A program made the position numbers and the translations under genes. From Luteolibacter sp. (GTDB taxonomy: Bacteria > Verrucomicrobiota > Verrucomicrobiia > Verrucomicrobiales > Akkermansiaceae), in assembly GCA_039978775.1 (NCBI GenBank), contig JBDWAR010000023.1, positions 18,304 to 82,303 of the forward strand: 64,000 nucleotides of DNA. The letters run 5' to 3'. Shown here piece after piece: positions 1 through 64,000 of the stretch. How positions within the stretch are numbered: the first letter of the stretch is position 1; each line of letters starts with the position of its first letter. The notes below the pieces were generated by a model. It had not been told where the DNA came from and did no database searches. It saw only the letters and a list, made by a program, of their open reading frames with translations.

Positions 1-1124
1 TTTTCCTGGGTGATGAGTTCGTATTCGCCCGGGTGGTTTTTGAGGAGGCGGTCGATCTGCTCTTGGTTTTCCGAAGGGAGGATGGAACAGGTGGCGTATA
101 GGAGTTTGCCGCCGGGCTTGAGCATCTGCGGGTAGGTGGCGAGGAGCTCGGCCTGGATCGAGCGGACGCGCTCGAGGGCGGCGGGCTTGAGACGCCATTT
201 GAGATCCGGCTGGCGTTTGAGAGTGCCGAGGCCGGAGCAGGGTGAGTCGATGATCAGGGAGTCGGCGACGTTTTCGAAATCGGTGGGGGTGGTGGGGGTG
301 ATCGGTTTCGGGGAGATTTCGGTGGTGCGGGCGAGTTTGGCGCGCTTTTTGAGCTGCTGGAGCCTTTTCTCGTCGACGTCCATGGCGAAGATGCGGGCTT
401 GGTTGTTGGAGAGCGCGCAGAGATGCAGGGCTTTACCGCCGGCACCGGAACAGGCGTCGATGATCCTTTCGCCCGGTTGTGGATCGAGAAGGGGGGCGAT
501 GTGCTGGGAGGAGGGATCCTGGATTTCGATGCGGCCGTCGAGGCGGAGGGCTTTGGGGAGGATTTTGCCGGGAGGGAGGGCGAGGGCGTGGGGATATCCC
601 GCTACGGGTGTCGTTTCGACGCCGTTTTCCGCGAGCCATGCGGCGGCTTCCTCGACGGTGGCGAGGAGGGTGTTAACGCGGAGGAAAACGGAAGGTTTTT
701 GGTTGAGGGCGATGAGCTGGGGTTCCCAGAGATCGCCGAGTTCGGCGTGGCCGATCTGGTCGAGCCAATCGGGGATGGATTGGCGGATGGCGCGGGGTTG
801 ATCGGGAAGGGTTTCCTGGCGGGCGAGGATTTCATCGGCGGGCAGGCCGTTGTAGGAATGCCAGTCCGGGAGGTCGTAGCCCATGAGAATCCATTGGGCG
901 GTGATCAGGGAATTGGTTTCCTCGGAATCGACAAGGTAGGAGAGGGAGCGGCGCCAGCGGGTGACTTCGAAGAGGGTTTCGGCGACGAAGTTGCGGTCGC
1001 GCTTGCCCCATTTTTTGTTGTCCTCGAAGGCGGCGGCGAGCTCGTGGTCGAGTACGCGGTGGTTGATGAGGACGGATTTGGCGAGTTCGAGTGTGGAGTC
1101 GCAGAGGTGGCGGTGGAGGCGCAT
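1..1124 (-). CDS. RsmB/NOL1/NOP2/Sun family RNA m5C methyltransferase (3' end runs off window)
   Basis: Not in the ORF track; translated by hand from ATG at 1124 (MRLHRHLCDSTLELAK...). Contains IQDPSSQ, IIDACSGAGGKALHL, DSPCSGLGTLKRQPDLKW and LLYATCSILPSENQ motifs. Confidence 0.9.
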   Translation of the reverse strand, partial: MRLHRHLCDSTLELAKSVLINHRVLDHELAAAFEDNKKWGKRDRNFVAETLFEVTRWRRSLSYLVDSEETNSLITAQWILMGYDLPDWHSYNGLPADEILARQETLPDQPRAIRQSIPDWLDQIGHAELGDLWEPQLIALNQKPSVFLRVNTLLATVEEAAAWLAENGVETTPVAGYPHALALPPGKILPKALRLDGRIEIQDPSSQHIAPLLDPQPGERIIDACSGAGGKALHLCALSNNQARIFAMDVDEKRLQQLKKRAKLARTTEISPKPITPTTPTDFENVADSLIIDSPCSGLGTLKRQPDLKWRLKPAALERVRSIQAELLATYPQMLKPGGKLLYATCSILPSENQEQIDRLLKNHPGEYELITQE

Positions 1125-1129
1125 GATGT

Positions 1130-1161
1130 TAAATTTTAAGCACTGAACTCTAAATCCTAAG
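1130..1161. repeat. Degenerate 7-mer tandem repeat
   Basis: AAATTTT AAGCACT GAACTCT AAATCCT AAG immediately upstream of the 1124 start codon. Confidence 0.7.
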
Positions 1162-1236
1162 GAAGAGGAGGGTGGTGCGGGTGTGGTAGATGGGTGTGGA
1201 GGCGGGGGATGGTGGCTGGGGCAGTCGCGCTCCGGA

Positions 1237-1698
1237 TTAGAGTTTTGTGCCGGCGAGTTTGAGGACTCGGGTGAAATGCTTTTTCTCGACGGGAGTGATG
1301 GAGAGGCGGGTGCCTTTCTGGCAGACCAGCATTTCGGAGAGGATGGTGTCGTCCTTGAGGGTTTGGAGGGGGAGGAGTTCGTCGAAGGTGGCGATGTGTT
1401 CGAAATCGACGAGGTACCAGCGGGGTTTTTCCTCGGTGGCTTTCGGGTCGTAGTATTCGCCTTTTTTATCGAATTGGGTGGGGTCGGGGTAGGAAGCCGA
1501 AGCGACCTTGGCGACGCCTGAGATTCCGGGTGGTTTGGCGTTGGAGTGGTAGAAGAGGGCGAGGTCGCCGGGTTTCATGTCGTGCCACATGAAGTTGCGC
1601 GCCTGGTAGTTGCGAACGCCCGACCATGGCTCCTGCTCGACCTTTTCGAGATCCTGGATGGAGAAGACGTCGGGTTCGGATTTAATCAACCAGTTCAT
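1237..1698 (-). CDS. EVE domain protein (PUA-like)
   Basis: WLIKSEPDVFSI, W.GVRNYQARNFM, GDLALFYHSN, YPDPTQFD..YYDPK, RLSITPV are EVE hallmarks. Confidence 0.93.
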   Translation of the reverse strand: MNWLIKSEPDVFSIQDLEKVEQEPWSGVRNYQARNFMWHDMKPGDLALFYHSNAKPPGISGVAKVASASYPDPTQFDKKGEYYDPKATEEKPRWYLVDFEHIATFDELLPLQTLKDDTILSEMLVCQKGTRLSITPVEKKHFTRVLKLAGTKL

Positions 1699-1780
1699 GG
1701 GTAAATGCTGAAACGCTGAAATACTGAGAAGCTGAAATGGGAATGACGCTGATGGATTTCAGCGTTTCAGATTTTCAGCG
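1699..1780. repeat. Inverted pair of 8-mer (NNCTGAAA) tandem arrays
   Basis: TGCTGAAA CGCTGAAA TACTGAGA AGCTGAAA (1706-1737) faces TTTCAGCG TTTCAGAT TTTCAGCG (1757-1780); 1708-1722 is the exact reverse complement of 1756-1770. Confidence 0.8.
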
Positions 1781-2774
1781 TGTCCGGTTTTACGTTCCGC
1801 AGGACAGACAGGTGTTCGGGGCCGAGTTCGAGGCCGGATTGGGCGCGGAGATCGGATTCGATGGCGTCGAGGACATCGAGTTCCGGTTTGAAATCGGCGG
1901 CGTGATAGGAAGAGCGGACGAGCGGGCCGGATGCGCAGTGGCGGAAGCCTTTGGCGAGGGCGATTTCCTTGTATTCGGCGAATTTATCCGGGTGGATGAA
2001 ATCGACGACGGGGAGGTGCTTCGGGGTCGGGCGCAGGTATTGGCCGAGGGTGAGGACGGTGACGTCGTGGGCGAGCAGGTCGTCCATGGCGGAGAGGATT
2101 TCCTCGTGGCGTTCGCCGAGGCCGAGCATGATGCCGGATTTGGTGGCGACGTGGCCGTTGACCATTTGCTTGGCCTTTTTCAAGACGGTGAGGGAGCGCT
2201 GATACTTCGCACGGGAACGGACGAGCGGGGTGAGGCGTTCGACGGTTTCGAGGTTGTGGTTAAAGATGTGCGGGCGCGCATCCATGACGAGCTGGAGCGC
2301 CCAGTCGCGGTCGTTGAAATCGGGGACGAGGACTTCGATGATGATATCCGGGTTTACCTCGCGGACGGCGCGGATGGTTTCACGGAAATGCTCGGCTCCG
2401 CCGTCCTTGAGGTCGTCGCGGGCGACGGCGGTGATGACGATGTGCTTGAGGTTCATGCGCGAGGTGGCCTCGGCAATGCGGGCCGGCTCGTCGGACTCGA
2501 GGGCATCGGGTTTGGCAGTTTTGACGGCGCAGAAACCGCAGGCGCGGGTGCACTTGTCACCGGCGATCATGAAGGTGGCGGTGCCTTGTCCCCAGCATTC
2601 CCAGCGGTTCGGGCACTGGGCTTCCTCACACACGGTGACCAGCTTGAGGTCGGTGATGAGCGACTTGGTGGACCAGAAGGCGGGGTTGTTGGGCAGGCGG
2701 ACTTTGATCCAATCGGGTTTTTTCTCCCGGTGGAGGCTCGGATCCATCTTCATTTTGGGGCCACAGGCTGACAT
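1767..2774 (-). CDS. lipA: Lipoyl synthase
   Basis: KPDWIKVRLP, CEEAQCPNRWEC, CTRACGFC, FNHNLETV, GQYLRP, GPLVRSSYHA; start placed at ATG 2774. Confidence 0.97.
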   Translation of the reverse strand: MSACGPKMKMDPSLHREKKPDWIKVRLPNNPAFWSTKSLITDLKLVTVCEEAQCPNRWECWGQGTATFMIAGDKCTRACGFCAVKTAKPDALESDEPARIAEATSRMNLKHIVITAVARDDLKDGGAEHFRETIRAVREVNPDIIIEVLVPDFNDRDWALQLVMDARPHIFNHNLETVERLTPLVRSRAKYQRSLTVLKKAKQMVNGHVATKSGIMLGLGERHEEILSAMDDLLAHDVTVLTLGQYLRPTPKHLPVVDFIHPDKFAEYKEIALAKGFRHCASGPLVRSSYHAADFKPELDVLDAIESDLRAQSGLELGPEHLSVLRNVKPDTLKI

Positions 2775-2786
2775 GCGGGCCACCAT

Positions 2787-2885
2787 AAATTTCAAATGCC
2801 AAACTTCAACCCCCAACTCAGGTGACTACTCTAGCTGTTTTGTTGGGATTGGAGGTTGTCAGGTGAAAGTGGAAAATTGAGAGTT
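2787..2885. repeat. Two 7-mer arrays in opposite orientation in the lipA/murI divergent spacer
   Basis: AAATTTC AAATGCC AAACTTC AACCCCC (2787-2814) and GAAAGTG GAAAATT GAGAGTT (2865-2885). Confidence 0.5.
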
Positions 2886-2891
2886 GCCGAC

Positions 2892-3692
2892 GTGAAGCAA
2901 GCAGCGTTGGGATTTTTCGATTCGGGAGTGGGTGGATTGACCGTGGTGCGGGCGGTGCAGGATATGCTGCCGACTGAGGATCTGGTGTATCTGGGGGATA
3001 CGGCGCGGCTGCCCTATGGTTCGAAAAGTGCGGAGACGATCCGCCAATTCGCCCAGGAAGATGTGGATTTTCTGCTTTCGAAAGGGGTAAAAGCCATCGT
3101 TGTGGCCTGCAATACCGCCACGGCGCACGCTTTGCCTGAGTTTTGGAAGGATTGTCCGGTTCCGATCATGGGCGTGATTGCCCCAGGGGTGGAGGCGGCG
3201 CTGGCGGATGCGGGGACCGAGCGGATCGGGATTATTGCGACACGCGGGACGATCGATTCCCACGCCTATCAGCATGCGCTGGCGACCAAGCGCCGGGGGC
3301 TGAGGATTTACGGAGCGGCGACTCCGCTGCTGGTACCGTTGATCGAGGAGAACTGGATTTCCGAGGATGTGACCAAGCAGGTGCTCAGGAAATACCTCGA
3401 TCCACTGCTCGAAAAGGGAATCGACACCCTGATGCTCGGCTGCACGCACTACCCGCTGCTGATCCCGGTGCTGCAGGAAATGCTACCCGATGATGTGCGC
3501 TTGATCGATTCCGCGACGACCTGTGCCGAGCACCTCAAGAAGATGCTGGGGGACAAGGATTTGCTGCGGAGCGATGGGAACGACGGCGGGCTGGAGATCC
3601 ACCTGACGGACTTGTCGGAGCAGTTCGAAGACCTGGCGAAACGTTTCCTGAGACGGCCGACGGGTCGGGTTAGGCGCGCGGTGTTGGGCTAG
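2892..3692 (+). CDS. murI: Glutamate racemase
   Basis: GFFDSGVGGLTV, YLGDTARLPYGSKS, VACNTATA, LMLGCTHYPLL; probable GTG start at 2892. Confidence 0.96.
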   Translation: MKQAALGFFDSGVGGLTVVRAVQDMLPTEDLVYLGDTARLPYGSKSAETIRQFAQEDVDFLLSKGVKAIVVACNTATAHALPEFWKDCPVPIMGVIAPGVEAALADAGTERIGIIATRGTIDSHAYQHALATKRRGLRIYGAATPLLVPLIEENWISEDVTKQVLRKYLDPLLEKGIDTLMLGCTHYPLLIPVLQEMLPDDVRLIDSATTCAEHLKKMLGDKDLLRSDGNDGGLEIHLTDLSEQFEDLAKRFLRRPTGRVRRAVLG

Positions 3693-3693
3693 T

Positions 3694-3894
3694 TCAGCCG
3701 CCGGCGGCGAGGGTGACGATCTCCAGTTGATCTCCGGATTTGACCGGAGTGGTGGAGAAATCGGCGGGGCGTATGGCCTCGCGGTTGTGCTCTACGACCA
3801 CAGGTTTCCCGCCTAAGCCCAAAGATTCGAGCAGGGCGGTGAGGGTGGTTTCGTTTTCCAAGGGATGGGCTTGGCCGTTGAGTTGGATCGTCAT
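3694..3894 (-). CDS. thiS: Sulfur carrier protein ThiS
   Basis: 66 aa MTIQLNG...GDQLEIVTLAAGG with a C-terminal GG; last part of ORF 3694..4221. Confidence 0.93.
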   Translation of the reverse strand: MTIQLNGQAHPLENETTLTALLESLGLGGKPVVVEHNREAIRPADFSTTPVKSGDQLEIVTLAAGG

Positions 3895-3910
3895 GGTCTC
3901 GGGAAATATT

Positions 3911-5284
3911 TTAACGCCACTGGGATAGCTGTTCGGGGAAGGGACAGTTTGCGCAATCGCTGGAGTCCTCAAGGCAGAAATCGTGATAGAGCTGGAGCAA
4001 GGCCTGCTGGTGGGGGAGGCGACGGAGGAAAGGTTTCGCGTTTTCTTCGGTGCCGAAAAGGCGTACGCCGCAGCGCTTGAGCTTCTGGTTAATGGCGGAG
4101 TGACGGAGCTTGTAGTAGTCCGCGAAAGTGAAGCGCCCCTCGTGTATGGCGAGCGGGATGAGGTGGTTTGCGGAGAGCTCGAGCGCGAGGTTTTTTCCGA
4201 AAACAGAAATCGCCGTGCCACTGCGCACGGAGGTCAGGGTGTGGTGGTGCGACCAGAAAGGATGCTTGAGGCCGTGGAGGAAATCGGTGAGCGGCTTCAC
4301 GGAAAACGGCGATCCGAGCACGAGGCGGCGGAAGGTCGGCCACTGGCGCACCAGTTCCGAGAGTCCCCCGACGCGGCGGTGCGGGTGGTTCGCGGGGCGC
4401 TGGCCGTAAGTCCTCCAAGACGGCCGGCGGCTCTCCGGCGGCTCGTAGGAAGGGCGGATTTTCCACCAGGTCTCCCAGAGATCGATAAGGTAGGCGCGGG
4501 TGTCTTCGGGCGCGCGCTGGTGCAGGTCTGCATCGAGGAAGCCCGCCGTGCCGAGCAGGATCGCTTCCGCGTTGTCCGGATTTTCGCGCAGCGTGGCGAT
4601 GGGTGCCCGTTGCGCCAGCAGCTTCAATGGCAGGGAATTTCCGCCGTAGCCGAGGGTCTCGGCGGTGGCTTGGAAGAGGGCGGTATCGAAATCGTGGGCC
4701 TCGATCGTCTGGAGGAAACGGGTGGCTTTTTGCGAAGCACGCTGGACGGCGGCTTCCTTGAGCAGGCGTTCGATGGCGAGCTTCGGCATCCGTTTCAGCG
4801 GAGCGATGCAACGTCCCGGGATGGCGATCGCAGTCTCTCGCGAAGGCAGGCGCAGGGCTTCCGCGAGCTGCGCTGGAGTGATGAGGAGTTCGGGCACTTG
4901 GCGGTGGTTTGCGGTGCGCACGAAGGCATCGCGCATCATCGGCTCGAAGGTGACGTGGAGGATGGTGTTGGTGAAGGCCGGGTTGGTCGAGTGGCCGTGG
5001 CCTTCCCAGTCAGAGGTGCGCGAGTCGATTTCGAGATCACCGGTGAAATGGCAGCCATCGATCTCGATCGCCGCGTGGGCGAAGTCCGGGCCGGGGCCGT
5101 GGTTCCACTCGCCGAACTGGGTAATGCGCAGCGGTCTGCCGTCTTTGAGTCGGAAATCGCGCCCGAAGGCACCGGAGAACCAGAGTGCCTGGAGCTCAAG
5201 CTCGGGCGGGAGCTTGGGCGCGGCGACTTCCTCAAAGGCAAGCGGCGGGTGCCAGACACTCTCGTGGAGGAAGCCGTAATTCAT
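3911..5284 (-). CDS. DUF2851 family protein
   Basis: ELQALW, GEWNHGPGPDF, GDLEID, WEGHGHSTNPAF..TILHV, NHPHRR, Cys-rich C-terminus. Confidence 0.8.
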   Translation of the reverse strand: MNYGFLHESVWHPPLAFEEVAAPKLPPELELQALWFSGAFGRDFRLKDGRPLRITQFGEWNHGPGPDFAHAAIEIDGCHFTGDLEIDSRTSDWEGHGHSTNPAFTNTILHVTFEPMMRDAFVRTANHRQVPELLITPAQLAEALRLPSRETAIAIPGRCIAPLKRMPKLAIERLLKEAAVQRASQKATRFLQTIEAHDFDTALFQATAETLGYGGNSLPLKLLAQRAPIATLRENPDNAEAILLGTAGFLDADLHQRAPEDTRAYLIDLWETWWKIRPSYEPPESRRPSWRTYGQRPANHPHRRVGGLSELVRQWPTFRRLVLGSPFSVKPLTDFLHGLKHPFWSHHHTLTSVRSGTAISVFGKNLALELSANHLIPLAIHEGRFTFADYYKLRHSAINQKLKRCGVRLFGTEENAKPFLRRLPHQQALLQLYHDFCLEDSSDCANCPFPEQLSQWR

Positions 5285-5287
5285 GTG

Positions 5288-5318
5288 AAATCTTAAATTC
5301 TAAGCACTAAATCCTAAA
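5288..5318. repeat. Degenerate 7-mer tandem repeat
   Basis: AAATCTT AAATTCT AAGCACT AAATCCT AAA; shares two exact units with the 1130 array. Confidence 0.75.
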
Positions 5319-5329
5319 CAAAGAATAGC

Positions 5330-6985
5330 TCACTTCGGAGCCTTGGTGGGATCGGCGATGGGTGGCGGTGGAGGGTCTAGGATGTCGAGCCAGCCGCCGA
5401 TGGCGACTGCGCCGGAGATCGTGCCGTAGGTTGCCTGTGCTTCGCGCAGTGCGGCGATCGCGGCGGGCTTGTTGCCCTCGGTGCGGAGGATGGCGATGAG
5501 TTGAAGGTCTTGGCGCAGTTTTTCTTCCTTTTCGGTGAACATTTCCTTGGCCTTGCCCAGCCAGATGCGGGCGTTGCCGGTGTCCTTGGATTCGAGGAAA
5601 TCCAACGCCAGCCCCTCGGCAAGGATACCGGAGGAAAGTTTTTCTGCGGCGGAGGAGAGCTTGCTGCGGCGCAGTTCCGTATCGTTCGGCCACTCGCGGG
5701 AGGCGGCGGCGAGGGCGCGATAGTCGCGATCTTCATCGCGTTTTTCTCCGGTGCCATCGAGGTGGAGGAAAGGGCGGTAGAGCGGATCGCCGAGGACGAT
5801 GCCCTGCCATGATGCCACCGGCATGGCTGCCCATGAGGCTTCCGCAAGCGTCCAGCCTTTCAGAAGGCGGTCTTGAAGGATCTCGAAGTGGTGGGTGAGG
5901 TGCAGATAGGGCTCGTAAACATTTCCCACCGTCGCCGCCGCGCCACGGGTGAGCAACGGGCCGGACCAGTTTTTGTGAGGATCGGTGAGTTGCTGGGCGC
6001 TGAAAGAATGCAGGTGGATCGCAATCGCTCCCGGGCGGAACATGAACGACGGATTGAGGAAGGGACCGCTGACATTCCAATCATACCAGCCGTAATAAAT
6101 CGCGGCATCCGTCATCGGGTAATTTGTCGGCAGGGTGTCGTTGAAGCGGTCGGTGATCGTCGGGATGCCCACTTTCTGGTGCTGTGCGGCGATCTCGTTC
6201 AGCCACTGATCGCCTTGTGGGAACTTGTTGGCGACATCCACGTAGGCGCGCCCCCATAGGCCGGTTTTTTCCGTTTCGATCGCGTCGGCGATCATCTTCT
6301 TGCAGGTGATGTAAGCCGGGGCGTCGATGCGTGCGACCAGCACGAAGTAGGGTGCGTTGGCGGAGGCTAGCTCGATCTTGCTCTCGAAAAACGCGTTTTT
6401 CAGCACCCCTTTGGTGGGCAGTGTCTCCACCCCGAAGAGCGCCAGTTCCGAATCCACGGATGCCTCGTCGCGCGGGGCGATCGGATCGGCGGGTGGCTTG
6501 TCGCCTTCCTTCGGTGGGTCGACCGGTTCCGGCTTGATGCGCAGCGGCATGCCTTTCATCAGGACGATCGCGCGGATGCGATTGGAGGAGGGGAGCAGCA
6601 CGCCTTGGCGGTCGTTGGTGCGCTGCCAGTAGCCTTTGTCCTCAAATTCCTCACGGAGAGGCTTGAGGATCGTGTCGTTGAATTCCGCGCGGCTGATGTC
6701 CGCCTTGGCCGGAGGGTTGAGGCCGATGACCTGCGACGGCGGGATGTTACGAACGTCGCAGTAGTAGTTCGCCAAGCGTTCGGATTCAGGGTCGGCGTTG
6801 TTGAAGACCACCAGCACTTCTCTGGAGTTGAGCGGCCGGGAAATCGCCGGGAGCAGCAAGGCCGCGAAGGCGAGGGAGAGGATTACGGCCGTTTTTTTCC
6901 CGGAGGAAAGATGGGGGCAGGCGCTGAACATGAAGGAGAGAATGAACGCACGGCAGAATCTTGCAACCCAAAGGGGCACATGCAT
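5330..6985 (-). CDS. TIGR03790 family protein with C-terminal TPR-like region
   Basis: EVLVVFN...SERLANYY..VRNIP, ASVDSEL, VARIDAP, YYGWY, GAIAIHLHSFSA, GNVYEPYL, GDPLYRPF; true start may be 6931 or later. Confidence 0.8.
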   Translation of the reverse strand: MHVPLWVARFCRAFILSFMFSACPHLSSGKKTAVILSLAFAALLLPAISRPLNSREVLVVFNNADPESERLANYYCDVRNIPPSQVIGLNPPAKADISRAEFNDTILKPLREEFEDKGYWQRTNDRQGVLLPSSNRIRAIVLMKGMPLRIKPEPVDPPKEGDKPPADPIAPRDEASVDSELALFGVETLPTKGVLKNAFFESKIELASANAPYFVLVARIDAPAYITCKKMIADAIETEKTGLWGRAYVDVANKFPQGDQWLNEIAAQHQKVGIPTITDRFNDTLPTNYPMTDAAIYYGWYDWNVSGPFLNPSFMFRPGAIAIHLHSFSAQQLTDPHKNWSGPLLTRGAAATVGNVYEPYLHLTHHFEILQDRLLKGWTLAEASWAAMPVASWQGIVLGDPLYRPFLHLDGTGEKRDEDRDYRALAAASREWPNDTELRRSKLSSAAEKLSSGILAEGLALDFLESKDTGNARIWLGKAKEMFTEKEEKLRQDLQLIAILRTEGNKPAAIAALREAQATYGTISGAVAIGGWLDILDPPPPPIADPTKAPK

Positions 6986-7783
6986 TCAGCGGATTTCCAA
7001 TGGCACGCGCAGGCCATCGTAGGCCGGGGAGACTCCGGGTGGGAGTGAGGCGGCCAGCGTGGCGTGATCCAGATCGTGGCTCATGTGGGTCAGCAGAGTT
7101 TGCCCCGGTGCCAAGCGCTTGGAAATGGCCAACGCCTCCGGCAGGGAGAGGTGGGTTGCGTGGGGGTCCTCGCGCAGTGCATCGATCACTAACAGATCCA
7201 GCCCGCCGAGCATTTCCAAGGTGCTTTCCGGGATGGATTTCACATCCGGGAGGTAGGCAAAGCGGAAGCCATCCGGCATCACGAAAAGCAGGCCAACGGT
7301 CTCCACTCCGCCATGCGTGACAGGCAGAGGGGTCACGGAAATCTCACCAATGCGTATGCCTGTGCCCAGCGGGATCGGGTCCGGCTTGACGTAACCGCGG
7401 TGAATGTTGTCCGGGTGGAAAGCCCAGCCGAACATGGTTTTGAGCACTTTCAGGCAGGATTCCGTGGAGTAGAGCGGCAGCGGCTTGTCTTTCCCCCAGC
7501 AGAAGGCGCGCAGCTCATCGAAGCCCGCCACATGATCCACATGGCCGTGGGTGTAGACGATCGCATCGATCGAGGAAATGCCCTCCCGCAGCGCCTGCTC
7601 GCGCAGATCCGGGCCGGAATCCACCAAGATGCGCACCCCGCCGGACTCCACCGTGATCGAGGAGCGCGTGCGGTTGTTGCGCGGATCGGTGGATTTGCAG
7701 ACCGGGCAGCTACACCCAATCACAGGAACACCGACAGAAGTGCCGGTGCCCAGAAAAGTCAGGAAGCTATCGTGCGCTGGCAC
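6986..7783 (-). CDS. MBL-fold metallo-hydrolase (PhnP/YycJ-like)
   Basis: FLGTGTSVGVPVIGC.C.VC, THGHVDHVAG, THLS, THMSH. Confidence 0.92.
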   Translation of the reverse strand: MPAHDSFLTFLGTGTSVGVPVIGCSCPVCKSTDPRNNRTRSSITVESGGVRILVDSGPDLREQALREGISSIDAIVYTHGHVDHVAGFDELRAFCWGKDKPLPLYSTESCLKVLKTMFGWAFHPDNIHRGYVKPDPIPLGTGIRIGEISVTPLPVTHGGVETVGLLFVMPDGFRFAYLPDVKSIPESTLEMLGGLDLLVIDALREDPHATHLSLPEALAISKRLAPGQTLLTHMSHDLDHATLAASLPPGVSPAYDGLRVPLEIR

Positions 7784-7807
7784 GGAGTTCGTATGGGGGA
7801 GAGGGGA

Positions 7808-8248
7808 TTAGCTGCAGCAACCGCCACCGCCGCCGCCACCACCGCAGCAGCCACCGCCGCTATTTTCGGCTTCGGCGATTTCCTCATCGCTAGGCACGCG
7901 GCCCAGCTCCAAGGTCATCGAGACGTATTTGCCGATCTGCTTCTGCATCGTCTCCAGTGTGCGCTGAGCGTCCATGAAATCGGATGCGGTCTTGTTTTCG
8001 AAAAGCGCATCGCGTGCGTCCTCGAAGGATTTGATCTCCGCTGCGCCCAGTTCCACACCGGCGTGCTGCTTGTGGTGAAGTTCCTCGCCTTTCTCGTGCA
8101 CCGTCTGATATTGCAGCTTCGCGACATCGTCGTTGAGGAAGCGCTCCACATCGGCTTGGAGTTTGATGAATTTTTCGTCAGTCGCGATGCTTTCGCAAAG
8201 TTCCTTGGTTTTCGAGATAATGGACGTTCTTTCGGCAAGCATGCTCAT
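7808..8248 (-). CDS. YlbF/YmcA (Com_YlbF) family regulator with Cys/Gly-rich tail
   Basis: Helical ~145 aa protein (ELHHKQHAG..., ASDFMDAQRTL) ending GGGCCGGGGGGGGCCS. Confidence 0.65.
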   Translation of the reverse strand: MSMLAERTSIISKTKELCESIATDEKFIKLQADVERFLNDDVAKLQYQTVHEKGEELHHKQHAGVELGAAEIKSFEDARDALFENKTASDFMDAQRTLETMQKQIGKYVSMTLELGRVPSDEEIAEAENSGGGCCGGGGGGGGCCS

Positions 8249-8367
8249 GACTTGAGTGGTAGGACGGGAACCGGCGCGGTGCAATGCCGATTTTTCCGAA
8301 AAATCCCGCCCTTCGTATTGTGATCGCGCCCAATCCGTGGGAGATTTATCCCACTGTGCTGCTGGGA

Positions 8368-8604
8368 ATGACCGAATCCGATGGGCTTGCGCTGGCCATG
8401 GCCTGCGTGATGGGCACCGCTTTTGTCGTCATCGCCACCCTCCTCTTCTGCATCATCCGCAATGCCTCCAAGCGCGATCCCGAAGTGGACGATCTCATCG
8501 AAGAGGTTGAACAGGAGGAAAAAGCCGGCCGCGAGAAGAAACCCGCCGGCAAGGTGAAGGAACGCGAGGACTGGGAAAAGGACGGCGATTGGTGGAAGCA
8601 GTAG
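8368..8604 (+). CDS. Small single-pass membrane protein
   Basis: MTESDG + hydrophobic ALAMACVMGTAFVVIATLLFCII, charged tail ending WEKDGDWWKQ. Confidence 0.6.
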   Translation: MTESDGLALAMACVMGTAFVVIATLLFCIIRNASKRDPEVDDLIEEVEQEEKAGREKKPAGKVKEREDWEKDGDWWKQ

Positions 8605-8640
8605 GTAAATGCTGAAAGGCTGAAAACTGAAACGCTGAAA
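8604..8640. repeat. 8-mer (NNCTGAAA) array
   Basis: GGTAAA TGCTGAAA GGCTGAAA ACTGAAA CGCTGAAA directly after the stop codon; first 14 nt are identical to 1700-1713. Confidence 0.75.
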
Positions 8641-9013
8641 GATCTCTTGGTCAGTAGGTGGGGAGAATGCGGTGCAAAGCCGTAAGCCGGCTCGGGATGG
8701 CATGTGTGCTAGTCAGTCGATGGAAGTCCCGTTTCCCACAATGTTGACGGAGCGATCCAAAACGATAGCTTCAGGAGCTGAACCAATTCCTCCGGATAGG
8801 GTGGTGCAGTTGTCTCAAAATGCACGAATCGGGGAGGAGCTTTGCACGGGATCGGGGCGGGGTGAGTCGAGATGGAGGGGGGGATAGCTGGTAGGCTAGG
8901 CAATGCTACGACTCCGGAAGATTGGTATGAGGCATGCGATGGATAAGGAAACGCAAGTTGGCTCAGCTGCACTTGTGTAAACCAGTAGTGCCGTTGTGCG
9001 GCGAAATCCTTCT

Positions 9014-10114
9014 ATGAAACTACCTGTGGACACAGACCCCATCAACCCCGCTTCGTTGCCTTCCGCCGGTATGATCGTGCGGGAGAAGGAGCCGGTGAAT
9101 CTGGAAATGCCGTTTGGTTCGCTTGATTCCTTCATCACCCCGGCAGATCAGTTTTATGTGCGCTGCCATCATCCGATCCCGGAGATAGATGCGGAGACAT
9201 GGCGTCTGGAGATCGAAGGCGATGTGGAGAATCCTTTTTCGCTGGGTTATGCGGATCTCGAAGCGATGGAGCGCCGCACGATCACCACGACCATGGAGTG
9301 TGCTGGCAACGGTCGGACGTTTCTTGAGCCGCAGCGTGCGGGTGCGCAGTGGGAAGGTGGTGCCGTGGGAACCGCAGAATGGACGGGGGTGCCGCTCGCC
9401 GATCTGTTGACGCGGGCGGGTGTGCGCGCCTCCGCACGTGAGGTGATCCTGATCGGCGCGGATTTGGGAGAGATCAAGGAGCCACCGCGGCCGGAAGGGG
9501 AAATCCACTACTCCCGCAGCCTGCCGCTAAAGAAGGCCACGGATGACGTGCTGTTGGCCATGGCAATGAACGGGCAACGCATTGCTCCTTCCCACGGTTT
9601 TCCGCTGCGGGCTGTCGTGCCCGGCTGGTATGGAATGGCAGCGGTGAAATGGCTCACGCGCATCGTGGTGAGCAGTGAGCCCTATCAAGGCTATTACCAG
9701 ACGATTGATTACTCCTACTGGGAACGCGGATCCACCGCGCCGACGCTGATCCCCATCACCGAGATGCGGGTGAAGGCACAGATCGCGAGGCCGGGCTATG
9801 CTGAGGCGGTGCCTGCCGGGCAGCCCTACCGGGTGCATGGCGCGGCGTGGACCGGGGGAGCGGAAATCACCCGGGTGGAAGTGAGCACCGACGGGGGCAA
9901 GCAATGGAACGACGCGACCCTGCTGGGCGAAGCGGTGCGGGATGCATGGCGGCTGTGGGAGTATGAATGGGCGGTGCCTGACCAGACGGGTGAGACGGTT
10001 CTGATGGCGCGGGCCACTGATTCCCTAGGGCGCACACAGCCACCGCAGCATCACGATGATCGCAGCAGTTACCTCATCCATCACTGGCTCCCGGTCAAAG
10101 TGCTGATCCGCTAA
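9014..10114 (+). CDS. Sulfite oxidase family molybdopterin oxidoreductase (no haem domain, no signal peptide)
   Basis: NLEMP, FYVRCH, ECAGNGR (Mo-ligand Cys), HGFPLRAVVPGWYGMAAVKWL, RVEVSTDGG, dimerisation domain. Confidence 0.92.
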   Translation: MKLPVDTDPINPASLPSAGMIVREKEPVNLEMPFGSLDSFITPADQFYVRCHHPIPEIDAETWRLEIEGDVENPFSLGYADLEAMERRTITTTMECAGNGRTFLEPQRAGAQWEGGAVGTAEWTGVPLADLLTRAGVRASAREVILIGADLGEIKEPPRPEGEIHYSRSLPLKKATDDVLLAMAMNGQRIAPSHGFPLRAVVPGWYGMAAVKWLTRIVVSSEPYQGYYQTIDYSYWERGSTAPTLIPITEMRVKAQIARPGYAEAVPAGQPYRVHGAAWTGGAEITRVEVSTDGGKQWNDATLLGEAVRDAWRLWEYEWAVPDQTGETVLMARATDSLGRTQPPQHHDDRSSYLIHHWLPVKVLIR

Positions 10115-10157
10115 ACTTCTGAGAAATCTTTCACTACAACCCTAACCCACCAACATC

Positions 10158-10616
10158 ATGAAACCATCAATACGAAAAATTGCCCTCGCGGCGCTCATCC
10201 TATTGCCAACCCTCAGCTTTGCCGCAGAGCACTCCGGCGATGCAGCGGAAAAGCCTCACAAGATTGTCTTCCAAGTGGTGATGGACGGGCCGGAGAAATG
10301 GGAAGGAGCTTTCCGCAACGTGGAGAATGTCATCAAGGAGCTGGGCGCGGAAACCACCGAGATCGAGGTGGTCGCCCACAGCAAGGGCCTGGGCATGCTC
10401 TTGGCGAAAACCTACGCGGAGCATCCGGAGATGAAGGAGAAGCTCGATGAACTCCATGCCAACGGCGTGGTCTTTGTCGCCTGTGAAAACACCATGAAGC
10501 GCAAAGGGGTGGAAAAGAAGGATCTGGTTGAGATCGCCACCACAGTTCCTTCCGGCGTGGCCGAAGTGGTCCTCAAGCAGGAGGCAGGATACTCCTACAT
10601 CAAGGCCGGCGACTGA
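10158..10616 (+). CDS. Exported DsrE/DsrF-like protein
   Basis: Signal peptide; HKIVFQV, IEVVAH..GL, FVACENTM, VPSGVAEVVLKQEAGYSYIK. Confidence 0.85.
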   Translation: MKPSIRKIALAALILLPTLSFAAEHSGDAAEKPHKIVFQVVMDGPEKWEGAFRNVENVIKELGAETTEIEVVAHSKGLGMLLAKTYAEHPEMKEKLDELHANGVVFVACENTMKRKGVEKKDLVEIATTVPSGVAEVVLKQEAGYSYIKAGD

Positions 10617-10669
10617 CGGGGAAACGCCTCCGCGCTGGCTGTGCGGCAGGATGAGCGGCCGCGTGCCGC

Positions 10670-11083
10670 TCAGGAACGCTTGGTGGCGAACTGGGCGAAA
10701 CTTTGCTTATCGAGTAAGCCGAGCATTTTCTTCTGGGTGCTGACGTAGAACTCGTGGAGGGGGCAGATCGGACCGGTCTCGCACCAACCGGGACCGAAGG
10801 GGCACATCAGGCGTTTGTCGGGGTCGTCGAATATTTTCACGACATCGAGCAGAGAGATTTTCGCCGGGGGGCGGGTTAGGGTGTAGCCTCCGGAGGGGCC
10901 GGGCTTGCCATTCACGAGGCCAGCGGTGGAGAGGATGGTGAGGATTTTTGCGACGAGGGCGCGCGAGAGGTTGCGTTCGGCGGCAATTTCGGCGCTTCCG
11001 ATCAGGCGGTCTTCATCGGCCACCGAGGCGAGATAACTGACGGCGGCGATTCCGCTTTGGGCGAGTTTGCTGTAACTAAGCAT
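10670..11083 (-). CDS. Rrf2 family transcriptional regulator (three-Cys, probable Fe-S type)
   Basis: IAAERNLSRALVAKIL..L, GKPGPSGGYTLTRPP.KISLLDVV, CPFGPGWCETGPICPLH. Confidence 0.92.
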   Translation of the reverse strand: MLSYSKLAQSGIAAVSYLASVADEDRLIGSAEIAAERNLSRALVAKILTILSTAGLVNGKPGPSGGYTLTRPPAKISLLDVVKIFDDPDKRLMCPFGPGWCETGPICPLHEFYVSTQKKMLGLLDKQSFAQFATKRS

Positions 11084-11169
11084 GGGTGGAATGTTTGAGT
11101 GCGGCTTGAGTGGTGGGCCAAGGGCGCTGAATGCGGCGACCATAACGTAAGATTGTAGCATGGCTCTTA

Positions 11170-11187
11170 AAAGAAGCTAAATTCTTT
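11170..11187. promoter_or_regulatory. Candidate Rrf2 operator (AAAGAA-N6-TTCTTT)
   Basis: AT-rich inverted repeat between the divergent rrf2 and globin genes; similar site at 14759-14774. Confidence 0.4.
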
Positions 11188-11290
11188 ATTTGCTTTCAAA
11201 GAGGGGCGGATGGGGGGATGATGCGGGGCGTCCGGGCGAGTCAGGATTTTCTGCGACGAGGGCGGGCACGCCAAGCGATAGAAGACACTG

Positions 11291-11776
11291 ATGATGAAAG
11301 ACAGCCACGAAGAGAAAGAAGGAAAGCCGGATCTACTGGGGCGTCCCGGGATCGAGAAATTGGTGGATGTGTTTTACCGCAAGGTTCGGGCGGACGAGGG
11401 GTTGGGTCATGTCTTCGACGGGGTGGCGAAGGTGAACTGGGAGACGCATCTGCCAAAGATCTGCGACTTTTGGGATACGGTGATCTTTCGCGCCGGGACC
11501 TTCCGGGGAAATCCGTTGGCGGTGCATGGCAAGATGCTGGCGGAGACGAAGCTGCCGTGGGCACTCTTCGAGCGGTGGTTGGAATTGTTCCGGGAGACGG
11601 TGGACGAGCTTTTCGCCGGGGAGAACGCGGGGCACATCGTGCGCAGTGCGGAGGACATGGCGGGGGTGATCTATTCGAAAATCCACGGCATCCCCAATCC
11701 ACGCCACGATCCTGCACTACTGACACCGGAGCAAAAGGCGCGTTACGCGAGCTACCGGGAGAAGGCCGGGAACTAA
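11291..11776 (+). CDS. Group III truncated haemoglobin
   Basis: IEKLVDVFYRKVRAD..LGHVF, WETHLPKICDFW, FRGNPLAVH, FERWLELFRETVDELF. Confidence 0.9.
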   Translation: MMKDSHEEKEGKPDLLGRPGIEKLVDVFYRKVRADEGLGHVFDGVAKVNWETHLPKICDFWDTVIFRAGTFRGNPLAVHGKMLAETKLPWALFERWLELFRETVDELFAGENAGHIVRSAEDMAGVIYSKIHGIPNPRHDPALLTPEQKARYASYREKAGN

Positions 11777-11805
11777 GTTTTTTAGATCGGAAGTGGTCTG
11801 AATGA

Positions 11806-11858
11806 AACGCGGACTTTAGTCCGCCGCGCCCGATTTGCTGCGGACTAAAGTCCGCGTT
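11806..11858. repeat. REP-like doublet / bidirectional terminator
   Basis: AACGCGGACTTTAGTCCGC (11806-11824) and its exact reverse complement (11840-11858); each arm is itself palindromic; lies between convergent genes. Confidence 0.85.
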
Positions 11859-11868
11859 CCGTTTTTTA

Positions 11869-12462
11869 TTACGGCTTTTCGGCTGCTTTTAGGGCTTTCA
11901 CCGAGGCCTCGGGGCCTTCCTGGGAGTCGATCCATTTGTGGACGATTCTGCCGTCTGGAGCGATGGTGGCGATGAGGTAGGAGTGGGCGAAATCGACTCC
12001 GTTGGGGAGGCGGTCGAAGCGAACTCCCAAGATGACGGCCATTTCTAGCAGTGCGTCTTCTTCGCTACGCAGGACATCCCAGCGCTCGGAGAGCTTGTGA
12101 TTGTCGGCGAGGGTTTTGAGGGCGGCTTGGTCGTCGCTTTCCGGATCCAGGGTGATGAAGGTGAAACGCGCCTTGGACTCGGGGGCGAGTTCCTTTTCAA
12201 TGCGCTGCATGTCTGCGATGATACGTGGGCAGATGCCTTTGCAGGTGGCGTAGCCGAGGGCGACGACACGCGGGGTGCCGGCAGATTCCGACCATTTGAG
12301 CGCTTTGCCATTCTGATCCTGCCAAGTGGAATCCAGCGCGTAGATCGACTCCTCCGGAAGATCCGCTTGGGCTGGGGGAACCGGATGGGGAGCTTCTTTT
12401 TCCGCGTTGAGCGCCAGTGCGGCGGAGAGGATGGCGATAGGTATGAGGAGATGGCGTTTCAT
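11869..12462 (-). CDS. SCO1/SenC copper chaperone
   Basis: Signal peptide; GYATCKGICP (CxxxC), FITLDPESD, DFAHS. Confidence 0.9.
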   Translation of the reverse strand: MKRHLLIPIAILSAALALNAEKEAPHPVPPAQADLPEESIYALDSTWQDQNGKALKWSESAGTPRVVALGYATCKGICPRIIADMQRIEKELAPESKARFTFITLDPESDDQAALKTLADNHKLSERWDVLRSEEDALLEMAVILGVRFDRLPNGVDFAHSYLIATIAPDGRIVHKWIDSQEGPEASVKALKAAEKP

Positions 12463-13256
12463 GGGTTTGGGTCGGGTGAAGGTTCGGCGTCTCGCGCTCC
12501 GCGGAAGCCGAGGCCGGGCAGGCAGAAATCGCCTTTCAGAGAAGAGCGGAAGGCCATGCGCATGAAGTTTGCGTATTCGGTGGCCTGGTTCGGGTCGGCA
12601 CCGCCACCGCCGCAGAATTGCTGGGCGTTGAGTGTGCCATCGGAGCGTGCTTCGCCACTGGTCATGGCGGAGACAAAGTTCGCGGTCCATTCCCAGACGA
12701 TGCCGTGCATGCCAGTGGCACCGTAGATGTTAGATTCACCTTTGGTGACATCGGGAAGCACGTCGGGGGTGGGGCGGGAGTACCAATCGAGGATCTTGGT
12801 TTTGAAAGTGGGATCATCGTTGGCGTCGATGGAGTGGAGATTGGCGCGTGCGACAAATTCCCATTCATCGACGGAGGGTAGGCGTTTGTCGACGGATTTC
12901 AAGAAGGCGCGGGCGGCGAACCATGAGATGCAGACGACGGGAGCGTCCGGCGGGGCGTTGGGGCCCAGTTCGGTATCGCCCGCCCATTTCGAGAGGTAGC
13001 CTTGATCGGCGAAAAGACGCTTCACCCGCGAGCGTTGCCACTCCGGGTGTTGCGTAACGAACGCGAGAAACTCGGCGTTCGTGGTTTGACGCACATCGAT
13101 GAGAAAGTCTTCGACAGTTCTGGTTTTTCCGTCCTTTTCAAGCGGCCTCTCGTAGGTGCCGCCTGTGACGGGCACCATGAGTGAGGTGGGGATCTCTACG
13201 GCCACCGCGGTAAGGCAGAGGCCGATCGAGATGAGGAACTGTCGGAGGGGACTCAT
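12459..13256 (-). CDS. nirV: Formylglycine-generating-enzyme-fold protein, NirV-like
   Basis: PVVCISWFAARAF, RLPSVDEWEFVA, GMHGIVWEWT, GFRGA; translationally coupled to nirK. Confidence 0.75.
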   Translation of the reverse strand: MSPLRQFLISIGLCLTAVAVEIPTSLMVPVTGGTYERPLEKDGKTRTVEDFLIDVRQTTNAEFLAFVTQHPEWQRSRVKRLFADQGYLSKWAGDTELGPNAPPDAPVVCISWFAARAFLKSVDKRLPSVDEWEFVARANLHSIDANDDPTFKTKILDWYSRPTPDVLPDVTKGESNIYGATGMHGIVWEWTANFVSAMTSGEARSDGTLNAQQFCGGGGADPNQATEYANFMRMAFRSSLKGDFCLPGLGFRGARDAEPSPDPNP

Positions 13257-14704
13257 TATTTTGCGCGTGCTTTGGCGACTTCGTCAGGGGTGACTTCCCA
13301 GCCTGCGTTTTCCCATGAGTTGGAGACGTAGGTGAGCACGTTGGCAACGTCCTCGTCGTTGAGGGTGAGGGCAGGCATGACGCTGTTGTATTTGTTGCCG
13401 TTGACAGTAACCTCACCGCTGAGGCCGTGGATCACGGTGTTGATCGCCCTATCCTTGTCGGCATTCAGGTAATCCGAGCCGGCGAGGGGAGGGAATGCGG
13501 CAGGGATGCCCTGGCCTTCCGCCTGGTGGCAAGCGATGCAGTTGGTAGCGTAAACGTTCTTGCCGCGATCGATGCGCTCTTGCTTGGTATTCGCTGCTGC
13601 AAGAGGAGTTCCTTGATCCGGCATGGTCTGTGGGGTGCCGCCTTCGGGAAGGTAGATGTTGTCGCTGCGCTTGCCGGAATAGACGAGCGGATCCGGCTCA
13701 CCCTCGACATTGATCATGGCGATGGCTCCTTTGTTGAATGCACGGGTCAGCGCGTGATCGACGAGGATCACTTTTCCGGGAACGTCCACTTTGAACTCAA
13801 CCATTGCCGCGCCGCCTGGGGGGACCAGGGTTGTCTGAACGTTGGAATTGATCAAACTAAGGCCGCCTTCGACATAGACCTTGTCGAAGATTTCACCGAT
13901 GGCATGGAAAGATGAACTCAGGTTGGGGCCGCCGTTTCCAAAGAAGATGCGGACGGTTTCGCCCTTGGTTACGTTGGGGGTGTTTTCGCCGAGCATGCTG
14001 CCGACACTGCCGTTGAAGACCACGTAATCGGGTCTTTCGTCGATGGCTTTCTCCATGGAGAAGGGTTGCAGACCTTGCTCGCCGTTGCGGCCTTTGGTGT
14101 AGAAGTCGCCCTGCATGACGTAGAACTCATGATCCACCTTTGGCAGGCCTTCTTTGGGCTCCACATAGATGAGGCCATACATGCCGTTGGCCACGTGCAT
14201 GCCGACCGGTGCGACCGCGCAGTGGTAAACGTAGAGGCCGGGATTGAGCACGCGGAACGAGAATGTCGTGCTGTGGCCGGGTGCCGTGAAGGATGCTGCA
14301 GCGCCACCCCCGGGACCGTTGACTGCATGAAGGTCGATGTTGTGGGGCATCTTGTTGCCGGGACGGTTCATCAGTTCGAACTCAACGACATCACCCTCGC
14401 GGACGCGGATGAAAGAGCCGGGGACGGTGCCACCGAATGTCCAGAACGTGTAGTCCACGCCATCGGTCATTTTCATGACTTTTTCGACCACTTCGAGCTT
14501 CACGTGGACTTTGGTCGCATGGTCGCGCTCGATGGCTGGCGGGACGTGGGGTGGGCTGGTGAGTTGGGCGGTTTCTTCGCCCGTCACGTCGGCTGGCATC
14601 GTGATGTCGCCGGTGGCGAGGTGTTCTTCCTCGGCAGTGGAGATTCCGGCAGCCATTGCGGATGCGAAGCTCAATACTCTGATGGCATTTTTTATGTTTT
14701 TCAT
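13256..14704 (-). CDS. nirK: Copper-containing nitrite reductase with C-terminal cytochrome c
   Basis: [55 protein letters not shown]; C-terminal CIACH ... MPAL haem c domain; Sec signal. Confidence 0.96.
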
Positions 14705-14833
14705 AAAGAGGTACTCTGGGTTACCTCATCATGATGAATCAAAGTGGCGAACCTAATCAAGAATAATCATTCGTTAATATGAGGTCAGGTGCAACGGGGT
14801 GGCTGAAGTGGGCGGCATAGATCGTAAGCCCGC

Positions 14834-15493
14834 TTAATCACCTGCGCCCAGTATGCCGATGCGGTAGGCTTTGCTGATGGCCGCCGGGGCGTTCTGCACA
14901 TCGAATTTTTCGTAGATGTGGCGGACGTGGGTGGCCACGGTGAAGGCGCTGATATCGAGTTCCGTGGAGATTTCCTTTTTCACTTTTCCTTCGCTGAGCA
15001 GCTTGAGGATTTCGATCTCGCGCTCTGAGAGCGGGCACTTCTCCTGAGGTTTAGGCAGCTTGGGCTGCAAGGTTTCCATCATCAAGCGGGCGACCAAGGG
15101 ATCGAGCGATGCGCCGCCATTCATGACGGTCTGGATGCCTTCTCGGATCTGGGTGGTGCTGGCGGATTTCATCAGGTAGCCGTCGGCTCCCATCGAGATG
15201 CAGCTCAGGATGTCGTTTTTCCGGTCGGACTGGGTGAGGATGATGATCTTGATGTCCGGGTGGTATTCGCGGAACAAGGGGAGAGCTTCCATCCCTGTCA
15301 TGCCGGGCAGATTGAGGTCGAGTAAAACGAGGTCGGGTCGGCCGCTGCGGCTCTGGAGCTCGCGCAGAGCGACTTCCGCCGTGCCGAACTGGCTGCTGAG
15401 TTCCATGTCCTGCTGGTCTTCCAGGGCGCAGGCGATGCCCATTCGGTAAGCGCGGTTGTCTTCCACCAGCATGATTTTTGTTTTTCGGTTCAT
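14834..15493 (-). CDS. NarL/LuxR family response regulator
   Basis: IMLVED, VLLDLNLPGM, GYLMK, LSEREIEIL.LLSEG..KKEI..EL.IS.FTVATH. Confidence 0.95.
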   Translation of the reverse strand: MNRKTKIMLVEDNRAYRMGIACALEDQQDMELSSQFGTAEVALRELQSRSGRPDLVLLDLNLPGMTGMEALPLFREYHPDIKIIILTQSDRKNDILSCISMGADGYLMKSASTTQIREGIQTVMNGGASLDPLVARLMMETLQPKLPKPQEKCPLSEREIEILKLLSEGKVKKEISTELDISAFTVATHVRHIYEKFDVQNAPAAISKAYRIGILGAGD

Positions 15494-15576
15494 GGGATTG
15501 TTTTGGGACGATGGGACAATATAGGTGCTTCGCGGTTTTTTTGGAACAGAATCCATCAGTCGTAGGAATATGCGAG

Positions 15577-17571
15577 TCAGAGCCATGAGCCGAAGTTAAG
15601 GAGTTTCTTCGGTTGGACTTTCAGGGTGATGCGTGTGCCGCCCTCTTCCGGGCTTTCGACGTTCACCTTGCCGCCGAGAAGCCGGGCGCGGCGTTTGAGC
15701 GAAGGAGGGGTATGGAGCCCCGCGATGCCGGATCCGTTGTCGGTGACGCGGAGGCGGATGTTCCTGGAGTCGGCGGACAGAATGGTCTGCACGCGGGTGG
15801 CGCCGGAGTGGCGGAGGATGTTGGTGAGGCATTCCTTATAGAAGCGGAACAGGCCGTTGCGGCGGCGAGGAGAGAGGGAGCGAATGATCTCGTCGTCGGT
15901 GATAGTGAGGGTGTGCTGCATATCGGCGAGGAGGCGGTCGGCCATCCGCTTCATTTCACCTGAGAGATCGGCGTAGAGGTCTTTTGCAGCAAGCAGGTTG
16001 GTGCAGTAGCGCGCGGTGGCACCGGTCTCTGTGGTGAGGGCACAGACGGCGTCGGTGTATTCCATGAGCTTGCTCCATTTGCCGTTATCGTTTTTCTCCT
16101 CCACCTCCTGCTTGGCGAGGTTCCCGAACAGCCCGATGGCATAGAGGTTGGCGCCGAGTTCATCATGCAGGTTCGCGGCGATGCGTTCGCGTGTCTCGAA
16201 GATGGCGCGTTGGCGGGCGGCCTTCTGGATGAGAACGAGGATGATGCCCCCGGCCAGCATGAAGGCGATCAGCCATCCCGCATATTTCAGGGTGGCCCTT
16301 TGTTTGGCGTAGCGCGCGGAGAGTTCGGCGATCACACGCGGGCGTTCCACTTCCAGATCGTGGCGGAGCGCCAGTTGGTTCATCCATGTCCGCACAGGCA
16401 GGATCTCTCCATACAAATTGAAGCCATCCGTCAGCACTCCGAAAGAGCGGGTGGCTGGGTGGAGTGTTCCGGTGCCGCTGATGGGTTTGCCCAATGCGAC
16501 GTTGCGCCCCGCAGCGAGCACCTCGATCTCGGCGAAGCCGATCTGGAAAAGTTCCTGCTCCGGATTGGCATCGGTGATGCGGACGTAACGGCAGCGGGTT
16601 TCTGGGAAGCTCCACATCATGATCGAGCCGATGTCGTCGAAGCTATCGAACTGGAAATCCAGTAGTTCCGTGGCATCCAAAAAACCGGGATCATTGGCAC
16701 CTTCGACTTTCAGGTGCAAAGGGATGCCGAAATTGCCGGGGTGTGCCTGCGGGACCGTATCGCTTTGCTCGACCGCATGCAGATGGATGCCGGAAATCAA
16801 AATGGATTCTCCGAGATCGACGGTTAAGGAAGGGTTTTGGGCGGGCTGGCTGACGTAGGCCACGCTCTTTTTCCCCAGCGCTCCGTCCATCAGGTAGGGC
16901 AGGTTGCCATCCGTCAGGAAACGCGATCCCCATGTCCTTTGCAGTCGCTCGATGTGGTTCGATGAAGCCGTCACCGGCTGGCGCAACGCGACATTTTCAT
17001 CCCCGCTGAAAACCAGAACCTCGGAGAGTTGGAATACGTGGCGGCCATCGAATGATCGGGCGGCGAGTTGGGTTGCCTCGATTCTCACCCAGGACGCGGT
17101 GGTTCCTTTTTTCACGGGCACGACCAGCGGTGCGATGCGCGGCAGCAGGTGTGCGGTGGATGGGTAGTTTGCGATGACGGTACCGTTGCTGTCCCCGTCG
17201 GTTCCGGCGAGGATACGGAATGAGATGGGAAAAGCGTCGGCTTCGAATCCCTGTTTGGAATCGCGCCAAAGGAGCGGAGCCAGCACCACTTGGTCGATAG
17301 TATATTCCCTGCCGAGATCGATTTTGATCCATTCGGTGTGATCCCCGCTTTTGTGGCTACTCGAGCGGAATCCGATGGCACCGATGCCGCCCCGCAGGCT
17401 GGGCTGCGCCAATTCATCAAGCTGCTCGTCGATTTCGGCCAACCGTTGTTCGAGCGACGGTAGGGTGGCGGAGCCGAGTGCATCAATTGCACCCTCTTCG
17501 GCGAACAGGGCGAGGCCTCCCATGAGGGCGGTTCCTATAGCGATGGTGACTCTCAACACAGCAACCCTCAT
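15577..17571 (-). CDS. Sensor histidine kinase (HisKA_3) with periplasmic F5/8C galactose-binding-like domains
   Basis: Signal peptide; WIKIDLG..Y.ID.VVL, YVRIT, NVALGKP; TM YAGWLIAFMLAGGIILVLI; RIAANLHDELG; VTDNGSG. Confidence 0.88.
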   Translation of the reverse strand: MRVAVLRVTIAIGTALMGGLALFAEEGAIDALGSATLPSLEQRLAEIDEQLDELAQPSLRGGIGAIGFRSSSHKSGDHTEWIKIDLGREYTIDQVVLAPLLWRDSKQGFEADAFPISFRILAGTDGDSNGTVIANYPSTAHLLPRIAPLVVPVKKGTTASWVRIEATQLAARSFDGRHVFQLSEVLVFSGDENVALRQPVTASSNHIERLQRTWGSRFLTDGNLPYLMDGALGKKSVAYVSQPAQNPSLTVDLGESILISGIHLHAVEQSDTVPQAHPGNFGIPLHLKVEGANDPGFLDATELLDFQFDSFDDIGSIMMWSFPETRCRYVRITDANPEQELFQIGFAEIEVLAAGRNVALGKPISGTGTLHPATRSFGVLTDGFNLYGEILPVRTWMNQLALRHDLEVERPRVIAELSARYAKQRATLKYAGWLIAFMLAGGIILVLIQKAARQRAIFETRERIAANLHDELGANLYAIGLFGNLAKQEVEEKNDNGKWSKLMEYTDAVCALTTETGATARYCTNLLAAKDLYADLSGEMKRMADRLLADMQHTLTITDDEIIRSLSPRRRNGLFRFYKECLTNILRHSGATRVQTILSADSRNIRLRVTDNGSGIAGLHTPPSLKRRARLLGGKVNVESPEEGGTRITLKVQPKKLLNFGSWL

Positions 17572-17657
17572 ATCATGAATGGCAAAGGTGGAGAACTAGT
17601 GAGTTAGAATCGGTTTTCAAATGGTGGGTACTCTGGAGGAGATGTGCGCTTCGGACC

Positions 17658-17676
17658 ATCGCTTAAACGTGCGATA
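17658..17676. promoter_or_regulatory. 19-bp palindromic operator, copy 1
   Basis: ATCGCTTAAACGTGCGATA in the divergent kinase/PEP-CTERM spacer; recurs at 18800 and 20431. Confidence 0.75.
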
Positions 17677-17759
17677 GGCCGGTCGTGGAGCGGGACTAGG
17701 ATGTCAAATCTCTGGAAGCCAAAAAGCTCCATGTTACCCAATTCAACTCAACCAGAAAA

Positions 17760-18539
17760 ATGAACAAACCACTCACAACACTCGGAGCATGCCTGCTGAT
17801 GGCAGGTGCCGGACAGGCGGCGACTCTACTGAACTTCACCCAGTTTAACAATGATGCCACGGCGTTGGTAGATGGCTCCGCCACGGGTCTCAGCATTGTG
17901 AAGAATGATGTGGACGTGTCAGGAAACAATCAAATCCTCTTTAACGTCACCTATACCGGCGCGGATTTCAATGGTGACACGATCAACGACACCTTGACCT
18001 TTAAGCTGCGGGTTCAGGGTTACTCGGGTGGCACTGCGACTACGTCACTGCCGAATGGTGCCGATCAGTCTGGCACCGGTGGATCCGTTACCCTTGGAAC
18101 TGCGGCGGCGGTCGGGACACGCCAAACCACCTTTTTCGGGCAGACCACCACCATGCCATTCGGTAGCACCGTGCAGTTCAGCATCGAAAGCATTGCAGTG
18201 AATATCGCGGGTTATGGCGGAGCCTCCTTGGGTTTTGATGCCCTGCGAGTGGAGGAAGGCACATCTTCCGGGCATAGTAAACTCGCGATCATTGGTGTTG
18301 GAACAAACCTTACCGAACGTGAGTTCAATGACGGTTTTACCTTTAATCTGAGTTCCAATCGTCAAAGCGTCCTCTTTGTTAGCTCCGCACAAGCAGTCGG
18401 CACGACGGTTAGTCCGACAGCGTGGGGCATCGATCGACTTGGATTCGACATCAGTGTGGACGTGATTCCCGAGCCAAGCACCTCCGCGATGCTGCTCGGC
18501 GCTCTCGGCCTGCTGACGCTGCGCCGCCGCCGCAAGTAA
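17760..18539 (+). CDS. PEP-CTERM sorting domain protein
   Basis: Signal peptide; ends IPEPSTSAMLLGALGLLTLRRRRK. Confidence 0.93.
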   Translation: MNKPLTTLGACLLMAGAGQAATLLNFTQFNNDATALVDGSATGLSIVKNDVDVSGNNQILFNVTYTGADFNGDTINDTLTFKLRVQGYSGGTATTSLPNGADQSGTGGSVTLGTAAAVGTRQTTFFGQTTTMPFGSTVQFSIESIAVNIAGYGGASLGFDALRVEEGTSSGHSKLAIIGVGTNLTEREFNDGFTFNLSSNRQSVLFVSSAQAVGTTVSPTAWGIDRLGFDISVDVIPEPSTSAMLLGALGLLTLRRRRK

Positions 18540-18563
18540 GCGGGATTTATTTTCATTTCAAAT

Positions 18564-18605
18564 GCGTGGGATGCCGTCTTCGGACTAGCGTCCCACGCTT
18601 TTTTT
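18564..18605 (+). terminator. Rho-independent terminator
   Basis: GCGTGGGATGC...GCGTCCCACGC followed by a T run. Confidence 0.8.
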
Positions 18606-18799
18606 GTGCTCCAGCGCCGCGATCAAATACATTTTGGGTGGGTGCCGTGATAGGAGGAGCAGCACTCCGGTCGTAGGTAAGATTTTCTGACTTAGAAATG
18701 GTTCGTCGGGAGAAAGCAGAGGCGATGGAGTACAAACGCGCTGCGGTTTTTCCTCGACTCTATTCGAGCCAAATTCTCCGGACTGAGGCACTTCGCCCT

Positions 18800-18818
18800 A
18801 TCGCTTAAACGTGCGATA
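18800..18818. promoter_or_regulatory. 19-bp palindromic operator, copy 2
   Basis: Identical ATCGCTTAAACGTGCGATA, 90 nt before the ATG at 18909. Confidence 0.75.
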
Positions 18819-18908
18819 TACGGAGCTTGGGTAAGTGCCTAAGTTTCAAGCGGATCAGGTGGTGGAAATGCGCCGCCTCGTTCAAAAGGAAACCCAGAAA
18901 CGAACAAA

Positions 18909-19628
18909 ATGAAAAAAACACTAACAACTCTAAGCGCAGGCCTGCTGATGGCAGGCGCAGCACACGCGGCGACAACCGCTTTGAACTTGGCAGCCGCTGG
19001 TAACTACTCTGCTTCTGGGACAACCACCACGACTGAAACGATAAGTACGGCTGTCACGGTCTCGACCTCAGTGACTATCGGCACGACCGGTTCATTCGAT
19101 ATCGTGTATACCCTTGGTTCTACTGGGGGCGCGAATTCGTTCGTTAATTCGACTGGATCCCAATATGGAGTTGGGTCTGATACTGATATTTCCGCTCACT
19201 ATAGCACTCTCGAGGGTAGCGATGCTGAAGGCATTTCATTCACCGGTCTCACAGTCACCAATTTCGTGGCGGGCGACAGCGGACTCACAGTCGGCGACAT
19301 CACCGATTTGACATTCACGACCGTATCGTTCAATAATGTAAACAATGCTCAAGATGGTGTGAATATATCTTTCACCAGCTTTGGTGACGCCGGAGCATTC
19401 AATCAGAATCTAAGTGCAACTGGGACTCCCTACACGCATGATCTGACAGCTCAAGGTAATTACAGCGCACCAGCTACCAGCTTGTTTCTTGAGAATGACA
19501 ATGCTTTCGGCTCTAACCGCTGGGCTATCGAAGGACTTGAAGTCTTTTACAACATTCCCGAGCCATCCTCGACTGCTCTTGTCGGACTTGGCTTTGCTGG
19601 TCTTCTGCTTCGCAGAAAGCGTAACTAA
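18909..19628 (+). CDS. PEP-CTERM sorting domain protein
   Basis: Signal peptide; Thr/Ser-rich; ends IPEPSSTALVGLGFAGLLLRRKRN. Confidence 0.93.
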   Translation: MKKTLTTLSAGLLMAGAAHAATTALNLAAAGNYSASGTTTTTETISTAVTVSTSVTIGTTGSFDIVYTLGSTGGANSFVNSTGSQYGVGSDTDISAHYSTLEGSDAEGISFTGLTVTNFVAGDSGLTVGDITDLTFTTVSFNNVNNAQDGVNISFTSFGDAGAFNQNLSATGTPYTHDLTAQGNYSAPATSLFLENDNAFGSNRWAIEGLEVFYNIPEPSSTALVGLGFAGLLLRRKRN

Positions 19629-19651
19629 GCGATAAGCTTGAGATTTCTCTA

Positions 19652-19685
19652 AATACCTCCAGGTGAATGCCTGGGGGTGTTTTTG
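19652..19685 (+). terminator. Rho-independent terminator
   Basis: ATACCTCCAGG-TGAATG-CCTGGGGGTGT followed by a T run. Confidence 0.65.
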
Positions 19686-19869
19686 TGTCATGATGGGCGG
19701 TGGGAGAATTGATTCGGAGTGGCGCGCAGCACTTTTGTACCAATGGCATTTCAAGTGTGGTGAGCATCGCCGCTTTTGCTTCTTCTGATGCGTCTCGAAA
19801 TCGTTCCAGTCGGATGGATTCATTGAGGCTGGCACGAGATTAGGCCGATTATCGTAGAACGGGCAAAGA

Positions 19870-20150
19870 TGGCCGCTCAGCGCCGTCGTTTCTGTGGAAT
19901 CGCTACGGCACCCGTCTGCATCCGATCCCGATGCTTGTATGTAGCCAGCGTCAGAGGTGAGAGGCTTCCACGTTCATTCTGAATCGTGCCGCGCCCTTTC
20001 CTGGACGGCTTGGAGAGACCGTCCCTGCGCCGGCCAGCTCCTTCTCTATCGCAGCAAAGCGCACATCCGCATAGCGCAGGAAGATCCGCCCGAGCACGGT
20101 GGGCGAGTCATCGGAGGGTTTAAGATCCGCTCCTGCCCAGAGCATGTTCG
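19870..20150 (-). pseudogene. Type I restriction-modification HsdM N-terminal remnant
   Basis: LWAGAD-LKPSDDSPTVLGRIFLRYADVRFAAIEKEL resembles the HsdM_N LW.AAD...LK.SEYS.PVLGLIFLRYAD.RF motif, then decays. Confidence 0.6.
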
Positions 20151-20240
20151 GAGCCGAATGCCGCGTAATCCAGCCCTCGGCAACTACTGCGCCACTGCCA
20201 CTTCATTGTTTCTAGATGGTTTGTGAACGGGACTACGCTG

Positions 20241-20313
20241 GATGTCGTCCCCGAGCCCCGCCATGCTCCTCGGCGGTCTCGGCGTGTTGGCACTCCTTCG
20301 TCGCGGCAAGTAA
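20241..20313 (+). pseudogene. Orphan, frameshifted PEP-CTERM tail
   Basis: DVVPEP, then in a shifted frame AMLLGGLGVLALLRRGK*; followed by gcaggact (cf. gcgggatt after 18539). Confidence 0.7.
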
Positions 20314-20430
20314 GCAGGACTCGCTTCTAAAGCTCCTCGCGAGGGACGCACGGTTTTCGAACCGGCGTCCCTTATTTTTTGGTCAACTAACCCCGGTCAC
20401 GGCTCCGAGTGCTCGATATATTACCGCCTC

Positions 20431-20449
20431 ATCGCTCAAACGAGCGATA
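20431..20449. promoter_or_regulatory. 19-bp palindromic operator, copy 3
   Basis: ATCGCTCAAACGAGCGATA (17/19 identical to copies 1-2; perfect 7-4-7 inverted repeat), upstream of the sulfatase operon. Confidence 0.72.
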
Positions 20450-20590
20450 CACAAAGGGAGGGATCCAGCTAGTTTTCTGAGGAAGGGTGGCTGTCCGATC
20501 CTCGTTTGCTCCATTCTCACTGTATCCGTTGCAAAATATTTGTCTCAATAGGGCGAAAGAACTCAACTTTAATTTAGAAACAACCATCCC

Positions 20591-22000
20591 ATGCACCACC
20601 TGCTTTTGAAATTATACACTGCCATTGTATTGCCGCTCCTTTGTGCAGGCAACGTCTCCGCGGAGACACCGGAAGACAGCCGCCCCAACATCATTTTCAT
20701 CTTTGCGGATGACTGGGGTTACGGCGATATCGGTATCCACGGCAGCACTTTTTGCGATACGCCGAACCTCGACAAGATGGCGAAGGAGGGGATCGACTTC
20801 GCGAACTTCACGGTGAACAGCCCGGTCTGCTCACCCAGCCGGGTGGCGGTGATGACGGGTCAGTTTCCTGCACGCCATAGCATCCATCAGCACTTCCAGA
20901 GTGTGAAGGCGCACATCAAGAGGGGCATGTCCGATTGGCTCGATGTGCAGGCACCGATGCTGCCGCGTTTCCTCAAAGAGGCGGGATATAAGACTGGACA
21001 CTTCGGCAAATGGCACCTCGGCAGCTCCGGCGACTCACCGACAGAGGATAAATACGGCTACGACAGCTTCGCGACCTTCAACGGCTCCGGGGTGAATGAG
21101 ATCAAGAAGGAAGGGCTGGCCTCCGTGGATCACGCGGAGAAGTTCATCCGCGAAAACAAGGATCAGCCGTTTTTCGTGAATCTCTGGCTGCACGAGGTTC
21201 ACACCGCACATTTCCCGCAGGAGCGTTATCTGGAAAAATTCAAGGATCTCAACGAGGCGGAGCGCGTCTATGCGTCGGTCATTGCCGAGGGAGATGAGGC
21301 GGTCGGTCGCATCATGAAAGTGCTCGACGAGCTCGGTATCGATGACAACACCCTGGTTGTTTTCTCCACCGACAACGGCCCGGAATCCTCCGATGACGAG
21401 AAAGAGCACAAGGACACCGGCGGGCTCGGTAAGTTCTATTCGGTCGGTGAAACGGCCGGCTTGAAAGGGGAGAAGCGTTCCCTGTTCTCCGGTGGCATCC
21501 GCGTGCCGTTCATCGTTCGCTGGCCGGGCGTGGCTCCGGCGGGGACGGTTGATAAAACCTCCTTCGTGACTGCCGTGGACTTGCTTCCGACCTTTCTCGC
21601 TGCGGCGAAGGTGCCTCTCCAGAAGGATTACGCGCCGGACGGGGAAAATATTTTACCTGCCTTCAAAGGGGAAGGATTCACGAGAACCAAACCCATTTTC
21701 TGGGAATGGCGCGGTGGCACCAGTAAGGACTACACCTGGCCTTCGCTCGCCATCCAGGAAGGCAAGTGGAAGCTCCTCGTGAACAAGGAAGAGAATAAGC
21801 TGGAGCTCTACGACTTGGAGAACGACTGGGCGGAGAAGAATGATCTCGCCGCCGATTTCCCGGAAGTCGTCAAGGAATTGGGCAAAAAACTCGATGCCTG
21901 GAAAGAGTCCCTACCCACGGAGCCTCCCGCAAACGCGCTTTCCCAAGCACGCGGCAAGGTGAAGAAGGATAAGAAAGAGAAAGAGGAGAAGGTGAAATAG
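20591..22000 (+). CDS. Formylglycine-dependent (S1) sulfatase
   Basis: PNIIFIFADDWG, CSPSRVAVMTG, GKWHLG, FSTDNGP, GIRVPFIVRWPG. Confidence 0.95.
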   Translation: MHHLLLKLYTAIVLPLLCAGNVSAETPEDSRPNIIFIFADDWGYGDIGIHGSTFCDTPNLDKMAKEGIDFANFTVNSPVCSPSRVAVMTGQFPARHSIHQHFQSVKAHIKRGMSDWLDVQAPMLPRFLKEAGYKTGHFGKWHLGSSGDSPTEDKYGYDSFATFNGSGVNEIKKEGLASVDHAEKFIRENKDQPFFVNLWLHEVHTAHFPQERYLEKFKDLNEAERVYASVIAEGDEAVGRIMKVLDELGIDDNTLVVFSTDNGPESSDDEKEHKDTGGLGKFYSVGETAGLKGEKRSLFSGGIRVPFIVRWPGVAPAGTVDKTSFVTAVDLLPTFLAAAKVPLQKDYAPDGENILPAFKGEGFTRTKPIFWEWRGGTSKDYTWPSLAIQEGKWKLLVNKEENKLELYDLENDWAEKNDLAADFPEVVKELGKKLDAWKESLPTEPPANALSQARGKVKKDKKEKEEKVK

Positions 22001-22027
22001 ACCGCTCCGGCAAACCCAATTCAACTC

Positions 22028-23473
22028 ATGGAAAAAATGAAAATTCTACTATTCCCGCTGACCATACTGGTCTCTGGCATTCTGCCACTTCAGGCGCAAA
22101 AAGAATCCGAAAAGCAGAATCCCGACATCAGCTTTGAGCACCGCTTCGCCGGTGACCTTCAGCAGACACCGGACTCGATCGCCAGACAAGAGCTCTGGTT
22201 CCGCGATGCGAAGTTTGGCGCGTTCATCCACTTTGGAGTCTATTCCGCATTGGAAGGAGAGTATGAGGGGCGTGGCGCGCAGCACCGGTATTCCGAGTGG
22301 GTTCAGATTTCCGCGAAAATGTCGGCTGATGAGTATCGGAAGGTGGCGGCAAATTTCAATCCGGCCGAGTTCAATGCCGACGAGTGGGCGAAAGTTTTCA
22401 AGGATTCCGGCATCCGCTATGTGGTCATCACCTCGAAGCATCACGACGGCTTCGCCTTGTTTGATTCGATGGTCAGCGACTACAACATCGTCGATTTCAC
22501 CCCGTTCAAGCGTGACATCATCAAGGAACTCAGCGAGGCGTGCCATGCTCAGGGATTGAAGTTCGGTGTCTATTATTCGCAGGCGCAGGATTGGGATGAA
22601 CCGGATGCTCCATTCATTAAACCACGATTCAACGGGCACCGGGCGATCATCCACCCTGATCTGCCAGAGGACTTCAAGCCGGACATGGATCGCTACATTG
22701 CCAAAAAGAGCCTGCCGCAGGTGGAAGAGTTGGTGAAAAATTATGAGCTCGATCTGATCTGGTTCGACACCCCATCCGACATGACCTTCGAGCGTGCCAA
22801 GCAGTTCAGTGATGTGGTCCGTAAATACCGTCCCAACTGCCTGATCAATTCCCGGATCATTCATGGGGGCAAGGATCAGATCAAAGCCGAGAATCTTCCG
22901 CTCTTCGATTATGTTTCAATCGGCGACAAGGAAGTGCCGGATCGGAAGCTTCCGCTCTATTTCGAGTCTCCCGACAGCGTCAGCTCCTCCTTCGGCTACA
23001 AGACCAAAGGCGACCACTACTACCACACGGAACAAGAGATGATTCATCGCTTTGTTCATACGGTCTGTGCCGGCGGGAACGCTCTGATCAACAACGGCCC
23101 GATGGGCAACGGTAAGCTGGATCCCGAAGCGATCCGCATCTACGGCGCTATGGGCGTCTGGCTCAAGGACAACGGGGAGTCGATTTATGAAACACGTCGC
23201 AACCCGCTGCCCAACCGCCCGGAATGGGGCGACTGCTCTGTCAGCAAAGACGGCAAGACGCTTTATCTCCATGTCCTCGAATGGCCGGAGTCCGGCAGCC
23301 TCACGGTGAATGACCTTTCCGCCGAAGCGACATCCGCGGTGTATCTGCAAAACGGCGAAAAAGCTGAATTTGTGCAGGATGGCTCCTCCATGAAAATCAC
23401 GCTGCCTGCCGAGCCGCTGAATGAATACGATACCGTGGTGAAAATCACCTTCGGAACCAGCGTCGGGGAGTAG
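22028..23473 (+). CDS. Alpha-L-fucosidase, GH29
   Basis: WFRDAKFGAFIHFG, FNP.EFNADEW, TSKHHDGF.LFDS, LIWFD, LINNGP.GNG. Confidence 0.92.
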   Translation: MEKMKILLFPLTILVSGILPLQAQKESEKQNPDISFEHRFAGDLQQTPDSIARQELWFRDAKFGAFIHFGVYSALEGEYEGRGAQHRYSEWVQISAKMSADEYRKVAANFNPAEFNADEWAKVFKDSGIRYVVITSKHHDGFALFDSMVSDYNIVDFTPFKRDIIKELSEACHAQGLKFGVYYSQAQDWDEPDAPFIKPRFNGHRAIIHPDLPEDFKPDMDRYIAKKSLPQVEELVKNYELDLIWFDTPSDMTFERAKQFSDVVRKYRPNCLINSRIIHGGKDQIKAENLPLFDYVSIGDKEVPDRKLPLYFESPDSVSSSFGYKTKGDHYYHTEQEMIHRFVHTVCAGGNALINNGPMGNGKLDPEAIRIYGAMGVWLKDNGESIYETRRNPLPNRPEWGDCSVSKDGKTLYLHVLEWPESGSLTVNDLSAEATSAVYLQNGEKAEFVQDGSSMKITLPAEPLNEYDTVVKITFGTSVGE

Positions 23474-23501
23474 CCCGGGTAACTTTTGTTCTTTAAAAGC
23501 T

Positions 23502-24296
23502 ATGAAGACTTCATTGAGAAAATGTAGGGGGACACTTCTGGCCGTCGTATCTTCCTGTCTCTGCATTGGATCGGTTTACGCCGGGTCGGCGGAGGATGCG
23601 TGGGTGAAATTGGTCGGCGAGAAGTTTTCGGAGCGTCCGGAATTTGCCTTTGTGGAAAATGATCCGGCGTTGCCCAATGTGCTGATCTATGGCGATTCCA
23701 TCTCCATCCATTATACGGAGCGCTTGCGTGAAAAAATGGCGGGCAAGGCGAATGTCTACCGGCTCTATTGCAACGGTGGTGACTCCGGCACGTTCATCAA
23801 AAAAATGACTTACATGCACAAAGTCATGGGCAGCAAGCGACTTGATACGCCTTGGGACTTTCAGTGGGATGTCATCCAGTTCAACGTCGGCCTGCATGAT
23901 CTGAAATACCTTTCAGGACGGAAACTCGACAAGGTGAACGGCGAACAGGTCTCTTCTATCGAGACCTACAAGGAAAACCTTGGCAACATCGTCTCCTACC
24001 TGAAGGAACTGGCTCCACAGGCATCGCTCATCTTCGCAACGACGACTCCCGTCGCGCCGGACGAGGCTGGGCGGAAGGAAGGCGATTCGGAAAAATACAA
24101 TGCCGCCGCCCGCGAAGTGCTTGAGAAGCATCCAGAAATTGTGATCAACGATTTGTTTGCATTCACCAAGCCACACCATTCCGAATGGTGGATTGCTCCG
24201 GACAACGTCCACTACAATGAAGCGGGCTACCAGGCACAGGGGGACGAAGTGGCGCGTGTGATTCGCGGCGTGCTCGCCGCGAACGGGAAAAAATAG
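23502..24296 (+). CDS. SGNH/GDSL hydrolase
   Basis: VLIYGDSIS, FNVGLHD, ATTTPV, DNVHY. Confidence 0.88.
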   Translation: MKTSLRKCRGTLLAVVSSCLCIGSVYAGSAEDAWVKLVGEKFSERPEFAFVENDPALPNVLIYGDSISIHYTERLREKMAGKANVYRLYCNGGDSGTFIKKMTYMHKVMGSKRLDTPWDFQWDVIQFNVGLHDLKYLSGRKLDKVNGEQVSSIETYKENLGNIVSYLKELAPQASLIFATTTPVAPDEAGRKEGDSEKYNAAAREVLEKHPEIVINDLFAFTKPHHSEWWIAPDNVHYNEAGYQAQGDEVARVIRGVLAANGKK

Positions 24297-24313
24297 CCTG
24301 TGAAATCTACGAA

Positions 24314-25288
24314 ATGATCCGAGGAAAATGTATGTTGTTTGTAGTCGTGGCGACGGGCGCGCTGGCGTTGTGTTTTAGCAGCATCGCGTCAGCCCGGCAG
24401 CCTGTTTCGGAAGTCCCCTGGGAAGGGGAGTCCTTTCTGAATGTGATCTACAAGCAGGTCGATGGGCGGCAGATCAGGATGGATATCTATTTGCCGCCGG
24501 GTGAGAAATCCGAGGCGGCGGCTCCTGTCATCTATTACGTGCATGGCGGAGGATGGGCTGCCGGAAGCAAGGCAAAGGGCGGCCTTCCGCTGATGCTGCC
24601 GGTGTTCCGGCAATTGGCTGAAAAGGGTTTCGTCTGCGTGTCCATCGACTACCGGCTCTACAAACCTGGAAATGGTGTGCTGATGCGGGATTGCGTTACG
24701 GATGCAGTGGACGGTCTTCGGTTTCTCAAGAAAGAGGCGAAGCAGTATGGAATTGATCCGGACAAGATCGTGGTGTGGGGCGATTCGGCTGGCGGCCAAC
24801 TTGCCCAGATGTTGGCGCTAGCCGACCCTAAAACATTCCCGGGCGATGAATCGCTTGCAGAGTTCGATGTCCAGCCGATCGCCGGAATTTCCTGGTATGG
24901 CCCCACTGACTTCACCGATACCAAGCTCTTCAAGGTCGACTCATCCGATAAGGAGCCTGATCGTTTCGGCTCGCGAATCACCGGGACGGAAGGCGGGTAT
25001 GCGGAAAATCCGAAAGCCTACGAGGAGATGAGTCCGTATTTTTGGATTTCGAAACAGAGTCCACCGATGCTGCTGATCCAAGGTGACAAAGACACCACGA
25101 TCCCGCTCGCCCATGCACCCCATCTCAAGGAGAAGGCCGACAAGATTGGGGCGGATGTCACGATGATGATTGTGAAGAACGCCGGGCACAACTGGAGGAA
25201 GGTCGGCGGGGAGATCGAACCCAGCCTGGAAGAAATACAACGCATCACGGCGGACTTCGCCTCGCGCCATATCGAGCGCAGTAAGTAG
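24314..25288 (+). CDS. Alpha/beta-hydrolase esterase (BD-FAE/HSL-like)
   Basis: YVHGGGW, SIDYRL, WGDSAGG, IQGDKD.TIP, NAGH. Confidence 0.9.
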   Translation: MIRGKCMLFVVVATGALALCFSSIASARQPVSEVPWEGESFLNVIYKQVDGRQIRMDIYLPPGEKSEAAAPVIYYVHGGGWAAGSKAKGGLPLMLPVFRQLAEKGFVCVSIDYRLYKPGNGVLMRDCVTDAVDGLRFLKKEAKQYGIDPDKIVVWGDSAGGQLAQMLALADPKTFPGDESLAEFDVQPIAGISWYGPTDFTDTKLFKVDSSDKEPDRFGSRITGTEGGYAENPKAYEEMSPYFWISKQSPPMLLIQGDKDTTIPLAHAPHLKEKADKIGADVTMMIVKNAGHNWRKVGGEIEPSLEEIQRITADFASRHIERSK

Positions 25289-25308
25289 GCTGGAAATTTT
25301 AGGATAAC

Positions 25309-27483
25309 ATGAAGGAATTATTGATTTTGATTTTTGCGGCGTTGGTCGCAAGTGGTTGCAGCAACGAGCAAGCTAAGGCGAATGCGGACTTCTATCTGTC
25401 ACCCGAAGGCTCGGACGAGTGGTCAGGAACACTGGCGGAGCCGAATGCGGACAAAACCGACGGGCCGTTTGCGACCTTGGAACGGGTGCGGGATGCAGTT
25501 CGTAAGCTGAGGGAGAACAAGTCGAAGGGGATCTTGGTTCAGGTTCGTGGCGGCACCTACCCGCTTGATGAAACGGTGGTCTTTGGCTTGGAAGACTCGG
25601 GCGCGGGGGAACTGACAATCACCTACGCGGCATATCCGGAGGAAAAACCCGTGTTCAGTTCGGGAAAAGCGGTTGATGGCTGGAAGAAGGTCGATGCTGG
25701 TATCGCCGGATTATCAGAAGCTGCCAATGGGAAATTATGGGTCGCCGATGTCTCGGAGCAGTTTTTCACGCTGTATGATTCCGAAGGACGGTTGCCACGG
25801 GCGCAGTCCGAAAAGTTCATTCCGCTCGAAGGTGGAGGAAAGAACCGGCTGCATTTCCCTGAGGGAAAACTGAAGAACGGGCCGAATGTGGAAGATCTCG
25901 AAATCTTCGTGCGCCCGCATCATGCGTGGATTTTGAACATCCTGCCTGTGGTCTCTGTGGATGAGAAAAAGCAGATTGCCATGACCTCCATCGACGCGAC
26001 GTATTCGATGAATCCGCTCCATTTCCTCAAGACGACGGAATCTTGCTGGGTGGAGAATGCCTTGGACTACTTGGATGAACCGGGTGAATGGGTTCTCAAC
26101 ACCAAGGAAAAGAAGCTCTACCTATGGCCAAGGAAAGAAGGCCAGCCGGAGGGCATTCTGGCACCTTGCCTGGAGGAATTGATCCGGGTGGAGGGCAAGA
26201 TCGACAAGCCGGGGCCGACGGATGTTCCGGTGACGAATCTTCATTTCCGCGGCCTGACCTTCACGCATGGCGACCGCTATCTGGTTAAAGAAGACGATGC
26301 CGGGTTGCAGCACGACTGGGATTTCCTTGATAAGGGCAACGCACTGCTACGCCTGCGCGGGACGGAGAACTGTGTGATCGAACAATGCCACTTTCTCCAG
26401 AGCGGCAGTGGCGCGATCCGGGTGGATCTGCATGGCCAGAAAAACCGGATTTCCGGCAACGTGATCGAGCACATGGGCGGAGCCGGAATCCTGCTCTGTG
26501 GATACGGGCCGGGAACGAAGGATGTGAACAAAGACAATCTCGTCTCGAACAATCACATCCATCACGTTGGGGAAATCTACACCCACTCGCCGGGCATCAT
26601 GGTCTGGCAGAGCGGCGAGAACCGCGTGGCAAACAACCTGATCCACCACACCCCTTATACGGGTCTGATCATTTCCGGCTGCATGACCGATTTCTTCTCG
26701 AAAAACGGTGGGCGGGAACTTGCGAGGACTCTCCGGAAGGATGAGATGCCAGGGCTTCCGAAGAAACCGAAACTGGAAGATGTCCGCCCCTACCTCCACA
26801 CTCATGACAATACTTTCGAATACAACGAGATTCATCACGCGATGGAAATGATGGGGGACGGCAATGCGATCTACATTCGAGGCGCGGGCGCGGGGAACAT
26901 CATCCGGAGAAACTACGTTCACCACTTGGTTGCCCCGATGATCATGCAGGCGGCGATACGGACGGATGGCGGGCAGATGGATACGCTTATCGCCGAGAAT
27001 GTAGTCTATAAATGCACGTCGCAGGGGATCCTGATGAAGCTCAACAACCGTTGTGAAAACAACATCGTCGTGGACATCATCGCTCCGCCGCGCGGTTATT
27101 ACCTATCCCTGCGCGAGGGGCCGCTCACCGGTGCCACCATCCAGCGCAACATCTTCTACTCCACCTATCCGGACACCACGTTCATCGACGAGCTGGAGGC
27201 CAAGAACACCGGTGCAATCGAAGATGCCCGCGGCCGGGAAATCGCCTTCGCCAAAGACGCCGATGCCGATCACAACATCTACTTCAGCACCGTCGATCTG
27301 GCGATGGCGGAGAATTTCCTAGAGAAACAGCAGAAGGACGGGGTGGATCAGCACAGCCTCGCCACGGATCCGCTCTTCGTGGATCCGGAAAACGGCGACT
27401 TCTCCTTCCAGCCCGACTCACCTGCTCACAAGCTCGGCATCGTGCCGATCGATCTGAGCAAGATTGGTCTGATCAAAGACTAG
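25309..27483 (+). CDS. Right-handed beta-helix lipoprotein, GH141-like
   Basis: Lipobox LVASGC; FYLSPEGSD..., DGPFATL, RGGTY.L, ITYAAYP.EKPV.SSG, DGNAIY, PLFVD...GDF. Confidence 0.7.
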   Translation: MKELLILIFAALVASGCSNEQAKANADFYLSPEGSDEWSGTLAEPNADKTDGPFATLERVRDAVRKLRENKSKGILVQVRGGTYPLDETVVFGLEDSGAGELTITYAAYPEEKPVFSSGKAVDGWKKVDAGIAGLSEAANGKLWVADVSEQFFTLYDSEGRLPRAQSEKFIPLEGGGKNRLHFPEGKLKNGPNVEDLEIFVRPHHAWILNILPVVSVDEKKQIAMTSIDATYSMNPLHFLKTTESCWVENALDYLDEPGEWVLNTKEKKLYLWPRKEGQPEGILAPCLEELIRVEGKIDKPGPTDVPVTNLHFRGLTFTHGDRYLVKEDDAGLQHDWDFLDKGNALLRLRGTENCVIEQCHFLQSGSGAIRVDLHGQKNRISGNVIEHMGGAGILLCGYGPGTKDVNKDNLVSNNHIHHVGEIYTHSPGIMVWQSGENRVANNLIHHTPYTGLIISGCMTDFFSKNGGRELARTLRKDEMPGLPKKPKLEDVRPYLHTHDNTFEYNEIHHAMEMMGDGNAIYIRGAGAGNIIRRNYVHHLVAPMIMQAAIRTDGGQMDTLIAENVVYKCTSQGILMKLNNRCENNIVVDIIAPPRGYYLSLREGPLTGATIQRNIFYSTYPDTTFIDELEAKNTGAIEDARGREIAFAKDADADHNIYFSTVDLAMAENFLEKQQKDGVDQHSLATDPLFVDPENGDFSFQPDSPAHKLGIVPIDLSKIGLIKD

Positions 27484-27532
27484 CCAGAGCCGCGCTCTCC
27501 AGAGCTCGGGTGGAAGGTGATAGGCAAAAGAA

Positions 27533-27558
27533 GACTCGCGTTCTTGTGAACGCGAGTC
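27533..27558 (-). terminator. Terminator for gltB
   Basis: GACTCGCGTTC-TTGT-GAACGCGAGTC hairpin with an A-rich left flank. Confidence 0.7.
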
Positions 27559-27571
27559 CGGCTGCCACTCC

Positions 27572-30500
27572 TTACTTCGGAGTCGAAGCGGCTTCGTGTC
27601 GCTCTTCTGCTGCCTCGAGTTCGGCGCGTTCTTTGGCGATGACGCGGACGAGCTTGCGGGCGGTGTTTTCCCAGTCGGCGAGGAGCTCGGCGGCTTGCTT
27701 TGAGCCGGTTTTTTCGAGGTGGAGTTCGATGAGCGCTTTGACCTCGGCGAAGTCCTGCGGACGGCGGATCGGCATGGCGACGACCATCTCGGTATTGACG
27801 CGGGAGTAGAATTTCCCATCGACGTCATAGACGTAGGCGGTGCCGCCGGACATGCCAGCGCCGAAGTTTTTGCCGGTGCGGCCGAGGATGGCGACGGTGC
27901 CGTTGGTCATGTATTCGCAGCCGTGGTCGCCCACGCCTTCGACGATGGCAGTGGATCCGGAGTTGCGGACGGCGAAGCGCTCTCCGGCGCGGCCGTTGGC
28001 GAAGAGGTATCCGCCGGTGGCTCCGTAGAGGCAGGTGTTTCCGGCGATGGAGTTCTTGGCAGCTTCGAACTTCGCATCGGGAGAGACGCGCAGGATGATT
28101 TCGCCGGAGGCCATGCCTTTGCCGACGTAGTCGTTCGCTTCCCCGATGAGCTCGAGGGTGACGCCGTTGACTAGGAAGGTGCCGAAGGATTGGCCGGCGG
28201 TGCCTTTGCAGGTGATGTGGATCGTGCCTGCTGGCAGGTCTTTGTTGCCAAAGATCTGGGCGATGCGTCCGGAGAGGCGGGTGCCGATGTTGCGGTCGGT
28301 GTTGAAGACATCGTAGGCGAGTTTCAGCGGGGCGCGGTCCGGTAGGAGGGTGATGGCCTCGAGGACTTCATCGCGGATGGAGCCTTCGCCATATTCCGGC
28401 ACTTCGGTCGGGGTGAGTCCGGCTGCTTTTGCAAGATCGCTGAGGATCGTGATATCGAGGGCGGTCTTAGCGATGCCGTCGTTGCGATCCATGCTGCGGA
28501 TGCGGGCGACTTCCGATTCCTTTTTATCGAAGGATTTCGCGACGGTAGGCACGACGTCCTTGAGGAGCTTGGAGAAGTCCAGGGTGTTCGCCTTCGGGTG
28601 TCCGGGGACCTCGCGCTGGACGAGCATGTCCGGATGGCCGATGAGATCATCGAGTTTGCGGATTCCGAGCTTGGCCATGATTTCGCGGGCTTCGTTGGCG
28701 ACTGCGTTGAAATAGTTGATGACCATTTCGGGCGTGCCCTTGAACTTAGCGCGGAACTTGGGATCGGTGGTGGCCACGCCGACTGGGCAGGTGTTGAGGT
28801 GGCACTTGCGCACGTAAACACAACCCATGGCGATCATGGCGGTGGTGCCGAAGTTGAATTGCTCGGCGCCGAGCATGGCGGCGATGACCACGTCGCGGCC
28901 GTTCTTGATGCCACCGTCGGTGCGGAGGATCACGCGGTCGCGCAGGTTGTTGATGATGAGGGTCTGCTGGGCTTCGGAGAGGCCGAGTTCCCACGGGGAT
29001 CCTGCATGCTTGGTGGAGGACAGCGGAGATGCGCCGGTGCCACCATCGTGTCCGGAGATCAGGATGTTATCGGCGGATGCCTTTGCGACACCTGCTGCGA
29101 CGGTGCCGACACCAGCTTCTGCTACTAGCTTCACCGTAATGCGCGCCGTCGGGTTCACTTCCTTGAGGTCGTGAATGAGCTGGGCGAGATCCTCGATGGA
29201 GTAGATGTCGTGGTGGGGAGGCGGAGAGATGAGCTGGACGCCTGGCTGGGTGTTGCGCAGGCGGGCGATGAGTGCGTTGACCTTGTGTCCGGGCAGCTGG
29301 CCGCCTTCGCCAGGCTTCGCACCCTGGGCCATCTTGATCTCAAGCTCGTCGGCATTGACGAGGTAGTGCGCGGAGACGCCGAAGCGGCCGGATGCGATCT
29401 GCTTGATGTAGGAGCGGGCAGAATCGCCGTTCGGGTAGGGCTTGAAGCGGATCGGGTCTTCGCCGCCTTCTCCTGAGTCGGATTTGCCGCCGATGCGGTT
29501 CATGGCGATCGCCAATGTTTCGTGGGCCTCAGGGGAGAGGGCACCGAGGGACATGGCTGCGGTGGTGAAACGGCGGCGGATGTCTTCGACGGGCTCGACT
29601 TCATCGAGTGGGATCGGGCCGGATGCTGCGGGGACGAAATTGAGCAGATCCTTGATGGCAACTGGATTGGTCTCTAGGGAAACGCGCACATATTCCTCGT
29701 AGTCCTCGGGTTTGCCGGATTTCACGTATTGGTGGAAGTTTTTGATGACTTCGGTGGTGAAGGCGTGGCGCTCACCGGTTTTGCGGTAGCGGTTGTAGCC
29801 GGGATCGCCGAGGTCGAGGGTTTCGCCCTCGGGAACTTCGGTTTCGTAAGCAGCCTTGTGGCGGATGATGGATTCCTCGGCGATTTCCTTGAAGGCGATG
29901 CCGCCGATCTGGGATGGCACGCCGGTGAAGGAGAAATCGACGACTTCTGAACCGATGCCGATGGCCTCGTAGGTTTGCGCGCCCTGATAGGAGTTGAGCA
30001 CGGAGATGCCCATTTTGGACATGATCTTGAGCAGGCCTTTTTCGAGGGCCTTGCGGTAGTTGGTCATCGCCTTCTGAGGCGTCATGCCCTCGCCGAGCTT
30101 GTTCTTGCCTTCATCAGAAGCCACGAGCTGGCGCACGGTGGCGTAGCCGAGATAAGGGACGACGGCGGTCGCGCCGAAGCCGAAGAGGCAGGCGATCTGG
30201 TGGACGTCGCGGGCTTCGCCGGTCTCGATGACCAGGGAGGCGCGCATGCGCTTACGGATGCGGTTGAGGTGGTGGTGGATGGTGCCGGTGCAGAGCAGTG
30301 CGGGGATGGGCACACGCTCGGGGGAGGTGGCACGATCCGAGAGGATGATGATCGAAATTTTCTGATTCACCGCTTCCTCGACTTCTGAGCAGATTTCATC
30401 GAGGCGGGCTTTCATGCCATCGGCGCCAGTTGAGGCGTCCCAGGTGCAGTCTGCGACGTAGGATGGGAAGCCGTGCTCGCCCATGTGGGTGATTTTTTCG

Positions 30501-32239
30501 AGCTCGTGCTCGAAGAGGATCGCGGAGTCCAAGGAGATGGATTTGCAGTGAGTCGGGCCTTCCTCAAGGAGGTTGCGCTCAGGGCCGAGGCCGGCAGCGA
30601 GGGACATGACCGCCCATTCGCGGATCGGATCGATCGGTGGGTTGGTGACCTGTGCGAAGCGCTGCTTGAAGTAAGTCGGCAGCAGGCGCGGGTAGGAGGA
30701 AAGAACGGCGAGGGGGATGTCATCGCCCATCGAGAAGACCGCTTCCTGCGCACCCTTGATCATCGGTGGGAAAACCATGTCGAGCTCCTCGATGGAGATC
30801 GCGTTGGCGACTTGGCGGCGCGAGAGATCGAGCGCTTCGATTTCGATTTCCGGAACGTGGGCGGAAGGAGAGATGAATTTGCGGAGTTCGAGGCGGTTTT
30901 CATCGATCCAGCGGCGGTAAGGCTTCTGGCGAGCGAGCTCTTCCTTGATCTCATGGTCGGTTTTGAAAGTGCCGGTGGAGGTATCTGCGGAGAGCATTTG
31001 GCCGGGGCCGAGACGGCCTTTGCGGATGACCTTTGCATCATCGAAGACGACGGCGCCAGTTTCCGAACCGATGTATAGGAAACCATCCGAGGTGATCTTG
31101 AAGCGGGAAGGGCGCAGGCCGTTGCGGTCGAGGGATGCGCAGAGCTTGGTGCCATCTGTGAAGACGAGGCCGGCTGGGCCGTCCCATGGCTCGGAGAAGG
31201 AGCGGATGTATTGGTAGAAGGCGCGGAGCTCGTCGGAGATTTCCTCGTCGTTGCGGTAGGCGGGCGGGACGAGCATGCACATGGAGTGCTCGAGGGAGCG
31301 CCCGGAAAGGACGAGGAGTTCGAGGCAGTGATCGAGGGAAGCGGAATCGGACTCACCGTGGCGGATGAGGTTTTTCACGATATCGATTTCATCGCCCCAG
31401 ACAGGGGACTCGAAGAATTCCTCACGTGAGGTCATCCAGTTGCGGTTGCCCTCGACGGTGTTGATCTCGCCGTTATGGCACATCATGCGGAACGGTTGTC
31501 CGAGAGGCCATGCGGGGAAGGTGTTGGTGGAGAAGCGCTGGTGATAGAGGCAGATCGCGGTTTGGAAATCGGGATCGGTGAGATCCGCGTAGAAGGCGCG
31601 GAGTGCCTGCGGCATGGCGAGCGCCTTGTAAGAGATGAGGCGGCTGGAGAAAGACGGCATGTAGAAGCCGTGGACTTCCTTGGTCGCGTGTTCGATTTCG
31701 CGGCGGCAGAGGTAGAGTTTGCGTTCGAATTCGAGCGGCTCCATGCCCTCGGGCTTAAGCATCAGGAGGTGCTCGATATGTGGGCGGGATTTTTGAGCGA
31801 TCTTTCCGAGGGCGTCGATATCGACCGGGACCTCGCGCCAGCCGATGGCCGTGATGTTGCGCTTGGCAAGGGTGGCGGCGGTGATTTTCTTGATCGAAGC
31901 GGCCTGTGGTTCGTCACCTTGTGGGAAAAAGTAAACCGCGACCGCGAGATCGGCGGGGTCTGCGACTTTGGTGCCGAGTTTTTCAGCGGCCTTCGCGAAG
32001 AGCGGGAAAGGGATTTGGGAGAGGATGCCGGATCCGTCGCCGGTTTTCATGTCAGCATCGACCGCGCCGCGGTGCATCATGCAGGAGACCGAGGTGAGTG
32101 CGTGGTCGAGGACTTCAAAGGAACGTTTGCCTTCCAGGTGCGCGATGGCGCCCATGCCGCAGTTGTCGTGTTCTTGAGAAAGGCTGTGAAGGGAGCCTGG
32201 GACGAGCGGGGTGCTGGAATGGTAGAAAGGATTAGTCAT
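27572..32239 (-). CDS. gltB: Glutamate synthase large subunit
   Basis: EHDNCGMG (N-terminal nucleophile Cys), HQRFSTNT, HNGEINT, EPWDGPA, SGEGGED, IKMAQGAKPGEGGQLPG, CHLNTCPVG, GXGXG repeats. Confidence 0.98.
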   Translation of the reverse strand: MTNPFYHSSTPLVPGSLHSLSQEHDNCGMGAIAHLEGKRSFEVLDHALTSVSCMMHRGAVDADMKTGDGSGILSQIPFPLFAKAAEKLGTKVADPADLAVAVYFFPQGDEPQAASIKKITAATLAKRNITAIGWREVPVDIDALGKIAQKSRPHIEHLLMLKPEGMEPLEFERKLYLCRREIEHATKEVHGFYMPSFSSRLISYKALAMPQALRAFYADLTDPDFQTAICLYHQRFSTNTFPAWPLGQPFRMMCHNGEINTVEGNRNWMTSREEFFESPVWGDEIDIVKNLIRHGESDSASLDHCLELLVLSGRSLEHSMCMLVPPAYRNDEEISDELRAFYQYIRSFSEPWDGPAGLVFTDGTKLCASLDRNGLRPSRFKITSDGFLYIGSETGAVVFDDAKVIRKGRLGPGQMLSADTSTGTFKTDHEIKEELARQKPYRRWIDENRLELRKFISPSAHVPEIEIEALDLSRRQVANAISIEELDMVFPPMIKGAQEAVFSMGDDIPLAVLSSYPRLLPTYFKQRFAQVTNPPIDPIREWAVMSLAAGLGPERNLLEEGPTHCKSISLDSAILFEHELEKITHMGEHGFPSYVADCTWDASTGADGMKARLDEICSEVEEAVNQKISIIILSDRATSPERVPIPALLCTGTIHHHLNRIRKRMRASLVIETGEARDVHQIACLFGFGATAVVPYLGYATVRQLVASDEGKNKLGEGMTPQKAMTNYRKALEKGLLKIMSKMGISVLNSYQGAQTYEAIGIGSEVVDFSFTGVPSQIGGIAFKEIAEESIIRHKAAYETEVPEGETLDLGDPGYNRYRKTGERHAFTTEVIKNFHQYVKSGKPEDYEEYVRVSLETNPVAIKDLLNFVPAASGPIPLDEVEPVEDIRRRFTTAAMSLGALSPEAHETLAIAMNRIGGKSDSGEGGEDPIRFKPYPNGDSARSYIKQIASGRFGVSAHYLVNADELEIKMAQGAKPGEGGQLPGHKVNALIARLRNTQPGVQLISPPPHHDIYSIEDLAQLIHDLKEVNPTARITVKLVAEAGVGTVAAGVAKASADNILISGHDGGTGASPLSSTKHAGSPWELGLSEAQQTLIINNLRDRVILRTDGGIKNGRDVVIAAMLGAEQFNFGTTAMIAMGCVYVRKCHLNTCPVGVATTDPKFRAKFKGTPEMVINYFNAVANEAREIMAKLGIRKLDDLIGHPDMLVQREVPGHPKANTLDFSKLLKDVVPTVAKSFDKKESEVARIRSMDRNDGIAKTALDITILSDLAKAAGLTPTEVPEYGEGSIRDEVLEAITLLPDRAPLKLAYDVFNTDRNIGTRLSGRIAQIFGNKDLPAGTIHITCKGTAGQSFGTFLVNGVTLELIGEANDYVGKGMASGEIILRVSPDAKFEAAKNSIAGNTCLYGATGGYLFANGRAGERFAVRNSGSTAIVEGVGDHGCEYMTNGTVAILGRTGKNFGAGMSGGTAYVYDVDGKFYSRVNTEMVVAMPIRRPQDFAEVKALIELHLEKTGSKQAAELLADWENTARKLVRVIAKERAELEAAEERHEAASTPK

Positions 32240-32310
32240 GAGAGGCGCGGGGAATTAAGAACAGGAGGGCGTGACGGACAAGCAGGAATTGTTCCCGCAA
32301 CTGAGCCGAG

Positions 32311-32342
32311 AAAATTTAAGCTCGAAGTTCTAAACCTCAAGT
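32311..32342. repeat. Degenerate 7-mer tandem repeat
   Basis: AAAATTT AAGCTCG AAGTTCT AAACCTC AAG about 70 nt upstream of gltB. Confidence 0.6.
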
Positions 32343-32435
32343 CGGAGTGTGCTGGCACACCCCGAGACGGGGATTGCACGGCCCCTACGACAATCTCATA
32401 GCAGGCTGCCCCGAGATGGTGCAGCTACGCAGGAC

Positions 32436-33155
32436 TTACCTGAGGCCTTTGAGGGCTTTGGCGCTGGGCTTTTTGAAGACCAGATCGGTGATGGATTGGC
32501 GGCGGCCGTTGTTGGGGTCGTGGGTGGCGACCTGCATTTTCTCGAGCACCCATACGCCATCGCCGACTTTCATGACGTCTTCGACCTGGAATTCCTTCAC
32601 GAGCGTACCGTTTTTGTCGTGGCCACGGATGCGCATGAAGGCGCCGTATTTCGTGTGGATCCAGACATAAACGCCTTCGTAGCGGCCGGGAGCACCGCCG
32701 GGTTTGTTGAGGCGCAGACGGTAGCATTCCTCGGTTCCGACCCTTTCGGTGCCTTCGAGTTTGGGATTCGGCCAGTAGAAGAAACGCAGGGCGAGATCTT
32801 CGTAGGTCATATCGGTGCCGGCGACGGATTCGGTCATTTTGTTTCTCGGGAAGTCCCGGGTTTTTCCATCGATGATCTCGAAGAGGTCGTATTTGTCATC
32901 GGCGAGGCGCATGTGGAAGACTCGCCATTTCTTGTTCTCATAATACTGGAACTGAATGTTTTTGCCCTTGAGGAAGATTGTGATGGGGATTTTCCGCCCG
33001 TTGTGGGAGAGGTAGCCCTCCAGGCCTTCGTCGAGCTCGGTGAGGGTGGCAGAGAGGCGGGCACCTTCGAGGATGCGATTGGCATCCTGAGCGTGAGCGA
33101 CGAAAGGAGCGGCGGTAGCGAGAATGGCCGTGGCGAGAACGATAAGTTTTTTCAT
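32436..33155 (-). CDS. Outer-membrane lipoprotein-sorting (LolA-like) protein
   Basis: Signal peptide; SVAGTDMTYEDL, EECYRLRL, YEGVYVWI. Confidence 0.7.
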   Translation of the reverse strand: MKKLIVLATAILATAAPFVAHAQDANRILEGARLSATLTELDEGLEGYLSHNGRKIPITIFLKGKNIQFQYYENKKWRVFHMRLADDKYDLFEIIDGKTRDFPRNKMTESVAGTDMTYEDLALRFFYWPNPKLEGTERVGTEECYRLRLNKPGGAPGRYEGVYVWIHTKYGAFMRIRGHDKNGTLVKEFQVEDVMKVGDGVWVLEKMQVATHDPNNGRRQSITDLVFKKPSAKALKGLR

Positions 33156-33318
33156 GGGATGAAGTTAGATGATATGCGCACTTGGACAACCCCGGGAGCG
33201 AAAAGATTCAATTGGGTTTGCCGAGGCGTTTTTTTATTTTCGATGCGTCGGCACGAAAAAGCCCGCGATGACAGGCATGCGCGGGCATGGAGAAATTTTT
33301 TCTACTGAGGAAAAGTGC

Positions 33319-34245
33319 TCAGTAGGAGTGGGATCCACGGGTGTGTGGATCCGGGTCTGTCACCGGAGGATGCGGTGGCGGTGGCGGGAAGCTGATGAAA
33401 GGCTTGTCGAGCGGGTTAGGCAGTCTTTCGGGAGGAGTGACCGAAGCCACTGCATCTTTCGCGTCCTTGCCGCTTTTGGAGTCCTTTGCGCTGTAGCTGC
33501 TGTCGCCGCGGTTCGGATCGAGCTTTGCGAGAACCGCTTGCACGTTGGGAAGTGCTTCGGGAAGTGCGGCGATCGCGCACTGAGAGATCATGCGCATAGC
33601 ATCGGGATTGGCCGTGATGGCTACCTCGGCGATGTTACCGACCAGTTCCGGATCTGCACCGGAGGTGATGATCGCGGCTTTCACGATTTCACAGGAGCAG
33701 TTTGGATTGGCAGTTATCTCTGCCTCGACGATTTCGAGAACTTTCGAAAGGTCGACTTCGATGCGGTGACCGACCGAGAGAGAGAGAGCGTCGCAGTCGA
33801 CGGAGTCTTCGGAAGGTTTTTGGTAAGCTGCGGAGAGCTCTGCAAGGCCTGCTTGGATTCCGGATGCCTGCTCGGCAGAGACTTGCACCTTGATGCGAGT
33901 GGCATTGCGATAGGCTGAGGTTTCCTCAAGCACGGAGAGATCCAACACGTTTTTAGTGCTCTTCGCGGAAGCGGTGCGGGTGCTGAGAGTCAGGGCGTCC
34001 TGATTCACGAAAACCGGTTTGCTTTCGGAAAGATCGCCCTTGGATTTCCGGACGGTAGGCAGTTGGAGCACACCACTGAGAGCTTTGTCTGCTGCAAACG
34101 ATGGCTTTTCTGGTGAGTAAACGCCTTCGGTTTTCTCACTAGCTGCGGTTTTATCGAGTGGGACTTCGATCAATTGCGCACTTGCCGGAAGGGCGCAGCA
34201 CAGGCTGATCAGGAAGGCCACGTTGGGGGAGACGTGAATTTTCAT
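33319..34245 (-). CDS. Exported hypothetical protein with helical repeats and Pro-rich tail
   Basis: Signal peptide; VLEIVEAEITANPNCSCEIVKAAI...; tail FPPPPPHPP. Confidence 0.7.
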   Translation of the reverse strand: MKIHVSPNVAFLISLCCALPASAQLIEVPLDKTAASEKTEGVYSPEKPSFAADKALSGVLQLPTVRKSKGDLSESKPVFVNQDALTLSTRTASAKSTKNVLDLSVLEETSAYRNATRIKVQVSAEQASGIQAGLAELSAAYQKPSEDSVDCDALSLSVGHRIEVDLSKVLEIVEAEITANPNCSCEIVKAAIITSGADPELVGNIAEVAITANPDAMRMISQCAIAALPEALPNVQAVLAKLDPNRGDSSYSAKDSKSGKDAKDAVASVTPPERLPNPLDKPFISFPPPPPHPPVTDPDPHTRGSHSY

Positions 34246-34412
34246 AGGGTATATGGGTGAACACGTTGTTTATCCCCCAAAAATACGCTTCGTTCAAGGG
34301 AAATTTTAAAGATCTCGGTAAAAGTTTAATTTAAATTTATCCAGATGGTCGGGATTTACTGATATTTGAGATCTCCGTAATAAATGGTCGTGCGTTTTCT
34401 GTGATGCAGTGA

Positions 34413-36599
34413 TCAGCGTGCGGAAATGGAAACCGCGCAGGCCTTGTAGTTGGGCTGTCGAGAATGTGGATCGAAGGAGCTGTGGGTGAGTCGGTTAACC
34501 TCCGGATAATGCATGGGGATGAAAATCTGCCCTTGCTGGACGGTGGGAGCGATGTAAGCCGAGGCCTCCAAGTTCCCCCTGCGAGAAGCGATGTGGAGTA
34601 TCTGGCGGTCTGAAACGCCGAGTTTTCCGGCGTCGAGCGGGTGGATTTCCACGTAAATATTCTCGGGGTAGAGTTTTTTGAGGAGCGAGGATTTCGAGGT
34701 GCGGGATTGGGTGTGCCACTGGCTGCTGGTGCCCCGGCCGGTGAGGAGCAGGAACGGGTATAGCTCATCGGGAGGCTCCGGCATCTCGGCGGGAGGGGAG
34801 AAGTGGATTTTGGCCTTTCCGGACGCGGTGTAGAATTTGCCATCGGCAAAGAGTCGGCGTTCTGGGGTTTCATCAGGAGATTTCTCCGGAAACGGCCACT
34901 GGATGCCGCCCATCTCGTCGATGTGATCGTAGTCCCTGACGCCGGTGATGTCGCATGGCTGGTCGGCGGAAATTTCCCGCAGGAGTCCGAAGGCCGCTTC
35001 TGGGTGGGTCCATTTCTTGAAATGTTCGCCGCAGCCCCATGCATCGGCGATGAGGCGGAAGATGCGGAAATCGGTGAGTGCTTGGCCGGGAGCCTTACGC
35101 ACTGGCTTGATGTTGCCGATGCGGCGCTCCGAGTTGATGAAGCAGCCATCCTTTTCGCCCCATGCGGCGGCGGGGAGGACAAGATCGGCGAGGCGTGCCG
35201 ATTCCGTGGTGTGGTACATGTCCTGGACGACGAGGAAATCGAGGTTGGCGCGGAGCTTGGCGATTTTTTCGGAGTCGACCCAGGAGTGGAAAGGATTGGT
35301 GGCGATGATCCAGAGGCCTTTGATTTTTCCCTCGGTGACGGCATCGAGGATTTCGTCGTAGGCGAGGGATGTCTGGGAGGTGATGTTTTCGTAGGGGATT
35401 TCGAGGATGTCCGAGATCTTGCGGCGGTGAGTCTCGTTGGCGAAGTCGTGGCCACCGACTAGACTTGTAGTATTTGAGAAAAGACGCGAGCCCATGGCAT
35501 TGCATTGGCCGGTGACAGAGTTCGGGCCAGTGCCGGGTTTGCCGATGTTGCCGGTGATGAGGCAGAGGTTGATGATGGCCTGGGCGGTGCGGGTGCCTTC
35601 GTAGGATTGGTTTACACCCATGGTCCACCACCAGGAAACGCGCTTTTCCGGATCGGAAACGGTGAGAGCGAGCGCTTCGATGGCTGCGGTGCTGAGGCCG
35701 GTTTTTTCCGAGACTGAGGCAGGGGAGTAATCTTTTACGAACTCTGAGAATGCCTCGATGCCTTCGGTGTTGGCGATGGATGTGGCGTCGATGCGACCGT
35801 CGCGCAGGATGCAATGGGTGATAGCGTAGAGCAGGGCGAGATCGCCTTTGGGCTTGAGCGCGACGTGTCGGGTGGCGGCTTGGGCGGTTTCGGTCGCGCG
35901 GGGATCGATAACAATGATTTCTGGTGAACGCTTATTTCGCATCACCCGCTGCCAGAGGATGGGGTGGGCGATGCAGAGATTTGCGCCGACGAGGACGATG
36001 ACATCACTTTCCTCGAAATCCGCGTAGGCACCCGGAGGGGCGTCGAATCCGAAAGACTGCTTGTAGGCGGTCGCGGCGGTGGCCATGCACTGGCGGGTGT
36101 TGGCATCGGCATTGATGAAGCCCATGCCGAATTTGAACAGGCAGCCGAGAAAGGCCATTTCCTCGAAAGGGATCTGGCCGGTGGAGAGGAAGGCGACCGA
36201 CTCCGGGCCGTGCTTCTCTTTGATGGATTTGAAATGGCTGGTGAAGGCATTGAGCGCGGTTTGCCAATCGGTCTCGACAAGTTTCCCCGACTCATCCCGC
36301 AGCAGGGGGGCGGTGGCGCGGTCGGGGGAGTCGAGCGGATCGAGTGCCTGCCAGCCTTTAGGGCAGGCCATGCCGAGGTTGACCGGATAACTCGCCTGCG
36401 GGGAGAGATTGATGGCCCGCCCATTTTCATCGAGATGGAGCTTCAGCTGGCAGCCGGTGGCGCAGTAGCCGCAGATCGAAGTGGTGGTGGAGACGGGTGC
36501 GAGCCGGGCAGGGATTTTCCCGAGGCCGAAGCGGCCGGGCTCCTGGACGAGATCTTCGGTAAGCGGCCCGGTGTGGGATTTCAGAGAGAAAAGGGACAT
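34413..36599 (-). CDS. nasA: Assimilatory nitrate reductase catalytic subunit (NasA/NarB type, Mo-bisMGD)
   Basis: CGYCATGC...CPKG 4Fe-4S motif, [55 protein letters not shown]. Confidence 0.92.
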
Positions 36600-36741
36600 G
36601 CGTTCCCATGAGAAATAGCAGTTGACGTGCGCGAAGACAGCGGAAAGCGGCAGGACGGTAGGTAATTACCTCACCGGAGAGATGAGGGGGATTCATCCGT
36701 TGGGAAAGTGGCGTCCGTGGGAAAAGTTTCCACGGGAAAAA

Positions 36742-36817
36742 TGGTGGAGCGTAGCGGATTCGAACCGCTGACCCCTTGCATGCCATGCAAGTGCTCTACC
36801 AACTGAGCTAACGCCCC
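36742..36817 (-). tRNA. tRNA-Ala(GGC)
   Basis: Reverse complement GGGGCGTTAGCTCAGTTGGTAGAGCACTTGCATGGCATGCAAGGGGTCAGCGGTTCGAATCCGCTACGCTCCACCA, 76 nt with CCA. Confidence 0.97.
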
Positions 36818-36973
36818 GTTACCGGGTGGCTCCTTATCGGAGCGGGGCGAATGTTTAGGTGAGGGGATGCCGGGATGGCAAGAGTAATTTAGGAGAAATC
36901 ATCGCCGCGGCCCCGGCGCGTCCTTTCTTCTAGCCAAGTGCGGCATTTCAAAGGAAAGTCATGGAAGTAATTT

Positions 36974-38452
36974 ATGAGTGCAAAAACGAAGAAGCCGGTC
37001 GCTAGAGAGTTGTTGTTCGGAGATCTATGGGAGTTTGATCCTGCTCCTGAATCGGCGCCTGCGGAGATCGCGGAACGTTACGGTCTCTTTATCGGCGGTG
37101 AGTTCGTAGCTCCGAAGTCCAAGAAATATTTTGATTCGATCAGCCCCCGCAATGAGGAGAAGCTTTCCGAGATTGCGATGGCCAACAAAGCGGACGTGGA
37201 TGCGGCATACGCAGCGGCGGCGAAGGCTGCACCGGGATGGGCCAAGCTTTCCGGCGCGGAGCGTGGCAAATATCTCTATCGTCTTGCACGCTTGTTGCAG
37301 GACAGGGCTCGGGAATTTGCGGTGGCGGAAACCCTGGATGGCGGGAAGCCGATTCGTGAGGCGCGCGACTTCGACGTGCCGATGGCCGCTGCACATTTCT
37401 TCTATCATGCGGGTTGGGCGGATAAGCTCGACTACGCGGCGCCCGGCCGGAACCTCGCGCCGCTCGGCGTGGTGGGTCAGGTGATCCCGTGGAATTTCCC
37501 GCTGCTGATGCTCGCGTGGAAATTGGCTCCAGCACTGGCTCTTGGGAATACTGTGGTGCTCAAACCTGCGGAAACGACTTCCATCACTGCCCTCAAATTT
37601 GCGGAGCTGATCCGCGATGCGGGGCTGCCTCCCGGCGTGGTCAACATCGTGACCGGCGCGGGTGAGACCGGTGGTGCGATCGTGACTCATCCGACCGCCG
37701 CGAAGATCGCTTTCACGGGATCGACCGGAGTTGGGAAATGGATCCAGCGCGAGCTTGCGGGCACTGGGAAACGGCTGACGCTGGAGCTCGGCGGCAAGGG
37801 CGCGAATATTGTTTTCGAAGATGCAGCCATCGATCAGGCGGTTGAAGGCATCATCAACGGGATTTTCTTCAACCAAGGCCACGTGTGCTGCGCGGGCTCG
37901 CGTCTGCTGGTGCAGGAGAGCATCGAAGGCGAGGTGATGCGCAAGCTGAAGCTGCGTATGAAATCCCTACGAGTCGGCGATCCGCTCGACAAGAATACCG
38001 ACATCGGCGCGATCAACTCGAAGCGCCAGTGGGAACGCATCACCGAGCTGGTGGGCGATGGGGTCAAGGAAGGTGCGGAGATTTTCCAACCCGAGTGCAA
38101 GCTGCCGAAGAAAGGTTTCTACTACGCCCCGACCCTTCTCAGTGGGGTGACCCAGAGCCACAAAGTCGTCAAAGAAGAGATCTTCGGGCCGGTGCTTTCC
38201 ATCCTCACTTTCCGGACGCCAGAGGAGGCGGTGGAAAAGGCGAACAACACCGCTTACGGCCTGAGCGCCGGGGTGTGGACCGACAAGGGATCGAAGTATC
38301 TCCAGATCGCGACGCAGCTGAAATCCGGCGTGGTGTGGGGCAACTCGTTCAACAAGTTTGATCCGACTTCACCGTTCGGTGGTTTCAAGGAATCCGGGTT
38401 CGGACGCGAGGGCGGACGGCAGGGGCTGCTGGAATACGGGGAGCTCGTTTAG
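36974..38452 (+). CDS. NAD-dependent aldehyde dehydrogenase
   Basis: IPWNFPLLM, LKPAETT, FTGST, LELGGK, FFNQGHVCCAGSR, EEIFGPV, PFGGFKESG.GRE. Confidence 0.95.
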   Translation: MSAKTKKPVARELLFGDLWEFDPAPESAPAEIAERYGLFIGGEFVAPKSKKYFDSISPRNEEKLSEIAMANKADVDAAYAAAAKAAPGWAKLSGAERGKYLYRLARLLQDRAREFAVAETLDGGKPIREARDFDVPMAAAHFFYHAGWADKLDYAAPGRNLAPLGVVGQVIPWNFPLLMLAWKLAPALALGNTVVLKPAETTSITALKFAELIRDAGLPPGVVNIVTGAGETGGAIVTHPTAAKIAFTGSTGVGKWIQRELAGTGKRLTLELGGKGANIVFEDAAIDQAVEGIINGIFFNQGHVCCAGSRLLVQESIEGEVMRKLKLRMKSLRVGDPLDKNTDIGAINSKRQWERITELVGDGVKEGAEIFQPECKLPKKGFYYAPTLLSGVTQSHKVVKEEIFGPVLSILTFRTPEEAVEKANNTAYGLSAGVWTDKGSKYLQIATQLKSGVVWGNSFNKFDPTSPFGGFKESGFGREGGRQGLLEYGELV

Positions 38453-38472
38453 AAAGCCAGCACACAAACATG

Positions 38473-38507
38473 AAAAAGCCCTGCCGGGTTGATCCGGCAG
38501 GGCGTTT
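38473..38507. terminator. Bidirectional terminator
   Basis: AAAAA-GCCCTGCCGG-GTTGAT-CCGGCAGGGC-GTTT between convergent genes. Confidence 0.8.
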
Positions 38508-38525
38508 CGAAATTGGCGAATCTGC

Positions 38526-39149
38526 TTACTTCCTGCGGCGGCGCAGGAGGAAGATTGATGAGAGTGCGCAGAGCGCGGCGGAAGTCGGCTCAGGCACGAC
38601 CTGCCATGTGACCATGTCCTGGGACTTGCTGTTGGTGAGGTAGGTCAGCTGCACGCCGGTGAAGCTGGCTTGGTTGGCGAGGTAGGTGTTGGCCAGGTCA
38701 CGTGTTGCAGAGTTTACGCTGTCGATTTTCACGTCACCACTGGAGAGAGTGAAACTGCTAGATGTTTCCGCCAAGACTTCCCAGATCGCCCACTGGACGG
38801 CTGCGGCCTCAGAAGCGGACTGGGTGGATGCCAAGAAGCCCCCGACCAGGCGGGAGATGATGGCGGCGTTTTTCAAAGTAGAGATATCCTGGATCTGATA
38901 AGTCAGCGCCTGATTGGAACTGATGGTCTGCCAAGGATCGACACAGAACGCATCGAATGTGACATCTTTGAAGTTCATGACTCCAGAGTTGTAGCTTTTG
39001 TAGGTGGCACCGCTGACAAAACGTCCTTTGATGATCAATGAAGGCGCAACGTTGTTGAACGTAGTGTCGATGGTCTGGCCGCCGGCGAGGCCGGGGCATA
39101 ATGAGGTGGCCGCGAGAGCAGCGCACCATATAATGGTGTTCGTTTTCAT
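38526..39149 (-). CDS. PEP-CTERM protein with putative Cys-Gln thioester domain
   Basis: Signal peptide; AFCVD (C69), AVQWAIWE, SQDMV (Q177), then VVPEPTSAAL...LLRRRRK. Confidence 0.85.
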   Translation of the reverse strand: MKTNTIIWCAALAATSLCPGLAGGQTIDTTFNNVAPSLIIKGRFVSGATYKSYNSGVMNFKDVTFDAFCVDPWQTISSNQALTYQIQDISTLKNAAIISRLVGGFLASTQSASEAAAVQWAIWEVLAETSSSFTLSSGDVKIDSVNSATRDLANTYLANQASFTGVQLTYLTNSKSQDMVTWQVVPEPTSAALCALSSIFLLRRRRK

Positions 39150-39532
39150 GGGGGGAGGCCATGGGTTTGAGACTTCCCCTCAATAATATCAAGAATGACG
39201 ATATTTCGTCACTTTAGGTGGCTTGTTGTTTTTATAACTCGCTTGGAATGAGTGAGTTATATCAAGTTTACTTGTTGGTTCTGTTTGCGTCTGACAAATC
39301 CAGATGATCGGGAAATATCAACCATTTTGCAGATGGTTCGGGCTTTCGATCAGCGGCTGGCAGTCAGAAGAATTGCATCGGATCAATTCCGATGCACCGC
39401 GTGGAAGTGTATCCGGGAGGCTCGTAGCTGGTGGTGCGGCTGTGCACAGCATCGCTTCTTTCAAAACGTCGACACCGCTAGGGCAACGGATTATCCGTGG
39501 CTTAAGCTCGGTTTTTCTTGGTCAGAAACGTT

Positions 39533-42217
39533 TCAGAAAGCTTCGTCCATGAGCTTCTCCCTGCGCTCGCGGACGAGGCGCACGACGAGGGCGGTCCAGC
39601 CGGTCTGATGGGATGCACCGAGGCCTTCGCCGGATTCCCCGTGGAAATACTCGTGGAAAAGGATCAGGTCTTTCCAATGCGGATCGTCGGAGTAGCGCTT
39701 GGATGCTTCGGATTCGCCAAAGCACGGGCGGTAGCCGTCCTCGGCTTTCTTGAAGAGCGAGATGAGGCGGTCGCAGATGTCGATGGCGATTTCCCGCAGG
39801 GTGAATTCCTTACCGGAGCCGGTGGGGTATTCGACCTTGAAGCTGTCTCCGTAGAAATAGTGGTAGCGCTCGAGCGCCTCAATGAGGATGAAATTAGTCG
39901 GGAACCAGATCGGACCGCGCCAGTTTGAGTTTCCGCCGAACATGTCGGTCGTCGCCTCGCCGGGGGTATAATTGACCTGATGGGTGTCGCCGGCGTATTG
40001 GAAGACGAAAGGCTTGTCTTCGTGAGCTTTGGAAAGCGAACGGATGCCAAAGTTTGAGAGGAACTCCTTCGGGTCGAGCATGTAGTGGAGGCTCTGGCGC
40101 AGGCGTTTCTCGGAAGGGATCGCAAGCAGCACGCGGCCCGAGGATTTCTTGCCGGGGATACGGTTGGCGGTGACGTATTTGAGCAACTCGGGTTTGTTCA
40201 CCAGGAACCAGTCCATGCGCTTGCGGAAGCCGGGGAGCGCATCGATGGTTTTCTGCTTGAGTACGGTGACGGCCGAGAGGGGCAGAAGGCCCACGAGCGA
40301 GCGAATGCGCAGCGGGATGGGTGTCTGGTCTCCGACGATGAGCTGATCGTAGTAAAACTGATCCTGCACGTCCCACAGGCCGTTTCCGCCGAGCGAGTTG
40401 ATCGCATCGCAGATGCTGACGAAGTGCTCGAAGAACTTCGAGGCGATGTCTTCGTAGGCGGGTTTGGTGAGGGCGAGTTCGAGCGCCATGGAGAGCATGG
40501 TGAGGCAGTAGAAACCCATCCATGCGGTGCCGTCCGCCTGCTGGAGGTAGCCACCATCGGGGAGGGCGTGGGAGCGGTCGAAGACCCCGATGTTATCGAG
40601 CCCGAGGAAGCCGCCGCCGAAGACGTGGCGGCCGTCCTTGTCCTTGCGGTTGATCCACCAGGTGAAGTTGAGGAGCAGTTTCTGGAAGGCCTTTTCGAGG
40701 AACAGGAGGTCGCGCTCGCCCTTCTGGTCTGCGATCTTGTAGACACGCCAGACAGCCCATGCGTGCACGGGCGGATTGACGTCGGAGAAATTCCATTCGT
40801 AGGCGGGGAGCTGGCCGTTGGGGTGCATGTACCACTCCCGTAGTAGCAGGAGGAGCTGATGCTTTGTGAAAGCGGAGTCCACCGCGCAGAAGGGAAGCAT
40901 GTGGAAGGCGGTGTCCCATGCGGCGAACCATGGGTATTCCCACTTGTCGGGCATCGAGAGGATGTTTTTGGCATGGAAGTGCTGCCAGTCGTGGTTGCGT
41001 CCGATGGCGCGGTTGGCGGGGGGATGCGGCATTTCCTTGTCGCCCTTGAGCCATGTCTCGACCACGAAGTAGAAGAACTGCTTGGTCCACAGGAGTCCGG
41101 CGTATCCTTGGCGGCAGATCATTTCCTCTTCCGCGGAAATGCCTTTCGGGATGACGTCGCCATAGAATTCATCCGCTTCGGCGATACGTTGCGAGAAGGT
41201 TTCGTCGAACTGGTCGAGGCCTTGCAAGCCGTTGTCTTCTTCAACAAGGTGCAGGCGGCAGCGGATGGTGACGGTTTCCCCGGCCGGGATGCGGAATACG
41301 TAATGCGCGGCGGCTTTTGTGCCGGTGAGATCGGGGGAAACCGCTTTCTTCTGTTTTCCGATGACGTGCCTGTGGAAGGCATCCTTGACGTAAGGATTGA
41401 TGTTTTTATCGCCGCCCTGAATCTCGTGGTTGGTATCGTTATCGGTGAACAGCCATTTGGGGGGAGTTTTCGACGCATCTTTGTCGATGTGGAAACGGAA
41501 ATCCCCGAGGATGCCGTGGGTGAGGAAGAGCGAGTCTCCATCGAGGCGGATGTTGGGTTTTTCGATGGGGGCCTCTTCGTCGGTGTCCCAGCTCCAGGTG
41601 TTCCGGAACCATACGGTGGGGAGGATGTGGAGCGGTGCTGCGACGGGGCCGCGGTTGCTGACGGTGATCTTCCAGAGGATGTCATCGGGGCTGCGCTTGG
41701 CGCATTCCTGAACGATGTCGAAGTAACGGCTCTCGTCGAAAATGCCGGTGTCCGCGAGTTCCAGCTCGGGGCCGAGGCGACCGAGTTTTTCGTTTTGAAC
41801 GCGGATATCGGTGTAAGGGTATTTCGCGTGGGGGTATTTGTAGAGCGCCTTGGTGTAGGAATGGGTGGGTGTGGAATCGAGGTAGTAGTAGCACTCCTTC
41901 ACATCCTCACCGTGGTTGCCTTCGTTTCCGGCGAGGCCGAAGAGGCGCTCCTTGAGGATGGAGTCTTTGCCATTCCAAAATGCGGGTGAGAAGCAGAGTC
42001 GGCATTTGCGGTCGCACCAGCCCTGCAGGCCGTCTTCGCCCCAGCGGTAGGCGCGGCTGCGTGCTTGATCGTGCGGAAAGGCTGCCCATGAATTTCCATG
42101 ATCTGAGTAGTCCTCACGGACGGTGCCCCACTGGCGCTCGCTGAGATAGGGGCCCCAGCGTTTCCAGTTTTTGGAGCGATCTCCGTCCTCGGAAAGTCTG
42201 ATGTTTTCTTGGTTCAT
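39533..42217 (-). CDS. MGH1-like glycoside hydrolase (GH63-related glucosidase)
   Basis: WKRWGPYLSERQWGTVREDYS, HGEDVKE.YYY, SMPDKWEYPWFAAWD, GFLGLDNIG, FHEYFHG..G.GLGASHQTGWT. Confidence 0.88.
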   Translation of the reverse strand: MNQENIRLSEDGDRSKNWKRWGPYLSERQWGTVREDYSDHGNSWAAFPHDQARSRAYRWGEDGLQGWCDRKCRLCFSPAFWNGKDSILKERLFGLAGNEGNHGEDVKECYYYLDSTPTHSYTKALYKYPHAKYPYTDIRVQNEKLGRLGPELELADTGIFDESRYFDIVQECAKRSPDDILWKITVSNRGPVAAPLHILPTVWFRNTWSWDTDEEAPIEKPNIRLDGDSLFLTHGILGDFRFHIDKDASKTPPKWLFTDNDTNHEIQGGDKNINPYVKDAFHRHVIGKQKKAVSPDLTGTKAAAHYVFRIPAGETVTIRCRLHLVEEDNGLQGLDQFDETFSQRIAEADEFYGDVIPKGISAEEEMICRQGYAGLLWTKQFFYFVVETWLKGDKEMPHPPANRAIGRNHDWQHFHAKNILSMPDKWEYPWFAAWDTAFHMLPFCAVDSAFTKHQLLLLLREWYMHPNGQLPAYEWNFSDVNPPVHAWAVWRVYKIADQKGERDLLFLEKAFQKLLLNFTWWINRKDKDGRHVFGGGFLGLDNIGVFDRSHALPDGGYLQQADGTAWMGFYCLTMLSMALELALTKPAYEDIASKFFEHFVSICDAINSLGGNGLWDVQDQFYYDQLIVGDQTPIPLRIRSLVGLLPLSAVTVLKQKTIDALPGFRKRMDWFLVNKPELLKYVTANRIPGKKSSGRVLLAIPSEKRLRQSLHYMLDPKEFLSNFGIRSLSKAHEDKPFVFQYAGDTHQVNYTPGEATTDMFGGNSNWRGPIWFPTNFILIEALERYHYFYGDSFKVEYPTGSGKEFTLREIAIDICDRLISLFKKAEDGYRPCFGESEASKRYSDDPHWKDLILFHEYFHGESGEGLGASHQTGWTALVVRLVRERREKLMDEAF

Positions 42218-42350
42218 GTGAAGCTTTCGCAGGGGGGGTAGCATATTCTGTGCGAAACACTAGAGCTTTCATGTGGGGGCCTGCCGCATGCGCCACCGGC
42301 GTAGGTGCTTTCGGATTGATCCCTCCCACAAATATCGTGCAAAGTGCAGC

Positions 42351-43535
42351 ATGGCTCAGGATTCATTTACCGAAACGACAACGACTGGCTGGTTCTCAAG
42401 GATCGCCGGAGCCTTCAAAGGGATCATCTTTGGACTGATTGCGATTCTCGTTTCGGTGGTTTTGCTCTGGGTGAATGAAGGGCGCGCGGTCAAGACGAAG
42501 AAAACCCTCGAAGAGGGGGCCAAAGATTTCGTGACAGTTTCTTCCGAAAAGGTGGATGCCGCCAATGAGGGGAAACTCGTTTATACGACCGGCCCGGCAG
42601 TCACCACCGCTACCTTGCGCGACGATGAACTGAATGTGAGCGCTGAGGCGCTGAGGCTGAAACGTGTAGTGGAGCACTATCAGTGGAAGGAAGAAAAGGA
42701 TTCGGAGACTAAGAAGAAGCTCGGCGGCAGTGAGGAGACGGTCACGACCTACAATTACGTGAGGAAATGGGTGGATGATCCCATCGATTCCTCGAGTTTC
42801 AAAAAGCCATCCGGGCATGAGAATCCGAAGGCTGCACTCGACGACATCACCATAACCGCGAGCCCGATTACCGTGGGTGCCTTCACACTTTCCAGCGGTC
42901 TGGCGGGAAGGATCGGGAATTTCACCCCGCTCGTTGTCGCCGAAGCTGCAGAAGTCGCCGAAACTGCAGTGGAGACTGAAACGATCGGAGGCAGGAAAGT
43001 ACGTGCCGAAGGCACTGGATACTACATTGGAAAAGATCCAAAAAAACCGGAGGTCGGGGACATGCGGGTCAGCCATGAAGTCGCCCTGCCGGGAGAGGTG
43101 AGTATTATTTCAAGGCAGTTCGGTTCGAGCTTCGAGCCATATTCTGCCGAGGCCGGAGGGAAAATTGAAATGCTATCGAGCGGCAAAGTAAGTGCGGAAT
43201 CCATGTTCGAGAGCGCCCAGAAATCGAACAAGATCCTCACCTGGATTTTGCGCGGAGCGGGTGCGCTGATCATGTTCATCGGCTTCTCCTCGTTGTTCCG
43301 TCCGCTCTCGGTCATCGCGGATGTCGTGCCGTTTATCGGCAATATCGTTGAGGTGGGAACGGGCTTCGTGGCCCTGCTGCTGACCATCCCGGTCTCGCTG
43401 ACGGTCATCGCCTTTGCATGGGTGTTCTACCGGCCACTCATCGGCATTCCGTTGCTCGTGGTGGCGGTGGCTGGATTTGTTTTCCTCATCCGCAAGATCA
43501 TGCAGGCGAGAAAGGGTCAGCTGACTACGGCCTAG
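42351..43535 (+). CDS. TMEM43 (DUF1625) family membrane protein
   Basis: FTETTTTGWFSRI, LWVNEGRAV, L.RVVEHYQWKE, W.DDPIDSSSF...GHENP, GDMRVS, C-terminal TM helices. Confidence 0.82.
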   Translation: MAQDSFTETTTTGWFSRIAGAFKGIIFGLIAILVSVVLLWVNEGRAVKTKKTLEEGAKDFVTVSSEKVDAANEGKLVYTTGPAVTTATLRDDELNVSAEALRLKRVVEHYQWKEEKDSETKKKLGGSEETVTTYNYVRKWVDDPIDSSSFKKPSGHENPKAALDDITITASPITVGAFTLSSGLAGRIGNFTPLVVAEAAEVAETAVETETIGGRKVRAEGTGYYIGKDPKKPEVGDMRVSHEVALPGEVSIISRQFGSSFEPYSAEAGGKIEMLSSGKVSAESMFESAQKSNKILTWILRGAGALIMFIGFSSLFRPLSVIADVVPFIGNIVEVGTGFVALLLTIPVSLTVIAFAWVFYRPLIGIPLLVVAVAGFVFLIRKIMQARKGQLTTA

Positions 43536-43574
43536 ATTTCCAGGAATATTTCGTTGGGTGGAATTGTTGAAGAA

Positions 43575-43842
43575 GTCAGCCTCATTCCTGTTAGTGAAAC
43601 CCAACTTTTCGCGTCTTCTTGTCGCAGCACTGTTGGTGACGTGTGCGGTTTCCGCCTCCCACGTCGCCTATGGCTCAATCCGTATGGAACCGGTTTTCAT
43701 GATCCTCGGTCAGAGCTCCGCCACCGCCGGAGTGATTGCCATCGATAAAGGGGTCGCCGTGCAGGATGTGGCTTATGCCGATTTGAAGAAGAAGCATATC
43801 GAAGACGGGCAGGTGCTGAACTACGAGGGGCGGATCAAGTAA
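43575..43842 (+). pseudogene. C-terminal remnant of an FAD-dependent oxidoreductase
   Basis: SASHVAYGSIRMEPVFMILGQS...VAVQDVAY.DL...DGQVL is the typical end of this family; the N-terminal part is absent. Confidence 0.7.
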
Positions 43843-43940
43843 GTTAGTTTTATCTTGTTCTCTCTTTTTTAATTCGTTATACGCGGATGCTATCGATATT
43901 TTTTTAGAGTGTCGGATGTGGCGAAAATACCTAACAAAAA

Positions 43941-44615
43941 GTGGGGGTGAATGATGTGAAAATACTATGGAAATGTGCGGTGCCGGTAATCGGTGGATTG
44001 ATGGGGGCAACGTATTTGGATGCTGGAGTGACACTTCAACCGGTTTCGGTAATCGCGTATGCGCCGATGGGGCAATTCGACAATGCGAGCTTTTCAGCGA
44101 CAAATCTGATCAATCAGAGCGGTTTGGTGGTCGGTTACACCAGCGGAATCACGGATTTTGCGAGCTACATCGCGAGCAATCCGATCGATAATAAGTCTCC
44201 AGGCTATTGGGCGAGCACCGCCGGGAATACGACGGGGATACTCGAGTTCGACCTTGGATCGCTCGCGATGATTCAATCGTTCGCCCTTTGGAATAACGGG
44301 GGCGGATCGAATCACAATATCATTGGATTTGATCTAGTGGGTGATGCTGACGGGGATTTTAATACGGGATCGGTTTCGCTTCTTATCGGTCAAAATGCAA
44401 ATCCCAATACCGGTGCGTTCCTTGAGACCTTGCCCGAAGTTTTCACTTTCGCGCCTACGGAAGTCAGATATGTGCGGATGATCATCAGCAGCAACAATGG
44501 AAACACCACTTTCACCCAAGCAGCAGAGGTGATGTTCGAGCAGGTTCCAGAGCCAACTGTCGCCAGTCTTACTCTTGCCAGTATGGTTTTTCTTCTAAGG
44601 CGGTGCAGGCGATAA
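43941..44615 (+). CDS. PEP-CTERM protein with F5/8C-like domain
   Basis: LEFDLG...IQSFALWN, VRYVRM.I.SN.G; ends VPEPTVASLTLASMVFLLRRCRR; start uncertain. Confidence 0.85.
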   Translation: MGVNDVKILWKCAVPVIGGLMGATYLDAGVTLQPVSVIAYAPMGQFDNASFSATNLINQSGLVVGYTSGITDFASYIASNPIDNKSPGYWASTAGNTTGILEFDLGSLAMIQSFALWNNGGGSNHNIIGFDLVGDADGDFNTGSVSLLIGQNANPNTGAFLETLPEVFTFAPTEVRYVRMIISSNNGNTTFTQAAEVMFEQVPEPTVASLTLASMVFLLRRCRR

Positions 44616-44687
44616 CGGTCCTGCCTAGTGAAGGCATGCGCATGCGCGTAGTGTCGTTCAGACAAAACGCGTGAATGGAATGTTCCT

Positions 44688-45698
44688 CTAGTTTTTCAGG
44701 ATGATGCGATGACGTGCCTTGCCCGCGCGGAGGTGATCCAAGGCATCATTCACCTCCGCCATCGCGAAGGTTTCTGTGACCGGCGCGATCTTGTGGCGCG
44801 CGCAGAAATCTAACATCGTGGCGACGGTGGACGGCGATGCGAGAGGCGATCCGGAAATGGATTTCCTACCCATGATAAGTGAGAAAGCCTGCACGGGAAC
44901 CGGCTCCAGCACCGCGCCGACGAAGTGCAGTCTCCCATCGGGGCCGAGCGCGTTGATGTAGGCATCCCACTCGAGCGGGACGTTGGTGGTGTTGAGGATG
45001 AAATCGAAGGAACCTTGGAGTTTCTCCAACTCCGAGGGCTTGGTGCTGTTGATGACGTGATGCGCGCCGAGTTTCTTCGCTTCATCGGTTTTCGATTCGC
45101 TGGAGGTGAAGGCCGTGACCTCGCAGCCCCATGCATTGAGGAACTGCAGCGCGAGGTGGCCAAGGCCGCCGATCCCGATGACTCCGACACGATCCGTCGG
45201 CTTGATGCCGAAGTCCGCGATGGGCGAGAATACCGTGGCTCCTCCACAGAAGAGCGGGCCGGCGCTGGCGGGATCGAGCCCAGCGGGGAGCTTGAAAACC
45301 CATTCCCAATTCGCGCGGACACGGTCGGCGAATCCTCCGTGGCGTCCCACGATGGTGGACTCGCTATTGGCGCAAAGTTGTTGGCGGCCGGAAATGCATG
45401 GTTGGCAGGACAGGCAGCTGCCTGAGAACCATCCAAGCCCGACCCGGTCCCCGACCTTGAGTCCTTTTGCCTGATCACCGATCTTTTCGATGGTGCCGAT
45501 CACCTCGTGTCCCGGGACGAGCGGGTATTGCGCGTTGCCCCATTCGTTATCGATCAGGGAAAGGTCCGAGTGGCAGATGCCGCAGGATTCGATCTTGATC
45601 TGCACCTGATCGGGTTTCATTGCGCCGGGATCGAATTCGAATTCCGAAAGTTTCCCGCCTTTTTCCTTGGTCGCCCATCCGTTGAATTTTTCGCTCAT
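44688..45698 (-). CDS. ahr: Zn-dependent NADPH aldehyde reductase (Ahr/YjgB-like)
   Basis: CGICHSD, LVPGHEVIG, CLSCQPC, GPLFCGGATVFSP, GIGGLGHLA. Confidence 0.9.
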   Translation of the reverse strand: MSEKFNGWATKEKGGKLSEFEFDPGAMKPDQVQIKIESCGICHSDLSLIDNEWGNAQYPLVPGHEVIGTIEKIGDQAKGLKVGDRVGLGWFSGSCLSCQPCISGRQQLCANSESTIVGRHGGFADRVRANWEWVFKLPAGLDPASAGPLFCGGATVFSPIADFGIKPTDRVGVIGIGGLGHLALQFLNAWGCEVTAFTSSESKTDEAKKLGAHHVINSTKPSELEKLQGSFDFILNTTNVPLEWDAYINALGPDGRLHFVGAVLEPVPVQAFSLIMGRKSISGSPLASPSTVATMLDFCARHKIAPVTETFAMAEVNDALDHLRAGKARHRIILKN

Positions 45699-45783
45699 GC
45701 AAACAACCTGCCGGGGAAGTGGCGCAAGGCAAACGAAGAATGTCCGCAACCACGATGCTCCCTGAGGGGTTACTACCTACCTG

Positions 45784-46743
45784 ATGAAAACTCCAACGCT
45801 CCTTGCCCTCCTTGTCTCGTGCGCGGTGTCTAATGCCGAGACCCGTAGCTACGATCCTCTCAACATCGAAAAAGGAGAGGTTGCTTCCGAAACCTTCGAG
45901 GTCAAAGACGCCTCCCGCGACCGGGTGATTCCATTGCGGGTGTATCTTCCTGAAAGCGAAGAACCCGCTCCCGTGGTCATTTTCTCACACGGTCTTGGTG
46001 GCTCGCGGGATAACAATCCCTACCTCGGCAACCATTGGGCGAAACGCGGCTACGCGGTGGTCTTCGTCCAGCATCCCGGCAGCGACGAAAGTGTGTGGAA
46101 GGATGTGCCGGCGAGAGACCGCATGGCGGCCATGAAAGCTGCGGCTTCTGCCGAGGCTTTCGCTGACAGGGTGAAAGATGTGCCCGCGACGATTGATGCG
46201 ATCACCGCCTGGAACAAAGAGAAAGATCACGCACTTTTCGGAAGGCTGGATATCGAGCACATCGGCATGTCAGGTCATTCCTTCGGTGCTCGCACCACCC
46301 AAATGATGGCGGGGGAGAAGCTGGGCGGGAAACTTTCTTCTGCTGAGAAACGCATCGATGCGACGGTGATGATGAGTCCCAGCGGCACGAAGTTCGGCGA
46401 CCCCAAAGCGGTGTTCTCGGACATTACCATCCCATGCCTGTTGATGACCGGCACCGAGGACACTAGCCCGATCGGCGGGACATCCAAGGAGGACAGGCTA
46501 AAAGTTTTCCCCTACGTCGGCGGCCCTGCCTGGCAGGTGAACTTCGATGGCGCGCAGCACTCAGCCTTCGGCCAGCGCGCAGGGCGGGGGGAAGGGGAAT
46601 ACCATCAGCGCATCCTTGCCCTGACGACCGCCTTCTGGGACGCGCACTTGAAAGGCGATGCCGCCGCAAAAGCATGGCTCAACGGTGAAGGCGCAAAGAA
46701 GATCCTCTCGGAGAAGGACTCTTGGGAAATGAACGGCAAGTAG
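45784..46743 (+). CDS. Exported alpha/beta hydrolase (dienelactone hydrolase/PAF-AH-like)
   Basis: FSHGLGGSR, VQHPGSD, GMSGHSFG, MTGTED, AQHSAF. Confidence 0.85.
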   Translation: MKTPTLLALLVSCAVSNAETRSYDPLNIEKGEVASETFEVKDASRDRVIPLRVYLPESEEPAPVVIFSHGLGGSRDNNPYLGNHWAKRGYAVVFVQHPGSDESVWKDVPARDRMAAMKAAASAEAFADRVKDVPATIDAITAWNKEKDHALFGRLDIEHIGMSGHSFGARTTQMMAGEKLGGKLSSAEKRIDATVMMSPSGTKFGDPKAVFSDITIPCLLMTGTEDTSPIGGTSKEDRLKVFPYVGGPAWQVNFDGAQHSAFGQRAGRGEGEYHQRILALTTAFWDAHLKGDAAAKAWLNGEGAKKILSEKDSWEMNGK

Positions 46744-46801
46744 CCCTCCGCATGATCTTCCTGCTTCACGGCATCGCCACGACATCCTATATCATCCGGG
46801 G

Positions 46802-47167
46802 ATGTCAGCATGTGAGATGAAACCCGAGGACAAGAAGGTGCTGGTCGGCAAGGTCGGCCAGAGGCTTGTCGAAAGGCACGGAAAGAAGAAATACTACCGG
46901 CCGGAGGAGGTGAGGAGGGCGACCCTCGACAGCGGATACGGCATCGATGTCGTCTGCTGGGCGCATTGCATCTATCTCTCCCCCGATGTCTTCACCGCCG
47001 TGCACGAGGCCGCCGGCGAGGCCTGTGATCAGGCGGCCATGAAAGCCGAGGTGCTCGAAGATCTGTCAGGGCCGGGTGGTTTTGAATTACCGGACATTGA
47101 CCTCTCATGGCTGGAATGGCCGGATATCGATTTAGCGGATATTTTTGATTGGTTCGATTTTTCCTGA
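46802..47167 (+). CDS. Hypothetical protein
   Basis: Compact ORF with typical codon usage and acidic/aromatic C-terminus; start may be 46817. Confidence 0.6.
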   Translation: MSACEMKPEDKKVLVGKVGQRLVERHGKKKYYRPEEVRRATLDSGYGIDVVCWAHCIYLSPDVFTAVHEAAGEACDQAAMKAEVLEDLSGPGGFELPDIDLSWLEWPDIDLADIFDWFDFS

Positions 47168-47170
47168 GAT

Positions 47171-48013
47171 TCAGTCCGCCACGGGTTGCAGACCGAGTTC
47201 CTTGCGTTTCTCGGCATCTTCCGGATTGTGCATGCCCCAGTAGGCGACGTTCATCAGGCGTTTTTTTAAAGTCGCGGTAGTGGTTCCGGTGGGGGTGGTT
47301 TCCGTCCATTTCCTGATGATGTGGGGGAAGGCGGTGTCGAAGCTGATCGCAAGCGTGCGCTTCAGCGAGGGGTAGCTCAGGGAGTAGGTGGAGGTTTCTT
47401 CGGATTGCTTGAGCTCCGCTTGGGCGGTGGATGCTTCAATCTCTTTGTGGGCGAAGCGCGTGAAGATCGCCCCGGGGATGATTTGCGTTTCACCCGTCGG
47501 GAGCTTTTTCGGATCGAGTCGCAGGGTGATCCAGAGCTCGTCTTCGAGGTAGGTGCAGGGCAGGGTGAAGTCCTTGTCCGCTTCCTGCTCGAAGTAGGAG
47601 CGCAGCTGCACGCTCCAGCCGTCTCCTCGGAGGTTGTACTGCTGGAAGGCCTGGCCACACCAGTCTTGCACGGAGGTATTGGACTTCAGGGCATGGGGAA
47701 ATTTTTCGAGGTCGATGGGTCGGAAGGTGCTCGTCATCGTGCGGTAGGAGTAGATCCCGGTGTTAAAAGTGGTCAGGGCGTTGAGCTTGAGCACATCGGT
47801 GGAGCCCGGCTTGCCGCTCTCGTTTTTCACCTGCTCTGCGATGAGGAATGGCTCGGTCACGAAAATGAGTTCCGCATGCCCCGGATGGTTTTTACCGTAG
47901 CGCGATTGCGAAAGCTCGAAGGAGCTGATCTCCGCCCCATTGAACCAAAAATCGCGGATTGGATCGGCCTGCAAAGGCAGCGTGAAAAAGAAGGGCAGGA
48001 GGAAACGTTTCAT
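47171..48013 (-). CDS. Exported conserved hypothetical protein
   Basis: Signal peptide; FWFNGAEISSF.LSQSRYG, IFVTEPF, VLKLN..FNTGIY.Y..MTS.F, SVQDWCGQ, EDELW..LR. Confidence 0.75.
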   Translation of the reverse strand: MKRFLLPFFFTLPLQADPIRDFWFNGAEISSFELSQSRYGKNHPGHAELIFVTEPFLIAEQVKNESGKPGSTDVLKLNALTTFNTGIYSYRTMTSTFRPIDLEKFPHALKSNTSVQDWCGQAFQQYNLRGDGWSVQLRSYFEQEADKDFTLPCTYLEDELWITLRLDPKKLPTGETQIIPGAIFTRFAHKEIEASTAQAELKQSEETSTYSLSYPSLKRTLAISFDTAFPHIIRKWTETTPTGTTTATLKKRLMNVAYWGMHNPEDAEKRKELGLQPVAD

Positions 48014-48097
48014 GCCGGGAAGGTAGCAGGGATCAACGAAGTTGCCAGTGGTGGAGATTATCCCTTGCGGAAATGGGTATCCGCGCAAGCTTCGCGC

Positions 48098-48871
48098 ATG
48101 TCATACGGAAAAATTGCGGCGGTCGCCGCCACGGGTTTGTTCAGCTTCGGAGCAGTTCACGCAGAGGAAACGAAAGATGGACGCGCCCTTGTGATGGAAT
48201 CCATCGAGGCTCATGGCGGCACGGAGAAATGGTACAACAGCGGCCAACTCCAGTTCCGCTGGACCTATCACATGACCGACAAAGGAGCGAATGCAGTGGT
48301 CGATACCGTGCAGACTGTCGATCCGAAGAGCCTTGCCGTGAAGCACGAGGTGGTCGGCAAGGACATCACCTTCGGCATGAATGGCGGGATCGATTGGATC
48401 CGCCCGAAAGATGCGGAGTTCATGCCGCCCCCGCGCTTCTGGGCACTGACCCCGACCTACTTCCTCGGCATTCCTTTCGTCTTCAATGACGAGAACGCGA
48501 ACTTCGCAATCCTGCCGGACACCCTGGCCTTCGAGGGCAAGGATTACACCCAGGTGAAGGTCACCTACAACCCGGAAGCCGGCGACACTCCGGATGACTA
48601 CTACGTCCTCCTCATCGATCCTGAAACGAAAGTCACACGCGGCGCCTACTACACCGTCACCAGCGACCTGCTCGGCAATGACAAGGTCGGCCCGCCGAAA
48701 TTCATCACCCTCGACGACCTGCAAGACATCGGCGGCGTGAAACTCTCCGGTGCCCATCGGACGTTCGCGATCACAGATGATGGCAAGATCGGCGAGCAAA
48801 TGCGCTTCACCGAAGTCAGCGGAGTGAAATGGCTGCCAGCAGGCACCGTCGATCTCGCCGTGCCTGAGTGA
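48098..48871 (+). CDS. Exported protein, DUF6503-like
   Basis: True start at ATG 48098 inside ORF 47321..48871; signal peptide, SIEAHGG, FLGIPF, GDTPDDYY.L.ID. Confidence 0.7.
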   Translation: MSYGKIAAVAATGLFSFGAVHAEETKDGRALVMESIEAHGGTEKWYNSGQLQFRWTYHMTDKGANAVVDTVQTVDPKSLAVKHEVVGKDITFGMNGGIDWIRPKDAEFMPPPRFWALTPTYFLGIPFVFNDENANFAILPDTLAFEGKDYTQVKVTYNPEAGDTPDDYYVLLIDPETKVTRGAYYTVTSDLLGNDKVGPPKFITLDDLQDIGGVKLSGAHRTFAITDDGKIGEQMRFTEVSGVKWLPAGTVDLAVPE

Positions 48872-48897
48872 GGTAACCTCCTCGGAGGGAGAGTTGG

Positions 48898-49126
48898 ATC
48901 CGCGTCCATCCGTGGTTCAGAAAATTTCAACCGCAGCAGATGGACGCAGAATGAAGAGATGGTATCCGAATGAGATTAAATCAAAAATTGCCCTGAAATT
49001 CGGGGGAGAAAAATCAAACTCCATCCTCTTTATCTTCGTTAATCCCGTCCATCTGCGGTTAAAATATCTTCTCTTTATTCCGTCCACCTGGGCCCCGTAG
49101 CCTCGGCGTAGGGGGCATCTGCGGTT
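48898..49126. repeat. Nested inverted-repeat element (CGTCCATCTGCGGTT family) with inserted palindrome
   Basis: Four related copies at 48898-48917 (+), 48929-48950 (-), 49042-49060 (+) and 49078-49126 (+, interrupted by CCCCGTAGCCTCGGCGTAGGGG). Confidence 0.75.
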
Positions 49127-49188
49127 CCTCACACCCCCCTGACACCAATAATCTTGCGGAATGTTTCTATATATAGGAGAAACTACGT

Positions 49189-51075
49189 GTGAATTCACGT
49201 CCCACCATTTTCGTATCGACGGTTAGCAAGGAACTCCGGAGTGCCAGGCAGCTTGTCGCCAACACCCTCACCTTCCTCGGTTACGAGCCTGTGTGGCAGG
49301 ATATTTTCGGCACCGAAAGCGGCGATCTTCGGGAGATGCTGCGCACACGCGTCGATGGCTGCAAGGGCGTGGTGCAACTCGTTGGCTATGCCTATGGCGC
49401 GGAGCCGCCGGATATGGATACGGAGTTCGGCCGGGTGAGTTACACCCAATATGAGGCTCTCTACGCGCGCCAACAGGGGATCAAGGTCTGGTACCTTTTC
49501 ATCGATGAGAAATTCCCCGCCGATGAGTTCGAGCCCGAGCCCGAGGAGCACCGCCAGCTTCAGGAAACCTACCGCAACAGCCTGAAGGCGGACACCCACC
49601 TCTTCCACGAGCTCACCACCAATGCTGCCCTCGAAGCTGGGGTGCTAAAACTCCGCGACGACCTTACCGTCCTGCGCCGCAATGCCAAACGCTGGGCGAT
49701 CGCCATTGTCGGCATCTTGCTCATCATCACCGGCCTGTCCGTTTGGCTCATCAAGGGTCAGGATGAAACGAAGAAATCCGTGGGCGATACCAAGAAAGCC
49801 GTCGATCAAACCAAACAGTCTGTCGATGACACCAAACGCTCCGTCGATGACGTCGCCGCAGAGGTGAAGAAGAGCAATGAGACCCTCGAGAAGATCGCCG
49901 ACCGCTTCGAATCGCTCGCCTCAAATGGCAGGCTCATCCCGGATCCCAAGACCCCCGAGGAGCACTACCACAATGCCCGCATGCACGAGCTCGGTGGCAA
50001 TTTCTCCGCCGCCCGCAAGGAATACTCTGAGTATCTCTCCGCTAATCTCGAAGCGCTCGATCCATGGTTGAGCTACTCGGAAATGCTCAAAGCCTCCGAA
50101 GGCCGCGCCGGTGCCATCGACACCCTACGTTACTTTGGCAACAAGCTCGAACCTCAGACAGTTTCCTACCGCACCGCTCTCGCCCTACTGGAGGACGATG
50201 TCGCCCGCCTCCAGAGCCTTGAGAAACTCGCTGCGGAAAATCCCGATTACGGCCCGCTCGCCTACCTCATCAGCCGGGAGTATTCCGATGCCCGCCGTGG
50301 CGAGCAGTCACTTGCCGAAAAACGCTCGGAAAAGGAATGGCTGGAGAAATTCCGCGAGGCGGAAAAGGCCGGCAATTTCCTGCGCTATTTCATCGATAAA
50401 AAAGAAGCGCAGAAATGGGCGGAGACTGCCGAGGCCGCATGGGCGCAGATGGATTCCACCCTCGATAGGGTGTTGGAAAATCCCGTCACCGTCACTGCCC
50501 AGCAGAGCAATGCCGGATGGGCTGCGGTATTCAGTATCACCGATCGCCGGGCGAAGGAACTCTTCTACCGGCTCGATGGCAAAGGCGAGTTTATATCCAC
50601 AGGCCACCTGCCTGCAAAGAGTCCAGATACCGGTCTACCCCTGATCAATCCCCACGTCCCGTTGCCGAACCTTGCGGCGGGCACCCATTGGATCGAGGTG
50701 AAATACACCGACGACAACGACACCATGAATGGTCCCTATACGCTCCAGTTCTCCACCTCCAGTGAGCAGCTCGCCCAAGGGAAAATGATGCTCAATGCCA
50801 TTGCCGGATCATGGCTCTCCTTTGGCGATGCGAACAACCAGACCCTGCTCTACTTCACCATGCTGATGTCCTACCGCCCGGTCATCGCGGAGATCCACTA
50901 CTCCCTGGATAACGATGCCCTCGACAAGAGGTTTAAGTTCAAGCCCAGCGACACCATGTTCGAAGTCGGCGACGACCTCTACCTCTCCGTCCCCGGCAAC
51001 ACCCGCTTCGCCATGGTCCAAGTGATTTTTAAAGATGGCACCAAATCTGCCGTGCAGAAGGTGGTGAGGAACTAG
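49189..51075 (+). CDS. DUF4062 (TIR/NDT-like) domain - TM - coiled coil - TPR-like - beta-rich C-terminal protein
   Basis: IFVSTVSKELRSAR, LVGYAYG, SYTQYEALYA; TM WAIAIVGILLIITGLSVWLI; heptads VGDTKKA VDQTKQS VDDTKRS; EEHYHNARMHELGGNFSAARKEY. Confidence 0.78.
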   Translation: MNSRPTIFVSTVSKELRSARQLVANTLTFLGYEPVWQDIFGTESGDLREMLRTRVDGCKGVVQLVGYAYGAEPPDMDTEFGRVSYTQYEALYARQQGIKVWYLFIDEKFPADEFEPEPEEHRQLQETYRNSLKADTHLFHELTTNAALEAGVLKLRDDLTVLRRNAKRWAIAIVGILLIITGLSVWLIKGQDETKKSVGDTKKAVDQTKQSVDDTKRSVDDVAAEVKKSNETLEKIADRFESLASNGRLIPDPKTPEEHYHNARMHELGGNFSAARKEYSEYLSANLEALDPWLSYSEMLKASEGRAGAIDTLRYFGNKLEPQTVSYRTALALLEDDVARLQSLEKLAAENPDYGPLAYLISREYSDARRGEQSLAEKRSEKEWLEKFREAEKAGNFLRYFIDKKEAQKWAETAEAAWAQMDSTLDRVLENPVTVTAQQSNAGWAAVFSITDRRAKELFYRLDGKGEFISTGHLPAKSPDTGLPLINPHVPLPNLAAGTHWIEVKYTDDNDTMNGPYTLQFSTSSEQLAQGKMMLNAIAGSWLSFGDANNQTLLYFTMLMSYRPVIAEIHYSLDNDALDKRFKFKPSDTMFEVGDDLYLSVPGNTRFAMVQVIFKDGTKSAVQKVVRN

Positions 51076-51247
51076 GGCGGAGCGCCTGCCTTGGCAGGCT
51101 CGCTCTGCTCAGGGAAATCAATAGCAACCCCATCCTACCTCTCTCGACGGAATGTTCCAAAAGGGTATCTACTGTGGAGGACAGAATGCTCTGTCCTGTA
51201 AGAAAAAGACCGCTCGCTTTGTGTTTCAGGTGTGATACATTATTCGC

Positions 51248-51505
51248 ATGTCTCAGACCGCAGTGATCCATGCTCGAATCGATCCAGCCACCAAAGCAGC
51301 AACGGAGCGCATACTGGAAGCCATCGGATTGACACCAACTGAGGCGATCCGGTTACTTTATCGCCAGATCGCCATGCGCGGCGAGTTTCCAGTTGAGCTA
51401 AGAACACCGAATGCCGAAACGGCTAGAGCGCTCTCCATGGCAGACAATGGTGAAGATGTTGAGACGTTTGAGAGCACTGAAGAACTCTACGCATCTTGGG
51501 AGTAA
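51248..51505 (+). CDS. dinJ: RelB/DinJ family antitoxin
   Basis: VIHARIDPATK, GLTPTEAIRLLY.QI...FP.EL..PNAET..A. Confidence 0.9.
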   Translation: MSQTAVIHARIDPATKAATERILEAIGLTPTEAIRLLYRQIAMRGEFPVELRTPNAETARALSMADNGEDVETFESTEELYASWE

Positions 51506-51768
51506 TGAGAGTCGTTCAGCCCGGCTCCTTCAAGAGAGATATTAAGAAGCTGAAGAAACGCGGCAGAGACTTGAACAAGCTAAAAGTCGTTGTGGATCTG
51601 CTCGTAGCTGGTGAGGTTTTACCAGATCGCTGTGTCGATCATGCGCTTTCAGGGAATTGGACGGGATGGCGCGATTGCCATATAGAACCCGACTGGATAC
51701 TGATCTACAAGATGGCGCCGGACATCTTGACGCTCGGGCGGACTGGCACCCATTCAGACCTATTCTGA
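51505..51768 (+). CDS. yafQ: YafQ family toxin (RelE/ParE superfamily)
   Basis: FKRDIKK, DHALSGNW.G.RDCHIEPDWILIY, RTGTHSDLF; TAATG overlap with the antitoxin. Confidence 0.93.
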   Translation: MRVVQPGSFKRDIKKLKKRGRDLNKLKVVVDLLVAGEVLPDRCVDHALSGNWTGWRDCHIEPDWILIYKMAPDILTLGRTGTHSDLF

Positions 51769-51948
51769 TAAACGAAGAGGAAGCAGAAAAGATGCTGCCT
51801 TGAAAACGCGGGAATAAATAGATGACCGACTTAGATTCTGAGCTTTCCCCTGCATCGCCATTGCCCGAGGATTCCGGATGGGTGGCGATGCAGGATGTCT
51901 GTGTGTCAGCCATCTTGAGTTTCAGCAAAACCTGCAATGGGATCCCAC

Positions 51949-52650
51949 ATGACAGAGAAGGAAGTGATGGCGCTCTTGGAGGCGAATCGGAATGAGAGGG
52001 GGGTGGCGAACTGGGAACGGTTGGGTGAGGAGACCGAGGGGCTTGGGAGTTTTGGCATCGGACTGACGCAGTTGCGCAAATTGGCCAAACAGGTGGGGCG
52101 CGACCATGGGCTGGCCCTGAAGCTATGGGAGATTGAAAATTACGATGCGAAGGTTCTCGGATTGCTCATTGATGATCCGAAAGAGCTGACGCGGGAACAG
52201 GTGGAGCGGCAGGTGGAGGGAGTGGGGGCCGGGATGTTGGCCCATGTGTTCAGTTCCTGCGATGCGACCTTGGCGAAGGCGCCGTTTGTGTTCGGTCTGG
52301 CCTGTGAATGGGTGGAGTCGCAAGATGTGATTCGGAAGCAGTGCGGGTATGGGCTGATTTATGAGCTTTCCAAAAAGGGGCGGAAGAAGGAGCTCAGTGA
52401 CGAGTTTTTCCTCGGATGTATCAAGCGCATCCGTGAGCGGTTTTGGGATGAGGATATTGCGGTGCGCTTGGGCATGGGTTGTGCGCTGATGGGGATCGGC
52501 AAGCGTAACGTGAAGCTGAACCAGGCGGCGCTTGAGCTGGCGATCGAGCTGGGGCCGATCGATTTTAATGAAGGGAAGAAGGGATGTGAGCCGTTCGATG
52601 TGGTGAAGCATTTGACCAGCGATTATCTCAGGGGGAAGCTGGGGCTCTGA
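51949..52650 (+). CDS. DNA alkylation repair (AlkD-like HEAT repeat) protein
   Basis: GIGLTQLRKLAKQVG.DH.LA..LW, W.ES, ALMGIGKRN. Confidence 0.82.
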   Translation: MTEKEVMALLEANRNERGVANWERLGEETEGLGSFGIGLTQLRKLAKQVGRDHGLALKLWEIENYDAKVLGLLIDDPKELTREQVERQVEGVGAGMLAHVFSSCDATLAKAPFVFGLACEWVESQDVIRKQCGYGLIYELSKKGRKKELSDEFFLGCIKRIRERFWDEDIAVRLGMGCALMGIGKRNVKLNQAALELAIELGPIDFNEGKKGCEPFDVVKHLTSDYLRGKLGL

Positions 52651-52718
52651 GAGTCGGCGAGACGCCGATATCACGGCCTGCCCCGAGACGGGGCAGCTAC
52701 GGACGGGGCGGAAACGGA

Positions 52719-52928
52719 TTATCCGGTGAAGGGGGTGGCATCCTTCTTTCTGGCCCAGCGTTCCTCGGCGCTGGGTGGGTTTTTCATGAGGGGGGCGAAG
52801 TGTGCCTCGACGATGCGTGGATCGATGAATTGAGGACGGTGGGGTGCCGGGCCTTCGGGGCAGGCGGGCAAGTCAAAGTCGGCCGGATATGACGGCTGTG
52901 ATGCGTTCGGCGGCGTTTTCTCCTCCAT
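52719..52928 (-). CDS. Small hypothetical partner of the nucleotidyltransferase
   Basis: 69 aa Pro-rich ORF overlapping the NTase 3' end and ending EERWARKKDATPFTG. Confidence 0.5.
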   Translation of the reverse strand: MEEKTPPNASQPSYPADFDLPACPEGPAPHRPQFIDPRIVEAHFAPLMKNPPSAEERWARKKDATPFTG

Positions 52929-53325
52929 GCTTCATGACGATAGCGGAAAAATCGGGATCGTCGAGGGAGAGCTTGTGATGCTTCACGAGGGCGAAAACAT
53001 CCGACCAGTCCTGGGCGGAGTTTTGGCGGGAGGGTTGGTTGATGGCGTGGAGCTTGAGCGCGATCATCGAGAGGGCGTCAGGAGTTGCGATGGGGTTGGA
53101 GTCAATTTTGTGACTCTCGAGATTCCGGAAAACCTCGTCGTCCACGATCATCAGGTCGATGGGAGGCAGGGGGAAGGTCGGATGGGCTTCAAACTGGAGA
53201 AAGTTTCCGGTTTCCGCGTAGGGGCTGTAGCGGAGCTGGGAGAGTTCGCGTTTCCAATCCTCCGTGGCGGATCGAGGGATGAGGAGGTCGAGATCGTAGG
53301 TGGCGCGCGGGTGTCCGAGGGCGCT
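52873..53325 (-). pseudogene. 5'-truncated nucleotidyltransferase (AbiEii/DUF6036-like)
   Basis: ALGHPRATYDLDLLI, PIDLM, LSMIALKLHA...R...QDWSD; no plausible start codon before the motif, which abuts the KamA stop. Confidence 0.65.
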
Positions 53326-53329
53326 GCAA

Positions 53330-54523
53330 CTACTGGCCGCAGAGGGCTTTTTCTTGGAGGACTTGCATTTCCTCTGTGGAGATCGGGGTCGGGTTTGGGT
53401 AGTCGAAGATTTCCCCATCGTAGTTGCGGAGGGTGATTTTTGTTGGGTCAGAATCGACGACGTAGTTGGGATTGACCGGGATTTTTCCGCCGCCGCCGGG
53501 GCCATCGATGACGAACTGGGGGATGGCGTAGCCGGTGGTGTGGCCGCGGAGTTGCTCAATGATATTGACACCTTCCGAGACGGCGGTGCGGAGGTGGGAG
53601 GAGCCGGTGATGAGGTCGCACTGATAGAGGTAATACGGGCGCACGCGGCACATGAGGAGCTTGTGAACCAGGGCTTTCTGGACTTCCGGGGAGTCGTTGA
53701 CGCCGCGCAGAAGGACGGATTGGTTGCCGAGCGGGATGCCGGCCTCGGCGAGGCGGACGAGGCCATCTCGCACTTCGCTGGTGAGTTCCTTGGGATGGTT
53801 GCTGTGGATGGAGATGAAAAGCGGGTGGTGCTTTTTCAGCATGGCGCAGAGCTCCGGAGTGATGCGCTGGGGCAGGAAAATCGGGATGCGCGATCCGATG
53901 CGCACGAACTGGATGTGCGGGATCGAGCGGAGGCGGGTGAGGATTCTATCCAGCTTCGCGTCGGAGAACAGGAGGGGATCGCCGCCGGAGAGGAGGACGT
54001 CGCGCACTTCCGTGTGTTCTTCGAGGTATTTGAAAGCGGCTTCCCATTGGGTCTCGAGCTGTTGCTCGCCCACACCGGAGACCACGCGCGAGCGGGTGCA
54101 GTAGCGGCAGTAGGAAGCGCAGCGGTCGGTGACGAGGAAAAGGACACGGTCCGGGTAGCGGTGGACGAGGCCGGGGACTGGCATGTGGGAGTCTTCTCCA
54201 CAGGGATCGGAGAGCTCTTCGGGGGCGGTCCAACCTTCCTCGATGCGAGGAATGACCTGGCGGCGGATCGGGCAGTTCGGGTCGTCCTTGTCGATGAGGT
54301 TGAAGAAATGCGGGGTGATCGCCATCGCCAGCTTGGTGCCGGCGAGGAGGACGCCGGCGCGTTCTTCATCAGAGAGGTTGATGCGGGCTTCGAGGTCGGC
54401 GAGCGAGTCGATGCGGTTGCGCAGCTGCCAGGTGTGGCTGTCCCATTTTTCCATGGCGGAGTCCGGCCAGTAACCGGGGGCGTGGGAGCGGAAAGTGGTG
54501 TCGAGGTCGATTGATGAGGTCAT
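53330..54523 (-). CDS. KamA family radical SAM protein (lysine 2,3-aminomutase-like)
   Basis: DPCGED, HRYPDRVL, CASYCRYCTR, LSGGDPL, RIGSRIP, NQSVLLRGVND, PYYLYQCD, DGPGGGGKIP. Confidence 0.93.
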   Translation of the reverse strand: MTSSIDLDTTFRSHAPGYWPDSAMEKWDSHTWQLRNRIDSLADLEARINLSDEERAGVLLAGTKLAMAITPHFFNLIDKDDPNCPIRRQVIPRIEEGWTAPEELSDPCGEDSHMPVPGLVHRYPDRVLFLVTDRCASYCRYCTRSRVVSGVGEQQLETQWEAAFKYLEEHTEVRDVLLSGGDPLLFSDAKLDRILTRLRSIPHIQFVRIGSRIPIFLPQRITPELCAMLKKHHPLFISIHSNHPKELTSEVRDGLVRLAEAGIPLGNQSVLLRGVNDSPEVQKALVHKLLMCRVRPYYLYQCDLITGSSHLRTAVSEGVNIIEQLRGHTTGYAIPQFVIDGPGGGGKIPVNPNYVVDSDPTKITLRNYDGEIFDYPNPTPISTEEMQVLQEKALCGQ

Positions 54524-54585
54524 TCGCTTCTTGTTAGGTGAAATCGGTCGGGCAGGAAAGGGAAGGGGTCAAGGGAGGATTTTTT

Positions 54586-54622
54586 GGGTAAAATCTGAAA
54601 CGCTGACATGGGAAAAGCTAAA
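54586..54622. repeat. 8-mer family element
   Basis: GGGTAAAATCTGAAACGCTGACATGGGAAAAGCTAAA, related to 1699-1745 and 8604-8640. Confidence 0.6.
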
Positions 54623-54634
54623 CGGCTCTTTGAG

Positions 54635-55531
54635 TTATTTTGCAAGGCGCTGGATGAGTTCGATGAGGCGGCCGGTAGAGGCGGCGAGGGTGGGGGCGAA
54701 GGGGAGTTTGTCGTCGATTTCGTCCGGCAGGAGGGTCGGGCGGGTGGCGACGCGGATGGCGGGGAGGCCCATCTCGAAGAGGGTGGAGGCGAGGTCGAAA
54801 TCATCGCCTAGGCAGATGACTTCAGCACCGAGGATTTTGCCGAGTCCGTCGAGTTCGGAGGAGGGGGGGGCTTGGGTATCGCGTGAGGAGAGGATCAGGG
54901 CTTCGGCATCGCCCATGGCCTCGATGCAGAAGATGGCTTTTGGCGCGGGGGCTGCCTTGATGAGATTGGCGGCGATGGCGGCGGTTTCCAAGACGGGGGA
55001 TTCCGGGTCGTTGGCGTGGGGCAGGAAGAGGAAATGAATGGGGCGTGCCGGGGAGGCGTTGGCGAGGGATTGGGCGGCGGCGAGGGTGGCGGTGAGGCCG
55101 GTGGCGTTTTTTTCCGCTCCGGGTGAGCCGAGGGGAGAGTCGTAGGAGGTGAGGATCCAGATGGGGGCGGCGGCAGATTTTTCCGAAGCCACGCTGACGG
55201 AGATCAGGGGGAAATCGGCGGGGCCATTGGTGGTGGTGACCTGGTAGCCGGTATTGGCGGGGCCGAGCGTGCCCTGGATCATCGAGGAAGTAGCGGAGAG
55301 CTTGTCCGGAGTGGCGGTGTTACGCTCGCCGATGAGGGTGATGATTTTCCGCAAATCGTCCTCCACCGAGGGAGTGGAGACGGCGCGGGTGAAGCGCTGG
55401 GTCTCGGCGGTGGCGGCTTTTTTCTCGTCTTTGAAATATTTCACCAACGCGTATCCGGCCGAGACGATGAGCCAGACGGGAAGGACGACGAGGAGGATGG
55501 GGACGAGCGGCGATTTTTTCCGGTCGGACAT
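54635..55531 (-). CDS. Membrane-anchored M28 peptidase-fold protein lacking metal ligands
   Basis: N-terminal TM; LTSYDS..GSPGAEKNATG aligns with GAHYDS..GSPGADDNASG. Confidence 0.6.
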   Translation of the reverse strand: MSDRKKSPLVPILLVVLPVWLIVSAGYALVKYFKDEKKAATAETQRFTRAVSTPSVEDDLRKIITLIGERNTATPDKLSATSSMIQGTLGPANTGYQVTTTNGPADFPLISVSVASEKSAAAPIWILTSYDSPLGSPGAEKNATGLTATLAAAQSLANASPARPIHFLFLPHANDPESPVLETAAIAANLIKAAPAPKAIFCIEAMGDAEALILSSRDTQAPPSSELDGLGKILGAEVICLGDDFDLASTLFEMGLPAIRVATRPTLLPDEIDDKLPFAPTLAASTGRLIELIQRLAK

Positions 55532-55541
55532 GGGTGGAGTT

Positions 55542-56429
55542 TCAGGGAGATTCGGCATCATTTTCGATTTCGTCATCGGACGGGGAGTCGCCGTTTTCCG
55601 AGAAATCTTCGATGCCTTTGCGCCAGCGCAATGAGATCAAGGGGCGGACGAAGCCATAGATGAGGTAGGCGCTGAATAGCACGACCGGCATGACGTAGCG
55701 GAACTGAATGGTCGCGATGATGAGAACCACGGCGATGATAATCATGGGCAGCGAGCCGCGGGTTTTCCAATCTACCGTCTTGAAGGAGGGGTAACGCACG
55801 CTGCTGATCATGAGCCAGGAAAGGAACAGCATGACGGCGGCGAGCACGTATTTCCAGACGCCGACTTCGTGGTCGTTCTTGTAGAGGTCGATGATGAGGA
55901 AGGTGATTGATGCGATGAAACCCGCGGCCATGGGGATGGGGATGCCGCGGAAGTCGCTGCCGGCTCCGGGTCTTTTCGGGGCCATGGCGAGGCAGTTGAA
56001 GCGGGCGAGGCGCATGGCTCCGCAGACGAGGTAGATCAGGGCGATGCCCCAGCCGATGTTACCGAGTGGGAAGAGGACGGCGCGGGACATGAGCATGGCG
56101 GGCGCCATGCCGAAGGAGATGATATCGGCGAGGGAGTCGAACTCTTGGCCGAAGGGCGAGTCTTGTCCACCGAGGCGGGCGAGGCGGCCATCTAGCAGGT
56201 CGAAGAGACAGGATCCGAAGATCAGGAGGATGGCGTATTGGTAGTATTCGCGCGAGATCTCGTAATACTGTTTTGCCGCGAGGATCCCGTCTCCGGAAAC
56301 TTTCTGCACCTCGATCTGGCCTTTGAAGATCATGAGCACGGCAAAGAATCCGCAAGCGAGATTGCAGGCGGTCATGAGGTTCGGGAGGAAGAAGATCTTC
56401 GGCTCATCCGGGTCGGCGGTGCGTGACAT
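55542..56429 (-). CDS. pssA: CDP-diacylglycerol--serine O-phosphatidyltransferase
   Basis: LPNLMT.CNL, DLLDGRLAR, FGQEFDSLADIISFG.AP, RLARFN, FRGIPIP.A. Confidence 0.9.
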   Translation of the reverse strand: MSRTADPDEPKIFFLPNLMTACNLACGFFAVLMIFKGQIEVQKVSGDGILAAKQYYEISREYYQYAILLIFGSCLFDLLDGRLARLGGQDSPFGQEFDSLADIISFGMAPAMLMSRAVLFPLGNIGWGIALIYLVCGAMRLARFNCLAMAPKRPGAGSDFRGIPIPMAAGFIASITFLIIDLYKNDHEVGVWKYVLAAVMLFLSWLMISSVRYPSFKTVDWKTRGSLPMIIIAVVLIIATIQFRYVMPVVLFSAYLIYGFVRPLISLRWRKGIEDFSENGDSPSDDEIENDAESP

Positions 56430-56558
56430 GGGGGGGAACATGTACCGGATTGGCACGACGCTCAACCTTGAAGAAATGTGCGCTGGAGCGAAAATTGGAA
56501 CCGGGGCTTGGACAAGTGCCGGATGGCGTGCCAACATCAGCCTGTTAGCTTAGGCGTT

Positions 56559-57533
56559 ATGGCGGTGCAATTCAGGGATTATTATGAGGTTCTGGGCGTG
56601 GGGCGCGATGCCTCACAGGCGGATGTGAAGAAGGCATTCCGCAAACTGGCGCGCAAGTACCATCCGGATGTGGCGGAGGACAAGACCACGGCGGAGGCGA
56701 AGTTCAAAGAGATCAACGAGGCCTACGAGGTGCTCAGTGATCCGGAGAAACGCAAGAAATACGATACGCTGGGAGCGAATTGGAATGGACAGTCACCACC
56801 GCCGCCGGGTGGAGGTGGGTATTCGTCGCGGGGTGGCGGTCAGATGCCGGAGGGTTTTGAGTTCGAGTTCGGCGGCACGGGTTTCAGTGATTTCTTCGAG
56901 CAGTATTTCTCCGGAGGAGGGGCACGGCGCGCGGCGGGGTATGGTGGCGGGGGTGGATTCCCGGGAGCGGGCGGGAAAATGCGAGGGCAGGATATTGAGG
57001 GGGATTTGATGGTAACCTTGGAGGAGGCTTTTTCCGGATCGATGAGGACTATCTCGCTGCGCAAGGCGGATCCGCGAACCGGGCAGGTAGTGACCGATGA
57101 GGTGCAGGTCAGGATCCCGGCCGGGATCGGCGAGGGTCAGCGGCTGAGGGTGCCGGGGCATGGCGGGAGCGGGACGGGTGGTGGCGAGGACGGGGATCTT
57201 TTCCTGCGGGTGAGGATGGCGGCGCATCCGGATTACCGGGTCAGCGGGCACGATATTTTCCGCGAACTCGAGCTGGCTCCGTGGGAGGCGGTGCTGGGGA
57301 CGACGATTTCGCTCAGCGTGCCGGGTGGCAAAACTGTGCAGGTAAAAATCCCTGCCGGGACTGGCTCGGGAGATCAGCTCAGGCTCAAGGGCTACGGTCT
57401 GCCGAAAAAGGCAGCGCCGGGGGATCTGTATGTGGAGGTCTCGATCGCCACTCCTCCGGCTATCGGCGAAGAGGAACGCAAGCTGTGGGAAAAGCTGCGC
57501 GATGTTTCGAAATTTAACCCGAGGGAAAACTGA
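56559..57533 (+). CDS. cbpA: DnaJ-class co-chaperone without zinc finger (CbpA-like)
   Basis: [18 protein letters not shown]-rich linker, DnaJ C-terminal domain. Confidence 0.9.
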
Positions 57534-57534
57534 T

Positions 57535-57819
57535 ATGAAAACTGTGGAACCTGATCCGCACGCAATGCACTCACTGGAAGTTGTCATCCGCAGGACGGGA
57601 ACTTCGCGCAGGAAGATCATTTTTTATTGCCGGCAGGGGGTGCTGAGCGCCGCCCGGCAAGGAGATGACTGGCATTTTGATGAGGAATCGGTGATGCGGC
57701 TGCGACACATCGAAGCGCTGCGCCAGCAACACCGGATGAACTGGGCGGCGATACGCACGATCATGGGGCTGCTCGATGAAGTGGAGGTGCTGCGCGAGGA
57801 ACTGAGATTCAGGAGGTGA
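57535..57819 (+). CDS. cbpM: Chaperone modulator CbpM (MerR-like)
   Basis: Coupled to cbpA; WHFDEE.V.RLR.IEALR....N..AI..I..LLDEV..LR.EL. Confidence 0.75.
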   Translation: MKTVEPDPHAMHSLEVVIRRTGTSRRKIIFYCRQGVLSAARQGDDWHFDEESVMRLRHIEALRQQHRMNWAAIRTIMGLLDEVEVLREELRFRR

Positions 57820-57823
57820 CGCG

Positions 57824-57844
57824 TTCAAACTTTCAACCTCAAGG
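57824..57844. repeat. Short 7-mer array
   Basis: TTCAAAC TTTCAAC CTCAAGG directly after the cbpM stop. Confidence 0.4.
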
Positions 57845-57959
57845 AAGCCTGGGTCAGGGGGGCATAGGTTGGTTGTCGGAAACCCAATATCCAAAATTGA
57901 TGATCCTACCCCGCTGCTGCATGAAAGATTGATCACCGATGGGGTGTAGTTTTTTCCGC

Positions 57960-59342
57960 ATGACCCCGAGAAAATTTATCGCCCTGTTGCTGTTGATCGG
58001 CGGGTTCGCCACCGCAGATACGCCGCCGAATGTGATCTTCATCCTCGCGGATGATCTGGGGATGGGAGATCTCGGTTGTTATGGGCAGGAGAAACTCAAG
58101 ACTCCGAACATCGACCGCCTGGCAAAAGAGGGCATGCTCTTCAGTGACCATTACTCGGGCAATACGGTTTGTTCGCCGTCGCGTGCCGTGATCATGACCG
58201 GGCAGCATCCGGGGCATGTGCACTGCCGTGGCAATGGCGATGAAGATGGCTTTGCGCTCGATCCGGAAATGGTGACCCTGCCGCGTTTGTTCAAGAACGC
58301 GGGTTATGCCACCGGTGCCTTCGGGAAATGGGGCTTGGGGCAGACGCATCTCAAAGGCGCGTCCAATCCTCTGACGCATGGCTTTGACCATTTCAGCGGG
58401 TGGAAGAGCCAGCGGATCGCGCATACCTACTACCCAAGTAGTATCGTGCGTGATGGGGTGGAAGTGCCGCTAGATAAGGGGACTTTCGTGCACGATATGA
58501 TCATGGCGGATGCCTTTGGTTTTGTGAAAAACAGCGTGGAATCCAAGAAGCCGTTTTTCTGTTATATTCCGACCGCAGTCCCGCATGCGGCGATGCACGC
58601 ACCACAGGAGATGCATGAGAAGTGGCGCAAGGTGTATCCCGAGTTTGATAAAAAAACCGGAAAATACAGCGCGGGGCCGGGGGAGGTTTGTCCGCCGGTG
58701 CAGAATCCGATCGCGGGCTTTGCGGCGATGATGGAAAACCTCGATAATCAGATCGGCGAGTTGCTCGACATGTTGGTGGAGCTTGGGGTCGATGATAACA
58801 CGATCGTGATTTTCTCGAGCGACAATGGCACACATATTGAAGGTGGGCACAATCCGAAGTTCTGGGACTCGAATGGCCCGCTGCGCGGTCATAAACGCGA
58901 CCTTTACGAAGGAGGCATTCGGACTCCGTTCCTAGTGCGCTGGCCCGGCAAAATCGAAGCAGGAAGTAAGAGCGGCCATCTCAGTGCATTCTGGGATATT
59001 GTGCCCACAATGGCCGAGCTGGCGGGTCAACCGATTCCGGAACAAAGCGATGGAATCTCCATCGTGCCGACTTTGTTGGCGCAAGGCGAGCAGCCGAAGC
59101 ATACCTATCTCTATCACGAATTCGTTAACGGAGACTCCAAGCCCTACGCTGCCCGTTCCCTGCGTTCGGGTGACTGGAAGGTCGTGCAGAATGCGAAGAA
59201 GAAAGGCGGTGGTTTCGAGCCGATCGAGCTTTACAACCTGAAGGATGATCTTGAGGAGACCAAGAACCTCGCCAAGCAATACCCGGAGGTGGTTGCAACG
59301 ATGGAACGCTACATGGACGAGGCACATACCCCTTTGAAATAA
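57960..59342 (+). CDS. Arylsulfatase (S1 sulfatase)
   Basis: PNVIFILADDLG, CSPSRAVIMTG, GKWGLG, SSDNG, KRDLYEGGIRTP. Confidence 0.95.
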   Translation: MTPRKFIALLLLIGGFATADTPPNVIFILADDLGMGDLGCYGQEKLKTPNIDRLAKEGMLFSDHYSGNTVCSPSRAVIMTGQHPGHVHCRGNGDEDGFALDPEMVTLPRLFKNAGYATGAFGKWGLGQTHLKGASNPLTHGFDHFSGWKSQRIAHTYYPSSIVRDGVEVPLDKGTFVHDMIMADAFGFVKNSVESKKPFFCYIPTAVPHAAMHAPQEMHEKWRKVYPEFDKKTGKYSAGPGEVCPPVQNPIAGFAAMMENLDNQIGELLDMLVELGVDDNTIVIFSSDNGTHIEGGHNPKFWDSNGPLRGHKRDLYEGGIRTPFLVRWPGKIEAGSKSGHLSAFWDIVPTMAELAGQPIPEQSDGISIVPTLLAQGEQPKHTYLYHEFVNGDSKPYAARSLRSGDWKVVQNAKKKGGGFEPIELYNLKDDLEETKNLAKQYPEVVATMERYMDEAHTPLK

Positions 59343-59420
59343 GGAATTTTCCGTGGGGCTGAGTGGCTGGCTCGTAAAATTTGTGTTACTCTCCGCCTTT
59401 GCCTACCTTTACCCGTAGCG

Positions 59421-59981
59421 ATGGGGAGTTCTCAACAGGATCTGGATTTTATCAAGCTGAGCCAAGCGGGTGACCAGAAGGCTTTTGGCATGCTGGTGCG
59501 CGCTCACGAGGGTTGGCTCCGGGCGTGGCTGAGATCGCAGCTCCAGGATTGGACCGCAGCGGATGATCTCGCGCAGGATGCCTTCGTGACGGCGTTCTTG
59601 AAAATACGTGAGTTCCGGGGCGAGGGCAGTTTCGAAGCGTGGCTGCGGACCATCGCCCACAACCATTTCCGGAATCACATCAGGAAAAAACGCGAGGAAT
59701 ACGTCGGCGGACATCTTGAGCTGCAGGCGCTTCTAACAGCGGACGATGGCGATGATGTCGTGCACAACAGCGAGCCCCTCGATGCCCTGCGGGAGTGCAT
59801 GAAACTGGTCAAGGAGCCGGCGGGCAATCTGCTTAAGGAACGTTACACCATGGGCAAAACCTTACGTGAAATTGCCCAGGAAACAGGTGCCGGATACTCC
59901 TCTTTGACAATGACCTTTCATCGCGTCCGGCAGTCGCTGGCGGAGTGCATCGAGCTGAGAATGAACCGGGAAACGTCATGA
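59421..59981 (+). CDS. ECF sigma-70 factor
   Basis: AFGMLVRAH, ADDLAQDAFV.AF, FEAWLRTIA.N, region 4 HTH. Confidence 0.92.
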   Translation: MGSSQQDLDFIKLSQAGDQKAFGMLVRAHEGWLRAWLRSQLQDWTAADDLAQDAFVTAFLKIREFRGEGSFEAWLRTIAHNHFRNHIRKKREEYVGGHLELQALLTADDGDDVVHNSEPLDALRECMKLVKEPAGNLLKERYTMGKTLREIAQETGAGYSSLTMTFHRVRQSLAECIELRMNRETS

Positions 59982-61582
59982 GTATGGAAAAACATAGCAT
60001 GGAGTTATTGGCTCTTGTCCGCGATGGTGAGGCGACCCCCAAGCAGATTTCTGAGTTGAATACACTGCTTCGTGGGGATGCGTCGCTGCTGAAAATGGCC
60101 AGAGAGCAGAACAAGATGCACTCCCTGCTCAGTGTGGTTCTTGAAGACGAGCTTTCCAGCGAACGAAGGATTCATGGCATCATGGCGGAGGTGAAGGATG
60201 CCGATGCGGATCGCTTCGTGGAGGGCGTGGAGCATCGTCTGATGTGGCGACGCTGGAGAATGCGGGCGATGGCTGTCGCGGCCGTGCTGATGATCGCCTT
60301 GATCCCGGCGATTTATCTTTCACAGAAAGTGGCGAAGCCATCCACGATGGCGACTCTGCTTCGTGCGGATGGGGTGACGTGGACGGAATCGGTAATTGGA
60401 ATCGGCACGGCATTGGAAGCTGGCGCATCAGTAAAGATCGACCAAGGCATGTTGGAAATCGATCTGGATGGGCGGGGTCGCTTGATCCTAGAGGGGCCAG
60501 CTCATCTGGATTTTCCGGAAGAAGGGCGCGCGACTTTGACTCAAGGGCGAGTCGTCATGCGCGCCACTGAGAAAGGGCACGGCTACATGATCGAAACTCC
60601 CCAGGGCAACATCATCGATATTGGCACCGAGTTCGGCGTGACGGTGGGCAGCGATGGTCTGGTGGAAACCCATGTCATCGACGGCAGCATTGAAGCAATT
60701 CCGAAGGGTGGGAAATCGGTGACTCTGGTGCGCAACGATGCAATGAAGATGGGGCCGGGTGGTGGTGAATCGATCACTGCGGATCCGGGTCAGTTCTACA
60801 CCGAGATGCCGCCGCAGCATGGTAAGGCACCGCGCTATATCCGTTGGTCATTTGACGAGGGCGAAGGGAAAATTGTAGGCAGTGAGGGTGAGTTGGCGTC
60901 CTCGATATCGAATAAGGCGGATATGGTGCTGCAGTCCATGGGCAAAGGCGCGCTGCCATCGTGGATACCCGGGCCAAGCCCTGCGGCGGGCACTGCTTTG
61001 AGCTTTGATGGGGAAGGCAGTTATGCGGAAAGTGCTTACCGTGGCATCGGTGGCGGAAAGCCCCGTACAGTGTGCTTCTGGGTCAAGGTGCCGGATGACT
61101 TTTCCGCAACTCAGGGATACGGAATTGTATCGTGGGGAAAACATGATCCTCACCGCCCGGGTGAGGTCTGGCAGCTTTCGGCGAATCCGGAGGAGAAAGA
61201 CGGCCCGATTGGCCGGCTGAGGCTGGGGCTTATGGGCGGCCAGATCATCGGCTCCACCGATTTGCGCGATGGGAAATGGCATCACATCGGTGTGGTGATG
61301 TATGGCGGATCCCAGCCGAATGTCGGCACGCATGTGATTCTTTACGTCGACGGGGAGCTGGAAAAAATTCCCCGCCGTGCATTGCAGGAGGTGCGAACAG
61401 AAATCGATGAGGCTGAGCACGGGGTCTGGCTAGGCCGTAACTCTTCTTTCAGGGAAACAGGACAGAAACACCCGCTTGGTAAATTTTTCCGTGGTGGACT
61501 CGATGAACTCTACATTTTCGATGCAGCTCTAAGTCAAAGCGAGGTGCAGAGTCTGATGCGGAAACATCAAGCTGCTCGCTGA
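59978..61582 (+). CDS. FecR-domain anti-sigma factor with C-terminal LamG domain
   Basis: ATGA overlap with the sigma gene; TM helix; IETPQG.IIDIGTEFGV; WSFDEG, LRDGKWHHI, F.GGLDEL.IFD.ALS..EV. Confidence 0.88.
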   Translation: MSMEKHSMELLALVRDGEATPKQISELNTLLRGDASLLKMAREQNKMHSLLSVVLEDELSSERRIHGIMAEVKDADADRFVEGVEHRLMWRRWRMRAMAVAAVLMIALIPAIYLSQKVAKPSTMATLLRADGVTWTESVIGIGTALEAGASVKIDQGMLEIDLDGRGRLILEGPAHLDFPEEGRATLTQGRVVMRATEKGHGYMIETPQGNIIDIGTEFGVTVGSDGLVETHVIDGSIEAIPKGGKSVTLVRNDAMKMGPGGGESITADPGQFYTEMPPQHGKAPRYIRWSFDEGEGKIVGSEGELASSISNKADMVLQSMGKGALPSWIPGPSPAAGTALSFDGEGSYAESAYRGIGGGKPRTVCFWVKVPDDFSATQGYGIVSWGKHDPHRPGEVWQLSANPEEKDGPIGRLRLGLMGGQIIGSTDLRDGKWHHIGVVMYGGSQPNVGTHVILYVDGELEKIPRRALQEVRTEIDEAEHGVWLGRNSSFRETGQKHPLGKFFRGGLDELYIFDAALSQSEVQSLMRKHQAAR

Positions 61583-61792
61583 TTCGATACTCTCCCTATG
61601 GGGTTCCAGAAAATTTCGACCGCTTGGTAGAAAAAAATCAGTTTAATGAGTTATTTCAATGTGTTATTTGAGCGATGTGGCTACATTTCTCAGCTAACGA
61701 GCTGTTATCCTCTCTCAGTCCCCGTCTGAAAATAAATGATCCGCTCGGCAACCAAGCTCCAAGAAACCAAGAAACCCAGACAAATAAACCCC

Positions 61793-62416
61793 ATGAAAAT
61801 CAAAAACATCCTCACAGCGACAGTCATCGTCGGCGTGCTGGCAGCCGGTTCCGCGCAGGCGGCTGTAGTATTCAGCAGCATCGATAATACGGGTGGCACT
61901 CAAAGCAACCTCACCTCTCTCTCCGGCAAGGCCATCAATTTTGTGATCGGATCCGGGACTGACTACACACTGGACAACGTGGTTCTCAACATCGGAACCA
62001 TCAACGGCGCCGCCGCTCCAGTGGTGTCGATCTGGGCCAATGAAACTGGCGGCACGCCGATCGCCGGACCGAACCCATTGGAGACGCTTACTCTTTCCGG
62101 AACGTTCACTGCCAATAGCTTGAACACCTTCACTTCCACGGGTCTGTCACTGCAAGCTGACACGACGTATTGGCTCGTAGTCAGAGGTGAGAATACCAGT
62201 TCGTTTGCTTGGCTTGGCGATACTGATGCCGCTACTGTCGGAACGAATAACAATCGCCTATTCGGTAATGGGGGTAGCACTCCAGATACCTGGAACAGTG
62301 CTTCCGGTATTCTGAATGCTGCAACCATCAACGCCACCGCCGTTCCCGAGCCTTCTTCCGTAGGCCTTCTCGGACTCGGTGGCCTCGCGCTCATCCTGCG
62401 CCGTCGGCGCAACTAG
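61793..62416 (+). CDS. PEP-CTERM sorting domain protein
   Basis: Signal peptide; LQADTTYWLVV; ends VPEPSSVGLLGLGGLALILRRRRN. Confidence 0.92.
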   Translation: MKIKNILTATVIVGVLAAGSAQAAVVFSSIDNTGGTQSNLTSLSGKAINFVIGSGTDYTLDNVVLNIGTINGAAAPVVSIWANETGGTPIAGPNPLETLTLSGTFTANSLNTFTSTGLSLQADTTYWLVVRGENTSSFAWLGDTDAATVGTNNNRLFGNGGSTPDTWNSASGILNAATINATAVPEPSSVGLLGLGGLALILRRRRN

Positions 62417-62436
62417 GCGAGTCTCGCTGCAATTTC

Positions 62437-62479
62437 CCACAAAAGCCTCCAGCGTGATACAACGGAGGTGTTTTGTGGA
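62437..62479 (+). terminator. Probable terminator
   Basis: CCACAAAAGCCTCC ... GGAGGTGTTTTGTGG imperfect hairpin. Confidence 0.55.
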
Positions 62480-62572
62480 TTTGTGTCCTTCTCTCAAGAC
62501 CTGGCCAGCAGAAAACGGTAAGAACTCGCCGTCTGTTGATTGCCGGAAAATTTATCCCTACATTTAATTTAG

Positions 62573-64000
62573 ATGAAAAAATCCCTACTGGCCTTTGGCT
62601 TTATGATCGCTGCCCTGTCGCCGCTTGATGCAGGCGAGCAATACAGTGGAATTTACCCGCACCTGACGATGTATAATGACGAGAACGAGTGCGGCACTGG
62701 TGCTTTGGTTCCGTGGGCGGGGCGTTTGTGGGCGATCACGTATGCCCCTCACGAGCCGCAGGGCTCCTCCGACAAGCTTTACGAAATCACCCCCGATCTG
62801 AAGCGGATCATTCGCCCGGAAAGCATCGGCGGCACACCGGCGAACCGGATGATTCATCGCGAGTCCGACCAGCTCTTCATCGGGCCGTATGCGATCAGCG
62901 GGGAAGGTGATGTTCGCACCATTTCCGAGAAGGACATGCCCGGGCGGCTGACCGGCAACGCCCGCCACCTCACGGATCCCGCTGGGAAAATCTATTTCGC
63001 CACCATGGAGGAGGGGCTCTATTCCGTGGACGTAGATACCCTGGGCGTGGCGGAGCTGATCAAGGATGGGAACGGACAAAAGCCGGTCGGCGACGGGGTG
63101 AAATCCTCCCTGCATGGCTATCATGGAAAAGGTCTCTATTCCGGGCAGGATCGTGTCATCTATTCGAACAACGGGATGAAAAGCCCTGCCGCGAGGGAGA
63201 ATCCCACGGTGGCCTCCGGCGCGCTTGCCCAATGGTTTGGCGAAGGCGATTGGCAGCTTGTCCGCAAAAATCAGTTCACCGAGATCACAGGTCCGGGTGG
63301 AATTTACGGCAGTGAAAATCCCGCCACCGATCCTGTCTGGGCGATGGGCTGGGACGTGCGCTCCGTGCTTCTCGGCCTGCTTGAGGGCGGTGAGTGGACT
63401 TACTACCGCCTGCCAAAGGGCAGCCACTCCTATGATGGCGCCCACGGCTGGAATACGGAATGGCCGCGCATCCGCGAGATCGGCGAAACTGATTTCCTCG
63501 CCACCATGCACGGCACCTTCTGGCGCTTCCCGCCTACCTTCTCGAAGGCGAACACCGCAGGCATCGCCCCGCGCTCGAACTACCTGAAAGTCATCGGCGA
63601 CTTCTGCAAATGGAACGACAAGGTGGTCTTCGGTGGTGACGATTCCGCGAAAGCGGAGTTCCTCAACACCCGCCCCTTCAAGGCGGAGCACGCCGCTCCC
63701 GGGCAATCCAACTCCAACCTTTGGTTTGTCGATCCGGCACAGATCGACGAATTCGGCCCCGTCATCGGGCGTGGTTCCGTCTGGCTGCGCGATGCGGTGA
63801 AGGCCGGCGCCGCCAGCGATCCCTACCTTTTCTCCGGCTACGATCACCGCCAGCTCGTCCTCACCCATTCCACCGCCTCACCCGTCACCTTCACCCTAGA
63901 GGTGGATGAAAAGGGCAACGGCACATGGACGGAGCTGCGCACGATCACGGTCGGGGAAAAAGGCACCGCCACCCATTTTTTCACGGAAGGGGAGAGGGGA
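62573..64000 (+). CDS. Large exported conserved hypothetical protein (beta-propeller-like; runs off window)
   Basis: Not in the ORF track; MKKSLLAFGFMIAALSPLDA-GEQYSGIYPHLTMYNDENECGTGALVPWAGRLWAITY...; open to the window end. Confidence 0.8.
   Translation, partial: MKKSLLAFGFMIAALSPLDAGEQYSGIYPHLTMYNDENECGTGALVPWAGRLWAITYAPHEPQGSSDKLYEITPDLKRIIRPESIGGTPANRMIHRESDQLFIGPYAISGEGDVRTISEKDMPGRLTGNARHLTDPAGKIYFATMEEGLYSVDVDTLGVAELIKDGNGQKPVGDGVKSSLHGYHGKGLYSGQDRVIYSNNGMKSPAARENPTVASGALAQWFGEGDWQLVRKNQFTEITGPGGIYGSENPATDPVWAMGWDVRSVLLGLLEGGEWTYYRLPKGSHSYDGAHGWNTEWPRIREIGETDFLATMHGTFWRFPPTFSKANTAGIAPRSNYLKVIGDFCKWNDKVVFGGDDSAKAEFLNTRPFKAEHAAPGQSNSNLWFVDPAQIDEFGPVIGRGSVWLRDAVKAGAASDPYLFSGYDHRQLVLTHSTASPVTFTLEVDEKGNGTWTELRTITVGEKGTATHFFTEGERG

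Follow-up and report, generated by a model that had tools for sequence, protein, structure and literature searches.

Three-domain copper nitrite reductases with a fused cytochrome c are known from Pseudoalteromonas haloplanktis (PhNiR, 2ZOO) and Ralstonia pickettii (RpNiR, 3ZIY/4AX3), and NirK proteins with a C-terminal haem have been noted earlier in Verrucomicrobia (Decleyre et al. 2016, PMC4770552). A nirK-nirV operon has been described for Rhodobacter sphaeroides (Jain and Shapleigh 2001, as summarized in PMC4770552). In Phaeobacter inhibens a plasmid carries the cluster nnrS-nirK-nirV/norCBQD, and under oxic conditions the bacterium releases nirK-derived NO, with effects on algae (PMC10356946). 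Like the bacterium described here, both hosts are described as aerobes that have neither Nar nor Nap and convert external nitrite to NO. Related arrangements are found in NsrR regulons, such as the nirK cluster of Nitrosomonas europaea, aniA/norB of Neisseria and hmp of E. coli. Here, as there, the gene for an Fe-S Rrf2 repressor lies beside and upstream of genes for a copper nitrite reductase and a globin, and the promoters carry palindromic operators.

The locus lies in a 64-kb stretch of DNA (the window) from an Akkermansiaceae-type (Verrucomicrobiales) bacterium. An earlier note had described seven contiguous redox genes in three converging or diverging units. All seven genes were found, each with profile or structure matches, and two start codons were slightly adjusted; the number of transcription units, however, had to be corrected to four. 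In our judgement the genes probably fall into two adjacent but functionally separate units, a nitrite-to-NO module (Unit 1, 10670-14776) and an unrelated sulfite-handling pair (Unit 2, 9014-10616). DsrE, SCO, NirV and NirK are exported and the molybdoenzyme is cytoplasmic. Both units occupy a variable part of the chromosome, and comparison with same-genus genomes places the whole block past a synteny break. Algal-polysaccharide (sulfatase) regulons neighbour the block.

NirK (13256-14704, minus strand) is a three-domain Cu nitrite reductase with a Sec signal peptide and a C-terminal class I cytochrome c domain. In profile searches it reached 364 bits with TIGR02376 (cut-off 296) and 5.9e-14 with PF00034, and among solved structures it matched 2ZOO (2.7e-193 across residues 44-480) and 3ZIY (4e-182). 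The type 1 and type 2 Cu motifs and the fused CxxCH claimed at the outset are all in place: the Cu-site blocks HNIDLH, YHC...H...M, SSFH and VDH are retained and aligned, as is the haem motif CIACH. With PhNiR and RpNiR the protein aligns over nearly its full length; it has their architecture, T1/T2 Cu ligand blocks and C-terminal haem domain, and the catalytic Asp and His are likewise conserved. The enzyme itself shows no notable difference from them; what differs is the host and the gene neighbourhood.

The second gene, nirV (12459-13256, minus strand), encodes an exported protein with a formylglycine-generating-enzyme-like domain (PF03781, FGE-sulfatase, 2.7e-24), and the third, sco (11869-12462, minus strand), a SCO1/SenC-type periplasmic copper chaperone or thiol-disulfide protein (PF02630, 3.2e-16) with the Cys motif CKGIC plus a His. 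The 273-aa SCO reading frame originally listed is over-extended, the real start being the ATG at 12462. Since this ATG overlaps the nirV stop codon (ATGA) and the nirV start and the nirK stop share 1 nt, we conclude that nirK, nirV and sco constitute one translationally coupled operon. NirV directly follows NirK as in the R. sphaeroides and P. inhibens clusters, from which the locus differs by sco as a third coupled gene. NirK would receive electrons via its own fused cytochrome c and reduce periplasmic nitrite to NO, with NirV as a putative FGE-like accessory protein; the Cu sites of NirK are probably served by SCO as a copper chaperone. Between the sco end of the operon and the convergent globin gene lie two GC-rich hairpins, GCGGACTTTAGTCCGC and GCGGACTAAAGTCCGC (11809-11856), each followed by a T-run and together predicted to act as a bidirectional terminator.

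The globin gene (11291-11776, plus strand) is monocistronic and encodes a cytoplasmic group III (P-type) truncated haemoglobin that matched C. jejuni Ctb (2IG3) with 1.1e-14. The distal pocket residues TyrB10, HisE7 and TrpG8, which are the same in Ctb, and the proximal His are aligned. As in C. jejuni, where Ctb and Cgb are under NssR control, the gene appears in a nitrosative-stress-type regulon. The regulator, however, is of the Rrf2 family in place of the Crp/Fnr-type NssR, and, unlike that of Ctb, the globin gene is linked in the genome to one for an NO-producing enzyme, while the single-domain globin or flavohaemoglobin that would provide the main detoxification is lacking here. Ctb is the best-studied group III globin and is NO-induced, yet mutants showed no role in NO protection; it also failed to protect in E. 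coli hmp complementation, and its H. pullorum homologue protected against NO only if overexpressed (PMC5577044).

Five of the seven genes make up a real and recurrent unit. Among 40 nirK loci of the order, nirK, nirV and sco occur together in 39; the globin gene is found no more than 10 kb from nirK in 24, directly upstream and on the same strand in 14 of them, and a three-Cys Rrf2 regulator is encoded near nirK in 15. In closer relatives rrf2 is divergent from the globin gene, and loci of closer Akkermansiaceae and of Luteolibacter MAGs repeat both this divergent pair and the position of the globin gene beside sco-nirV-nirK. The three nearest nirK relatives (L034, L097, L103) have rrf2, the globin gene, nirK, nirV and sco contiguous in varying orientations. 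The nitrite/NO part of the proposed module is thus upheld by its recurrence across the order and by a common palindromic operator. Its components and logic are already known; what is added, in a modest way, is the conserved association with a group III globin and an apparently new operator.

The Rrf2-family regulator (10670-11083, minus strand; the likely start at 11083 replaces that at 11161) matched PF02082 with 3e-26 and carries the cluster-ligand motif C-x6-C-x5-C-x2-H. It exceeded the cut-off of TIGR00738, and the NsrR, IscR and SufR equivalogs each stayed below theirs. The closest solved structure is RsrR (6HSD, 1e-11), and no NsrR structure was matched in the structure-sequence search. 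With 41 bits in NF008240 (cut-off 182), identity as an NsrR orthologue is ruled out, and the Cys3 plus His ligand motif resembles that of IscR. Hence the label "NsrR-like" given in the earlier note is apt for the genomic context but not for the protein itself. That this protein senses NO is assumed from its context. Compared with the R. sphaeroides and P. inhibens clusters, it takes the place of the Crp/Fnr-type NnrR.

Comparative genomics alone yielded the operator consensus TAAnGAA-N6-TTCnTTA. Predicted operator 1 (AAAAGAAGCTAAATTCTTTA, 11169-11188) has the palindrome AAAGAA-N6-TTCTTT and lies between the divergent rrf2 and globin genes. It is the top-scoring site of the 64-kb window (21.8 bits) with a matrix trained without it, and it also ranked first in a genome scan with a matrix that had this site in its training set. 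Predicted operator 2 (14757-14776; TAACGAA-TGATTA-TTCTTGA on the minus strand) lies 53-72 bp ahead of the nirK ATG, within the promoter. At 12.0 bits it is weak, the third-best match in the window, and would be inconspicuous but for two orthologous promoters: when the nirK promoters of the window and of the two closest loci (L097, L103) were aligned, TAACGAA-N6-TTCTTGA was the sole conserved block. The motif was present upstream of rrf2 in 11/16 loci, of the globin gene in 10/24 and of nirK in 7/41 (at most two mismatches), against 1-2% of shuffled and random control segments, the consensus being derived in part from the same loci. In the independent loci L094, L095, L097, L100, L101 and L103, sites were found in the expected promoters. 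Motif conservation points to co-regulation, and Rrf2 is predicted to repress the globin gene, its own gene and nirK-nirV-sco. The cytoplasmic iron-sulfur regulator would bind the palindrome in its own and the globin promoter region and, ahead of nirK, a weaker version of it. Repression may be lifted when NO or redox stress modifies the cluster of the regulator, upon which the globin would be made together with NirK.

The earlier note had seen no NO reductase gene within the window. This is correct, and the genome offers none either. NorB, NosZ, Nar/Nap, Hmp, Hcp and NnrS were all absent from the genome, although at ~97% completeness a missed nor cluster is still conceivable. A true NorB with the HLWVEG motif had no tblastn match, and the Hmp-type globin and Hcp were absent in searches with positive controls; for NO sinks the search took in NorB, NosZ, Hmp, Hcp and NnrS. 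Thus neither norB nor nosZ, the genes proposed for a genome-wide search, was found, nor was there a nor operon elsewhere. Among relatives, NorB, NorC and NorQ are encoded beside nirK in 6/40 loci and NorD in 7/40, and NosZ was found in 12/151. Only three haem-copper oxidase homologues are encoded: one of the cbb3 type, one of the aa3 type and a degenerate third in which all CuB ligands and two haem ligands are missing; the first two fit an aerobe or microaerobe, in agreement with the presumed aerobic lifestyle. Since norB, nosZ, Hmp-type globin, Hcp and NnrS are lacking, the data support a reading in which NirK makes NO without a canonical sink. The globin would then be the sole NO-reactive protein dedicated to the module and, given the same inventory, may bind or dioxygenate NO leaking into the cytoplasm, while most NO would exit the cell. 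It would replace the NnrS and cNOR of the R. sphaeroides and P. inhibens clusters.

A different view, which we consider unlikely, takes the nirK operon as a respiratory device or electron sink that carries out a truncated, one-step denitrification at low O2, or as an NO-emitting interaction device, with NO simply released and globin and Rrf2 serving oxygen or redox homeostasis. Several relatives (L095, L098, L099) indeed carry the rrf2/globin pair without nirK nearby, the globin occurs in 53 nirK-negative genomes, Ctb is tied to oxygen metabolism without NO protection, and the nearest solved Rrf2 relative, RsrR, is a redox sensor. Emission would also be in keeping with the action of P. inhibens NO on algae (PMC10356946) and with the algal-polysaccharide regulons next to the block. 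However, 14 loci have the globin gene at the head of the nirK operon, and the globin and nirK promoters have an operator in common; the role of the globin would therefore be tied to NirK activity, beyond O2. We regard it as improbable that the adjacency is incidental, with two accessory cassettes in one variable region and Rrf2 controlling only itself and the globin. The strong operator is confined to the rrf2/globin intergenic region, few nirK promoters carry a site and the block lies past the synteny break, as this explanation would have it, but the five contiguous genes of L034, L097 and L103 and the single block conserved across three diverged nirK promoters speak against it, as does the strong genome-level association of globin and nirK (49/58 nirK-positive versus 53/242 nirK-negative genomes, odds ratio 19).

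The remaining two genes are of a different kind. The SUOX-fold molybdoenzyme of the plant-SO/SorA type (9014(8996)-10114, plus strand) consists of a Mo domain (Oxidored_molyb PF00174, 4.5e-60) and a dimerisation domain (Mo-co_dimer PF03404, 2.4e-15). Alignment with SorA (2BLF, 1.6e-54) placed the Arg and His of FYVRCHH, the Mo-Cys of MECAGNGR and the active-site Tyr, and these domains, the Mo-Cys and the sulfite-pocket Arg, His and Tyr are common to plant SO (1OGP), SorA and SorT (4PW3). Unlike these enzymes, it lacks a Tat or Sec signal as well as a gene for a cytochrome partner, and its scores fall short of the cut-offs of the SorA, SorT and SoxC equivalogs. Neither a haem domain nor a signal peptide was found in it, and the absence of the latter makes it cytoplasmic. 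The DsrE gene (10158-10616, plus strand) starts 43 bp past the SUOX gene, with which it probably shares a transcript; it encodes an MTH1491-like DsrE/DsrF-family protein (PF02635, 1.8e-10; 1L1S, 2.8e-12) with a conserved Cys in FVACENT and an N-terminal signal peptide, which agrees with the export proposed for it.

The suspected link of this pair to the nitrite module did not hold up. Neither SUOX nor DsrE was found near nirK in any of the 40 related loci or at 15 further globin loci, and the matrix scan of the window placed no operator upstream of the SUOX gene. Orthologues of the SUOX enzyme were found in only 8/300 other genomes, linked to genes for persulfide dioxygenase (PDO)-rhodanese, YeeE/YedE, DUF2243 and SulP, rather than to sorB or sox genes; DsrE follows directly downstream in L077 and lies within the same sulfur cluster in L081. 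Because of this neighbourhood, the pair is best assigned, on genomic context, to sulfur detoxification outside the nitrite module. The orthologues favour nirK-positive genomes (6/8 versus 52/292; Fisher p = 8e-4, uncorrected for phylogeny), a residual hint of an ecological or functional connection, and enzymes of the SUOX family are able to convert nitrite into NO in vitro. Even so, and despite the contiguity of all seven genes here, one integrated nitrogen-sulfur module that couples sulfite oxidation or DsrE sulfur trafficking to nitrite/NO is very improbable, as the pair is missing from all nirK and globin loci inspected and from the operator set, its compartments differ (molybdoenzyme cytoplasmic, NirK periplasmic), the co-occurrence stems from about 4-5 independent lineages and the orthologues lie in sulfur-oxidation clusters far from nirK, in G192 ~1 Mb away on the same contig. 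As part of a separate sulfur unit, the haem-less enzyme would act as a cytoplasmic sulfite oxidase and, with the exported DsrE-like protein as a putative sulfur carrier, would complete a PDO-rhodanese/YeeE pathway from sulfide or persulfide via sulfite to sulfate. A PDO-rhodanese gene and two YeeE genes are present elsewhere in this genome, at C18:559533-562080.

All seven genes that the earlier note had read between 9014 and 14704 were confirmed by the ORF list and by profile searches. The nitrite reductase NirK scored 364.2 bits with TIGR02376 (curated equivalog cut-off 296.3) and could be aligned throughout its length with two cytochrome c-fused enzymes, that of Pseudoalteromonas haloplanktis (2ZOO, 2.7e-193) and that of Ralstonia pickettii (3ZIY, 4e-182). 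The type 1 (His, Cys, His, Met) and type 2 (three His) copper ligands as well as the catalytic Asp and His reside in blocks identical to those of 2ZOO, including LVDHAL. The fused CxxCH domain, also recognized before, is a C-terminal class I haem c domain (CIACH; PF00034, 5.9e-14, residues 379-463), which is alignable with that of 2ZOO to residue 480. Cytochrome c-fused NirKs, some of them in Verrucomicrobia, and their frequent linkage with nirV have already been described (PMC4770552). In our locus, nirV follows directly downstream of nirK and encodes an exported protein with an FGE/SUMF1 domain (PF03781, 2.7e-24). The product of sco (PF02630, 59.9 bits, cut-off 22.8) carries CKGIC, a CxxxC motif, and a distal His in FAHSY, as read in the translation; the start codon of the gene is the ATG at 12462, which overlaps with the stop codon of nirV (ATGA). 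The globin belongs to group III (P). It matched Ctb (2IG3) with an E value of 1.1e-14, TyrB10, HisE7, TrpG8 and the proximal HisF8 being aligned (FYrKV, wetH, ERWL, avH), group I globins gave E values of 0.014 or worse, and the score of 14.6 with Pfam Bac_globin is below the cut-off of 21, as expected for group III. The Rrf2 regulator (PF02082, 3e-26) most likely starts at 11083. Signal peptides are present in NirK, NirV, SCO and the DsrE-like protein and absent from the Mo enzyme, the globin and Rrf2. Instead of the three transcription units suggested earlier, the genes form four: SUOX-dsrE (+), rrf2 (-), globin (+) and nirK-nirV-sco (-). Overlaps of 1 nt between nirK and nirV and of 4 nt between nirV and sco argue for translational coupling, and two hairpins, each followed by a T-run, are located between the convergent globin gene and sco (11809-11856).

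The earlier note had taken the seven genes as a single module. We searched the NirK protein in 301 genomes of the same order and found cytochrome c-fused NirK, full-length or fragmentary, in about 58 other genomes, none of them from the same genus. Regions of 10 kb on either side of 40 nirK genes were fetched and compared with the proteins of the window by tblastn. The genes nirV and sco followed nirK in 39 of the 40 loci, the single exception being cut by a contig end. A globin gene was present within 10 kb of nirK in 24 loci and lay directly upstream on the same strand in 14, and rrf2 was found in 15/40. Neither SUOX nor DsrE occurred in any of the 40. Fifteen further loci were reached through the globin gene in MAGs of Luteolibacter and Akkermansiaceae, with NirK identities of up to 80%. 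They showed rrf2 and the globin gene as a divergent pair or else reproduced the window's arrangement exactly, with the globin gene convergent with sco-nirV-nirK (loci L097 and L103); again, SUOX and DsrE were not found in these 15. At the genome level, the globin was encoded in 49 of 58 nirK-bearing versus 53 of 242 nirK-lacking genomes (odds ratio 19). Synteny and genome-level counts thus identify the five nitrite/NO genes, and not all seven, as a recurrent unit, such that this part of the proposed module stood while the inclusion of SUOX and DsrE did not. Hence, the nitrogen-sulfur 'super-module' consists of two ordinary units that are chance neighbours in one genome and is not a conserved entity. 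In a search for the borders of the island, synteny within the genus ended after a YlbF-like gene and a small ORF at about 8600; the same-genus relatives, in which the flanking protein is no more than 69% identical, are too distant to fix exact borders.

Some of the related loci contain additional genes. At L051:11946-13259, L060:11953-13152 and other nirK loci, nirK-nirV-sco is followed by a gene for an AlgE-like outer-membrane porin ('Alginate_exp', 15/40) or by NnrS (18/40). Both are absent from the genome under study; the porin may serve as a channel for nitrite or NO. In one locus (L073, from contig G146:C464), a fused ccoNO gene (cbb3; 6420-8846), 63% identical to the copy in the window's genome, is situated immediately upstream of nirK and hints at a micro-oxic electron-transport context in common. 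In another relative, a clade II nosZ directly adjoins the globin-nirK-nirV-sco operon (G067:C45:26877-31550), so that the module co-occurs with anything from zero up to a fuller set of downstream denitrification genes.

The Mo enzyme possesses Mo-binding and dimerisation domains above cut-offs (PF00174, 4.5e-60; PF03404, 2.4e-15), and alignment with SorA (2BLF) showed the Mo-Cys to be kept, along with the sulfite-pocket residues Arg, His and Tyr. Nevertheless, it differs from the periplasmic sulfite dehydrogenases SorAB, SorT and SoxCD. Its scores fall below the equivalog cut-offs (SorA 246 vs 600, SoxC 221 vs 420, SorT 211 vs 570), its N-terminus carries no export signal, and the adjacent gene encodes the DsrE-like protein and not a cytochrome c partner. 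The DsrE-like protein (PF02635, 1.8e-10, 41.4 bits, cut-off 22.7) in turn agrees with the relay proteins DsrE/DsrF/TusD in fold and in the Cys of ACxNT, which is included in the alignment with MTH1491 (1L1S), but not in their cytoplasmic location. No genes for DsrF, DsrH or TusA were found beside it in the ORF list of the window. Only 8 of 300 other genomes encode an orthologue of the Mo enzyme (52-79% identity), many other matches being paralogues with 35-40% identity. Genes for a persulfide dioxygenase-rhodanese fusion, YeeE/YedE sulfur-transporter halves, DUF2243 and a SulP/STAS permease surround these orthologues, and a dsrE-like gene directly follows the SUOX gene in one such locus (L077) and resides within the same cluster in a second (L081). 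The window's genome contains the orthologous persulfide dioxygenase-rhodanese gene and two YeeE genes on a separate contig (C18:559533-562080). On the most economical reading, the Mo enzyme would be a cytoplasmic plant-type haem-less sulfite oxidase that clears sulfite originating from persulfide dioxygenase, and the exported DsrE-like protein would then act as an accessory sulfur carrier. With the SUOX orthologues in sulfur clusters and neither gene in any of the 40 nirK loci, the suspected tie between nitrite/NO chemistry and sulfur redox was not supported. One residual finding points in the opposite direction: six of the eight genomes with a SUOX orthologue (G070, G142, G026, G192, G240 and G121) also bear nirK (Fisher p = 8e-4, uncorrected for phylogeny). 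However, SUOX and nirK are never neighbours, lying about 1 Mb apart on one contig of G192, and the genomes with a SUOX orthologue represent about four or five lineages; we therefore treat this co-occurrence provisionally as an ecological correlation.

In Proteobacteria, control of nirK and of globin genes by Rrf2 (NsrR) proteins is well established. In the Rrf2 protein encoded here, the segment CPFGPGWCETGPICPLH, as read in the translation, provides three conserved Cys for an Fe-S cluster in a Cys3-His motif that resembles that of IscR. The designation 'NsrR-like' used in the earlier note is in line with context and logic but not with family membership, as the protein reached only 41.2 bits with the NsrR equivalog NF008240 (cut-off 182) and no NsrR structure was among its PDB matches at E <= 1e-3. 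The best of these, and its nearest solved relative, is RsrR (6HSD, 1e-11), a redox sensor. Comparison of the regions upstream of nirK, globin and rrf2 across the loci yielded a 20-bp palindrome, TAMRGAA-N6-TTCYKTA. Allowing up to two mismatches, and with a consensus partly derived from the same loci in which sites were counted, it was present upstream of rrf2 in 11/16, of the globin gene in 10/24 and of nirK in 7/41 loci, compared with 1.9%, 1.1% and 1.2%, respectively, of random segments of the same loci. The palindrome follows the presence of rrf2 in a locus, as expected for an operator of Rrf2. When the window's own site was left out of the matrix, AAAAGAAGCTAAATTCTTTA at 11169-11188 in the rrf2/globin interval was the best match in the window (21.8 bits). 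The third-best match in the 64 kb, 12.0 bits and weak on its own, is located at 14757-14776, 53-72 bp ahead of the start codon of nirK. In an alignment of the nirK promoters of the window, L097 and L103, which have otherwise diverged, TAACGAA-N6-TTCTTGA was the only conserved block, and six loci independent of the matrix (L094, L095, L097, L100, L101 and L103) had sites in the expected places. In the same scan of the 64-kb window, no site of at least 10 bits was found upstream of the SUOX gene. The strict RGAA-N6-TTCY core alone was not enriched (8 in the window vs 4.9 expected), and only the full 20-bp palindrome is informative. Judged from these predicted sites, the rrf2 and globin genes are very probably under the control of Rrf2 and so, via the weaker site, is nirK-nirV-sco.

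Genome-wide, the rrf2/globin site ranked first, albeit with a matrix that included this site, and the other high-scoring matches mostly lay within coding regions. The two intergenic sites among the ten best others, C4:215076-215095 (AACGGAAAGTGATTTCCGTT, 20.0 bits) and C22:17797-17816 (TGAGGAAGATGATTTCCTGA, 17.9 bits), may mark further members of the regulon. A sigma-70 promoter scan of 8500-15000 gave no match, leaving no -35/-10 elements against which to place the operators; an FNR/Dnr-type TTGAT-N4-ATCAA box was not found in the nirK promoter upon inspection by eye. The histidine kinase/response regulator pair upstream of nirK (14834-17571) was considered as a regulator of nirK and dismissed, as it is absent from all related nirK loci. 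In a literature search of incomplete coverage, neither the palindrome operator nor a linkage of nirK with a group III globin appeared in any paper.

In agreement with the earlier note, which had seen no NO reductase gene in the window, neither norB nor nosZ was found in the genome (96.9% complete, 0.06% contamination) using PF00115, tblastn and TIGR04246. Three haem-copper oxidase homologues matched PF00115 genome-wide: the fused cbb3 CcoNO, the aa3 CtaD and a ligand-less protein of 499 aa (C14:13988-15220, 4.6e-39). A genuine nor cluster, encoding NorC, NorB with the motif WWVVHLWVEG, NorQ and NorD, lies beside nirK in 6/40 relatives (NorD in 7), and a NorE-like gene was found in 8 of the 40. 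None of these proteins had a tblastn match in the window's genome, which thereby departs from the canonical denitrification cluster (nirK + norCB +/- nosZ) in its lack of a NorB-type NO reductase. Clade II NosZ is likewise absent. An initial search with PF18764 had given no match in any control genome and was replaced by TIGR04246 on 151 genomes of the order, 12 of which had matches. Searches for Hmp-type globin and Hcp found none in the genome, with positive controls working in both. The only bis-PGD molybdoenzymes in the genome are a NasA-like assimilatory nitrate reductase, a YdeP-like protein and NuoG, hence neither Nar nor Nap is present; two sirohaem reductases of the NirA/Sir type are encoded. 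By its gene content the organism is a one-step 'denitrifier' predicted to convert periplasmic nitrite to NO, with no recognised enzymatic sink, among the NorB, NosZ, Hmp, Hcp and NnrS searched for, apart from truncated globins. Genome surveys commonly turn up organisms with NirK and without NO reductase, and little is understood of how they deal with the NO that they produce. As a compact and testable case, the locus and its relatives combine a single regulator and a single 20-bp operator with one globin and one nitrite reductase.

The 499-aa oxidase homologue resides in locus L003 (C14:12488-16720, ORF 1423-2922, +), flanked by genes for a cytochrome c and a FixO-like protein just upstream of the aa3 genes. 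It was weighed as a hidden NO reductase and rejected, since in comparison with CcoN (3MK7) it has lost the three CuB His, the cross-link Tyr and both helix-X haem His and is unlinked to nirK in relatives. It looks like a catalytically dead oxidase subunit. The NasA/NasC-like gene is located within the window (34413-36599, -) and encodes the only nitrate-reductase-type molybdoenzyme of the genome (NF041323, 7.5e-143 but below cut-off); the ORFs beside it, 33319-34245 and 32436-33155, had no family match.

In the mechanism that we propose, SCO, by way of copper, and NirV would help to mature NirK, which would reduce nitrite with electrons relayed by the haem domain fused to it. Rrf2 would leave its operators once NO, or a redox change linked to it, had damaged or modified the Fe-S cluster of the protein. 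The globin would then be made in step with NirK and would bind or dioxygenate NO reaching the cytoplasm, while the remaining NO would diffuse out of the cell. NirK-derived NO from an aerobe has an ecological effect in Phaeobacter-alga interactions (PMC10356946), and the host studied here, an aerobic polysaccharide degrader, may release NO to its neighbours. The step assigned to the globin is tempered by what is known of its relatives. Ctb is induced by nitrosative stress via NssR and yet protected neither Campylobacter jejuni nor an E. coli hmp mutant, and for the group III globin of Helicobacter pullorum, with a rate of about 3e5 M-1 s-1 towards NO, complementation of hmp required overexpression (PMC5577044). 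A role of the globin in O2 handling therefore remains a serious alternative. As for the NO-directed role, it is conceivable, if rather doubtful, that the group III globin serves NirK as its dedicated physiological partner in those Verrucomicrobiales whose genomes encode NirK but no NO reductase. Under the control of Rrf2, the globin would act as an NO dioxygenase or NO buffer and turn NirK-derived NO back into nitrate, assimilable by the NasA-type and sirohaem nitrite/sulfite-type reductases of the same genome. If so, group III globins would gain a defined role, and Rrf2 would represent a new NO-sensor lineage with its own operator. The locus provides a genomic handle on the physiology of group III truncated globins. 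A second truncated globin is encoded elsewhere (locus L093, C4:41454-41744, -) and belongs to group I or II by its Bac_globin match (5e-24); the genome has no further globin.

Follow-up and report, generated by a model that had tools for sequence, protein, structure and literature searches.

A short dyad, ATCGC-N8-GCGAT-A, is probably the operator of a NarL/LuxR-type response regulator encoded next to it, and would serve to activate five transcription units of the genome. Three copies of the element reside in the window (the whole stretch of DNA analyzed, 64 kb), close to the regulator gene and to the gene of a sensor histidine kinase. The features on which the argument depends are listed below.

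14834..15586, minus strand: NarL/LuxR-type response regulator, REC and GerE HTH domains (Pfam)
15577..17571, minus strand: sensor histidine kinase (Pfam F5_F8_type_C, HisKA_3, HATPase_c; AF2; Foldseek)
17658..17676, plus strand: dyad 1, ATCGC-TTAAACGT-GCGAT-A, in the divergent kinase/PEP-CTERM-1 spacer, oriented toward PEP-CTERM-1
17697..17702, plus strand: -10-like hexamer TAGGAT, 20 nt after dyad 1, without a -35 match
17760..18539, plus strand: PEP-CTERM protein 1, 259 aa (Pfam; tiny family)
18564..18606, plus strand: intrinsic terminator after PEP-CTERM-1 (read from the sequence; scan match at 18587-18599 plus a T-run)
18800..18818, plus strand: dyad 2, identical to dyad 1
18840..18845, plus strand: -10-like hexamer TAAGTT, 21 nt after dyad 2
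18909..19628, plus strand: PEP-CTERM protein 2, 239 aa (Pfam)
19656..19684, plus strand: terminator-like hairpin and T-run after PEP-CTERM-2 (read from the sequence)
20431..20449, plus strand: dyad 3, ATCGCTC-AAAC-GAGCGAT-A, with 7-bp arms
20470..20475, plus strand: -10-like hexamer TAGTTT, 20 nt after dyad 3
20591..27483, plus strand: five-gene enzyme operon (Pfam; short intergenic gaps)
20591-22000, plus strand: sulfatase, operon gene (Pfam)
22028-23473, plus strand: GH29 alpha-L-fucosidase, operon gene (Pfam)
23502-24296, plus strand: GDSL esterase, operon gene (Pfam)
24314-25288, plus strand: BD-FAE esterase, operon gene (Pfam)
25309-27483, plus strand: beta-helix GH141-like protein, operon gene

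Sequence and genomic distribution of the dyad

Copies of the element, ATCGCTYAAACGWGCGATA, start at 17658, 18800 and 20431, and the pattern ATCGCTYAAACGWGCGAT matches the plus strand exactly at the same positions. No other match to ATCGCTYAAACGWGCGAT with up to two mismatches was found in the 64-kb window, and 100 dinucleotide shuffles of the window gave 0 matches. Copies 1 and 2 are the same 19-mer, ATCGCTTAAACGTGCGATA, and copy 3 reads ATCGCTCAAACGAGCGATA; the architecture is one of 5-bp arms, an A-rich 8-bp centre and a final A. The earlier note had described a 19-bp palindrome. The dyad is evident, but the palindrome is not complete, as in copies 1 and 2 symmetry is confined to the outer 5 bp (ATCGC/GCGAT), a 5-8-5 arrangement. 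The end of the 19-mer is separated from the start codon by 83, 90 and 141 nt in copies 1, 2 and 3, respectively, and copy 1 resides in the 188-nt spacer between the kinase (start at 17571) and PEP-CTERM-1 (start at 17760). The coordinates, the identity of the first two copies, these distances and the placement of copy 1 in the spacer shared with the divergent kinase thus reproduce what had been claimed earlier, namely that the motif precedes all three downstream transcription units.

When both strands of the 4.0-Mb genome were scanned, four sites within two mismatches of the 19-mer were found, against about 0.05 expected: the three copies in the window and C1:55089. One further, weaker site on contig C6 brings the sites in the genome to five. 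All five are intergenic, lie upstream of genes, and are directed at the downstream gene. A high-copy repeat unrelated to promoters would have spoken against a regulatory role; with only four genomic sites within two mismatches the motif is not a high-copy repeat, and it occurs at promoter positions only. The strict 19-mer is absent outside this genome among 60 related species representatives, and the loose 16-mer GCNYAAACNNGCNATA occurs in relatives no more often than in controls. What relatives share is thus the architecture, the exact sequence being particular to this species, and conservation rests on one close orthologue and on similarity at the level of architecture.

Genes preceded by the dyad

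The two PEP-CTERM proteins score 24.9 and 28.1 bits for the PEP-CTERM domain (cut-off 20.7), and exosortase (PF09721) is encoded at two loci of the genome, so that both proteins qualify as exosortase cargo. Their signal peptides are similar and their mature parts unrelated. PEP-CTERM-1 has only 5 homologues among 5.8 billion proteins; one is an orthologue (41% identity) at locus L053 of another species, which is preceded by the dyad too. Nearby, a third PEP-CTERM tail, now decayed, and a possible fragment of a gene on the opposite strand were also noticed.

On other contigs the dyad precedes a GH95 fucosidase gene and the gene of a giant protein of 1140 aa with a pseudopilin-like N-terminus. 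The giant protein was compared with Verru_Chthon cassette protein A and GspK, and both assignments were rejected, since the match is confined to some 60 residues at the N-terminus and scores about 19 bits, where the cut-offs are 332 and 130, respectively. Sulfatases, GH29, GH95, esterases and PEP-CTERM proteins behind the sites fit a putative regulon for a sulfated fucose-glycan. The regulon of three units proposed earlier fits this set as well, but it was drawn too narrowly, since the GH95 and giant protein genes on other contigs extend it past the window.

Promoter geometry

At four of the five genomic sites the 19-mer is followed after 20-21 nt by a TAnnnT hexamer, and the weaker fifth site on C6 has TTAAAT at 20 nt. 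A scan of the dyad sites for sigma-70 -35/-10 pairs found none, and the target promoters carry no recognisable -35. Given the spacing of 20-21 nt between dyad and hexamer, the centre of the dyad is predicted to lie near -42.5. We infer that this is the position of a class II activator, the transcription start being placed by the predicted -10-like hexamer.

Regulator and sensor kinase

The regulator is recognised by Pfam as Response_reg (4.5e-22, 78.8 bits, cut-off 30.2) and GerE (5.8e-16, 58.3 bits, cut-off 23.5), and its recognition helix is ISAFTVATHVRHIY. The true start may be an internal Met at about 15493 (MNRKTKIMLVEDN); alignments with homologues begin at residues 25-32. The best NCBIfam matches of the regulator, NarL and MctR, are both under cut-off, and neither kinase nor regulator reaches the cut-off of a named NCBIfam equivalog.

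The kinase consists of an N-terminal membrane segment, an ectodomain with tandem discoidin/F5-8C domains at roughly residues 60-200 and 240-370, another membrane helix, HisKA_3 and HATPase_c. F5_F8_type_C scores 43.5 bits (Pfam cut-off 28.2), HATPase_c is over its cut-off, and HisKA_3, at 20.4 bits, is just under the cut-off of 24; the HDE motif (H469, D470, E471) is invariant across 44 homologues. A fold search with the full-length model (AF2 pLDDT 83) returned only kinase cores and no match to the ectodomain, which was therefore modelled separately (pLDDT 87) and forms two beta-sandwiches. Searching the PDB with the ectodomain sequence gave no match. Foldseek pairs the modelled ectodomain with tandem CBM32, F-lectin and neuropilin b1b2 structures, the best matches being A. 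muciniphila 8AYR (sialidases and fucosidases), F-lectin 3CQO, ZmpB CBM32-1/2 and neuropilin b1b2; the kinase core resembles DesK and CpxA. As modelled, the sensor is a tandem F5/8C fold, CBM32/F-lectin-like, with beta-sandwiches of the discoidin type, and the periplasmic F5/8C-like domains that the earlier note had ascribed to the kinase are borne out by Pfam, AF2 and Foldseek alike. The candidate ligand, a sulfated fucose glycan, is suggested by the content of the regulon.

Conservation with the kinase/regulator pair

The closest orthologous pair, at L053, shares 75% (kinase) and 74% (regulator) identity with the pair described here. There the kinase/PEP-CTERM spacer has ATCGCACAAACGTGCGATA, at L053:9887, matching the position of dyad 1, and ATCGCACAAACATACGATA is found after the regulator gene, before an orthologue (68% identity) of the contig-C1 target. 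Each of these dyads is 20 nt from TACAGT or TATAAT, while the surrounding spacers have diverged. Genes for BD-FAE, sulfatase, GDSL and sulfatase follow the dyad and the PEP-CTERM gene. The dyad has thus been kept in another species at the same two places beside the orthologous pair.

Six close paralogous kinase/regulator pairs reside in the genome. The pair on contig C10 is accompanied by dyads with the arms GTAGC..GCTAT (three sites), the pair on contig C4 by dyads with the arms CCCCC..GGGGT (two sites); either variant precedes the PEP-CTERM gene and the giant protein of its own pair, and on C10 one site additionally precedes a sulfatase gene. No dyads of 5-8-5 architecture were found at the other four of the six pairs (C18:580k, C15:28k, C18:345k and C16:108k). 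At the C16 locus three promoters have TGAAACAT-N14-CTGTA-N2-TAGG in common instead.

In homologous loci of Verrucomicrobiota, Kiritimatiellota and Planctomycetota, dyads of the form ATCxy-N8-y'x'GAT are found upstream of the kinase. Perfect ones number 12 in 59 kinase-upstream windows against about 1 expected from the density of such dyads across the loci. This locus-wide density was taken as background, and reversed-sequence controls were dropped as unfair because ATC and GAT codons inflate the count within genes. Genome-wide, ATC..GAT dyads number 170 against 61 expected. An A at position 19 together with TAnnnT at +20/21 accompanies 7 of the 12 dyads on the strand leading away from the kinase and none of the 12 on the opposite strand (background rate 0.004); the pattern was not seen on the expected strand at the kinase-upstream dyads of L072/L109, L083 and L088. 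In L059 and L069 a single dyad in the divergent spacer is flanked by -10-like boxes on both sides. The arms of the dyads change in step with the recognition helix of the regulator, a covariation confounded by shared ancestry.

Discussion

In the mechanism proposed, the membrane kinase would detect a glycan signal through the periplasmic tandem discoidin/CBM32-like domains; this signal is probably a sulfated glycan that contains fucose, or oligosaccharides derived from it. The kinase would then autophosphorylate on H469 and phosphorylate the regulator. A regulator dimer would bind the dyad with its centre ~42.5 bp upstream of the transcription start, over the missing -35, and recruit RNA polymerase in the fashion of a class II activator. 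At least five units would be switched on together: the two PEP-CTERM genes, the enzyme operon, the GH95 fucosidase gene and the gene of the 1140-aa protein.

A dyad overlapping the -35 region could also act in repression. The regulator, or its unphosphorylated form, might occlude the -35 until a glycan signal relieves the block; the dyad does overlap the expected -35 location, and NarL-family regulators repress at some promoters. Such a role is nonetheless unlikely, as no target promoter has a recognisable -35, and across phyla the -10-like box has stayed 20-21 nt from the dyad, on one face of the helix. A fixed spacing of this kind is typical of activator-dependent promoters, while a repressor site needs no fixed phase. 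The connection between regulator and dyad is drawn from sequence, and two sites are on contigs away from the regulator gene, as expected if a global or locus-independent transcription factor were the one to bind. We regard this as quite unlikely, since the arms vary between kinase/regulator pairs in step with the recognition helix, the orthologue of the remote C1 target is located at L053 directly behind the regulator gene, and the arms bear no known resemblance to CRP or FNR-type half-sites.

The palindrome might otherwise work in RNA, as a hairpin of the 5' leader that serves, for example, attenuation, processing or the action of a small RNA. Symmetric changes in the arms keep base pairing as well, three variants with G at position 1 opposite T at 18 would form G-U pairs, and in copy 2 the fold continues into the flanks (z = -3.7). 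The consensus fold, in contrast, is a 6-pair hairpin alone (-5.9 kcal/mol), devoid of a conserved outer stem, copies 1 and 3 fold like shuffles (z about -1.3), and an Rfam search gave no match. The dyad, moreover, is upstream of the conserved -10-like box, and one dyad with -10-like boxes on both sides, as seen in divergent spacers, is sensible for DNA and not for RNA, all of which makes a leader hairpin very improbable. Almost no credence can be given to the idea that the element is a repeat arisen by chance, a miniature mobile element or what is left of a local duplication of PEP-CTERM upstream regions. The two PEP-CTERM genes with identical copies in front do encode similar signal peptides, and the decayed tail and the possible gene fragment mentioned above lie close by; yet the three upstream regions are dissimilar beyond the 19-mer, the mature parts of the two proteins are unrelated, and independent sites exist in another species as well as on two further contigs of this genome, the genomic copies being about five.

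An activator of the NarL/FixJ type has precedents. Regulators of this type bind inverted repeats, and HisKA_3 kinases are partners of NarL-family regulators; known examples are the 7-2-7 sites of NarL, the 18-bp box of GacA/UvrY, and DesK-DesR. The pair described here is alike NarX/NarL and other NarL/FixJ systems in its HisKA_3-type kinase with a DesK-like core and in the REC and GerE domains of the regulator, and the target, an 18-bp inverted repeat, would suit binding by a dimer. It differs in the sensor, which is tandem discoidin/CBM32-like and neither a four-helix nor a membrane sensor. The literature searched holds no description of a half-site ATCGC with an A-rich 8-bp spacer. The lux box, a 20-bp dyad, is centred near -42.5 in class II promoters of the LuxR/TraR type. 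The resemblance lies in a dyad that would cover the place of the missing -35, with a constant spacing to the putative -10; activation here, however, would need phosphorylation of REC and not a domain binding acyl-homoserine lactones.

The earlier note had regarded the locus as a verrucomicrobial counterpart of HTCS-controlled PULs, the polysaccharide utilization loci that hybrid two-component systems control in Bacteroidota. The analogy holds at the functional level, as a putative periplasmic glycan sensor encoded beside degradative genes would switch on a locus specific to its substrate and many paralogous sensor/locus pairs occur per genome, but not as homology: an HTCS unites sensor, kinase, receiver and an AraC-type HTH in one polypeptide, whereas the pair described here is a classical two-component system of the NarL type, encoded by two genes, with a GerE HTH and no AraC domain in the regulator. 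No SusC/D-type domains were found in the scanned products, and the cargo comprises PEP-CTERM proteins and the pseudopilin-like giant protein.

Proteobacterial PEP-CTERM genes are controlled by the PrsK/PrsR sigma-54 system with an upstream motif (Haft et al. 2006, PMC1569441). The resemblance lies in a two-component system and a common cis-element before single-gene PEP-CTERM units with long leaders. According to Pfam, however, the regulator described here has no Sigma54_activat domain and so is not of the PrsR type, and a dyad with a predicted centre at -42.5 and a -10-like box is found rather than an enhancer and a -24/-12 promoter. EpsA (TIGR03020), which is LuxR-type, matches the regulator over the HTH only (54.6 bits against a cut-off of 170). 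Unlike either system, the putative regulon joins PEP-CTERM cargo to catabolic enzymes and not to exopolysaccharide synthesis.

The sequence-testable parts of the earlier interpretation (rarity, promoter placement, conservation in an orthologue, variants in paralogues, sensor fold and gene content) have all come out in its favour. A broader reading, which we put forward tentatively and hold to be doubtful, is that the locus exemplifies an undescribed modular glycan-response cassette present throughout the PVC group, composed of a kinase with a tandem discoidin sensor, a NarL-type regulator, and exosortase-sorted and giant proteins. According to it, the residue after 'TVx' in the recognition helix may set positions 2-3 of the half-site in the 5-8-5 dyad, T going with TC, Y or E with CC, I or S with TA, and the regulon may always include, besides enzymes, an exosortase-sorted surface protein and a giant protein of 1100-1250 aa with a pseudopilin-like N-terminus. 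If so, each glycan would have a cassette of its own, and PEP-CTERM and giant proteins would form a surface apparatus for capture or uptake that, in Verrucomicrobiota, Kiritimatiellota and Planctomycetota, takes the functional place of SusC/D.

Among the known degraders of fucoidan-type glycans, marine Verrucomicrobiota and their PVC relatives are the principal ones, and in the literature searched the control of the hundreds of enzymes involved is unexplained. HisKA_3 kinases near sulfatase genes have merely been remarked on (PMC10880615), and the search found no description of such an operator or sensor family. The mechanism favoured here, activation of the five units through the dyad, would be that of a conventional two-component activator, undescribed for these marine bacteria. 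A readable operator would allow regulons to be predicted from sequence, would link enzymes encoded on separate contigs to a single signal, and would connect the use of glycans with exosortase cargo and with giant pseudopilin-like proteins.

Dyad copies in the window

Exact matches to ATCGCTYAAACGWGCGAT lie on the + strand at 17658, 18800 and 20431, with no further match in the window at up to two mismatches and none in 100 dinucleotide shuffles of it. The 19-mers of copies 1 and 2 are identical (ATCGCTTAAACGTGCGATA), and that of copy 3 is ATCGCTCAAACGAGCGATA. The 19-mer ends 83, 90 and 141 nt before the start codon of the downstream unit in copies 1, 2 and 3, respectively, which confirms the claim of the earlier note that a palindrome precedes all three units. 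Its description as a 19-bp palindrome holds for the sites, but not for the extent of symmetry: the palindromic part is formed by the 5-bp arms ATCGC/GCGAT, which flank an A-rich 8-bp centre and are extended to 7 bp only in copy 3.

Features of the region
14834-15586, - strand, regulator with receiver and GerE domains (Pfam)
15577-17571, - strand, kinase with F5_F8_type_C, HisKA_3 and HATPase_c domains (Pfam)
17760-18539, + strand, PEP-CTERM-1 (Pfam)
18564-18606, hairpin and T-run 3' of PEP-CTERM-1
18909-19628, + strand, PEP-CTERM-2 (Pfam)
19656-19684, hairpin and T-run 3' of PEP-CTERM-2
20343-20380, hairpin and T-run directly ahead of copy 3
20591-27483, + strand, operon for sulfatase, GH29 fucosidase, GDSL esterase, BD-FAE esterase and beta-helix (GH141-like) protein (Pfam)

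The division into three transcription units follows from the three hairpin/T-run elements. The last of them is the terminator of a decayed PEP-CTERM tail (20216-20313; …TTLDVVPEP, a 1-nt frameshift, then AMLLGGLGVLALLRRGK and a stop) that sits in the interval from PEP-CTERM-2 to dyad 3. On the - strand, at about 19700-20200, some stretches stay open and may derive from a further, now degraded gene. As called, the regulator ORF shares 10 nt with the end of the kinase ORF, and 36 residues precede its receiver domain; since homologues align only from residues 25-32, translation may in fact begin at an internal Met (MNRKTKIMLVEDN, about 15493). The adjoining gene (13256-14704, - strand), unrelated to the regulon, encodes a multicopper-oxidase/NirK-like protein fused to cytochrome c.

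Genomic sites and promoter geometry

The genome-wide scan that the earlier note had called for was run on both strands of the 4.0-Mb assembly (57.6% GC), in which the window belongs to contig C23. Only four sites lie within two mismatches of the 19-mer, against about 0.05 expected, so that the motif is no high-copy repeat. Besides the three window copies these comprise C1:55089 (ATCGCACAAACGTGCGATA) on another contig; identical arms recur at a fifth, weaker site, C6:88461 (ATCGCACAAATAAGCGATA). Both additional sites are intergenic, located 3' of sulfatase genes and oriented toward the next gene, which encodes a GH95 fucosidase at C6 and, at C1, a 1140-aa protein that resembles database entries only in a GspK/pseudopilin-like segment at its N-terminus.

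A TAnnnT hexamer (TAGGAT, TAAGTT, TAGTTT, TAACAT) begins 20 or 21 nt past the 19-mer at four of the five sites, and the weaker C6 site has TTAAAT at 20 nt. No -35/-10 pair was detected at the dyad sites by a consensus scan. With the hexamer as the -10 box, the dyad would span about -51 to -34, with its centre near -42.5, which is the position of a class II activator. That the dyad is instead a repressor site has a small but real chance.

The orthologous locus

When the kinase was compared with one genome per species, the best match was L053, a locus of an Akkermansiaceae MAG (75% identity for the kinase, 74% for the regulator). Two dyad sites are kept there. One, ATCGCACAAACGTGCGATA, lies in the kinase/PEP-CTERM spacer, oriented toward the PEP-CTERM-1 orthologue (41% identity); the other, ATCGCACAAACATACGATA, is found 3' of the regulator gene, ahead of the counterparts of the C1 giant protein (an orthologue with 68% identity) and of the small partner. 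Exactly 20 nt past each site stands TACAGT or TATAAT, and pairwise alignments of the spacers show conserved islands only at the dyad and at the hexamer's TA. The genes behind PEP-CTERM encode BD-FAE, sulfatase, GDSL, sulfatase and a LamG protein, enzyme types that match the window. Physical linkage of the C1 target with the regulator in L053 supports the assignment of the C1 site to the predicted regulon of the window pair.

A family-wide pattern

Homologous loci, 65 in all, come from Akkermansiaceae, Opitutia, Pontiellaceae (Kiritimatiellota) and Planctomycetota (Rubripirellula, Stieleria), and many carry an ATCxy-N8-y'x'GAT-A dyad upstream of the kinase, with the 8-bp centre A-rich on the promoter-directed strand. 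Perfect ATCxy-N8-y'x'GAT dyads number 12 in 59 segments that each cover about 360 nt ahead of the kinase start, against about one expected from the whole-locus density (48 per 1.02 Mb, itself inflated by ATC and GAT codons). The 12 were picked regardless of flanks; 7 have A at position 19 and TAnnnT at +20/21 on the strand facing away from the kinase, none on the other strand. With a background rate of 0.004 the binomial P is about 1e-14, related genomes being among the 12; the pattern occurs in roughly five of nine independent lineages. In the divergent spacers of L059 and L069 a single dyad is flanked on either side, at 20-21 nt, by a -10-like box, which fits a DNA site that would serve two promoters.

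A reading of the dyad as an RNA element is very improbable: there is no Rfam match, RNAalifold retains just a 6-pair hairpin (-5.9 kcal/mol) lacking a conserved outer stem, and two of the three copies fold no better than shuffles. That it is a mobile or duplicated element is hardly conceivable, being contradicted by copy number, unrelated flanks and cross-species conservation. Only a slim chance is left for a DNA site read by a factor other than the adjacent regulator. The variable arm positions seem to go with the recognition helix of the regulator, a correspondence only suggestive because shared ancestry confounds the comparison; such a match is what recognition by the neighbouring regulator, rather than by a global factor, would predict.

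Recognition helix of the regulator, dyad arms and loci
...TVATHVRH; ATCGC; window locus, L053
TVDTHIRH; ATCAC; L072, L078, L080, L109
KTV(E/D)THIRH; ATCAG; three Pontiella genomes
Y(S/T)TVDTHVAH; ATCCC / ATCCT; Stieleria, Rubripirellula
TVAIHAGH; ATAGG; L059, L060
TVDSHVRN; TAGC; contig C10
TVxE(H/Y); CCCC; contig C4, L085, L090
TVAYH; xCCCx; L066, L067, L069, L071

Paralogous pairs and giant proteins

The genome hosts six close kinase paralogues (41-48% identity), each paired with a paralogous regulator. On contig C10 three intergenic sites (GTAGCGTAAACTCGCTATA, GTAGCGTAAACTCGCGATA and GTAACGTAAACTCGCTATA, gene strand) precede a 1242-aa giant-protein paralogue, a 289-aa PEP-CTERM protein and a sulfatase; they share the architecture of the window motif, and their arms differ from it symmetrically, TAGC..GCTA replacing TCGC..GCGA. 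On C4, CCCCCAGATTCATGGGGTA and CCCCCAAATTCATGGGGTA lie 20 nt ahead of TATTTT and TAGATT, in front of a divergent 275-aa PEP-CTERM gene and the gene of a 1227-aa giant-protein paralogue. A private dyad before a PEP-CTERM gene and a giant pseudopilin-like gene is thus a feature of three kinase/regulator pairs within a single genome. No dyad of this architecture was found at the other four paralogous pairs.

The giant proteins (C1:55149-58601, C10:323525-327253, C4:80102-83785; L053:12903-16247) are 1100-1250 aa long, with a pseudopilin/GspK-like N-terminus (GFALVVTL...) and a conserved C-end (GRRFxVVxFRWL), and match no Pfam family. The genome has about eight paralogues; in front of three of them stands a dyad, in each case of the type that belongs to one kinase/regulator pair. 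Behind both orthologues examined (C1, L053) comes a small partner that has a signal peptide and is orthologous between the two; the 234-aa neighbour of the C10 giant gene is at most distantly related to it.

A G-rich block (TGGGA-like) occurs about 10 nt past the dyad, a C-rich stretch lying just before it, in the window (17685-17695, 18828-18834, 20456-20464) and at the C1, C6 and C10 sites, that is, at sites of the window and C10 pairs. The block is absent from the L053 and C4 sites, and RNAalifold found no conserved pairing.

Around another paralogous pair, on C16, three promoters (about 98606-98760, 100499-100604, 111321-111514) share TGAAACAT-N14-CTGTA-N2-TAGG, which looks like an ECF-sigma-type promoter, not a dyad. 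Near a paralogous kinase on the same contig (121054-121600) is an array of tandem 21-nt repeats, CGACAAAAGGTTAGGTGACGT, with a second unit, TCGTCACACAGGTTAGTGGC. A perfect dyad at C7:25376 (ATCCTGTAAAATGAGGAT) separates divergent 1145-aa and 1358-aa genes on a contig that has no kinase/regulator pair; its arm type is also found near kinase homologues of other genomes (loci L050, L075 and L111), and it may be a remote target of a paralogue to which no dyad is assigned. A 36-residue fragment at C12:12246-12353, 72% identical to the C-terminal HTH of the window regulator, may be the remnant of a closer regulator paralogue.

The sensor

AF2 models, built with a 44-sequence alignment from homologous loci (pLDDT 83 for the full kinase, 87 for the ectodomain), show two beta-sandwich domains, at about residues 60-200 and 240-370, with a membrane segment on either side of the pair; a long helix then runs into a core structurally matching DesK/CpxA. 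Tandem F5/8C domains are the best structural matches of the modelled ectodomain: 8AYR of Akkermansia muciniphila (sialidases and fucosidases), the striped-bass F-lectin, ZmpB CBM32-1/2, and also neuropilin b1b2 and the C domains of factors V/VIII. The sugar-domain sensor proposed earlier is borne out as a fold. We infer the ligand only from regulon content, namely GH29, GH95, sulfatases, esterases and the GH141-like protein.

Relation to known systems

The HisKA_3 kinase and the NarL/FixJ-family regulator score below all named NCBIfam equivalog cut-offs. The system would work like NarL-, GacA- and LuxR-type dyad operators at class II promoters, and would fill the role that HTCS have for PULs of Bacteroidota. 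As a counterpart of HTCS-controlled PULs, proposed in the earlier note, it stands by this analogy of role, but not by the definition of HTCS, since kinase and regulator are separate proteins and the HTH is of GerE, not AraC, type. It is likewise not the PrsK/PrsR sigma-54 system known from proteobacterial PEP-CTERM genes. The genome does encode exosortases. Motifs outside the Proteobacteria were expressly left open by Haft et al. (PMC1569441), and the sole mention found of PVC kinases of this type is a remark on their neighbourhood with sulfatase and glycoside hydrolase genes (PMC10880615). Literature searches returned no description of the operator or of a discoidin-sensor kinase.

The reality of the predicted operator and regulon is well supported by sequence comparison, and the mechanism would be conventional; operator and regulon are undescribed in the literature searched. 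Most interesting are the geometry conserved across PVC bacteria and the private dyads of the paralogous pairs, along with the fact that the predicted regulons always take in PEP-CTERM cargo and giant pseudopilin-like proteins.

Follow-up and report, generated by a model that had tools for sequence, protein, structure and literature searches.

A candidate stalk-less thioester-domain protein carried on a PEP-CTERM sorting signal in Luteolibacter sp.

Here we report a gene of Luteolibacter sp. whose product is best explained as a stand-alone, stalk-less member of the thioester domain (TED) superfamily carried on an exosortase sorting signal. The gene lies in a stretch of 64,000 nucleotides that was analysed as a whole and is referred to below as the window. 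That the protein is a true TED homologue we consider very probable. From its sequence, a thioester between Cys69 and Gln177 is likely to form, and covalent bonding of the protein to amines, whether on surfaces or in a matrix, is probable by analogy with characterised TEDs. The complete chain of events, from export through thioester formation and sorting to a covalent amide link, is also our favoured explanation, held a little less firmly than the thioester itself.

In the literature up to October 2026, TEDs are described as Gram-positive domains (Firmicutes, Actinobacteria) displayed on long, sortase-anchored stalks (Walden 2015; Miller 2018), and no paper in which a thioester domain is mentioned alongside PEP-CTERM or Verrucomicrobia was found in the literature searched up to the same date. 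What is new is the combination of a known domain superfamily in minimal form, a new anchoring system and a new organism group, a novelty tempered by the thioester-domain label that some relatives already carry in the databases. If the proposed reading is true, covalent adhesion of the 'harpoon' kind would for the first time be known outside Gram-positives, and an exosortase cargo would for the first time have a chemistry assigned to it. Diderm environmental bacteria would join the organisms with covalent adhesion chemistry, and one such cargo would gain a testable molecular function, the role of most PEP-CTERM proteins being unknown. The protein would also represent the smallest natural TED core, helping to define what autocatalytic bond formation needs and offering a compact covalent protein tag, and would suggest a route to the covalent cross-linking of biofilm or floc matrices.

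The gene, its predicted product and the sorting signal

The gene and the features in and around it, all on the minus strand and given in window coordinates, are the following:

38526 to 39149, minus strand: whole gene, ATG start, 207 aa and stop, with a signal peptide, a minimal TED-like domain and a PEP-CTERM sorting signal
39078 to 39149, minus strand: signal peptide, residues 1-24 (MKTNTIIWCAALAATSLCPGLAGG), with predicted cleavage after A22-G23-G24, leaving Q25
38598 to 39077, minus strand: TED-like core, residues 25-184, delimited from the AF2 model, Foldseek and hhalign
38943 to 38945, minus strand: codon of Cys69, the proposed thioester Cys, in F-C-V-D ([YFL]CΦζ motif) on strand C
38778 to 38798, minus strand: V118-Q-W-A-I-W-E124 on helix α2, counterpart of TQxxΦW according to conservation, the model and the SaTIE-TED alignment
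38619 to 38621, minus strand: codon of Gln177, the proposed thioester Gln, in S-Q-D-M-V (ΦQζΦΦ-like) at the start of strand Q
38529 to 38597, minus strand: PEP-CTERM sorting signal, residues 185-207, made up of VPEP, a TM helix TSAALCALSSIFLL and RRRRK
38478 to 38503, minus strand: terminator-like GC-rich hairpin and T run, 23 nt past the stop, between the TED gene and the convergent aldehyde dehydrogenase gene
39183 to 39212, minus strand: sigma-70-like promoter match (GTGACG, 18 nt, TG-TATTAT), about 34 nt upstream of the ATG, a consensus match only

A preliminary description of this DNA had recognised three TED-like motifs, with C69 in AFCVD, VQWAIWE at residues 118-124 and Q177 in SQDMV just before VPEP. 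Translation of the open reading frame by script returned the same motifs at the same places (AFCVD 67-71, VQWAIWE 118-124, SQDMV 176-180, VPEP 185-188), and the two key codons were read by eye on the plus strand, where 'aca' at 38943-38945 stands for TGT (Cys69) and 'ctg' at 38619-38621 for CAG (Gln177). The mature domain contains a single Cys, as had been claimed, since the other Cys residues of the 207-aa protein all fall within the signal peptide (positions 9 and 18) or the C-terminal TM helix (position 194). The signal peptide was read from the sequence by its basic n-region, hydrophobic core and small residues at -3 and -1. Among close relatives A22 is nearly invariant and Q25 invariant, and in a full-length structural model residues 1-23 have a pLDDT below 50, the first strand beginning at residue 25. 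A lipoprotein reading of C18 was rejected, as the L-C pair is preceded by T-S and thus forms no lipobox, and C18 is not conserved.

The proposal of a PEP-CTERM anchor served by an exosortase of the same genome was borne out by profile searches. The protein scored 17.5 bits against TIGR02595 (PEP-CTERM), above the cut-off of 16, and the exosortase of the genome scored 137.7 bits against TIGR02602 (cut-off 105.55). Two matches to PF09721, of 162 and 82 bits, were obtained, the genome also has a second exosortase-family gene, and a total of 61 PEP-CTERM matches were counted in it. The Pfam PEP-CTERM model (PF07589) gave 14.3 bits for the protein, below its cut-off of 20.7, and matched 29 of 30 close relatives at E <= 1. 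When the core without its tail was compared with the NCBIfam PEP-CTERM families no match was obtained, so that matches to PepA or to other such families come from the tail only. A specific link to PepA (NF033554) was rejected on these grounds: the relatives matched it no better than many other PEP-CTERM families, and the match was gone for the tail-less core.

The TED gene is present in one copy in the 4.0-Mb genome. Its flanking genes encode a molybdopterin oxidoreductase, the convergent aldehyde dehydrogenase and a GH63/MGH1-like hydrolase, housekeeping functions with no evident link to it. With a promoter-like site of its own, a strong terminator-like hairpin and unrelated neighbours, the gene therefore looks monocistronic. 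A search by synteny for a conserved partner gene revealed a gene order common only to the two nearest relatives, one neighbour family present in 12 of 50 loci of a sub-clade is absent at this locus, and no conserved gene neighbourhood hinting at a target was found in the loci compared.

Relationship to thioester domains and conservation of the motif residues

Searched with the Pfam TED model (PF08341), the window's protein matched over residues 67-149 with 17.1 bits (E 0.0075), short of the cut-off of 22, and a six-frame search of the genome gave 15.8 bits for the gene. The same model matched all 30 close relatives at E <= 1 and 21 of 68 more distant members at E <= 0.01. Two members of the family exceed the cut-off, P0224 with 34.6 bits and P0253 with 25.5 bits, and both are linked to the window's protein (E 1.6e-9 and 8.4e-9, respectively) in a phmmer search of 1.84 billion representatives, so that its TED membership holds via these intermediates.

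Comparison with proteins of known structure pointed the same way. Neither the single protein (phmmer) nor a profile of close relatives found a TED among PDB sequences. A broader profile of 68 members returned SaTIE-TED (6fx6) as the top sequence with an E of 0.0024, pairing AFC with AFC and AlQlAIWE with ATQMLIWE. To obtain a yardstick, plasmid-borne class II TEDs were located by tblastn with the SaTIE segment and six of them were aligned; these share an invariant C64 and Q235 that lie 171 residues apart, which is the spacing of SaTIE Cys296-Gln467. Alignment of the family with this set by hhalign gave a probability of 90.9% and an E of 1.2e-6, again with AFC on AFC and with QWAIWE on QMLIWE, and a larger alignment gave 92.3% and 5.5e-7. 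In the profile search and in hhalign alike, Cys69 aligns to the thioester Cys of SaTIE-TED. The main hhalign alignment does not reach the Gln, since class II TEDs have an insertion of 75 residues at that place. In the first of the alternative alignments, TYLTNSKSQDM is set against LVYTSGNAQKV and Gln177 is collinear with the thioester Gln, at an E of 0.47 that is not significant alone. A further profile compared with the PDB matched only class II TEDs and CnaB domains, hence no profile alignment through the Gln is available that is free of the class II insertion. The TED homology put forward in the preliminary description is thus upheld by the sub-threshold Pfam match, the relatives above the cut-off, the PDB profile match and the hhalign probabilities of 91-92%.

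Conservation of individual residues was assessed in an alignment of 135 members that are 20-80% identical to the window's TED-like protein. Gln177 is kept in all 135, and Cys69 in 133, with Ser in the remaining two. Trp123 is likewise kept in 133, Gln119 in 128 and Glu124 in 124, while position 71 is Asp or Glu, and position 68 aromatic, in 132 relatives each. Published TEDs have only two residues that are conserved universally, the Cys ([YFL]CΦζ) and the Gln (ΦQζΦΦ) that form the bond; a third motif, TQxxΦW on helix α2, is less strict and not fully conserved (Walden 2015; Miller 2018). The invariant positions of the present family are exactly these published conserved positions. In the family, V, F or L stands in place of the T in TQxxΦW, and the residue before Gln177 is a Ser rather than hydrophobic. 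A mean-field DCA for the contact between strands C and Q (268 sequences, Neff 204) was dominated by gappy columns.

It might be argued that this is an ordinary PEP-CTERM surface protein that resembles TEDs only because three short motifs happen to match, given that the single-sequence Pfam score stays under the cut-off and that motifs as short as FCVD or QxAIW may arise randomly. We consider this highly improbable in view of the profile-profile E of 1.2e-6, of the relatives that score above the Pfam cut-off, and of an invariance that falls on precisely the two bond-forming residues. Other PEP-CTERM proteins show none of these signals: in three from the window, searched as a control, no TED signal was found. 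The structural comparison described below, in which TEDs are the only folds at a TM of about 0.5, the order of elements is identical and the three motifs sit on the expected elements, also speaks against a chance resemblance.

The same residues could alternatively belong to an enzyme, in which a TED fold forms no stable thioester, Cys69 acts as a catalytic or redox nucleophile (for instance in a transglutaminase- or amidase-like reaction on the matrix) and Gln177, Q119 and W123 shape the site. The invariant Cys lies near the acidic D/E71 in a buried cleft that could be an active site, and the Ser found in its place in two relatives is a swap common among nucleophile enzymes. Set against this are the family alignments, in which no invariant His or other general base was seen, the identity of the invariant partner, a Gln exactly at the position of the bond-forming Gln of TEDs, and the sequence and fold searches, in which no enzyme family was matched. 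We therefore judge a Cys enzyme improbable, and continue with the reading of the protein as a thioester-forming TED.

Predicted fold and proposed mode of action

The full-length model had a pLDDT of 83.5, with values above 90 in the core, and its only relevant PDB match was 6fx6. Refolding of residues 24-184 by AF2 with 135 sequences raised the pLDDT to 96.7, with a pTM of 0.92. The top three Foldseek matches of this core in the PDB were all TEDs, namely 6fx6 (TMq 0.49), 6fwy_A (0.53) and 6fwy_C (0.50), with probabilities of 0.85-0.92, and Cpa (2xi9) followed at rank 12 with a TMq of 0.52. The E-values of the TED matches are modest (0.014-0.78). All non-TED matches had a TMq of 0.23 or less, and class I TEDs other than Cpa were absent from the top 50. 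The secondary structure elements of the AF2 model, numbered as in the full-length protein, are:

residues 25-43: strand A
residues 51-61: strand B
residues 66-69: strand C, ending in Cys69
residues 81-87: strand D
residues 95-106: helix α1
residues 112-127: helix α2, bearing Q119 and W123
residues 140-142: short strand
residues 144-158: helix α3
residues 159-168: linker between α3 and P, 10 residues
residues 169-172: strand P
residues 179-181: strand Q, with Gln177 at its start

The order A-B-C-D-α1-α2-α3-P-Q corresponds element by element to the published TED topology, an antiparallel beta-barrel of six strands with a three-helix bundle in which the Cys is on strand C, the Gln on strand Q and the Gln/Trp pair on α2. 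The TED fold expected from the preliminary description is therefore matched in topology, in the confidence of the model and in the exclusive occurrence of TED structures at a TM of about 0.5.

Two elements that distinguish the known TED classes are absent from the model. Strand D and α1 are separated by residues 88-94 only (7 residues), which leaves no place for the α0 helix of class I, and the 10-residue linker between α3 and P contains no class II beta-sandwich, so that what is predicted is a minimal TED core. Cys69 and Gln177 are 108 residues apart (family median 109.5, range 98-131), a shorter spacing than in either class, and on the evidence of the model 'minimal TED' is a fair description. 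This layout and spacing also agree with the earlier account of a stalk-less domain of about 160 aa. TED-like clusters that similarly have no beta-sandwich insertion were reported in a survey of fibrillar adhesins from Gram-positives, but these are on stalks.

What the analysis itself shows is a set of sequence features conserved across the family, a statistical link with TEDs, a TED-like topology and fold in the predicted model, and a genome that encodes sorting machinery; the mode of action that we propose is drawn at every step from homology. The protein would be exported by the Sec pathway with removal of the 24-residue signal peptide, and would then fold into the TED core, in which the thiol of Cys69 on strand C would attack the side-chain amide of Gln177 on strand Q. 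The product would be an internal thioester beside Q119 and W123 of α2, formed autocatalytically with the release of ammonia. The TM helix and the Arg cluster would keep the protein in the inner membrane until exosortase, cutting at the PEP motif, delivers it to the exopolysaccharide layer or the cell surface. There the thioester would be attacked by an amine of a Lys side chain, an amino sugar or a polyamine, whether in the cell's own matrix, on a particle or on a surface nearby, leaving an amide bond to Gln177 and a freed Cys69. Lacking a stalk, the domain would work as a covalent adhesin or a matrix cross-linker inside the matrix, at the cell surface or very close to it.

A true TED with a thioester need not be adhesive, and the bond might serve to capture small soluble amines or polyamines, work as a pH-dependent reversible latch, or anchor the protein to the cell's own envelope as a complement to exosortase processing. 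There is no stalk to project the domain, the bacterium lives free in the environment, where no host protein stands out as a target, bonding by TEDs has recently been reported to be reversible and pH-tuned, and the target is unknown for most characterised TEDs. Nevertheless, all functionally characterised TEDs act in attachment, as in the binding of fibrinogen by SfbI and in mating-pair formation by the TIE of pLS20, and PEP-CTERM proteins have been tied to surface and matrix phenotypes such as flocculation. A non-adhesive thioester thus seems to us unlikely, if the most serious of the alternatives, and a covalent adhesin or cross-linker remains the reading that we prefer.

Distribution of the family and comparison with known systems

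More than 200 close homologues were found, all of 200-230 aa and with an identical layout. Named members belong to Akkermansiaceae, Luteolibacter, Verrucomicrobiaceae and other Verrucomicrobiales, and their MAGs and isolates were obtained from soil, freshwater, glacier-fed streams and algae. The preliminary description had included hosts among the surfaces that might be bonded, and this is its weakest part: with relatives of such origins, and with a stalk-less protein in an environmental bacterium, the cell's own matrix, particles and neighbouring microbes are likelier targets than hosts and their animal proteins.

The nearest homologues are annotated as 'hypothetical protein'. A relative from Luteolibacter algae, with 49% identity, bears the NCBI name 'thioester domain-containing protein', and for another, P0292, both PF08341 and PF07589 are precomputed in databases, so that some relatives are already labelled; no dedicated NCBIfam family for these proteins was found. 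On a wider scale, the phmmer search (E <= 0.001) gathered 814 clusters at the 50% identity level, and almost all of these are of 200-240 aa. The tails of distant members were of the PEP-CTERM (59), VPLPA-CTERM (18) and PEPxxWA-CTERM (16) types, and a gammaproteobacterial copy from Arsukibacterium, read directly, has the same three motifs and a non-PEP tail. Within the phylum the family is patchy, as only about 10 of 301 sampled genomes have a match that reaches into the core.

These data raise the possibility of a third, minimal structural class of TEDs, with neither α0 nor beta-sandwich, that is widespread in diderms (Verrucomicrobiota and at least one gammaproteobacterium, with some 800 clusters at 50% identity) on PEP-CTERM, VPLPA-CTERM and PEPxxWA-CTERM tails, and that would make a covalent bond of its own to the exopolysaccharide or protein matrix of the cell or to foreign surfaces. 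We put this wider proposal forward tentatively, at somewhat short of an even chance.

The chemistry proposed here, an internal thioester between Cys and Gln, is that of the complement/alpha2-macroglobulin family, which includes Gram-negative alpha2-macroglobulins. The thioester domain of that family is all-alpha, carries a CGEQ motif and is unrelated to the bacterial TED fold. Its members, unlike the present protein, are large and multidomain, and their thioester is exposed by proteolysis.

With PEP-CTERM substrates such as the flocculation protein PepA (Zoogloea, Aquincola) the protein has in common the signal peptide, the PEP motif, the TM helix and the Arg cluster, and, as in those systems, the genome holds an exosortase and many PEP-CTERM genes. 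The passenger domains of PepA-type substrates and of this protein are unrelated.

Among TEDs proper, those of class I (SfbI-TED 5A0L, CpTIE-TED 5A0G, PnTIE-TED 5A0N and Cpa 2XI9, from Gram-positive TIE adhesins and pilus tips) share the barrel and helix bundle, the positions of Cys on strand C, Q/W on α2 and Gln on strand Q, and an α3-P linker of about 10 residues. They differ in having the α0 helix, an indel of 15-20 residues between D and α1, and a Cys-Gln spacing of 129-153 residues as against 108. In contrast to them, the present protein has no LPXTG, no isopeptide or ester stalk and no repeats, and it combines a diderm host with an exosortase tail. The class II TEDs (SaTIE-TED 6FX6, EfmTIE86-TED 6FWY, BaTIE 6FWV and the TIE of pLS20) are its best matches in both sequence and fold, and they too have no α0 helix. 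Their defining feature, a beta-sandwich insertion of about 75 residues with a slipknot between α3 and P, is missing from the Luteolibacter protein, in which 108 residues separate Cys from Gln where class II TEDs have 171-204.

Sequence variants and neighbours of the TED-like family

In two relatives of the window protein, P0157 and P0203, Ser replaces the conserved Cys of the TED-like family (GFSVD, SFSVD) and the invariant Gln is retained, a combination that could allow formation of a Ser-Gln ester or could mark inactive variants. Two further homologues come from genomes labelled as lying outside Verrucomicrobiota. The first, from a gammaproteobacterial Arsukibacterium sp. MAG, carries the motifs TFCIEF, AAFQLALWE and SQNQLIF and ends in the tail PVPVSAPATLGIFGLGLLALGLRRRQA, which is without a PEP motif and may represent a different sorting-signal variant. 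The second, L051, lies on a 2.4-Mb contig labelled as an uncultured Cytophagales MAG and shares 54% identity with the window protein over the best segment; its occurrence under this label points either to lateral transfer or to an error in the labelling of the bin.

Of 50 related loci, 12 have, directly 3' of the TED-like gene and co-oriented with it, a gene for a secreted protein that is about 290 aa long and of unknown function; the window has no such gene. This linkage may merely reflect the common descent of a sub-clade.

Genes in related loci
L056:5881-6606, +, TED-like homologue of Arsukibacterium sp., 31% identity
L008:4763-5638, +, example of the ~290-aa secreted protein gene (11 other related loci have the same)

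PEP-CTERM-type tails and candidate exosortase cargo

Three additional small secreted PEP-CTERM proteins are encoded in the window, two of them by genes in tandem, and enlarge the genome's set of about 60 exosortase cargo candidates. A Pfam search of the three returned PF07589 only, with no TED signal.

Additional PEP-CTERM proteins of the window, all above the PF07589 cut-off
17760-18539, +, small secreted protein
18909-19628, +, small secreted protein
61736-62416, +, small secreted protein

Elsewhere in the source genome, the second exosortase-family gene lies at about 181 kb on contig C18. Immediately upstream of this divergent gene, L004:50-1474 (+) encodes a product with a partial match to TIGR03788, 'marine proteobacterial sortase target protein', at 238.9 bits, under the cut-off of 551.65. 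The two genes may form a dedicated cargo-enzyme pair.

A PDB sequence search with the TED-like family profile matched 8s6c_A, deposited as 'Lactoperoxidase', within the profile's tail only. The chain ends in IPEPATLGLLMFGAAFLRKRR, and the crystallised or cryo-EM construct therefore carries a PEP-CTERM-type tail.

A TMEM43-like ORF

The window also contains a 420-aa ORF with a strong Pfam match to TMEM43 (278.9 bits), whose predicted product is a bacterial member of that family.

42273-43535, +, TMEM43-like ORF

The most familiar member of the TMEM43 family is a eukaryotic nuclear-envelope protein.
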